DNA of 64,000 nucleotides. Origin: Macrostomum lignano (Eukaryota). A model generated the notes under the pieces. That model worked only from the letters and a program-made list of their open reading frames with translations, ran no database searches and was not told where the DNA came from. A program made the position numbers and the translations under genes. Location: contig NIVC01000157.1 in the NCBI GenBank assembly GCA_002269645.1, positions 372,001-436,000 of the forward strand. The letters are read 5' to 3'. Of this stretch, positions 1-64,000 are shown piece after piece; positions within the stretch are counted from its first letter, which is position 1; the number at the start of each line of letters is the position of its first letter.

Positions 1-480
1 GAAAGAATGAAGAGTAACTGCAATTAATTATCTGTTTGTATAGCGTTTGTAAAATCCAATTATTGCAGGGAAAGAATGAAGAGTAACAGCAATTAATTAT
101 CTGTTTGTATTGCGTTTGTAAAATCCAATTATTGCAGGGAAAGAATGAAGAGTAACTGCAATTAATTATCTGTTTGTATTGCGTTTGTAAAATCCAATTA
201 TTGCAGGGAAAGAATGAAGAGTAACTGCAATTAATTATCTGTTTGTATAGCGTTTGTAAAATCCAATTATTGCAGGGAAAGAATGAAGAGTAACTGCAAT
301 TAATTATCTGTTTGTATTGCGTTTGTAAAATCCAATTATTGCAGGGAAAGAATGAAGAGTAACTGCAATTAATTATCTGTTTGTATAGCGTTTGTAAAAT
401 CCAATTATTGCAGGGAAAGAATGAAGAGTAACTGCAATTAATTATCTGTTTGTATAGCGTTTGTAAAATCCAATTATTGC
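1..480. repeat. 69-bp tandem repeat, ~7 copies (array runs off the window start)
   Basis: Unit gaaagaatgaagagtaactgcaattaattatctgtttgtatagcgtttgtaaaatccaattattgcagg recurs at 1, 70, 139 and so on. Confidence 0.95.
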
Positions 481-736
481 ATAATCAAACGTCACATTGT
501 GTAGAGTAAGAGAGCCTCGTATAGCTATTTAAATTTTATGCCTAGCTATTGAAATTTATACTCGTATTTTTAAATAAAACATGATTATTTTGGAATAAAA
601 TATTTTTTCAAACTAATAACTAATAACTAATAACCAACTAATTGGCTTGTGCTTTTTAAGTAGTTAAATTTTGAGTCCCAAAATCAATAGGAATAGCCTC
701 GCTAGCCTCGCTAGTTTGGTAGCCGCATTTGGCGAA

Positions 737-6779
<6,043 letters not shown>

Positions 6780-7208
6780 CTTCAATTTCTGTTGAAACAA
6801 TTAGAATCTAAAAATTTTTAGTTCAAAAAATTGCCGCTAAAAATCCTAAAAAAACTTTTTTTTAGTTGGCTTACCTGATCAATGGACAGAATTTGTACCG
6901 ATTAAAAACGTAGAGTAGGAATATCTGCTAATTTTTTGCAAGCCTAAATCTTATACACTAAAAATCTTAAGCCTAAAGGTCTTTCTTATCGAATGGACTA
7001 ATGGACTTATACCCAGATAGACTGGACGATCTTCATTTGGCAGAGAAAGCAAATGTCAATTCCAGTACACGATCGGTGCTCTGACAAACTTTAGTTAGCA
7101 CGAGTTGAACGAGTGACACGACAGTGCCCACCGTTATCGCAATCAGGCAGCCGAAGCAACTGACTATAGCTTACCCAGTCCTCACAGCACAGATACTGGT
7201 ACTGCCAG

Positions 7209-7387
7209 CAGGGACCACTCAAACACCGGGACGGGAAACTAGGAATTTTTTACGAGGCTGGTCTTTTATCAGCAGTAGAAAATAACCATAGACAACAAAG
7301 TAACACAGCATCTCTCTAATGCAAATAATTGCCAGCCAGCCTCGTAAAAAAATTTAGTTTCCCGTCCCGGTGTTTGAGTAGTCCCTG
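7209..7387. mobile_element. hAT-superfamily MITE, 179 bp
   Basis: ~50-bp TIRs (cagggaccactcaaacaccgggacgggaaacta... / ...tagtttcccgtcccggtgtttgagtagtccctg) and a perfect 8-bp TSD actgccag at 7201-7208 and 7388-7395. Confidence 0.9.
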
Positions 7388-8038
7388 ACTGCCAGTTCAC
7401 TTTGAGGCAAGAAGTGCAAGACAGTCAGTTATCGCAAATGTCAATCCTCGACTTGATTTAAAGTTCAAACTTATAGCTGGATAATTGTCTATGTCACGTG
7501 TGGTACGGCCGTTGTCTTGGAAAATACTTATTTTTGTGTTTGCACCAATGGCCAACGTCCATCTAGCTGATACGCGTGTGTTACTTTTGTTTAATGAGTA
7601 CATCAATATTTAAAAGTAATTGAGAAGTTAGGCTATATTTTCTGACTAATTTAATAAATGTGCGTACCTTACGAATACGACAAAAACTATGCCAATCAAA
7701 TAATTGCCAACGTGTTTTGATGCTCTTTTCCAGTCATGCAAAAATGAGTCTTCACAGTCACAGATCGTCTTTTTGGCCACTCATGTCCAATGCAACAAAA
7801 TTTACTAAATTTAAAAACACCGCACTCCCTCTGGAGTGAGACACCACAACTTTAAATTTGCGCACTCACCTCTCACTTACGTAAAAGAGGGGTGGGTGCT
7901 GAGCACACGCGTACATGACTCAAAACTGGGGGTTGGGCGCTACAAATGTACGGTACAAGATCGGTACAAAGCAAACAAAATATCATAAATATTTTTAATA
8001 AAAGTAAATAAATATGATGTGTATTTTATGTAGTACAT

Positions 8039-8069
8039 GGCTCGATTCCAAGTGCAGTCAGATTAATTT
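8039..8069 (+). mobile_element. Short fragment of the tRNA-derived SINE found at 43492-43851
   Basis: ggctcgattccaagtgcagtcagattaatttg matches the SINE B-box region (ggctcgattccaagtgcagtcacattaatttg) with one mismatch. Confidence 0.6.
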
Positions 8070-8211
8070 GTAAATAAGTAGATTTTTATTTATTTATTTA
8101 GTCAACTTGATAAACCTTCCAATTCCGAACTGCTTAAAAGTCAGGATTCCCGTCCGGAAAGCTAATTAAAAGAAACACTCATGTTAGTAACTTTTTGTGT
8201 ATAATTATGCT

Positions 8212-10701
8212 CTAATTTTTTTTTATGTCCGGAGTGACGAGGCGGAGACGGGGCAAGTGGCGATCGAGGCGAGGCAGGCCCAAGGCCAAAAGAGAAGAGT
8301 TAGGAGCGGCAAGAGGAGGGGGGCGGCTGACGATGTGGGCTGACGCTGCTTCCACCGCGCGCCGGCGAGCCTCGACATCAGATTGAATGTAGCGGAACAC
8401 GGAGTCGCTTCACCAGACACCCAAGGCCATCACTTCGTGCACAGACGCGCCTGAGCTGGCGAAGAAGGTCGCCCCGCCTCTGCGCAATGAATGCCCGGAG
8501 ATTGCCGTCGGGTCGAGGCCGGCCGCTGCCGCCGCTTTGAACAGCTGTCTTGAAAACTGCGGTCGACACACCGGGACCAGTCATTGGCTCGCCCGAAAAG
8601 CAAACAGGAGTGGGTGCATACGTGCGCAAATGCATACATACGCGTTTTCCGAGGATAGAATGGTCTCCCGAGTGGGACACGGCTGAGGAGTGAGTCGGGT
8701 CCGTTTCCGGCGATATTGTTGTGCTTGAGGTGGACGAGGACCGCGCAGAAGGGGCAAAGCGGATGAGGAGAACCGTTCGCAGCAGGCAGTCGTGGCAGCC
8801 AGACCAGGTGCTGCCGCTCAGCAAACTGGATTGTCTTGCTGCGCCGGACCCGCAGTTCGATGCCGTTGTCGCGCAGCTGCAGGTCGTTCAGCCGCACCGC
8901 TCCGGCTGACAACTGCGGGCTCCGAGCGGCTGACGCAGAGGGGAGGCACAGATTCTCCGCACGCAGCAATCCCCAGAACCCGACCAGCAGACAGCATCAG
9001 AAGGCCCCGCCGCGGCAGGATGTCGTGTCGATGTGTGACTTGAGCTGCTGCAGCATGGCGGGTGTTAAGCCGACTTTCTGTCTCGCATGGGCGCCCCGTT
9101 GCCGTTTGACGCCTTGGAGAGCGAGTCGCACTAGGGGGTGAGCAGTCGGGTCGGCCCTCTCAGCCAGCTTGTAGAGCCACGACACCGCGTGCAGGTAGGT
9201 GGAGAAGCTGGCAAATGCGGTCAGGTGCTTGAGGTGTAGGTGGGAGACGTAGAGTGACACCGTCGGTCCGTCGGCCTCTAGAGGGTGCACGCTGATCTCG
9301 CTGCAGAAGCGCTCCCAACACATCAGCTGGGACCGGAGGGCTCGTCTTGTATTCGGTGCCAGGGCTTGGTTGAGCAGCCGGTCTCGTTCCGTCCTCAGGG
9401 GCTCCGCTGCAGCTGCTGAACCTGTGAGAGGAGAGATTGATAGGAAGCAGCAGACAGGGCGTGCGATGCGATAACAGATGGGTCAATATAGATAGTTCCA
9501 TAGTAACGAAATAACAAATTAATTAGGCCATGCTTATGATTCAGGCGAGAAGCTGGGTCACTAAAAATTTGAAACCGGCCAGGGACATGAAACACCTGGA
9601 AGTGAATGCGGTGCTTCAGCGCGAGAAAATAGCCGTGCGCATCAGCGCCTGGACCACCGAGGGCTTGGCAGAGCCCTTGCGCAGCATCCCAGCCACAGAC
9701 GAGTTGTCGGTGTAAAAAACGATGTGGCAGTTAGCTAGGCGCTCCTTGAAAAGGATAATAAAAAGCAGAGGCATAACACACTCCAGGTAGTTGATGTGCA
9801 GTCCATGCAGTGCACCACTAAAGTCAGCCAACCAGTTGACATACATCCAGTCGGTCCTTGTTCCGTCAGAAATGACTGCTGCGCCACCTGATAGGCAGGC
9901 GTCCGTCTCAACCACCAGCCGGTTCGCGAAGGCCGGCCACAGTTCGATTCCATGCATCCAGTTCGTTGCTGATCGCCAGAAACGCAGCTGCTCACCAAGT
10001 TGACCTTCGATGCACATCTTGTGGTGAGGCAAGTCCAGGCTGTTGGTCAGGTTGATGAGGCCCCGAAGTAACGATCTACCAGCGCGGGCGACCTCGCAAA
10101 ACCAACCGATTTTTCCGCAGAGCTTCTGCAGTTGCTTTTTGCTGAGTCGCTTGCTGGCAGCTGCGGCGTCCAGCAGGCTCTGCAAAGATTCGAGTTTCTC
10201 CTGCGGGAGAGTCAGGCGGCCTTCAGCCGTATCAATGTGGATGCCGAGAAAAACCATAGACTTGCTGGGTGGAGATAGCTTCTCCCAATTGATGGAAAAA
10301 CCCAGGCGGCGCAGCAGACTCAGAAGAGTGCTATAGGCTTCCTGGCAGGCTTCCAGCGTGCTCGCGGCAACGGCAAAGTCATCGAGGTAGTTGCAGATGA
10401 CGTGGTACCCTCGCCGAACCATCATACGCTTGACGGCTTCCGACAACCGGTGGAAAATGTTGATGCTAGCGGCGGACCCGAAGCCGAGGCAGGTGTCAAC
10501 GAGGTACCTGGGCTCACTCTCGCCGCTGAAGGTCCACCGGAGTCCTGTGATGGAGTAGGCTGTAGAGCTGACGGGACAGGAGCGGTAGGCTTTGGCCAGA
10601 TCGATTTTAAAGGCAGCAGCGCCCTCTCGCGCTGAGCTGAGCAACATATAAAACGCTCGTAAAGCACATGCACACCGGGGGTTAGGGGTGCTAGTCAGCA
10701 C
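8212..10701 (-). mobile_element. Degenerate, 5'-truncated tyrosine-recombinase retrotransposon (DIRS order, Ngaro-like)
   Basis: RT at 9616..10701 (KIDLAKAYR, LGFGSAASINIF, NYLDDF). RNase H (ETDAC, YTDN, frameshifted FHVPGRFQIFSDPASRL). YR at ~8212-9400 (ALAPNTRR, GLLRAENL, VRRSKT, SGHSLRRGGAT, GVW*SDSVFRY). In-frame TGA stops at 8997 and ~8410. No gag, and no methyltransferase domain between RH and YR. Confidence 0.88.
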
Positions 10702-11398
10702 GTATGTACAGCGCGTAAAACCAGTACGAGTACAAGGCGATAAAAAAGGGGGGCAGCGAGGCAGGTCGCTCCGCCATTAAAACCGGGTAAAGCCCACTTG
10801 CTTTACCCGCCCATAAAACTACTCTTTGTCTACGTGTGTTAGTAGCATTCTTCTGTTTTTACGGTAGAAGTCCAACATTAGTAATATTTAAATAAGAATT
10901 CAACAAAGCAAAGTACATGTCAATTTGCAAAGACCAATTTTACTAAATTGGTACAAAAGTTTTATGGAAAAGTGGTGATTTTTTAAGAAAATCAGATTAG
11001 ATAAATTTAAAAGTTGGTGTATTTGTAGTTAAAAAATCGATAGGGTTTAAACTGCGTTTTAGTTAAAATAAAAAACTGGGAATGAGTTTTTTATTTTAAA
11101 TAAAAAGCAAAAATAATTTATTTTAAGCAAAAAATATCTGGGTAAAATTCAACACGGTTTTGTGACAATGTCACCAAGATTCTTATGTCGCCAAACAGCC
11201 CCCTACATCTTTTGTTTAATTTTTTGTTGACTTTTTATTCGGCGCTGTAGTTTGTTATAATTAAAAAATTATTAGAAGCAAAATAATATGAATATGGCAA
11301 TCATATAATATATTATTACTAATTATTTCAAGTTCTTTTATAGCTAATGTTTCGGTTATATCGTCAATTCTGTGAAGAAGTGTTAGCACACGGTACAT

Positions 11399-14300
11399 TT
11401 AAATTTTGTAATCAGTCTCTAAATAAGCAAACAGGCAGGGCAGGATTGGCACATTTCGGTCACTCGTCCTTCCATTGGCCAGAAAAGTACTCAATGAGTC
11501 ATCCATGGCGCTCATAAAAGGCGTGGCTGGAGGTGCGGCCAGTTTCCCGGTGAACTTGCTGACATACTGACCGTCTCTGTAGGTGGTGATGTCCTCATCA
11601 CGACTATCGAACCACTTGTAGAACAGCTTGGACGCGTCAAGGTCGAAGCCATAATTAGCCTGTTTGGCCAGCCCAACCGTGTAATCCGTCTGAAGATCGA
11701 CAGCTTCTTGGTGACTTTTCAGCGCTGCCTCTCTGAAAAATGAAAGTTAACCAATTAAAAGGCCGACACCTGAGCACATAGAAAGGGGTGGACGTGTTGT
11801 ACCCAGCCACGCACTCATACACTTGCTTCATGCTCACCGCTCCAGCCAAGGTTTCGTGTCGGCGTCCATCTCGGCAGAGCTTGGCAGCTGGATGCCGCCA
11901 GTCAGGTAGCGAACTGTCCACAGAGCCTGTGCATCGAACATTGGGAAGCTGTAGAATTGGTTCTGAGCTCCCACATACATCAGGCGGTTGTTGCCACCAG
12001 CAAGCCAAATGATGCCTTTGTACAGTCCGGCCGGGTACAGAAGGTTCGGACCTCGAAGTCGCAGTTGCTCGGCCAGGTACGGGTAGTGGTGCAGGTATCC
12101 GGTGGCCAGAATGATGCTTTCGATCTAAATTTAGGGGAACATGACAATTAGAAGGTCAGACCATTTTAAATTTTAGGAGCCGACACTTCATTGATCATTT
12201 GCTCGAGTTCAATTCTCTGACACAACTTTTAGGAGATTATTTTAAAAAGTGCATTATTTATTTTTGTTATTGTTAAGCAACAGAAGTACAATTATCAGTG
12301 TCTGAGCCAAACTTCCTACTGCAAAATAAGACAATACAAGACTTCCAAGAAGCATATTGACAACCTTTTCCACCGAGCCATCAGCGAATCGAGCCCAGCC
12401 TTCTGTGCCTCCGCCGTCGCTTGGACCGACCTCCGTCACCAGGGGTCGCTCGGACACGCTCTCCGGCCAGCGAAATCCTAGCGGGTTGGTGCGGTAGCTG
12501 CTGATCACCCTGGAGGCGCCGAACTTGACTGACTGCAGCACCGAGTCCTCGGCTGAGTAGCTGGAGCCGACAACCAGCACCCGCTTGCCGGTGAATTCTC
12601 GCCAGCTGCGCAGGTCGTGCGTGTGCACCACGCGTCCTGGGAAGCGCTCGATGCCTGGATTAGATGGTCAGTTATAGATAATTGAGAGGTTTTCTACAGA
12701 TTCTCCATTCTAATTAAGATAAAATGTACTTTAAACTAATTGAGCTGGGTTGTTTTGCGACTGTTTTTTCCTGCAGCCGTCGCAGGTACCCTAGCCTGTA
12801 GGTCATTGCGCCAACTGTAGCTGGAGCCCCGCAAAAAGCTGGAGCACAATGGAAGATATTCAGGCCGCACATTCATTCACACTACTAGACCCAGGTGAGT
12901 TAGCCCAATGCTTACTGCAGCAGAAAAAGTAAGTATTGCTTTCCGATTATTTTATTGCGTTGAGTTCCAACGCAGAGCTGCATATGGTGTAAGACTGTTT
13001 AGCTACTCACTGTGGCCGAGATCAGTAGCTAATAGACAAAGGCACTTCTTTCATTTCACGTAGTCGTTGGCCAGAGCAAGACAACGCGGGGCCATAAATT
13101 ATATTTTATTGTTGAACAAACAGCCCGCTATAGCTTCAAGTTGCAGCCTGAAGGTAGACAGCACAATAAAGCGTCTGAATAAAAAAATGAAATCATTCTT
13201 TGAGTGAGGGTTCGCTTACACAATCAAGTGAAGAGGCTGAGAGATTTAAAGCTGAGCTCTACGCTAAAATGACGCGTGGACGAGGCGCCAGTACCAGGGG
13301 CTTTAGCACCAGGGGCTTTAGCACCAGGGGCTTTAGCACCAGGGGCTTTAGCACCAGGGGCTTTAGCACCAGGGGCTTTAGCACCAGGGGCTTTAGCACC
13401 AGGGGCTTTAGCACCAGGGGCTTTAGCACCAGGGGCTTTAGCACCAGGGGCTTTAGCACCAGGGGCTTTAGCACCAGGGGCTTTAGCACCAGGGGCTTTA
13501 GCATCAGGGGTGCCAGCACCAGGGGCGCCAGCACCAGGGGCGCCAGCACCAGGGGCGCCAGCACCAGGGGCTTTAGCACCAGGGGCTTTAGCATCAGGGG
13601 TGCCAGCACCAGGGGCGCCAGCACCAGGGGCGCCAGCACCAGGGGCGCCAGCACCAGGGGCTTTAGCATCAGGGGTGCCAGCACCAGGGGCGCCAGCACC
13701 AGGGGCGCCAGCACCAGGGGCTTTAGCACCAGGGGCTTTAGCACCAGGGGCGCCAGCACCAGGGGCGCCAGCACCAGGGGCGCCAGCACAGGTTAACTCG
13801 GGGATAAAATATTGTATCTGTTGGATTTCGAAGCGCACTCCAGAGTCATCCTACCTTTGAAGTAGGGCACATTAGGGTTGGAGAAGTGCCCGCTGCAGTT
13901 GACAACGTAGTCAAACTCTTTTGGATCAAGTACACGGTTTTGCTCCAGGTCCTTCACCAGCACACTGAACTTCTCCTTGGCTGGGTCGAAAGTCACGCTT
14001 TGAACCGAGTGTAGCAGAGTCACCTTGGGCTTCAGGTTGTACTGGTTCCAGCGGCCTGAAATTTGACAAGAAATTTCAATTAATTTAGTGTGTAATAACG
14101 TTTAAAGGTGATCTTTTAATACGCTGATACTGAATGAGCTCCGATACTTTCTAGGGCTGTAGGGTAAATTTAAACAAAAAAGCTCTCAAACTTTAAGAGT
14201 AAAAATGTCTAAGTCACACCTGCCGCAGGAAAATAACAATTATCATTAGATGGTTTAAACAAGCGCGCCAATACTGTACGCAGGCACGAACTCATACACA

Positions 14301-14851
14301 CGCTCACACAGGGCGACCCAAAGCCAAACACGTCAGCGACTGAACTGCTTTGCCCCATTAACAAGTAGTAGAATACAAAATTGCAAAATTACAACCGGTT
14401 GAAAACCACTCAACTTCAACGTACCAGACAGATAGTCCCTAATCGCTTCTCTCGGCAGAAACGATGGTGTCTTACGACCGAAGTGCTGCTCAAAAGTATA
14501 GTCGGGATATTCAATAGTCTCCTTGGGGTTGTTGGACCACAGGCTGCGGTACATGCTGCCGTGAACGGTTTCACCATATTTCGTCAGTGCCTGCAAAGGT
14601 TGAAACCAAATTGGTATTGAACACTTGCGGTTGTATAGCACTGAAATAAAGTACATGTGGACCTACGCACCAGTTCTCCAGGTGTAGTTCCACAGACCGC
14701 TCCAGTCGTTCTGTTTCTCAAAGCAGGCCACCTGAGGCATTTTTGCAACAGCGCTGCCGCCTTGAAGCCGCAGCTTCTCCAGGTGGTAGAGCACCGACAT
14801 TCCCGAGGGTCCGGCCCCGATAACGCAAAGTGATCTTTTGGCTGCCTGCAT
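11399..14851 (-). CDS. Flavin-containing monooxygenase, bacterial mFMO/Tmm-like, paralog 2 (6 exons; apparent +1 frameshift in exon 2)
   Basis: complement(join(11399..11732,11838..12124,12365..12654,13855..14055,14425..14590,14671..14851)). Exons 3-5 have the same lengths as paralog 1 (201, 290, 287). Exon 2 is 166 nt versus 165 (extra T in the run at 14579-14581). Motifs: GAGPSG, WSNNPKE, GSSYSAED. Confidence 0.85.
13284..13789. repeat. 15-bp minisatellite (gcaccaggggcttta / gcaccaggggcgcca) in FMO-2 intron 3
   Basis: Direct reading; a homogeneous block is followed by a mixed higher-order block. Confidence 0.97.
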
Positions 14852-16347
14852 CTTCTCTTTGTCTTTTTCCGAAAATAACAAGCTTAAATGAAACCCGTGG
14901 CATTGTGTTTTATTTTTATACCGATGCTGCACCAAAAAAGTTGATAAAAAGTTAACGAGACAATCGAATAATTAATTTTTTTTCGATCAAGTCAAAAAAC
15001 GCATTGTTTATCTTTTACAAAAAACGGAAGCAGCTTTTATATATCAAATTAAAATTAAAAACAAAAAATACAGTTAAAATTATTCAAGCAAAACTTATTG
15101 GTCAAAAATTGATTCGATGGTAGCTAAATTTTGCAGATAAAACAGAATTTATATTAATGGTCTTTGGGTGTTTTTCTTAATACGACAAAATCTATGATAC
15201 AAGCGTATTAACAGTAAACGATAAGAATATATAAGTAAGTTTTCGCTGCATTAAGAACAAATATTTAAGTAGACTTATAACTGGAAAAGTAGAAAACGAT
15301 TCATTCCGTTGCATTAGAAAAATTGTGATATTTTATTTCAAAAAAATTATTTTAGAAAAAATTAATTTACCGCCATTTTTGCATGCGCAATTTAACGATC
15401 GTCGTCTTATTTTTACAATGTAAAATGCGCCGCCTACAGCGAACAATATACCAGCTGGTTCAAGCACAACGTGTGCACACAGATCAGACCACACTTAAGG
15501 GATTTTTACATCTGAAGTTGCTGATTTATACAAATACACGTTATTATAGCTACAGCTAAATTGAATAAATGGTACTGAATGAGTAAAGATCTAAAGGCCA
15601 AAGGTTTTTTTATACTCAATAGTTTTTGTGCGAGACGGGCTTAAACAAAAAAGCGTTAAAAGTAAATTTTGTCAATTTTTTGCAAATCTATTGCATAAAA
15701 CATTTGTTATTTTTTAGCTTCTACCATTCCTGCTAACCTATTTTTTACACTTACCAGGTCAGCTTGACCCTGTGTGCTATCTGTGCATCGGCTTAGTATT
15801 TTTCGCTTAATTAAAATACGAGTTTGCGCAGTAAAGTGCTAATTAACTTTGCTAAATAAATTAAAGCCAACGCCTAAACTTCTAGAAAAAGTGGATAAAA
15901 TAAATGCCTTTGGATTATACAAAGGGCCTATAGAATTTGATATTTAGACTTATTTAACATGAAAATAAAATCTAGCTTTAAAAAGTACGATCTATTGAAT
16001 TTAATTCTCACGAGACTTTTCTCTCATGAACTAACCTGAACTCAGTTCAGCAGACTGCTACTAGTGTGTTCAGTTCAGCTTAGGTTTAAAATGCCACGTG
16101 ACATTAAGACAATTTAAAAAAAAATCTTGTCTTTTTCAAATTTATTGCACTTAATTCTTACAATATAGTAGTCAAATTTCATGCAGAACCCTGCAGTTGC
16201 TCAAAATGGCACCTGCAATGAGCTGCGCAGTTTCTATCAGGATTAGTCTATATATATGCAGCTTGTGTAGGGCCGAACTAAGCAGCACTTATAAACAGTT
16301 TTAAAAAATTATTCAATTATAGCCTGTAGCCCTGTAATAGCCTCTCG

Positions 16348-17518
16348 ATGATTCCGGTGAGTTTTCCTGCAGCTTACACAACCATTTTTAATAGCTAAAA
16401 CTAGTTGCTTTGGCTAATTGAAAAGGACTCCACTTGAGCCTCAAACTGGCTTGTTTGTACATGTACATTCCGCAACATGTTCATGTGTGCACCCCGAATC
16501 TACAGTGACCAAGAAGTGGCAGCTTTAATCCAATTCATATAGTCGTAATCTAACTTTCATTCAGTACAGCTCTTATTGCACAAGAGTTGGTGAATCGAGT
16601 GCACAAATATACCTCATAAAAATATTCATTGCTTGTCTACTCGGCTCTGTGAAATTGCAGTTACATGCACTGGCAGCAGGCGTCCTGTGCGCTGCCCTGG
16701 CACTCTGCGCAAGTGCCAATGAAGACCTGATGCACCGGCGCTGCTCTGCCCAGTGGACTCTGGTGGCCACGCACCAGAACTGGAGCCCGAAACCAACTGA
16801 GAAATCGTTTCACTATCAAGTGGGCGCGCACAAGCTTCAAAACTCCCGGAACTTACTGAAGTCCATTCTAGTGACAGTCAAAGACGATGGGATGCAATTC
16901 CCATCTACAGCTGCCGGCATAGGTACTCCGAGTACTAAATATGGCACTTTTAAAGTTCCAGCCTATGCGACGGTCAATGTTTGGCAGCTGGTTGCTCGAA
17001 CAGGCAGCGAGGTTGCGAGCCTTGAGAAAACAATCGCTCTCAGAGATCAACGAAAGCCGTATTCAGTAGTATCTTGCCAAGTCACTTACCAGCTGCCGCA
17101 GCGCATCACTGGCAACACCTGGGTGCAGCTCAGGCACGACGGCACCGGAAAGTACTTGACAACCACCAACAGAAAGGGTTGGGACGCTGGGACGCTGAGC
17201 TCAAGCAAGAACAACAAGTTTAGGTTTGAGGAGATCAGATCGGGTGTCTACAGAATAGTTGCCTACTCAGTCCGTTTCTCTGGATACAATTACCTGTACT
17301 CCTCCTTTGCCGGGGGCATCTATTTGGATGATAGCGACACCTCAAACGGGAAGCAGCTCTGGACGCTGAGCACCAGCGACCTGAGAGCCGGAGACTCCAT
17401 CGCCATCGAGAATGTGTACTACCCCGGTGCCTACATGATCAGGTACGAAGGCTCAACTACCAATGTGTTCTGCGAGTACACGAGCCACCCAGACTATTGG
17501 ACTATTGAACTGGCCTGA
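16348..17518 (+). CDS. Secreted lysenin-like protein 1 (aerolysin-type N-domain plus C-terminal beta-trefoil), 288 aa
   Basis: join(16348..16356,16661..17518): ATG ATT CCG|gtgagt ... ttgcag|TTA gives the signal peptide MIPLHALAAGVLCAALALCASA. The C-terminal domain matches lysenin as recalled: RKGWDAGTL~RKSWPAATL, FSGYNYLYSSFAGGIYLD~YSGYEYAYSSDQGGIYFD, KQLW~KQRW, LRAGD~LRHGD, TNVFC~TNVYC. The N-domain has W-x7-N, VG and VPA...VWQL. Confidence 0.87.
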
Positions 17519-18067
17519 TCCAACATTTACTGAATTAACGAATTAACAATCGTACACAACACGGGCTGAAATCTAATATGGTTGATTTTCCTAGATTTTT
17601 ATTTAATAGAATCTTTAGGCTAAATAATTAGTAATATCTACAAAGACGTTCGAACCTTTTTCTGAAACTCTACCGGATTATTTTTGTTTCATCCAAATAG
17701 CATACGTTGCAGGTACAGAAATTATTTGCTTCACTCTCACTGTTCGAATAACCAAATAAATGAGCAATTTAAAACCGCTATGGATGTTTGGCGTAACCGA
17801 AACAAATCGCTGCATGTCTTGTCTTCCACTTTTCAGTAGAGAGAATGGGAAATGTCCGTCAGATCCTACGGCGCAGCTGCATCAGCGGTTTCGCTCTTAA
17901 ATGAGTCGCCATCTGAGAGTTTGACAGGCAATTTTGTTGCTGAGTTCGTTCGGCCTTCGTTAACTACTTTTCCCAGAAGTGCACCATGTGACACTGACTT
18001 CTCAAGACCCTGACGGAGTATTTTTGTTGTTGTTGTTGAAAGCAAGCTAAAACTCAGTCAACAAGGC

Positions 18068-18429
18068 TGTCAGGGCTGAGGGGTGTCGGGGCTGAGGGGT
18101 GTGGGGGCTGAGGCCGGTGTCAGGGCTGAGGTGTGTGGGGGCTGAGGTGTGTGGGGGCTGAGGGGTGTCAGGGCTGAGGTGTGTGGGGGCTGAGGGGTGT
18201 GGGGTTGAGGCCGGTGTCAGGGCTGAGGTGTGTGGGGGCTGAGGTGTGTGGGGGCTGAGGGGTGTCAGGGCTGAGGTGTGTGGGGGCTGAGGTGTGTGGG
18301 GGCTGAGGGGTGTCAGGGCTGAGGTGTGTGGGGGCTGAGGGGTGTCAGGGCTGAGGGTGTCAGGGCTGAGGTGTGTGGGGGCTGAGGGGTGTCAGGGCTG
18401 AGGGTGTCAGGGCTGAGGGGTGTCAGGGC
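18068..18429. repeat. G-rich minisatellite (gggctgagg/tgtgtg, 14-18 bp units)
   Basis: Direct reading. Confidence 0.92.
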
Positions 18430-18840
18430 ACAAATTTACTTATGTTTATTCTTAACTCTGGTTAATGTGAGCTTAAAGATAGAGTACCAGAAACAAGTCA
18501 GTCGATTTTCGCGCAAAATTTTTAACCATTTAGAAATCCGCATCTCAGAGCTGCAGAACTGCAGAACCAGAATTGACAGGTTCCAAACTAGTTTTAGTTA
18601 TGAAAACTTGCTAATAATAAAATTTGTAGATCTATTATTAGTGTTATTCGATAGTCAGGGCATCTCTTTGAACTGTTTACATTTAATTTAAATAAATTAA
18701 TGTTAACATCTGAAACTAAGTTTAGTCAGCCCCAAGCCGATAATTCAATCTAAGTTATAAATTCTTTAAATTCGTGCCTCTCCGGCTTTGGAGTTCCGCA
18801 AACTTTGTACCCAGCATCCGACGTTCTTCATCGCTCCGAA

Positions 18841-20125
18841 ATGGTTCGAGTAAGTGCGCTAACTTTTTGTTTGAATCATATAATACTCAGTGAGTCAGTT
18901 ATATTTTATAGATAACAAATTATTAATGTTCAAGCATACTTGCAGTTAAAATTTGCATTCCTGTTCTTTTTAAATTTGTTTTAGTTTTGGAAGTCACGTT
19001 GTTAGCATTTTGCAGCATAACAAGATCTGAGTTCATTCAATTTTGTTTGAATTTGTCAAATTAAACCGTATTAAAAACTTGAGTAATTAAGAGTGACAAG
19101 GTAAACTATTCAATGATAAAACAGCAAGTAAGAAAAGAAACCTATTTAACGCTGTTTGCCTTGAAGACGTTAATGAGTCATTGTAGCCAGATCAGAGGGC
19201 TGACAATATTTATAATGTTTTCTATCATTTCATTTTTACAAAAATTCTCCAGGCGCTCAGCCTCCTGGCCCTGTGCACTCTGGCGATATGTACATCGGCC
19301 GAAGCCGCAGGCGACACGGTATCCAAATCGTGCAGTGCTCAATGGACGCTGGTTGCTACGCTGGAAAATTCTCAAAAACGAGCAGTTCTCCAAAATTTTC
19401 ACTACCATGTCGGCTTGCGCTGTCTGCACAATGCTCATAAAGTCCCTTGGGAGACTTTGATATCGATTTCGGTGACCACCCAGATCCTTGGCGACCCTCA
19501 TGGAGTGTCGGAATTCATTTCCACCAATCTCGGACGTCCGAGAGCGACACTCGGATCCGTGCTTGTCCCAGCAAAGTCGGTCGCCAAGATCTGGCAGCTT
19601 GTTGTCCGCACTAACAGTGAAGTCTTTAAATTCCAAAGAACGCAATCAGTCAGAGGGAGCCCCCCACCAATTCTGTCCTGCCACGCGTCTTACCAAGTGA
19701 AGAGGCGCATCACGGAGCAATCTTGGGTGCAGTTGAAGCACGAAAGCTCGAATATGTATTTGGTAACCACTAACAGAAGAGGCTGGGACGCCGGTACGCT
19801 GGGATCCTCAGCTAGCAACAAGTTTCGCTTTCAACAAATCAGGCCAGGTACCTACAGGATCGTTGCCTACTCATACAGGTTCAGCGGGTACAGGTATCTT
19901 TACTCGTCCATGGCCGGTGGGATCTACTTAGACGACAGCGACATCTCGAATGAGAAGCAGCTGTGGACGCTGGATAGAACTGATCTGAGAGAGGGCGATT
20001 CCATCGCCATCCAGAATGTGTACTACCCTGGAGGATATATGATTAGGTATGAAGGCTCAACTACCAATGTCTTCTGCGAGTACACCAACTACCCAGATCG
20101 TTGGATTGTTGAGCTGGCTGACTGA
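18841..20125 (+). CDS. Secreted lysenin-like protein 2, 293 aa
   Basis: join(18841..18849,19253..20125): ATG GTT CGA|gtaagt ... ctccag|GCG gives MVRALSLLALCTLAICTSAEA. Same phase-0 micro-exon structure as paralog 1; the beta-trefoil is roughly three-quarters identical to paralog 1 by eye. Confidence 0.87.
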
Positions 20126-21839
20126 AATACGAGTATTTAGTCTCTAAACTTGTAACTTATGACGTCAAATCAATGATTATAAGATTTTCTGTTTAAACCA
20201 GACACTTTCGACTTGTATGAATCAAAATTTTAATAAGAAGATAAATATGCATCCCACTCTACTTATAGAAAATCTTGCAAAGCGTTAACTACAATTTATC
20301 TACAGACATTTCTGGAGCTGAAACTACTAACAGTAGCGTGAAAGCATATTTGTGTTGCCCCTCAAACTAGGCCATATTATTTTATCATAAAAATCGAAAT
20401 ACCAGCTTAGAGCTTCACATTTATTCAGTATTTCAGTGTTCAAAACAATATGCGCTCCATATGCCATTTACTTTAGAAACTTTACCTGCTTCGTTTAAGT
20501 TAGTCAGTTTTTGCAAGACTACATAAATATTATGATGGGTTTCGGCCTTTCGGCCCCCTTGTGGGGAAGCCTTCGGGCCTCAGGTCTCAGAAATAAATCA
20601 ATTAGAGTCCTGGCCCCCCACTCCTGTCAGATGGTCAGCCCCATGGTAGCTTGATCGTGTGGCGAGCAGTCCAGGCCCTATAGCTAAGAGAGGGACAGCG
20701 AGAGACAAGCAGGGAGAATTTTGAAGGTAGAAATTAGTTAACCCGCAGGTTAGCCAACTCGCTGCCACCAGCCCGTACGTCCTGGCTCATCACACCGGGA
20801 CTCTCGAAATCAGGCTTCCGACTAGAAGGGGCTTCGCACTTACCTGCCAACTAGTGTCTTTTTGCTGTCAATCTCGAAGTCATAGCCGATGATAAGGGAC
20901 ACTGCTGGGACTAGATCGCATTGGCCATGCAGGTACAGAGGGGACTTGTGCAGGGGATTCTTGCAGTGGCGAGACCATGGGTAGCTACATGTACTATTAC
21001 ATTGCTAAATACGAGGAATTGTACTTTTGGCCTTCAACGCGCCAACCAGCCTCTCATACGAGTAGCGCTGATGATAGACTAACTCGAACTTCAGAGATCT
21101 CGCATGATTCATTACCCGAGCCGCTTGGCGAACCTAGAGTGCACGGAGTACATCTCTAGCGCCGTTTTTGCACTATTGGCAATTTTGCTCACTGATTTGA
21201 TAGATTGATCGACTGAGAACTGCCTTGCCATTGGTCCACTGTGACCGGCGCCTACTAGCTTAGCTACTCATCTGAGCCATCGGCGAACAAAGAAATAAAA
21301 CCGATAAAAATAACTATCATATTTAGCCTTCTCCTTAGATCACTTCACACTTCAGATTGAATTGGAGTATCAGACTACTAGCAGTATTATTGAATGACTT
21401 CTGCCTCAGTAACAGCACTACTGAACAAAATGAGCAAAAGTGTGCGCCTAATTCAGCTACTGAAATAGGGGGCAGATAAGGGACCAACCAATCAAGCAAG
21501 TCCAGGTAGCCTCTCACCCAACCAATCAGAAACTCAACAGCCGGAGACCAGGTAATCCACAGTAACCGAATCGGCTTAGTGCTTCGCAGCTGTAGACTCG
21601 GGATGATGCTGTCACAGTCTTCGCAGATAGCTAGCAGGTGATGCTCTTCGCTTGATGCTTGCTGCTGATGACCGGGGGACTCGTCCTTGATGATGATGGG
21701 GGGGGGGGTTGTCGCAATCCGGTGATCAAGAAACGACGGTCGCGCTCCGGGAACCAGAAGTTGCGTGCTGGGCCCGAGCAAGTTGGAGTCCGAGCGGGCC
21801 AAAAACACCGGTTTAAATAGCCGCCAATTGGACCGCAGT

Positions 21840-22245
21840 TTGTTATAATGGAACACGTCGATTCTGATTGGCTGACCCGTTTTGTTAAAATGAGCGCCGA
21901 ATTTTCTGATTGGCTAAGCTTGTTGCTACCCAGAATCACGTGACCGGGAGATCCTATCAGTTCCCACAGGGTCGTAAAAAGATGACAGGTGCGGCCATAA
22001 ATCAATCAAAATCGCAACAAAATGATTTATGACTTTTCGCGTTTGTTATAAGGGAACACGTCGATTCTGATTGGCTGACCCGTTTTGTTAAAATGAGCGC
22101 CGAATTTTCTGATTGGCTAAGCTTGTTGCTACCCAGAATCACGTGACCGGGAGATCCTATCAGTTCCCACAGGGTCGTAAAAAGATGACAGGTGCGGCCA
22201 TAAATCAATCAAAATCGCAACAAAATGATTTATGACTTTTCGCGT
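21840..22245. repeat. 203-bp tandem duplication (2 near-identical copies) rich in CCAAT/ATTGG boxes, with a TCACGTGA E-box
   Basis: Copy 1 is 21840-22042 and copy 2 is 22043-22245. Confidence 0.93.
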
Positions 22246-22547
22246 AGGATTGACAGAAATTAATGAAAAAAATACACTAGAAAGCTCTTATTAAATAGAA
22301 GGTGAAGATAATGAAGAGAAATCGCTAATCGCTAATCCCAAAGTACTTTTAGGGGTAAAACGCATAGCTGTCAAAGCTGTCACACGCTTGAGTGAACCCG
22401 AACCATAGGCTCTGACCTCATAAATCTTGATGGCCTGTCAAAATGATGAGAAAAAAGCTACCGCCCGCATCCTCTCAGACCATCTGGCGCCCGCCTCAAC
22501 ACTGAGTGAGGCGCAGGTGGCTGTCAGACCAGCTTCGAAAGCGATGA

Positions 22548-22732
22548 TTTATGACCCAAAAAGCTGCGCCTACGTTATTATGACTACTAGTATGACCAAA
22601 CATTATATCTAGTATAGATTCTATGACTATTCGCAGAAAAAGGATAAAAATGCCCATTGCCCACTGTTAGTAGGCTAGTAAGTTTAGAGCCCAGTGCTAG
22701 CGCGGGGTTTGGAAAAAAGTGCGTCCTCATCA
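22548..22732. mobile_element. Dispersed repeat, copy A (probable DNA-transposon end)
   Basis: Homologous to 28905-29110: tttatgaccc...gcgccta.gttattatgactac...gttagtaggcta...aaaaaagtgcgtcctcatca. Confidence 0.65.
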
Positions 22733-22856
22733 ATTATTAAAAATTTTCTGCTACCATTTTATTTTTAATTAACCCTCCTATAGAAATAAATTTTCGTTCA
22801 TGAGTTAAACTTGTCAGATGGAAATGATCGATCAGTAGTTTATTGTGCTGAGCGCC

Positions 22857-24067
22857 GAGTGTCGAATGTCGAGTGTCGAGCATCGAGTGTCGAGTGTCGA
22901 GTGTCGAGTGTCGAGTGTCGAGTGTCGAGTGTCGAGTGTCGAGTGTCGAGTATCGAGTATCGAGTGTCGAGTATCGAGTGTCCAGTGTCCAGTGTCGAGT
23001 GTTGATTGTCGAGTGTCGAGTATCGAGTGTCGAGTGTCGAGTGTTGAGTGTCGAGTGTCGAGTGTCGAGTGTCGAGTGTCGAGTATCGAGTGTCGAGTAT
23101 CGATCGAGTGTCGAGTGTCGAGTACCGAGTGTCGAGTGTCGATTATCGAGTGTCGAGTGTCGATTATCGAGTGTCGAGTGTCGAGCATCGAGTGTCGAGT
23201 GTCGAGTATCGAGTGTCGAGTGTCGATTATCGAGTGTCGAGTATCGATCGAGTGTCGAGTGTCGATTATCGAGTGTCGAGTGTCGAGCATCGAGTGTCGA
23301 GTGTCGAGTGTCGAGTATCGATCGAGTGTCGAGTGTCGAGTACCGAGTGTCGAGTGTCGATTATCAAGTGTCGAGTGTCGAGTGTCGAGCATCGAGTGTC
23401 GAGTGTCGAGTATCGAGTGTCGAGTGTCGATTATCGAGTGTCGAGTGTCGAGTGTCGAGTGTCTAGTATCGAGTTTCGAGTGTCGAGTGTCGAATGTCAA
23501 GCATCGAGTGTCTAGTGTCGAGTGTCGAGTGTCGAGTGTCGAGTGTCGATTATCGAGTGTCGAGTGTCGAGCATCGAGTGTCGAGTGTCGAGTGTCGAGT
23601 ATCGATCGAGTGTCGAGTGTCGAGTACCGAGTGTCGAGTGTCGATTATCGAGTGTCGAGTGTCGAGTGTCGAGCATCGAGTGTCGAGTGTCGAGTATCGA
23701 GTGTCGAGTGTCGATTATCGAGTGTCGAGTGTCGAGTGTCGAGTGTCTAGTATCGAGTTTCGAGTGTCGAGTGTCGAATGTCAAGCATCGAGTGTCTAGT
23801 GTCGAGTGTCGAGTGTCGAGTGTCGAGTGTCGAGTGTCGAGTGTCGAGTGTCGAGTATCGAGTGTCGAGTATCGATCGAGTGTCGAGTGTCGAGTACCGA
23901 GTGTCGAGTGTCGATTATCGAGTTTCGAGTGTCGAGTGTCGAATGTCAAGCATCGAGTGTCTAGTGTCGAGTGTCGAGTGTCGAGTGTCGAGTGTCGAGT
24001 ATCGAGTGTCGAGTGTCGAGTGTCTAGTGTCGAGTGTCGAGTGTCGAGTGTCGAGTGTCGAGTATCG
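22857..24067. repeat. 7-bp satellite (tcgagtg)n, ~1.2 kb
   Basis: Direct reading; variants tcgagta, tcgatta, tcgagca. Confidence 0.97.
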
Positions 24068-24434
24068 AGAATGCTCGTAGCTGGTATTTTGTCAACGCAA
24101 TTCAACGCAGTAACTGCTTTGTGAATCAAACTAGGAGCATATTTTCAAACTTTCACTAACACAGGTTTTGTTGGTAGTTACTCGTACTTCAGTTTTGAAC
24201 CTACGCTCTGCGAACTCTGCGCATGCAGAGTGCACGGAGACAGAAAACCTGCCGGTTTTGATCAAAGATCAAAGCATACCTTCAACGAATTTAGTACACG
24301 ATATAACTTTGTATTCGTTGGTGTGCATTAAAAATACATATTTCATATTTTTGAAATTTTTTACTTGTCCATACATGCTAATAAAGCTGTCTGAACTGTG
24401 ACCACTCCAGCACACACTGGTGCCTGACTCGGGA

Positions 24435-25325
24435 TCCTTTATTCCCTATTCCTTATCCATTATCCCTTATCCCCTATCCTTTATCCCTTATCCATTATCC
24501 CCTATCCCTTATCCATTATCCACTATAACCTATTCCATATCCCTTATCTTTTATCCCCTATCCCTTTCCCCTATCCCTTATCCTCCATCCCTTATCCTTT
24601 ATCCCCTATCCCTTATCCTCTATCCCTTATCCTTTATCCCCTATCCTTTATCCCCTATCCCTTTCTCCTATCCCTTATCCTCCATCCATTATCCTTTATC
24701 CCCTATCCCTTTCCCCTATCCCTTATCCTCCATCCATTATCATTTATCCCCTATCCCTTATCCTCTATCCCTTATCCTTTATCCCCTATCCTTTATCCCC
24801 TATCCCTTTCTCCTATCCCTTATCCTCCATCCATTATCCTTTATCCCCTATCCTTTATCCCTTATCCATTATCCCCTATCCCTTATCCAATATCCACTAT
24901 AACCTATTCCATATCCCTTATCCTTTATCCCCTATCCCTTTCCCCTATCCCTTATCCTCCATCCCTTATCCTTTATCCCCTATCCCTTATCCTCTATCCC
25001 TTATCCTTTATCCCCTATCCTTTATCCCGTATCCCTTTCTCCTATCCCTTATCCTCCATCCATTATCCCTTATCCCTTATCCCCTATCCCTTATCCCCTA
25101 TCCCTTATCCCCTATCCCTTATCCCCTATCCCTTATCCTCTATCCCTTATCCCCTATCCCTTATCTCCTATCCCTTATCCCCTATCCCTTATCCCCTATC
25201 CCTTATCCCCTATCCCTTATCCCCTATCCCTTATCTCCCTCTCTTTTCCCCATTCCTTATCCCCTATCCCTTATCTCCCTCTCTTTTCCCCATTCCTTAT
25301 CCCCTAGCCTTATCGCTTATCCCTT
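24435..25325. repeat. 7-bp pyrimidine-rich satellite (tatccct/tatcccc)n
   Basis: Direct reading. Confidence 0.95.
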
Positions 25326-25824
25326 TCCCATATTTTAAACTACCCGTACGACTTATTTGGTGAATAACAAAATCTTGACGCAAATATTTAAAGATATTAA
25401 AATCATGCAGTTTCTTAAGGTTCGCTCGAATACAATACTTATAAGGCGTTCGTTTCGTTAATTCGTTTGTCTAGCCATGAGTGCATTAGTGGTCAATGCC
25501 GAATTTCCCCATAACCAATGCAGTAAGTGCCAAAATTTGCTACTGAAATGAAAAATGCTTTTTAGTCAGCAAACAAAGTGACTTTCTGAAGCATTGATTG
25601 CCACCAGTTAGACAGTGACTGAGCGAGCAGAAACCGAAAGATTAATAGAAAATAAAAAATTATACTTCTCAATCACCACGAAACTAAAGGACGCTGCAAA
25701 AGTTTCTTTCAAAAAGCTTATGTCAAATTCAAAATTGCTTTACCTGATTTAGCTTTCTCCTTTGTAAACCGTAGCGACACTTGTGAAGATCAAATGACAA
25801 AATTTAGTTCGGTTTTTAGTTTAT

Positions 25825-26552
25825 TCATGAGTTCACGAGTTCATGAGTTCACGAGTTCATGAGTTCACGAGTTCATGAGTTCACGAGTTCATGAGTTCAC
25901 GAGTTCATGAGTTCACGAGTTCATGAGTTCACGAGTTCATGAGTTCACGAGTTCATGAGTTCACGAGTTCATGAGTTCACGAGTTCATGAGTTCACGAGT
26001 TCATGAGTTCACGAGTTCATGAGTTCACGAGTTCATGAGTTCACGAGTTCATGAGTTCACGAGTTCATGAGTTCACGAGTTCATGAGTTCACGAGTTCAT
26101 GAGTTCACGAGTTCATGAGTTCACGAGTTCATGAGTTCACGAGTTCATGAGTTCACGAGTTCGTGAGTTCACGAGTTCATGAGTTCACGAGTTCATGAGT
26201 TCACGAGTTCATGAGTTCACGAGTTCACGAGTTCATGAGTTCACGAGTTCATGAGTTCACGAGTTCATGAGTTCATGAGTTCACGAGTTCACGAGTTCAT
26301 GAGTTCATGAGTTCATGAGTTCACGAGTTCATGAGTTCACCAGTTCACGAGTTCACCAGTTCACCAGTTCATGAGTTCACGAGTTCATGAGTTCACGAGT
26401 TCACGAGTTCATGAGTTCACGAGTTCATGAGTTCACGAGTTCATGAGTTCATGAGTTCACGAGTTCACGAGTTCATGAGTTCATGAGTTCATGAGTTCAC
26501 GAGTTCATGAGTTCACCAGTTCACGAGTTCACCAGTTCACCAGTTCATGAGT
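25825..26552. repeat. 8-bp satellite organised as a 16-bp dimer (gagttcac gagttcat)n
   Basis: Direct reading. Confidence 0.97.
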
Positions 26553-26938
26553 GAAGTACATGTAGACAACTGCGAGTACAACCAAAGGACAATTCTAAAC
26601 TACCAGCATCAAATATTTACTGAAGAATAAATAACCAGTGACTGCATTAGCACAAGACAATGTCCCATGTTAAACGTCATGCTTGTATGTAAATTTGGCT
26701 TAAATTTATTTGCATAAAAATGCCATAGATACTCTCCGCCTACCGAATGGAGACAGAAGCTTTCAAATAATGTAATTGGCTGGTTTCACCCGCCTCAAAT
26801 GTCAAACTAGCGGGACTGTGCCCAGAGCAAATACTAGATTAGGAGATAAAGGTTCTGAGTTTTCCTTAATCATCATGCAGAATCCAGTTTGGAAAATATT
26901 ACTCACGGGGATTCTGGGTTTTGCATTTTAACACTTCA

Positions 26939-27385
26939 ATGAAATTCGCCACCTTCGTGCAGGTAGGTGGATCTGTTTCTCTGATGTAATAAATTGTAAT
27001 AAATGAAAGCTCTTTTCTGCTGATATTGGCAACTACGAGCTAAAATGCTCTGTGAAACTTTCAGCTCTCCGTGCTGCTCACGGTGGCAGTTTTCGGTGTT
27101 CAAACTAGCGGCACTTCTGTCAGCTGCCAGGAGACCGAGAGCTTGCGCCAATGCAGCTTTGACACCAGCTGGAGAGATTTCCAATCTAGCGGGGAATCGA
27201 GCTTGGCGCACTTTGTCACCCGGTGCGAGCTGGCCGGCTGCCCCGACACCTCAGCGGTCACCAGCAACCGCGAAGTGTTTCGGCCAATGAAATCAACTAC
27301 CACGGCAGCAACACTGCATGTGGCAGTAGAAAACCCGAAGGGCGATTCTGACCCAGTGTTGTCATCGGATGTGTCAGTCTCATAG
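26939..27385 (+). CDS. Small secreted protein with a single FN3/Ig-like beta-sandwich domain (114 aa), orphan
   Basis: join(26939..26962,27065..27385): ATG...GTG CAG|gtaggt ... ctttcag|CTC gives the signal peptide MKFATFVQLSVLLTVAVFGVQTSG. Mature part has 4 Cys, SW, HFVTRC and TLHVAVENPKGDSDP (FN3 F-G strand pattern). Confidence 0.62.
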
Positions 27386-27470
27386 AGTTGCTGCTGCAGA
27401 TGGCACCGACTTGTTGGGAATTTCAATTTAAGCAGTCACTAGTGATTGACAACTCACTAGTGATTGACAA

Positions 27471-27731
27471 GGGTGCTCAGGGTGGTTGCTGGGAAGGGTG
27501 CTTGGGTGGTTGCTGGGAAGGGTGCTTGGGTGGTTGCTGGGAAGGGTGCTCAGGGTGGTTGCTGGGAAGGGTGCCCAGGGTGGTTGCTGGGAAGGGTGCT
27601 CAGGGTGGTTGCTGGGAAGGGTGCTCAGGGTGGTTGCTGGGAAGGGTGCTCAAGGTGGTTGCTGGGAAGGGTGCTCAAGGTGGTTGCTGGGAAGTGTGCT
27701 CAGGGTGGTTGCTGGGAAGGGTGCTCAGGGT
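27471..27731. repeat. 24-25-bp minisatellite (gggtggttgctgggaagggtgctca)
   Basis: Direct reading, ~10 copies. Confidence 0.95.
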
Positions 27732-27917
27732 TGTTGCCCTGCGGTATCCCAGTCTCTATTGCTATGCGAGGCGGAAAGGCTGCACAGGCGTGCAGGAAAA
27801 TGACAGCAGCCAAAGTCACAAGTGCTCAAAATAACCAATTATTCGATTCAGATTCGATTCTTTCAAATAGTAGGAAAATAAACGTCAACAAAAACATAAA
27901 ATAAAATTTTCTGTTTA

Positions 27918-27955
27918 GCCAACGCGTTTCGTCAAACACAAGACGTCGTCAGGGC
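27918..27955 (-). ncRNA. Minimal type I hammerhead ribozyme motif of Penelope-like-element type
   Basis: Minus strand reads GCC-CUGACGA-C-GUC-uuguguuu-GAC-GAAA-CGCGUU-GGC: CUGANGA and GAAA cores, 3-bp stems I and II, and a palindromic ACGCGU stem III. Confidence 0.6.
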
Positions 27956-28614
27956 AAGTTCAACTAACCTTAATTTTCAGCACCAATATATTTAAGCAGG
28001 GTTCTTTTATATGTATATGTATGTATTCTTCTATTCTTCTATTATATGTATTCTTGGATTCTTTCAATTCTGTCTTCGTTGTCTTCTTTGACCAGAAATT
28101 CTGGTCTTCATCGCGTGCGAAGCCACTTAATACGAGCGTATATTATAGACGAAAACCAACTGTATAAAAGTACACAAAGATACACAAACGTTTAGTCAAT
28201 AGAATAAATATTTATTATAAACAATACTTTTTGGTGTGTCCAGTTTGGTTTGACGAGCACTGTAAATTATTTAATAAAACAATTGACGCTTAAATCACAC
28301 CACGTTATACTTCGTATAAGCGTAAAGTATTTAGCGACTGTGAAAGTAAGCATTATAACAATTGTTACAACTACAGTCTTTTAAATTAGTTTTTAATTGC
28401 AAATTCTTACTTATATATATTAAATACATGTATGTTAAACATAAATATATTCAAAATTACAAAAAACATTCAACTTGTTACCGAATTTTTTTTTCTTGTT
28501 ACCGAATCGTCTGATACCGAATCGTCTGATACTGGTGTCGGTGTCGGTGCCCCTGGAGGATCATCGCTCGGTGACTGCGACATGGTACACCTGCCACTGC
28601 CTTCCTCAAGTCAT

Positions 28615-28904
28615 CAGCGCTTGGTGCACCAGGACAACGCTAGCGCCCACACTGCACGGTTGACTTCTGCCTTCCTGGAGCAAAATGGAGTCGTCTAGCT
28701 GGTCTCCCACACACCCTACTCACCGGACCTGGCCCCTGCGACTTTTTCCTGTTTCCGACAGTCCCACAGCAGATTTGGGGCCAGCGCTTTGAGACCCCAG
28801 ATGCAGCCCTGCAAGCTAACATGCATGCAATTAACACCCTGCCAAGTTCGGCCTTCTCACACGCCTTTGAGCAGTGGTTGTGCCAAATGGAGAAGCGCAT
28901 TGCA
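28615..28904 (+). mobile_element. Mariner (D34D) transposase fragment, pseudogenised
   Basis: LVHQDNASAHT...FLEQNGVV*LVSHTPYSPDLAP/(C)DFFLFP; one stop codon and one frameshift. Confidence 0.88.
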
Positions 28905-29110
28905 TTTATGACCCCAAAAAAGCGCAAACCGCGCCTATGTTATTATGACTACAAGTAATGGCAAAGTCATATAGCTAAAAAAATCCTGCTAGTATGAATT
29001 CTAGGTAAATTACATAAAAAGGAGAAAAATTCCCATAGCCTGCCGTTAGTAGGCTAACAAGTTTAGTCTGTGTGCGAGCGTGAAATTTGAAAAAAAGTGC
29101 GTCCTCATCA
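28905..29110. mobile_element. Dispersed repeat, copy B, abutting the mariner fragment
   Basis: Homologous to 22548-22732, with the same terminal aaaaaagtgcgtcctcatca. Confidence 0.65.
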
Positions 29111-29227
29111 TTTTGTACTTGGCATGCAAAGAGAAATCATGATAGAAGTGGGCCGGTTATTAATCAATTCACACATGCAAGCGTTTGAGTAGCAAAAAAT
29201 CTTGTTGTAGTAAGGCAAAGATAAAAT

Positions 29228-30472
29228 TTAATTTCCAGTGTACACCTCCGATACCAAGGCGTTGAAGGCACGCCAGACAGAATCATTTCTGATACAGACA
29301 GCGGCTCCACCCTGTGTCAGTTGATCGTCCATTCGGTTCAGGTCAGAGAGGCAGACTATGTTCCGTTGCTCTGAGACGCACCACTTTGAGTGGTCCGTTG
29401 TGGTGTTCCATTCCCAAGTATCATCACCAACTGTCATTCTGATTTTTTTAATATTACCACTGATATTCCTCTTTCGCTCGGAAATAGTTCTGAGCCAGGA
29501 CTGAACTCGAAATTCTCCTGCTTGGTACGAATCGCAAATTTTTCTATATATGCATTCCGCTGGGCTATTTTTTCCTTTTACAAACAAATTGAACGGGACG
29601 TTGCCCTTGCTTGAAAAACTCTCAATTGAAATTTCTGTTCGACTTTCGTTTTCGGGAAAGCCAAACTCATGCGGATGATGGTACCTTGGCTTCGCCTGTT
29701 CTAGCCATCCAGAGAGATCTTTAATAGTTTCGCTCTTTACGCTGATGCAGATGAACGATTGCGCATACGTAGGATCTTGACTGAACTCGCTTGGCTCATC
29801 AAATCTGGGGAAATGTCTCGCCGAGAACATCATCCAGAATCCGGGATTCCCAACCATGAACAGTCCTTTCAGATGGCCGAAACCAGGAATCCAGGTTTCA
29901 TTTGGTGGCGGCTTGTCACTGTAAGCGAAAACTGCGCCTCTGTTTTGTCTAGCCTGCTCCAGTGTTTCATAAACCGGTCCTTCTGTCGTAATATTTCCAG
30001 CGTATTCCCAATTTTCTTTATTCCTTGGTGACTTTGATGACAAGTAAGCATATTCATACGAACCTGGCCTTTTAATCGCAATGAACCAGTCTCTGTTTAT
30101 TCCATCAACTTTGCAGCTGAAGTTTTTAAGATTGTTTCGATTATCAACTATCCAGTTCTTGATTTTATCAGCAGCAGTCTGAGCCGCTCCCCGCTGGCTG
30201 CGCCCACCTCCCCTCGCCTTGCCGCCTCCACCGGATGCCTGAGGAGAGGCTGAGCTTCCCGAGGCTGCAGGATATCCAGCGCCCTTGCCTTTGTTACCTT
30301 TTGGGGCCACCAGCATCGGAGGGGTGCCGTTCACCGGCCTCCTGAAAGCTGCACACTTCGGGCACTCGCCACTCAAGTTGCCGACGAGACAGAAGCTGGA
30401 GACTTCATCAGATCCCAGTGTTGCTGCAGCAATGCAACACAACAGAAGCAGCCTTAGGTAGTTCGAAGCCAT
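29228..30472 (-). CDS. DNase II family protein (plancitoxin-1-like), secreted or lysosomal, single coding exon, 414 aa
   Basis: Signal peptide MASNYLRLLLLCCIAAATLG; motifs FSC...DWFIAIK, YSDKPP, GHLKG, GFWMMFS..HFP, YAQSFIC, DHSKW, CLSDLNR...QGGAAVC. An acceptor tttcag lies 2 nt before the ATG. Confidence 0.9.
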   Translation of the reverse strand: MASNYLRLLLLCCIAAATLGSDEVSSFCLVGNLSGECPKCAAFRRPVNGTPPMLVAPKGNKGKGAGYPAASGSSASPQASGGGGKARGGGRSQRGAAQTAADKIKNWIVDNRNNLKNFSCKVDGINRDWFIAIKRPGSYEYAYLSSKSPRNKENWEYAGNITTEGPVYETLEQARQNRGAVFAYSDKPPPNETWIPGFGHLKGLFMVGNPGFWMMFSARHFPRFDEPSEFSQDPTYAQSFICISVKSETIKDLSGWLEQAKPRYHHPHEFGFPENESRTEISIESFSSKGNVPFNLFVKGKNSPAECIYRKICDSYQAGEFRVQSWLRTISERKRNISGNIKKIRMTVGDDTWEWNTTTDHSKWCVSEQRNIVCLSDLNRMDDQLTQGGAAVCIRNDSVWRAFNALVSEVYTGN

Positions 30473-31589
30473 GCCTGAAACCGAAGGACGGAGGAAAGTC
30501 ACATCATTATATAAGAGTTTAACCAATCTAAACAGACTTTGCTAGGAATGCGAGGAACCCTTTGTTCAACAATAGGAAATAGGCGATGAATCTTAGAGTT
30601 TCAAAATTGAGGCTTTGTTAATGCTCCAAATACTTCTTACTGCATGGGTTCAATCCATATTTGCTTACTCAACACAAGAGTACGCTATATAATTTAATAG
30701 TACATTTATTCCCAGAAATAGCAGCGTAAAAAGCTAGCTCAGCAGAGTTTTAGAGGTCCACTACACCAGAGCACCCCACACACCACTCCGCAGCACGCAC
30801 CACTTCAGAACACACAACACTCCACAGCAATGCGCTGGAACTGAATGTCTATAGTTCCTAGCTCACTGGTGGCATGAAGGATTTCCTCGAATCAGACCTG
30901 AGTGAAATTTCTCATAAACTACGATTTTGCTAAATGTTTCTTGAGAATTCGAAATGTCGTCAGATTTTTGCTTCTAACATACGTCGCTAACAGCTGAAAT
31001 TGAAAATAGTATCTTCATACTACATACCTTTATCGCTTTCCTTTAAGAACATGCCTTGTCTTTGCGATTTCCAATTGCTTTCGCGCTTACAGCGAAGCGG
31101 AGAAACTTTGACTTGTATGCGTCTCGACCGCAGCTATAATCCAAACGGACCAGCTCCAGACCAGCCGGCCTCAATGCCCAATGGCGGGAAGCCAGCAACC
31201 TACTGCGAGCGCGGGAAACAGAAGACTCGCAGCTGAGCCTGAGAGCCTAGCAGCCTAGCAGCTGTTGCCTAACAACCCTGCCAGGGACAACCCTGGTTAA
31301 GCGCTAACCCTACCCCGCTCAAACCATTGATTGCTTTGAATTGAGCCTGTGCGTTCTTATTAACTATAAAATACACTGCTTTGAATAATTTTGGATACTC
31401 ATAACACTCATGAAAGCTACCATTGGCATTAGAGAGCCAGTGTGTTTGAAATATTTCTATCGTGTAAGCAGAATATAACGCAGTATGGCAAGCAAGGTTT
31501 TATTATAGCATGACGCCAGACAGCCCGCTCCTCACGCTACTAATTCTCAAGCTGGGCGCATAAGTTCGACCTGTGCCTTATGAAAAGGA

Positions 31590-32380
31590 AAATGGAATTA
31601 TGAATGAGAATGGGATTATGAATGAGAATGGGATTATGAATGGGAATGGGATTATAAATGAGAATGGGATTTAGATTGAGAATGGGATTATTAATGAGAA
31701 TGGGATTATGAATGGGAATGGGATTATGAATGGGAATGGGATTATAAATGAGAATGGGATTGAGATTGAGATTGGGATTATTAATGAGAATGGGATTATG
31801 AATGGGAATGGGATTATAAATGAGAATGGGATTATTAATGAGAATGGGATTATGAATGAAAATAGGATTATAAATTAGAATGGGATTATTAATGAGAATG
31901 GGATTGAGATTGAGAATGGGATTATGAATGAGAATGGGATTATGAATGAGAATGGGATTATGAATGAAAATAGGATTATGAATGAGAATGGGATTATTAA
32001 TGAGAATGGGATTTTGAATGAAAATAGGATTATAAATGAGAATGGGATTATTAATGAGAATGGGATTATGAATGAGAATGGGATTAATAATGAGAATGGG
32101 ATTATGAATGAGAATGGGATTATGAATGAAAATAGGATTATGAATGAGAATGGGATTATTAATGAGAATGGGATTTTGAATGAAAATAGGATTATAAATG
32201 AGAATGGGATTATTAATGAGAATGGGATTATGAATGAGAATGGGATTATGAATGAGAATGGGATTATGAATGAGAATGGGATTATGAATGAGAATGGGAT
32301 TGTGAATGAGAATGGGATTGTGAATGAGAATGGGATTGTGAATGAGAATGGGATTGTGAATGAGAATGGGATTATGAATG
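31590..32380. repeat. 18-bp minisatellite (aatgagaatgggattatg)
   Basis: Direct reading. Confidence 0.96.
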
Positions 32381-32790
32381 ACAAGTGGTCAACCATGAGA
32401 ATATAGTAAGAATAAAACTTCCAAAATAAGTTCCGAGCCCAAAATGCCTACTTACACTACTTTTGGCAGTAGAAAGCACAGAAAACAAAGGCTTAATTTT
32501 TTTGAAAAGCACTGCTTAACTTAATGCATGTCATTTACATGGCTTAGGCGTGGCTCACGAACGAACCCTTATAAGCTATTTTAAACGATCGCTTTTCTTA
32601 GCATTGGCAAAAAATTGCGGGAAATCATTCAATCAAACCGTCAAACAAAGAGAGCTTTTTACTAATTGTTGCTCGAAAAAAGGATATTAATAATCTTGCA
32701 ATCGAACTCTGGGTTACTACCTTTTCTGATGAGATGAAGCAGTCTCTTACCTCGAGCTTTTTCGCTGCAATGATGCTTCGAAAACAACCG

Positions 32791-33037
<247 letters not shown>

Positions 33038-33297
33038 ACTTACACAGACTGCTCAAATATGCAGTATTATTTTGCACGGTTCGGCTTTCTCATAAGCTTT
33101 TGTTAATTTAAAGAGCTCAGTAGTCCCAGATGATGCAAGGCTTTATCAGGATAGGCAAATTCTTATTGTCTGAAGCTCAAAGTTCTCAGAGTTTTTTGGC
33201 AGCTTTTATATTTTAAAAGATTTTTATTTTAAAGAGTGATTTCGTTAGTTTTGAAATTTGACATTGCTTATAAAAGAAACTTGTTGCTAGGGGCGGC

Positions 33298-33311
33298 GTT
33301 GCCATGGAAAC
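33298..33311. promoter_or_regulatory. RFX X-box-like motif GTTGCCATGGAAAC in a CpG-rich patch
   Basis: One mismatch to the palindromic GTTGCCATGGCAAC consensus; GC/CpG-rich context at 33290-33440. Target gene not identified. Confidence 0.35.
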
Positions 33312-33489
33312 AGCAAGCGCTATCGCGACAGTCAGGTAGATTTTCAGCGGCGCCCAATGAGGCGCGCGCTCGGGCCCGGGGGCGGCAGCTGCGGCGGCCG
33401 TCGAAATGGGATGGCGTTCTCTGACAGCTGGCCGCCGAATTGCCGGATCGCTTCTGCAATGCGATTGTGTGGTTGCTAAGGCGATTGAT

Positions 33490-33749
33490 CTGGTTGCTAT
33501 GGTATCGCTGATGCTGTTATGGTCTTTTCATGGTTGCTATGACGATTTACTTGTTATTTTCATGATTGCTATGGTCCTTTTCATGGTTTCTATGGTCCTT
33601 TTCATGGTTTCTATGGTCCTTTTCATGGTTTTTATGGTCCTTTTCATGGTTGCTATGGTCCTTTTCATGGTTGCTATGGTCCTTTTCATGGTTTTTATGG
33701 TCCTTTTCATGGTTGCTATGGTCCTTTTCATGGTTGCTATGGTCTTTTT
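33490..33749. repeat. 21-bp minisatellite (atggtccttttcatggttgct), left half; continues at 37813-38030 after the LTR element
   Basis: The same unit occurs on both sides of the retrotransposon. Confidence 0.9.
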
Positions 33750-36700
33750 TGATGTGCCGGGGCTATCGTACCTGTGTCATGACAATCATGACAATCATGA
33801 CAGACGTCATGACAATGGCGTCGCAAGCAGAGAAACACTCTGAACTCAATCCCGACAACACGGACCTCGCGGAGGCCTGGCTAACAAGCTTTGCCGCCAC
33901 AGCCAGAATCAAGAAGCTCACTGATACAGACGAGATTCGTGGAATAACCGACTTGTTTCTGTCAAAGGCAGGCCTCTCCGCCATAAAAAACTCTCTCGCT
34001 GATGGCAGCACCCAATCAACTGGAGACGCTGAAATTCGAGCAAATCAATGCGCTGGTCCTTGCCACAATCAGGCCCAAGAAACGACTCATCATCGCCGAG
34101 AGGACCAGATTCCTGTTCACTAAGCAGGAAGCAGGAGAGGCCGTCATGACTTACTACCGCCGACTCAGGGCTGCCGCCTCCAGTTGCGAGACTCTTGGCT
34201 CCAAGCAATCCAAGGAGGAGGACATGATCGCCATGCGGCTGGTGGACGGCCTGGCCTCCTCAGAGCAACAAAAGGAAAATTCTCGAGAGACTTCAACAGG
34301 AAGACCTTTTGCTCAACGCCATGCTCCAAGCTATCGAGCTGCTGGAATTGATTCGCGACTACAACCAGCCGAGCCACGCACCACCAGTCATGGAGGTCGC
34401 CTTCGCCGGCGCTCAGCGCTCCAAGCACAGCGCCCCAGATAGGCATGGCCCGGGGTGCCTGCCCAGCCTATGGAAAACGCTGCTCCATCTGTCAAAAGAG
34501 CAACCACTTCGCATCGGTCTGCAGATCAAAAGGCCGGCAACGAGCCGTCCACCTCCAGACTCAGGATCCTCGGGGAAGCCCCGATCCCGAGGAATCCGGG
34601 ATCTTCACCGCGGGACAAGCAGCAAACCGAGACGGCACCGCGCCTCTCATCCGCAAGATCAAGATCAACGGGTGCGCGCTCCCTATGCAAGTGGACACCG
34701 GAGCGGAGGCCAGTTTGCTCCCCAGCAACCTGTGGAAGGAACTGGGCTGCCCCCGCTTGCGGAAGTGCGACAAAGTCCTGCGGCAGTTCGATGGATCGCG
34801 AATCAGCTGTTTAGGAATGTTCACCGCAGCCTGGGAGTCCCAGGCGAGGTACTTTACAGCCGACCTTATCGTCACGGCGGCCAGACGGCCACACGGACTC
34901 CTCGGGTGGACATCCTGCAGCTGCGGGAGGACGCCATCACAATCTCCACCGTTGAGGGGGCTGGTTGCCTCAGCGATTTCCAGGCCAAGATCAAGTAGAC
35001 GACGCCAAGCCCTTCTACGTTGCAGCTAGGCCCGTGCCCCTCCATCTGCGGGAACGCGTCAACCAGGAGCTCAAACGTCTGGAAGCCGAGGACATCCTGG
35101 AGGCAGTCCCACCGGGCGGGAGTCAGTGAGCCTCGCCAATCGTCTGCGTCCTCAAGCCCAGCGGCAAAGTCCGAGTCTGCGCTGGTTACAAAGTTGGCGT
35201 TAACCATCAGATATGCGGAGACACGTATCCCATCCCGACGGTGGAGACAATTCTTGCCGACGTGGCGGGAATGACAGATTTCGCCACCATAGACCTATCC
35301 GATGCCTATCTCCAGATTCAACTCGATCCTGGAAGCCGTGAGGTCACCACAATTGCCACATCCCTGGGCCTGTTCCGCTACAAGCGCCTGGTTCCAGGGC
35401 TCAAGTCTGCGTCAGTCATCTTCCAGAAAGTCATGGAATCTACTCTCCAGGAGATCGACGGCAAAGTAATCTATCAAGATGACATCCTCCTGGGTGGGCG
35501 CTCACAGTCAGATTTGGCGAATAAGGTCAAGCGCGCAATTGATTTCCTGCAGGCAGCCGGGATGAAGATCAGCCTGGATAAATCCGTCCAAGGACGTCAG
35601 CTTCCTGGGGTACCGGATCAGCGCAGCTGGGGTCACACCGGACCCGGCCCTGGTCGACAAAGTCCGGGCCGTCGAGACGCCGAGCGATCGACAGCAGCTC
35701 GAGTTCCTCGGTCTGTCCAATTTTTTGGGCGCTTTATCCCTAATTACTCTGAGTTGGTGGAGCCACTGAACCAGCTGAGGGCCAAGGGGGGCTGCATTCA
35801 ACTGGGGCACCCAGCAGGACCGGGTCTTCAACCGCTTGAAGGAGCTGCTCTGTACCCGGCCGCTCATCAAGCCGTACGACCGCACCAAGCAGACTGTGCT
35901 CACGACCGACGCCAGCGAGCGTGCAATTGGGGCGGTTCTGACCCAGGACGAGCACCCGATCATGTATTTCAGCAGGCGGCTGAGTGGCGCAGAGTCGGCC
36001 TATTCCAACATCGAACGGGAGGCCCTAGCAATCGTTTGGGCCATGGAGCGCGCCCGCCAGTTCCTGCTTGGGTCCCGCTTCATCCTTCGGACAGATCACA
36101 GGCCCCTCGAGTTCATCCTGAGTCCACGGGGTCAGCTCCCAAAGGTGGCCAACGCGCGGATCCTACGCTGGGCAGTACGACTCATGCCATTCGACTTTCA
36201 AGTAGAGTACGTCAAGGGCTCAGCCATCCCACATGCTGACGCTCTGTCCCGCCTCCAGCTACAGGAGGACTCTCAGGAGCGATCGCCAGCCGAGTCTTTG
36301 GAGCGCCTCATTCACTGGACCGCCAGCGACGTCATCGCCTGGGAGGAGCTAGCAGCGGAGACGAGGGAATCACCCGCCGCATCTCCGCCGCGGACTGGTC
36401 CCGTTGCTCGCTGGCAGAGACCCCATTTAAGTCCGCAAGGCAGTCACTGGCAATCGATCAGGGCGTCATATGCTATGGAGAGCGCCTCGTCATCCCATCG
36501 ACTCTACGACAGCGCGTCCTGGAATCGATTCACAACGACGCCCACTAAGGTTCCAGTGCGACCTGGCAGCTCCTGCGCAACTCGGCTTGGTGGCCGGGCT
36601 TCTGCAGAGACATCGAGGAGTTTGTGAAGGGCTGCGGCACCTGCGCCAAACTACGTCCTTCCAAGACGCAAACCCTTCATCAGTGGCCAACCGAGAGTGA

Positions 36701-37812
36701 GCCCTGGGCCAGAGTGCTCATGGATCACGCTCACGTCCCTGGTGCGGGCCTGTTGTTAATTTTGGTGGACGCAATGTCCGGCTGGCCCGAGGCCATAAGG
36801 GTACCCGACCGCAGCGCCGCCACCGTCAAGAGGGTTCTGCAGACCCTGTTTGCTCGGCACGGAGTCCCCTATACATTGGTCAGCGACAACGCGGCGGAGT
36901 TCCAGGACACTCGCCTGCTTACCTGGCTTGAGAGAGTTGGTTGCCGCGCCCTCAAGACGCCGCCCTACCATCCGCAATCCAACGGCATTGCCGAGAGGAT
37001 GGTGCAACCTGTCAAAAAGGCATCGGCCGGCTGGGATCAAAGCGAGCCGTACGAGTCTTTCCTCGCTAGGATGCTGCTCAACTACTGCTGTGTGCCTCAC
37101 GCAGGCAGACACCTCAGCCCGGCTCAACTGATGGGGTGGCAGCTGCTAAATCCAATCATCGTGCGCACCCCCATCAGAACGGAGCTCTGGTACGCGCCCG
37201 CGGGCCGCCCTGCCGAGCCGACCGAGTTCATCAGCCAAAAGGGCTCCAACACCGCGCTCATCGCCAGGCCGAGGGACCGCATCACTCTGACGCACTTAAA
37301 TCACCTGCGTCCCAGGCTGCCTCCACCTGCCCGGCGGCCAGAGGCCGCCTCGCCCGGGAACCATCCGGCAGAGGACGCGCCTTCGGGAACCATCCGGCAG
37401 AGACGGCGGAGGGCCGAGCAGTGGCTTCACCCTGGCCGGCGCCCCGGTTGCCGTGCCGGCCACGCTATCCGGTCCCGGTGGACAACCCGCGACACCGTCA
37501 GCGGGATCGTCGCGCTATTCCCTGCGGCCGAGTTGCGGCGTGCCACTGCTTCGCTTTGAGAGGGGGGAGATGACGTGCCGGGGCTATCGTACCTATGTGT
37601 ACTTACTCAGCGTACTTTTGTACTGACTAATTATGCATCGTGGGTTCTGACCATGCCCCCTCCCCGCCTTTTGGTTTCGCTTGCGTACGTCTCGTGATTA
37701 TCGATCGCTGTTTAATAATATAAGATGACTCTCGGCTCACACAATTATTTCCGTTTAAAATTCAATCTCATTCTCTTGACTTGACTCATTTATCGCCCGA
37801 GGCGCCATGACA
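33750..37812 (+). mobile_element. Ty3/Gypsy LTR retrotransposon (~4.06 kb, multiple frameshifts, internally deleted 5' LTR)
   Basis: Gag CCHC (CSICQKSNHFASVC), protease (VDTGAEASL), RT (DLSDAYLQI, YQDDILL), RNase H (TDASERAIGAVL, EREALAI, TDHRPL), integrase (CGTC, SDNAAEF, NGIAERMV). PPT gagaggggggaga at 37558-37570; 3' LTR TG..CA at 37571-37812; PBS-like tggcgtcgc near 33816; ctttt TSD (left copy has one extra T). Confidence 0.93.
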
Positions 37813-38030
37813 CTTTTAATGGTTGCTATGGTCCTTTTTATAGTTGCCATGGTCCCATCGATGGTTGTTATGGTCCTATTATGGTTACTGTGGTCCTTTT
37901 ATGGTTGCTATGGTATTTTTACGACTGCTATGGTTCTCTTTATGGTTGCTATGGCGATTTACTTGGCTGCTGTTATAATTTCCATGGTTGCTATGGTTCT
38001 ATTGATTGATCCAATGGTGATATGGTGATT
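37813..38030. repeat. 21-bp minisatellite, right half (more diverged)
   Basis: atggttgctatggtcc-type units. Confidence 0.85.
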
Positions 38031-38068
38031 TCCTTGGATTCTACAAGCGTATTTCCTTAATAACTCAC

Positions 38069-40458
<2,390 letters not shown>

Positions 40459-41713
40459 GAGTTCGCGGATCTCTAGTAGTTGATTTTTCTTGTCTTGTGT
40501 CGCCAGCAAGCGTGGAGCAGGGCAGCGAATTCCGCGCTAGTGGCAGCTGAGCTCGAATTTATAAGCGAATTTCTCGCAGCCAATCAGAGCCCGCGGAGGT
40601 CTCGTGTTGCGGAGCAATGCTTTCGCTGCTTTCTGTTTAGCTTTTTAGTGCTTTGGCGTGTCGCCGGACAAGGACCTTTAGAGACCTGGATTCGACACCA
40701 ATTTTCTGTGGAATCTTGGCACACCGATCTTTTAGCACGAAATAAAACTTACCTTTTAGTCGATGGACGCGCTTTGTTATAATGCACAGAGAAAAATACA
40801 TGGTTGAAACATTTTGTCAGCCACTCCAGACCAGATGTATTCAAACGTCCTTGCTTTACACTGTCTGAGAAATCCTCCCATCAACTGCAGCAGGCGCCTC
40901 CCACGCAAGTTTGTGGGAAATTTCTGAGAGAAAATAGTCTTGAAACTACATATTCAGCGTCTTGTTCAAGAGCGATTTCCAATTTTGGAAGTCTGCGTCT
41001 TATCGATAGGCTGCACTTTTCCCTTGGCTCAGTTTTGTCATGGCGTCTCGAAATTATTGACAATTTTACTTGGGAATTTTCCTCTCTGTCTCTCCTGTTT
41101 CACTTTGGTTTCTGACGCAAATAAGAATTTTGACATGCTAATAATGGCGCCCAAGTCTGCGCCAGAAAGCTGCATCGAAATTGCACAGTCCCGATCTTGT
41201 CTAATTGCAGCTTAGGGGGGGGGGCGTTTTTTAATAAGAAGCAGACTGAGGGTACTCAGTGAGCATGAGCTCTGGCAACTACTCAGGAACCCCCTTTCAG
41301 TTCAATAGAGGAGAATTTCCAACGAAAATCATGCCCCAAACCAAAAGAGAGATGGAGGGCGGTAAAAAGGCTACCAGAGAGGTCTGAGGGTTGAAAGCAG
41401 CTGAAAGGATCGATGGAAAAAAGCTTTTAGAGTTCAGGTAGGCCTATTCAGCTGTTCTGCTCAACATGTTGTGACAAAACGATATGTAGCCTAATGGTAG
41501 ACTCAAATACTTGCTCAAGCATGACAGTGCAAATACTTCTTACTGACAACAAACAGTGGAAATGTAACAATGTAGCATAACCATTGTTTTAGGCAAATAT
41601 GTCTCTGATGTGAGCATCTAAATGTACTTTTACATAGTGCTGTTATTTTCCAACAAGATACCCTAAATGTTTTGACACTGATGGCAACACATGATGCTAC
41701 ATAGCTTAAACCA

Positions 41714-42810
41714 TTGCAATCAGCCAGTAACCACAATCATAACAGATTGCAATCAAACAGTAACCAGAATCATAACAGATTGCAATCAAACAGTAACCAG
41801 AATCATAACAGATTGCAATCAAACAGTAACCACAGTCATAACAGATTGCAATCAGCCAGTAACCACAGTCATAACAGATTGCAATCAAACAGTAACCAGA
41901 ATCATAACAGATTGCAATCAAACAGTAACCACAATCATAACAGTTTGCAATCAAACAGTAATCAGAATCTTAACAGATTGCAATCAGCCAGTAACCACAG
42001 TCATAACAGATTGCAATCAGCCAGTAACCACAGTCATAACAGATTGCAATCAGCCAGTAACCACAATCATAACAGATTGCAATCAAACAATAACCAGAAT
42101 CATAACAGATTGCAATCAAACAATAACCAGAATCATAACAGATTGCAATCAAACAATAACCAGAATCATAACAGATTGCAATCAAACAATAACCTGAATC
42201 ATAACAGATTGCAATCAAACAATAACAACAATCATAACAGATTGCAATCAGCCAGTAACCACAATCATAATAGATTGCAATCAGCTAGTAACCACAATCA
42301 TAACAGATTGCAATCAAACAGTAACCACAGTCATAACAGATTGCAATCAGCCAGTAACCACAATCATAACAGATTGCAATCAAACAGTAACCACAATCAT
42401 AACAGATTGCAATCAGCTAGTAACCACAATCATAACAGATTGCAATCAAACAGTAACCACAATCATAACAGATTGCAATCAGCTAGTAACCACAATCATA
42501 ACAGATTGCAATCAAACAGTAACCACAGTCATAACAGATTGCAATCAGCCAGTAACCACAATCATAACAGATTGCAATCAGCCAGTAACCACAATCATAA
42601 TAGATTGCAATCAGCTAGTAACCACAATCATAACAGATTGCAATCAAACAGTAACCACAGTCATAACAGATTGCAATCAGCCAGTAACCACAATCATAAC
42701 AGATTGCAATCAAACAGTAACCACAATCATAACAGATTGCAATCAAACAGTAACCACAATCATAACAGATTGCAATCAAACAGTAACCACAATCATAACA
42801 GATTGCAATC
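41714..42810. repeat. 33-bp minisatellite (ataacagattgcaatcaaacagtaaccacaatc)
   Basis: Direct reading, ~33 copies. Confidence 0.97.
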
Positions 42811-43491
42811 AACCGCAATGAATCAATCAAATAAATATTGAAAAGCCGAAGACCCAAAATAAATTTATAAGGATGCACTGTGGCTTGTGAATCATAAAAA
42901 AACTGGTTGTGTTTTCAATGCAGCGATGGACTGATGCACTTGCTTGACATCCAAGGAATTTTGCTTCGCCAAAAATCAATGTGTACTTTTTTTACAAGCT
43001 TTTGATTTTCAGCACCTTAAGCAACACTTCCTGGATGAGGTTTTTGAGCCATTCTTCGCGATGACGTGTGAACCTTCTGACTAAGTTTCTTCTATTGAGC
43101 AGCAAAAAATGCAGGATAAAACCGAAGACAGGTGTTCTTGTATTCAAAGATAAAAAACTTCAAAACAATGGACCTGTAGCAAAGTGCTCTATTGTTATTT
43201 GGCACAAGGTCAAAATGCAACTTTCTTTTCTTCTCTAGATTCCAAGGATATGCGGTTTACTTTGATGAAGGGTCTGTTTTTTCTATTCTTAGTTTGCTTC
43301 CTAACTGAGTCTTTAGAGTGCATCAGCTGATGGAAGCTTTTTGCGAAGTCCCCTGATGTGCATCACTATATTGTAAGCATTGGGAAGTCAATTCAGGTGT
43401 TTAGGTGTGTCTTTGGGTATCTGCATCAGTGTCCATTTAGGTGTCAGGGTGTGTGTCTTTTGGTATCTGCAGTGGTATCCATTCAGGAGTC

Positions 43492-43851
43492 TTATTTATT
43501 AGAGGCAGGGGGTTGTGTGCACCCTGGCGCACTTTAAGCGACATGGGCACACAACCGGCGAGAGGCATTACTGCCCATTCCGCCGACTCCCCTGAGCAGG
43601 CATACAAGCGCGCGGATACGTACGCAGGCACACACTCACACAGGAGTGTACAGCGGCCCTAACTTTATATTATCGTTAGGCATGTACACTTCACTGCGCC
43701 TTGGGGGTTGGCTCTCAAGGCCGTTAATTGCACGAGCAGAGCCAAGCCGAGATTCCAATTCAGCCCCAAATTAATGTGACTGCACTTGGAATCGAGCCTG
43801 GGCCGCTGGCACACCAGAGCCTGCGCTAGACCGCTGGGCTACGGCCCCCCT
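43492..43851 (-). mobile_element. tRNA-derived SINE, 360 bp, full length
   Basis: Pol III A box TAGCCCAGCGG (43831-43841), B box GGCTCGATTCC (43788-43798), AATAAATAA tail, and a 14-bp TSD tccattcaggagtc at 43478-43491 and 43852-43865. Confidence 0.88.
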
Positions 43852-43915
43852 TCCATTCAGGAGTCAGGGTATGTGTCTTTTGGTATCTGCAGAGGTGTCT
43901 ATTTAGGTGTCAGGG

Positions 43916-44175
43916 TGTGGAGTTATGGGTTCTGCGAGGCAAAGTGCTTGCTATGTGAAGCGTGAAAAGTAAAGCCCTTTGGCTTGCGACAGAGTCCATA
44001 TATTTATATTGTTTAGTGCAGCACATTTATTGAGTCGCACGCAGGAGTGAGATGGGGTGGTGGGTACTACAATAAATATGATTGGCTAGGCACGCATAAG
44101 AGTGGGGGCGGGGTCAGAGGGCTTGCACGTTGACTGAGAAAGTGAATAACACAAGTTTACAGTAACAATCCGACA
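43916..44175 (-). mobile_element. Solo LTR, copy 1 (260 bp)
   Basis: TG...CA ends (tgtggag / ccgaca), 5-bp TSD caggg, and CCAAT plus AATAAA on the minus strand. Confidence 0.8.
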
Positions 44176-44500
44176 CAGGGTGTGTGTCTTTTGGTATCTG
44201 CAGAGGTGTCCATTCAGGAGTCAGGGTGTGTGTCTTTTGGTATCTGCAGTGGTGTCCATTTAAGAGTCAGGATGTGTGTCTTTTGGTATCTGCAGTGGGG
44301 TCCATTTAAAAGTCAGGATGTGTGTCTTTTGGTATCTGCAGAGGTGTCCATTCAGGAGTCAGGGTGTGTGTCTTTTGGTATCTGCAGTGGTGTCCATTCA
44401 GGAGTCAGGGTGTGTGTCTTTTGGTATCTGCAGTGGGGTCCATTTAAGAGTCAGGATGTGTCTTTTGGTATCTGCAGAGGTGTCTATTTAGGTGTCAGGG

Positions 44501-44760
44501 TGTGGAGTTATGGGTTCTGCGAGGCAAAGTGCTTGCTATGTGAAGCGTGAAAAGTAAAGCCCTTTGGCTTGCGACAGAGTCCATATATTTATATTGTTTA
44601 GTGCAGCACATTTATTGAGTCGCACGCAGGAGTGAGATGGGGTGGTGGGTACTACAATAAATATGATTGGCTAGGCACGCATAAGAGTGGGGGCGGGGTC
44701 AGAGGGCTTGCACGTTGACTGAGAAAGTGAATAACACAAGTTTACAGTAACAATCCGACA
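44501..44760 (-). mobile_element. Solo LTR, copy 2 (260 bp, appears identical to copy 1, offset 585 bp)
   Basis: Same sequence and the same caggg flanks. Confidence 0.8.
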
Positions 44761-45509
44761 CAGGGTGTGTGTCTTTTGGTATCTGCAGAGGTGTCCATTC
44801 AGGAGTCAGGGTGTGTGTCTTTTGGTATCTGCAGTGGTGTCCATTTAAGAGTCAGGATGTGTGTCTTTTGGTATCTGCAGTGGGGTCCATTTAAGAGTCA
44901 GGATGTGTGTCTTTTGGTATCTGCAGAGGTGTCCATTCAGGAGTCAGGTTGTGTGTCTTTTGGTATCTGCAGAGGTGTCCATTCAGGAGTCAGGTTGTGT
45001 GTCTTTTGGTATCTGCAGTGGTGTCCATTTAAGAGTCAGGATGTGTCTTTTTGTATCTGCAGTAGTGTCGATTCAGGAGTCAGGGTGTGTGTCTTTTGGT
45101 ATCTGCAGTGGTGTCCATTCAGGAGTCAGGGTGTGTGTCTTTTGGTATCTGCTGTATTGTCAATTTAGGGTATGTCTTTTGGTATCTTTGCAGTAGTCCA
45201 TTTGAGGTCAGGGTGCCTTTGGGTATCTGCATCAGTGTCCATTCAGGTGTCAGCGGATTCCACCAGCAAAAGTGCAAAGTTGCTTTCTAATTTATTTAAC
45301 ACTAGCTGTGCAGTTGAGCTGTCTCAGCAAACAACTGCAGGACTGAGTGGTCTCAGGTTGACAGTGAAAGTCTTGAATATTCACGCGGGGTATTGAGCAG
45401 CCTGAGCATATTGATTTTAGTCAGCGCGGCTCTTCTGTCTAACCAAGACATCTATATAGACGAGTGCGCTGCTTAGTGGGCTGACAGCTTGAGCTGCAGT
45501 GGCTGAAAA

Positions 45510-45982
<473 letters not shown>

Positions 45983-46352
45983 AACAGTTCGCATTCACTT
46001 TAATAAGCATTCACTATCCTGCACAAAAGCAGGCATGCAAGATAAATTAGTGCTGTACAACAGAGCCCACGTACTTTTTTAAAACTCGAATGGACGTCTC
46101 TCAGTGGAGAGAGGGGTAGAAGCGCAGCGATGGACTTATCAGGGTTAAGCTAATAGCGTTTCAGCCTGTACTTACGAGATTGCAGGCCAGCTGTGCGCAC
46201 TGCAATGATGCAAATTTAATACCTTGTTATCTATCCGTTGGGGCCATGCAGCTACAGAACTAGCAGCATTTCTTAATATTTATTAGCCTACGCCACTAAA
46301 GTTTTGATGAAGTTTCGTTTGAAGCTCACCTGTTTGCTTAATCACAATTGAC

Positions 46353-49300
46353 ATGTCACAGAGCTGCAGTGAGCAGCTGTCGGCTGCCATGTCTACAGCT
46401 GGGTTTAAATTGGCCAACGCCCGCATTCAAATCGGTCATGCTCGGGCCTTCGAGGAGATGATTCGGTCGGCTACTCATTGCGATCGATTTTTCGTGTTCG
46501 GCAGCTTCTGCGACGGCTGGGGCAGCTGCCTGACGCGGCTGGATGGCAGAGTCGAGGACGACTCGGATGTGGATGTCAGCTTCTTCCTGGACTTGAAGCC
46601 GCTGCATCTGAACTCGGCAACTTGTCCCAGCTGCACCGCGGGTGGAGAAGGACAACCGACTCCAGCTGTCTACAGTGACGGTCACGTTCCATTCAACCAC
46701 GACCGTGAGTCTGGCATCGGTATTAAAAGTGCTTTCAGTACAATGGCTTTCGACCACGAGGGTATTTTAATTGTTTTCTTCATGGTGAGCAATTTGGTGC
46801 AGAGCTGATGAAGTCTATTGTGAGACAGAGTGCCTGTGGTTGCCATCAGTTGACGCCGATATGAGTATTGCACAGTCGATTTCACTGCGCTAATCCTCGT
46901 CTCATTCTAAATCTTGCCAAGCGGATTAAGCCATCTCAGAGATTGTATGCGAAATCTATGTGCTACAGTACATCTTGTGTGAGTGTGTGCCTGCTTTTAG
47001 GGTCACCGGATAACCGCAGGGTTCCTGGTCCCCCAGTAAAATCTTATGACTCAGCTTTCATCCGGATGTCATTCATTGTAGTCAGCCAGCCAAACCTGGA
47101 TATCCCGAAGTCTGACGCCGCAGTCGCCTTCGATTTTATCATGGTTGTGCCCTGCTGCGGCTACCCCCGCATCAAGCTGCTGCAGCCCGGCTACTCAAAC
47201 CGCAGAGGCCAGCCGTCCCAGATGCCCGCTGGCATTCTGAGGACGATCAGAGAGGAGGTTCTCGGCAGCTCACCCAGGTGCCACGCGGTCACTGCGTCGC
47301 CTCCGGGCCAACAGGGACATCATGTTCGGGTGAGCACAACCCTGCTGGAGAGAGCCATCATGCACAGCCTCACCATCGAGCAGGGCCAGTTCTTTATCAT
47401 CGTCAAGTTCCTCATCAAGAAGGTGATCAGAAATAAAATGAGCGGTCTGAAGACGTACGTAGCCAAGAACCTGCTGTTTTATATGCTCGATGAGACGCCG
47501 GAAGAAGACTGGAAGCCAGAGAATTTGCTGCAACACGTGCGGAGGTCGCTGCAGCTGCTCGTAGAAATGATGGAGAGCTCAGACTTCGAGGATGTGTGCA
47601 TGAAGCACTTCTTCCTGCGCGATGCCAATGTGTACTTTAAGAATGGTCACAGCTCAAAATCTGATATAAAAGAGGCTGTGAACGAGATTTCTGACAATCT
47701 AACTCGGTACGTTAGGCTGTTTAAGAGCAGTCTGTATCCAAAGGCGGTTGAGTCAGTTGAGTTCTACATCTTCTTTCCGCTGGCCGGTTTGCTGGAAATC
47801 CTCAGCTCCGACGCCATAAATCAGTACGATGACGCGTACAAATTCTCCATAAAGGTCTACGCGAAGCTGCTCGACAGCGAAGCTGACGTTTCGCTCGACG
47901 AGGGCCAACAGCAGGAGCTTCTAGAAGACATCGGCAGAATTCCTGACTGCGCCAGTATCGTCAAGCGGATGCTGAAGTCACTTTGGTCAGCAAAGTTCCG
48001 CAACTCGCAAAGGTCAGCAGAGGTGGCTGACAGCGACTTGGTCATTACCGGGATCCCCAGTCATGAGGTCATGACAGTCGAGCAGGCGAAGTCAATGTCG
48101 CTGGAGAAGCTGCAGCAGTCCGGCATGCTGGACTTCGAGTTGACGCCCGATGGCAGGCGGATATCCCGGTTCCCACTGCTGGAGGATCTGGTTTCTGGAC
48201 TTCCGCACCTCCTGAAGCTCTGCTACGACTACAGCACTGGCAGCAGCCAGCGTTTTCCTTCTCTGCTGCAGGACGGCATCATAGTCTGCAGCTTTGTGTC
48301 GAGAAGTCGGCTGCTTCAGCGCCTGCTGTTGAACCGCGTTAGTATCTCATTTTGTTTGCTCTTTTCCTCGGCGCCACCCCTCTGGCGGTGGCTTACGGGG
48401 AATGCAGGAACCAGGGAGCTGAGCACCAGGAGACAGGAGTGCCTACCAAGAGACAGAGGCACCTACCAAGAGACAGAGGCACCTACCAAGAGACAGGGAC
48501 GTCTACCAAGAGACAGAGGCACCTACCAAGAGACAGGGACGTCTACCAAGAGACAGAGGCACCTACCAAGAGACAGGGGCGCCCACCAAGAGACAGAGGC
48601 ACCCACCAAGAGACAGGGGCGCCCACAAAGAGACAGGGGCGCCTACCAAGAGACAGGGACGTCTACTAAGAGACAGGGGCGCCCACTAAGAGACAGGGGC
48701 GCCCACCAAGAGACAGAGGCACCCACCAAGAGACAGGGGCGCCCACAAAGAGACAGGGGCGCCTACCAAGAGACAGGGACGTCTACTAAGAGACAGGGGC
48801 GCCCACAAAGAGACAGGGGCGCCCACCAAGAGACAGAGGCACCCACCAAGAGACAGGGGCGCCCACCAAGAGACAGGGGCACCCACCAAGAGACAGGGGC
48901 GCCCACAAAGAGACAGGGGCACCCACCAAGAGACAGGGCGCCCACTAAGAGACAGGGGCGCCTACTAAGAGACGAGGGCGTCCACCAAGAGACGGGCCGG
49001 GCGTTCACCAAGAGACAGGGGCGCCCACCAAGAGACAGGGGCGCCCACAAAGAGACAGGGGCACCCACCAAGAGACAGGGCGCCCACTAAGAGACAGGGG
49101 CGCCTACTAAGAGACGAGGGCGTCCACCAAGAGACGGGCCGGGCGTTCACCAAGAGACAGGGGCGCCCACAAAGAGACAGGGGCACCCACCAAGAGACAG
49201 GGGCGCCCACCAAGAGACAGGGACGTCTACCAAGAGACAGAGGCACCTACCAAGAGACAGGGGCGCCCACCAAGAGACAGAGGCACCCACCAAGAGACAG

Positions 49301-50767
49301 GGGCGCCCACAAAGAGACAGGGGCGCCTACCAAGAGACAGGGACGTCTACTAAGAGACAGGGGCGCCCACCAAGAGACAGGGGCGCCCACCAAGAGACGG
49401 GCCGGGCGTTCACCAAGAGACAGGGGCACCCACCAAGAGACAGGGGCGCCCACTAAGAGACAGGGGCGCCCACCAAGAGACAGGGGCGCCCACCAAGAGA
49501 CGGGCCGGGCGTTCACCAAGAGACAGGGGCGCCCACAAAGAGACAGGGGCGCCCACCAAGAGACAGGGGCACCCACCAAGAGACAGGGGCGCCCACTAAG
49601 AGACAGGGGCGCCCACCAAGAGACAGAGGCACCCACCAAGAGACAGGGGCGCCCACAAAGAGACAGGGGCGCCTACCAAGAGACAGGGACGTCTACTAAG
49701 AGACAGGGGCGCCCACTAAGAGACAGGGGCGCCCACAAAGAGACAGGGGCACCCACCAAGAGACAGGGGCGCCCACCAAGAGACGGGCCGGGCGTTCACC
49801 AAGAGACAGGGGCGCCCACAAAGAGACAGGGGCACCCACCAAGAGACAGGGGCGCCCACTAAGAGACAGGGGCGCCCACCAAGAGACAGAGGCGCCCACC
49901 AAGAGACAGGGGCGCCCACCAGGAGACAGGGCGCTCACCAAGAGACTCCCAGGAAAGAATTAAAGTCTCTCTTGAATAGTCTTCAAAAGTTTCTAAAATA
50001 TTTTGCCACTGGAAACCCCATACAGTACATGTAAAAACAAGTTTTATCACTTTGTTTATTATTATGTAATTTTGTGCTTCATTTCTTACCGTTTACCAGC
50101 CGCAGCTACTCGAGCGACTCACGTATCGTTGCGGCGAATTGAAAGACGTCTTTAGGAGGCTTCTCAGTGGAAGCAGTTTTCTGCGGCACACTACTAGCAG
50201 TAGCAGTAGCGCTAGCGCAGAAATGGACGCTACCCACGCCAATGCAATCGCCGCTCTGGTCTATGTAATCTGCTTTATCAGACAGGTTTGGTTGAATTCT
50301 TGGATATAAATTTTAAATCATTTGGGCATGCAAACTTTGTAATCAAGTAGAGATAGGGGGCGCCAAAGTAGAGATAGGGGGCGCCAAAGTAGAGATAGGG
50401 GGTGCCAAAGTAGAGATAGGGAGCGCCAAAGAAGAGATAGGGAGCGCCAAAGAAGAGATAGGGGTGCCAAAGTAGAGATGGGGGCGCCAAAGTAGAGATG
50501 GGGGCGCTAAAGTAGAGATGGGGAGCGCTAAAGTAGAGATGGGGGCGCTAAAGTAGAGATGGGGAGCGCCAAAGTAGAGATGGGGGAGCGCTAAAGTAGA
50601 GATGGGGAGCGCCAAAGTAGAAATTAAATTTGATTATGCAATCAGAGAGCGTGTTAAACCGATTTGCTTTTAACCAACTTCAGACCCAAGCGCTCCAGTG
50701 GATTTGCCTGCAGCTGAAAATTCTACAGCTGATTGAAGCTTGTCGCCGCGGTGGTGACTTCCAGTGA
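46353..50767 (+). CDS. Mab-21/cGAS-like receptor (cGLR-type nucleotidyltransferase) with a helical C-terminal extension, ~671 aa, 4 exons
   Basis: join(46353..46761,47001..48337,50100..50285,50684..50767); phases 1, 0, 0; total 2016 nt. Motifs: FVFGSFCDGW (GS loop), DDSDVDVSF (DxD), FDFIMVVPC (third Asp), RVSTTLLERAIM, LKTYVAKNLLFY, W..ENL, HFFLRDANV. An alternative in-phase acceptor lies at 47081. Confidence 0.82.
48426..49945. repeat. 19-20-bp minisatellite (caagagacaggggcgcccac) in cGLR intron 2
   Basis: Direct reading. Confidence 0.96.
50346..50620. repeat. ~20-bp minisatellite (gcgccaaagtagagat(a/g)ggg) in cGLR intron 3
   Basis: Direct reading. Confidence 0.93.
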
Positions 50768-51332
50768 AAATTCGAAATTTGTTAAAATGCGAACAAATAT
50801 CCGAAGAACTTGTCCTACAGAGCTATATTTAATTTTAGTCAGCCTAGTTACTTTTGCAATAATCAGCGCTTCATTTATTCAGAAGCTTATTTCGTTGTAG
50901 CAAAAAACAGTAAAAAATTCAAATCAATGACATTATGGTTATTTTTTCAATATCAGAATAAAAGTGTATTTTAAAAATAAAAACGTTTTTAATTGTCACT
51001 GCAAATAAAAAACCAACTTCTTGATTAAAAGTTTCAGTGTGCATGTTGAAGTAAAAAGGCACTGTGACTAGAAAAAAAAGTTTGTGAATTGCGTTAGTTA
51101 AGTGACGAAAAAGGTCTATCTATTTAAAGCCGGAAAGAATTGAATCGCAAAAAAGCGCGTGAGTTTAAAAAACGTTCGAAAAAAATACAGTGACTTTATT
51201 CTAACAAAAGCTACTATTTTGTGAATAAAAGTAAATCTTTTTGTTCAAAAACGAATTCAATAATTTTTAAAGGTGACATTGTTGAAATAGTTTGTCGATT
51301 TCTGCTTGGTGAAAAATCAATCCTTATCGGAG

Positions 51333-64000
<12,668 letters not shown>

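Follow-up and report, generated by a model that had tools for sequence, protein, structure and literature searches.

The window analysed here, a stretch of 64,000 nucleotides of contig NIVC01000157.1 (positions 372,001 to 436,000, forward strand) of the flatworm Macrostomum lignano (Platyhelminthes), contains a tandem gene pair (gene 1, 16348-17518; gene 2, 18841-20125). Both are built from a 9-nt exon 1 holding the ATG and two further codons, a GT-AG intron in phase 0 and a single long exon 2, just as the earlier note had described them. The features of the locus, in coordinates of the window, are:

16290..16296, + strand: TATA-like box TATAAAC of gene 1, 52 nt upstream of the ATG (consensus match only, pattern scan)
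16348..16356, + strand: gene 1 exon 1, coding, ATG ATT CCG (M-I-P); donor site GTGAGT
16357..16660, + strand: gene 1 intron, 304 nt, phase 0, ending in TTGCAG
16661..17518, + strand: gene 1 exon 2, stop included
16661-16717, + strand: remainder of the predicted signal peptide of gene 1 (exon 2)
16718-17101, + strand: gene 1 N-terminal domain resembling a pore-forming module
16796..16957, + strand: gene 1 counterpart of the lysenin hairpin Val34-Ile107, 54 residues (family alignment)
17102-17515, + strand: gene 1 lysenin-type beta-trefoil
17755..17760, + strand: candidate polyadenylation signal AATAAA of gene 1, 237 nt past the stop (pattern only)
18068..18429: minisatellite rich in G between the two genes; unit of 16 nt, higher-order unit of 48 nt, some 22 copies (Tandem Repeats Finder)
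18756..18762, + strand: TATA-like box TATAAAT of gene 2, 79 nt upstream of the ATG (pattern only)
18841..18849, + strand: gene 2 exon 1, coding, ATG GTT CGA (M-V-R); donor site GTAAGT
18850..19252, + strand: gene 2 intron, 403 nt, phase 0, ending in CTCCAG
19253..20125, + strand: gene 2 exon 2, stop included
about 19253-19306, + strand: remainder of the predicted signal peptide of gene 2 (exon 2)
about 19307-19705, + strand: gene 2 domain resembling a pore-forming module
19385..19567, + strand: gene 2 counterpart of the lysenin hairpin Val34-Ile107, 61 residues (family alignment)
19706-20122, + strand: gene 2 lysenin-type beta-trefoil
20592..20597, + strand: candidate polyadenylation signal AATAAA of gene 2, 467 nt past the stop (pattern only)

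The spliced products comprise 288 (gene 1) and 293 amino acids (gene 2) and are 58% identical to each other. In neither gene does exon 2 hold an in-frame ATG ahead of the stretch coding for the signal peptide, and the frame is closed by stops 45 (gene 1) and 23 codons (gene 2) upstream, so that the ATG must come from an upstream exon; gene 1 has an in-frame TAA four codons upstream of its ATG. The spliced protein of gene 1 equals GenBank PAA89291.1 / UniProt A0A267GTD9, labelled "hypothetical protein", residue for residue, and the 9-nt exon is therefore already used by the existing annotation, in which the gene appears at three loci (g1, g2 and g3). The description of the proteins as undescribed thus holds for the searched literature, but not for the databases, where gene 1 had been deposited. 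Gene 2 is missing from the GenBank annotation and from a collection of 15 billion proteins. Its splice junction is assigned by analogy with gene 1; the 15-mer spanning its exon 1 and donor is identical at position 12507 of L001, the second locus, and the acceptor sequence is conserved there too. The gene 2 intron is 95% identical to a 406-nt counterpart in L001, and that of gene 1 has a counterpart of 396 nt with 94% identity over the alignable part.

The absence of gene 2 from annotation and protein collection would fit a pair that does not work at all, whether the genes are pseudogenes in decay, artefacts of assembly or contamination, or open reading frames that arose by chance. This is extremely improbable and already largely refuted. 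Both reading frames are intact in a second, independent locus (NIVC01000472.1), which is about 95% identical at the DNA level and shares the gene order around the pair, and dN/dS between the loci amounts to 0.15 and 0.14 for the two genes (pooled binomial P = 1e-9 against neutrality). Both genes are under purifying selection. Canonical introns are found at the same position in gene 1 and gene 2, the neighbouring genes (FMO-like, DNase II, dynein heavy chain) are metazoan, and the annotation lists gene 1 at each of three loci. On the strength of introns, neighbours, second syntenic locus and dN/dS we reject contamination, an artefact of horizontal transfer and a pseudogene. The spliceosomal introns and the metazoan neighbours identify the pair as genuine host genes, and an old tandem duplication in the M. 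lignano genome forms part of the best explanation.

A relationship with lysenin had been proposed in the earlier note; the 297-aa sequence of this toxin agrees exactly with 5gaq_A. In phmmer searches against all PDB sequences lysenin is the sole match for both genes (residues 99-287 of gene 1 align with 103-294 of lysenin at E 9e-22, and gene 2 reaches E 2e-21); Pfam holds no model for either domain and returned a single sub-threshold match to RicinB_lectin_2. Foldseek places the lysenin monomer first for the AlphaFold prediction of the mature gene 1 protein (pLDDT 88.5; 3zxd, about 290 columns, E 1e-20, TM 0.63-0.70) and aligns the N-domain of gene 2, modelled alone (pLDDT 81.9), to it with TM 0.74-0.78, an agreement in fold that is not fully independent of sequence homology because the AlphaFold alignments included lysenin-family sequences. 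After lysenin, the N-domain model matches epsilon toxin, parasporin-2, aerolysin, the Bombina aerolysin-like protein, lamprey immune protein, Cry51 and Dln1 at Foldseek E values of 1e-3 to 1e-1, which are weak scores on a predicted model; an aerolysin-type N-domain, on which the proposal had been made to depend, is thus among the best structural matches. A profile-profile comparison (hhalign) confined to the N-domain joins it to 14 family N-domains with a probability of 90.8% (E 1.2e-6, 120 columns). By sequence, profile and predicted fold the flatworm proteins are true lysenin homologues in both domains.

The two domains differ strongly in their conservation. Between the paralogues the trefoil, the conserved C-domain of about 130 residues in the earlier account, is 75% identical over 138 aa, in contrast with 40% for the N-domain, and dN is 0.18 versus 0.59. 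The trefoil is also 37-41% identical to that of relatives, whereas the N-domain has no significant pairwise BLAST match to any of them (best 28 bits). The earlier note had been silent on this much greater divergence of the N-domain. All four of the lysenin residues Trp20, Trp187, Trp245 and Trp291, tryptophans required for folding or oligomerisation, are kept in both flatworm proteins; replacement of Trp20 by Ala in lysenin stops oligomerisation and lysis (PMC3526787).

Both N-termini have the properties of hydrophobic signal peptides, which lysenin lacks: the best 12-aa Kyte-Doolittle mean is 2.5 in either flatworm protein versus 0.78 in lysenin, and small residues occupy positions -3/-1 in AXA-type cleavage motifs (ASA-NE; TSA-EA or AEA-AG). 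The earlier note had described signal peptides for the flatworm proteins and their lack in lysenin; the patterns suggest that both flatworm proteins are secreted. Signal-type N-termini occur neither in lysenin nor in the nearest full-length relatives of the pair, P0007, P0009 and P0010. They are present in P0040, P0046 and P0021, but these are unnamed transcript or metagenome contigs and not the many characterised signal-bearing homologues that would have spoken against the proposal. The cysteines reported as shared, in CSAQW (C31/C30) and SC (C142/C146), are common to both proteins; a pair of the C31/C142 type, the putative disulfide, does not co-occur in other family members. The trefoil cysteine C274/C278 is found in both proteins and in lysenin.

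In the proposed layout a cleavable signal peptide precedes an aerolysin-type pore-forming module (about 128-133 residues), to which a beta-trefoil of the lysenin type (about 138 residues) is joined. On this basis we suggest, with confidence evenly balanced, that the pair encodes secreted pore-formers of the lysenin family, which dock by the trefoil and permeabilise target cells. The signal peptide would take the protein into the ER, from where it would leave the cell in soluble, monomeric form; the trefoil may then dock on the target membrane via a pocket that keeps three of the five phosphocholine contacts of lysenin; and the N-domain would oligomerise and unfold its beta-hairpin into the membrane, so that cells of microbes, prey or parasites might be permeabilised. 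Actual secretion, membrane binding, oligomerisation and pore formation are inferred steps of this scheme; what the analysis demonstrates are the gene structures, the homology of both domains, the hydrophobic N-termini of signal type, the purifying selection, and the deletions and substitutions.

In lysenin the barrel is formed by the hairpin Val34-Ile107 of 74 residues (PMC4823867, PMC4865846). The equivalent segment has 54 residues in gene 1 and 61 in gene 2, and, being 13-20 residues shorter, would give a stem that is shorter or differently seated. Complete family members have hairpins of 73-78 residues, except P0009 with 62; in the aerolysin family the insertion loop and pre-insertion strands have a mean of 75 residues with an s.d. 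of 8 (PMC4823867), and the flatworm segments lie about 1.8-2.6 s.d. below it. The deleted part is the membrane-crossing tip with the returning strand: Phe70, Glu71 and Tyr79 of lysenin are without counterpart, and the MTxxEIY motif of the returning strand, conserved in the family, is gone. The flatworm segments contain two to three prolines, almost all relatives zero, and Ser+Thr make up 20% (gene 1) and 16% (gene 2), compared to a quoted 23-44% for aerolysin-family hairpins (PMC4823867). In lysenin the 33 residues Val54-Ser86 extend about 4 nm beneath the cap (PMC4865846), and the membrane-spanning region measures about 3.5 nm (PMC4823867). If the 41 cap-lining residues are kept, 13 or 20 would be left, or by proportion about 1.6 or 2.4 nm. 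A scan of the period-2 hydrophobic moment (beta-amphipathicity) of the hairpin segments was uninformative, as lysenin itself did not rise above shuffled controls.

The loss of residues exactly at the transmembrane tip, together with the prolines and the missing motif, raises the alternative of a secreted binder, in which the lysenin fold and a membrane- or glycan-binding trefoil are kept and a membrane-spanning barrel is not formed. Such a protein could serve lectin- or opsonin-like recognition, agglutination, or mucus and adhesion, and perhaps still assemble prepore-like rings on surfaces. The far better conservation of the trefoil, between the paralogues as well as towards relatives in which BLAST does not detect the N-domain, points the same way, as does the occurrence of the same trefoil type alone behind a signal peptide in P0019 and P0023, which implies that the trefoil can function without the aerolysin module. 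However, the N-domain is itself constrained, with dN/dS of 0.28 between the paralogues and about 0.15 for the whole genes between loci. Its predicted model is that of a complete pore-forming module, retaining the central hairpin with polar turns KDDG or GDPHG, and the Trp20 that lysenin requires for oligomerisation is invariant. The 62-residue hairpin of P0009 likewise indicates that shorter stems recur in the lysenin family. We regard the non-lytic binder as tenable, though on balance not the probable reading.

The lipid contacts bear on the target of the putative pore-formers. In the pore-forming module of lysenin sphingomyelin is contacted by Lys21, Tyr24, Tyr26, Gln117 and Glu128 (PMC3526787). 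Gln117 alone is kept in the flatworm proteins, the other four being replaced (K21T, Y24A, Y26H/L, E128S/K), and in lysenin the double mutant Y24A/Y26A nearly abolishes binding (PMC3526787). The phosphocholine pocket of the trefoil (Lys185, Ser227, Gln229, Tyr233, Tyr282) reads K/R, S, A, Y, F, with three of five contacts kept, the gate residue Gln229 changed to Ala and one hydroxyl lost by Tyr282 to Phe. The target is probably not sphingomyelin as read by lysenin. Overall homology, the same two-domain architecture and the partly kept pocket could be taken to indicate that the proteins do the same work as lysenin, as cytolysins specific for sphingomyelin that differ only in their export route; with both tyrosines of the double mutant among the replaced contacts, the gate lost and the hairpin shortened, we consider this very unlikely. 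The diverged N-domain, the short hairpin and the lost contacts mean that a lysenin-like action is not to be assumed. Neither the short, proline-bearing hairpin nor the four lost contacts and the partial pocket had figured in the earlier note.

The lysenin family is very rare, in line with the earlier note: a search of 1.84 billion representatives gave 25 clusters, including a few spurious ones. P0013, P0029 and P0032 from this search were discarded as spurious matches to repeat proteins. A word-indexed protein search with gene 1 alone recovered its own 99%-identical cluster only, and with a profile including lysenin eight proteins. The lysenin-like relatives come from transcript and metagenome samples (e.g., JGI 3300032168, SRR27386403, ERR7672947). 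Literature searches found nothing tying lysenin to flatworms, planarians or Macrostomum, and nothing relevant on pore-forming toxins of M. lignano or on locus tag Mlig014210; the 31 papers found with lysenin-family phrases all deal with earthworms, and a genome paper reports lysenin as absent even from another annelid (PMC8460440). The flatworm pair, which confirms the suspected non-annelid source and is a real new variant of the lysenin family, together with some 20 unnamed environmental and transcriptome clusters shows a family of greater age and wider distribution than an earthworm speciality. It is possible, but rather unlikely, that the pair belongs to an ancient lineage of "short-stem" lysenins not restricted to earthworms, transferred to the classical secretory route in the flatworm, in which the loss of 13-20 hairpin residues yielded either a new, shallower pore geometry with a non-sphingomyelin lipid or glycan receptor, or a non-lytic surface-binding ring. 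The trefoil is found on a MACPF protein as well, which would make it a targeting module common to two unrelated classes of pore-formers.

Lysenin is a standard sphingomyelin probe and a nanopore scaffold, and to our knowledge it gave the first atomic-resolution structure of an aerolysin-family pore. The flatworm proteins offer a natural experiment on the minimum working length of an aerolysin-type hairpin and on the retuning of lipid or glycan specificity in the trefoil pocket. They are possibly the first candidate for a secreted pore-former in flatworm defence or feeding. Because transgenesis and RNAi are available in M. lignano as a model, the site of expression and the function can be addressed directly. 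In practical terms the interest is moderate: a new probe for lipid binding or a shorter scaffold for nanopores might result.

The closest known systems include lysenin, LRP-1, LRP-2/fetidin and LRP-3 of the earthworms Eisenia fetida and E. andrei (PDB 3ZX7, 3ZXD, 3ZXG, 5EC5, 5GAQ), which share the two-domain plan of the pair at 297-300 aa. The trefoil is 37-38% identical to that of lysenin with three one-residue gaps, as near to gapless as had been claimed; of the module, the last third is alignable by sequence and the remainder by profile and predicted fold. In addition to the four tryptophans, Gln117, Ser227 and Tyr233 are kept. Unlike lysenin, the flatworm proteins have a signal peptide, a hairpin of 54 or 61 residues where lysenin has 74, and the extra cysteine pair (C31/C142); Lys21, Tyr24, Tyr26 and Glu128 are lost, Gln229 is Ala and Tyr282 is Phe. 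Their host is a marine flatworm, not a lumbricid earthworm.

Nearest by score are the unnamed P0007, P0010/P0033 and P0009 (E values of 1e-26 to 1e-19 by profile, and 39-41% identity in the trefoil), followed by the more distant lysenin-like P0011, P0012/P0040, P0015, P0016, P0018, P0021, P0030 and P0046, likewise unnamed. A W-x-L-V motif after the N-terminal Trp is shared with these relatives, YxGSTTNVFCEY with P0007 too, and the shortened hairpin with P0009; all other complete unnamed relatives have the full hairpin, and P0007, P0009 and P0010 differ from the pair in lacking the signal peptide. With the aerolysin superfamily (aerolysin, C. perfringens epsilon toxin, parasporin-2, Cry51, zebrafish Dln1, Bombina aerolysin-like protein) the pair shares the predicted N-domain fold and the combination of a pore-forming module with a lectin-type receptor domain, but no sequence similarity, and its hairpin is shorter with Ser+Thr under the quoted range. 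The trefoil is also carried by other scaffolds, with MACPF in P0022/P0049, with a beta/gamma-crystallin domain in P0024 and behind a signal peptide in P0019/P0023. These trefoils are 29-34% identical to that of gene 1 and keep the GY-Y-YSS-GGIYF-KQ-W core and the C-terminal W-x-I-E-L-A-D, whereas an aerolysin-type module is lacking there, so that the targeting domain alone is held in common.

The window comes from the nuclear genome of the flatworm Macrostomum lignano, in line with the non-annelid genome suspected in the earlier note, and the tandem pair of two-exon genes read there from the sequence, each with a 9-nt first exon, is present at 16348-17518 and 18841-20125. The initiator codons must sit in upstream exons, since the exon 2 frame is closed on its 5' side (45 codons back in gene 1, 23 in gene 2) and contains no in-frame ATG 5' of the hydrophobic leader in either gene. 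The gene models are as follows.

Lysenin-like genes of the window
16348-16356, plus strand: gene 1 exon 1 (coding), ATG ATT CCG, donor GTGAGT
16357-16660, plus strand: gene 1 intron, 304 nt, 3' end TTGCAG
16661-17518, plus strand: gene 1 exon 2 with stop, protein of 288 aa
18841-18849, plus strand: gene 2 exon 1 (coding), ATG GTT CGA, donor GTAAGT
18850-19252, plus strand: gene 2 intron, 403 nt, 3' end CTCCAG
19253-20125, plus strand: gene 2 exon 2 with stop, protein of 293 aa

Pattern matches suggest TATA-like boxes 52 nt (gene 1) and 79 nt (gene 2) 5' of the ATG and AATAAA signals 237 and 467 nt past the respective stops. A G-rich minisatellite (18068-18429; 16-nt unit TGTCGGGGCTGAGGGG, 48-nt higher-order unit, ~22 copies) lies between the genes, and tblastn with both proteins as queries found no third copy in the window. 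The spliced gene 1 product is identical to PAA89291.1 (UniProt A0A267GTD9, "hypothetical protein BOX15_Mlig014210g1"), with copies g2 and g3 on other contigs. Gene 1 is thus already deposited, yet unnamed, and gene 2 is apparently unannotated: its protein, in the version of the window or of a second, homologous locus (L001, NIVC01000472.1 of GCA_002269645.1), is absent from a 15-billion-sequence collection, and the GenBank contig has no gene call at its site (window 18841-20125; L001 12507-13797). Intact and under purifying selection at both loci, gene 2 seems to have been overlooked in annotation.

Window 2469-26987 aligns collinearly with L001 at ~95% DNA identity, and L001 carries both genes intact, with exon-1 and acceptor sequences unchanged. 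The two versions differ by 6 synonymous and 3 non-synonymous substitutions in gene 1 (dN/dS 0.15) and by 24 and 12 in gene 2 (dN/dS 0.14), a synonymous excess with a pooled binomial P of 1e-9; introns and upstream DNA diverge by 2-6%. The surroundings consist of ordinary animal genes and retroelements (two upstream FMO-like genes, DNase II, dynein heavy chain, RVT/rve fragments). The intact second locus, the dN/dS ratios and the animal neighbours therefore rule out contamination, chance ORFs and pseudogenes. The tandem duplication must be old, because dS between the paralogues has reached saturation (1.46). Full-length protein identity is 58%, with the N-domains at 40% and the C-domains at 75%; dN is 0.59 in the N-domain versus 0.18 in the trefoil.

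Other features of the window
~2469-8222 and ~11123-15000, minus strand: two FMO-like (flavin monooxygenase) genes, recognised by collinearity with called genes of L001
3060-4300 and 13290-13792: tandem-repeat expansions relative to L001
8222-10814: no counterpart in L001, reverse-transcriptase ORF at 9616-10701 (minus strand); a retroelement insertion specific to the window copy
22.8-24.1 kb, both strands: ORFs that look repeat-derived
29228-30526, minus strand: DNase II family ORF
35241-37559, plus strand: reverse-transcriptase and integrase-core ORFs, 59% G+C, probably an LTR-retrotransposon pol remnant
38001-40000: extreme strand skew (GC skew 0.50, AT skew 0.43)
46868-49090, plus strand: 740-aa ORF with Mab-21 C-terminal domain
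48001-50000: extreme strand skew (AT skew 0.56), G+C 62%; this and the preceding skewed stretch suggest low-complexity or satellite DNA
54832-60438 and 61932-63926, minus strand: dynein heavy chain gene with very long exons (DHC_N2, AAA_6 to AAA_9, MT stalk, Dynein_heavy), continuing beyond the window end

The homology to lysenin proposed in the earlier note is borne out: in a phmmer search of every PDB sequence, lysenin was the sole match of gene 1 (E 9e-22; residues 99-287 against 103-294) and of gene 2 (E 2e-21). The trefoil alignment is indeed nearly gapless, with three one-residue gaps in gene 1. Neither domain has a Pfam model. The AlphaFold2 models of mature gene 1 (11-sequence alignment, pLDDT 88.5) and of the gene 2 N-domain alone (residues 25-154, pLDDT 81.9) were made without templates, from alignments that include lysenin-family sequences, so that the fold match and the sequence evidence are not fully independent. 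In the Foldseek comparison that the earlier note had suggested, monomeric lysenin came first for both, at ~290 columns, E 1e-20 and TM 0.63-0.70 for gene 1 against the PDB and E 1e-5 and TM 0.74-0.78 for the gene 2 N-domain. Unrelated trefoils lacking an aerolysin-like N-domain were not the best hits: generic trefoils rank far below lysenin for gene 1, and the much weaker later matches of the gene 2 N-domain include epsilon toxin, parasporin-2, aerolysin, the Bombina aerolysin-like protein, lamprey immune protein, Cry51 and Dln1. Pairwise BLAST gives 37-41% identity between the trefoil and those of relatives and nothing significant for the N-domain in any relative; profile-profile comparison of the two flatworm N-domains with 14 family sequences reaches 90.8% probability (E 1.2e-6, 120 columns). 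The flatworm N-domain is homologous to those of the family and far more diverged than the trefoil.

The few known homologues noted earlier agree with the HMMER result: a two-gene profile, run exhaustively against 1.84 billion cluster representatives, matched 25 clusters at E <= 1e-3 and 10 at E <= 1e-10, and none but the query's own cluster reached E <= 1e-30; three of the 25 were rejected as spurious repeat proteins. True members are earthworm lysenins and lysenin-related proteins, together with unnamed contigs, 1-2 kb long, of SRA assemblies and of metagenomes or metatranscriptomes from JGI/ENA. The closest relatives (collection proteins P0009, P0010/P0033 and P0007; E 1e-26 to 1e-19, trefoil identity 39-41%) are closer to the flatworm proteins than earthworm lysenin is. 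Outside the window, the lysenin-type trefoil also occurs on other scaffolds (P0022/P0049, P0024, P0019, P0023, P0026): behind a MACPF/perforin domain in P0022/P0049, behind a beta/gamma-crystallin domain in P0024, and as a lone domain after a signal peptide in P0019 and P0023. Its presence on a MACPF/perforin protein means that one targeting domain may serve two unrelated pore-former classes. The searchable literature held nothing relevant on lysenin in Macrostomum or flatworms or on the locus tag Mlig014210; papers found using "lysenin-related", "lysenin-like" or "lysenin family" all concern lumbricid earthworms, and an annelid genome paper reports that E. fetida has lysenin and Enchytraeus lacks it (PMC8460440).

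Both proteins begin with putative signal peptides, MIPLH-ALAAGVLCAALALC-ASA/NE in gene 1 and MVR-ALSLLALCTLAIC-TSA/EA in gene 2 (alternatively AEA/AG; slash, cleavage site by the -3/-1 rule). As predicted from sequence in the earlier note, these putative leaders have no counterpart in lysenin: the Kyte-Doolittle mean of the best 12 residues is 2.5 in each protein, whereas lysenin reaches 0.78 and P0007, P0009 and P0010, the closest relatives, 0.2-1.0. The fold of lysenin and related earthworm proteins starts at most ~10-20 residues past the initiator Met, which leaves no space for a leader. Signal-type leaders are likewise predicted for three other full-length unnamed lysenin-like lineages (P0040, P0046, P0021). 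The two cysteines already noticed in both mature proteins (Cys31/30 and Cys142/146) lie within the part of the N-domain that forms the folded cap in lysenin and may form a disulfide; one trefoil Cys is common to gene 1, gene 2 and lysenin. The assignment to secreted, two-domain lysenin-family proteins from an old tandem pair under purifying selection is secure, and the earlier observation and its core interpretation are upheld overall.

The mechanism is less secure than the family assignment. Lysenin's lipid contacts (PMC3526787), mapped by family alignment, compare as follows.

Lysenin contact residues and flatworm equivalents (both variants where the two proteins differ)
Sphingomyelin site, Lys21: Thr
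Sphingomyelin site, Tyr24: Ala
Sphingomyelin site, Tyr26: His / Leu
Sphingomyelin site, Gln117: Gln, kept
Sphingomyelin site, Glu128: Ser / Lys
Phosphocholine pocket, Lys185: Lys / Arg
Phosphocholine pocket, Ser227: Ser, kept
Phosphocholine pocket, Gln229 (gate): Ala
Phosphocholine pocket, Tyr233: Tyr, kept
Phosphocholine pocket, Tyr282: Phe

All four of lysenin's Trp20, Trp187, Trp245 and Trp291 are conserved. The lysenin double mutant Y24A/Y26A nearly abolishes sphingomyelin binding (PMC3526787). Because most of the sphingomyelin contacts are lost, it is very improbable that the flatworm proteins are sphingomyelin-specific toxins equivalent to lysenin.

The barrel hairpin of the lysenin pore arises by refolding of Val34-Ile107 (74 residues), of which Val54-Ser86 project ~4 nm below the cap, with Glu71 at the tip and Phe70 and Tyr79 in the aromatic girdles; the equivalent segment of solved aerolysin-family members has a mean length of 75 residues (s.d. 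8) and a Ser+Thr content of 23-44% (PMC4823867, PMC4865846). Measured in the family alignment between the invariant Gly43 and the (I/V)-P motif at 107-108, the segment spans 54 residues in gene 1 and 61 in gene 2, 73-78 in complete relatives and 62 in P0009. In the two flatworm proteins its Ser+Thr content is 16-20%, and it contains 2-3 prolines, whereas nearly all relatives have none. Assuming lysenin's cap geometry, with 41 cap-lining residues kept, the stem would by proportion be ~1.6 nm long in gene 1 and ~2.4 nm in gene 2, compared with ~3.5 nm for the membrane-spanning region. We favour, with about even confidence, an aerolysin pathway that is still followed with a different receptor and a shorter or more deeply seated stem: the trefoil would dock on a head-group of a receptor unlike lysenin's, the module would then oligomerise, and the hairpin would insert, shorter or seated deeper than in lysenin. 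The main alternative, a real possibility to which we give somewhat less credence, is that the hairpin deletion abolished membrane spanning and left secreted surface binders; it accords with the much stronger conservation of the trefoil than of the N-domain and with the independent existence of signal-peptide-plus-trefoil proteins.

The pair is of moderate interest: with it, a toxin family famous for its narrow range reaches another phylum, and a genetically tractable animal offers a natural variant with a short hairpin. Compared with lysenin, the hairpin gap falls directly past the GD turn; Phe70, Glu71 and Tyr79 have no counterparts, most of the returning membrane strand is missing, and the MTxxEIY motif conserved in the family is lacking. 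The finding extends the known lysenin family and is no new kind of system.
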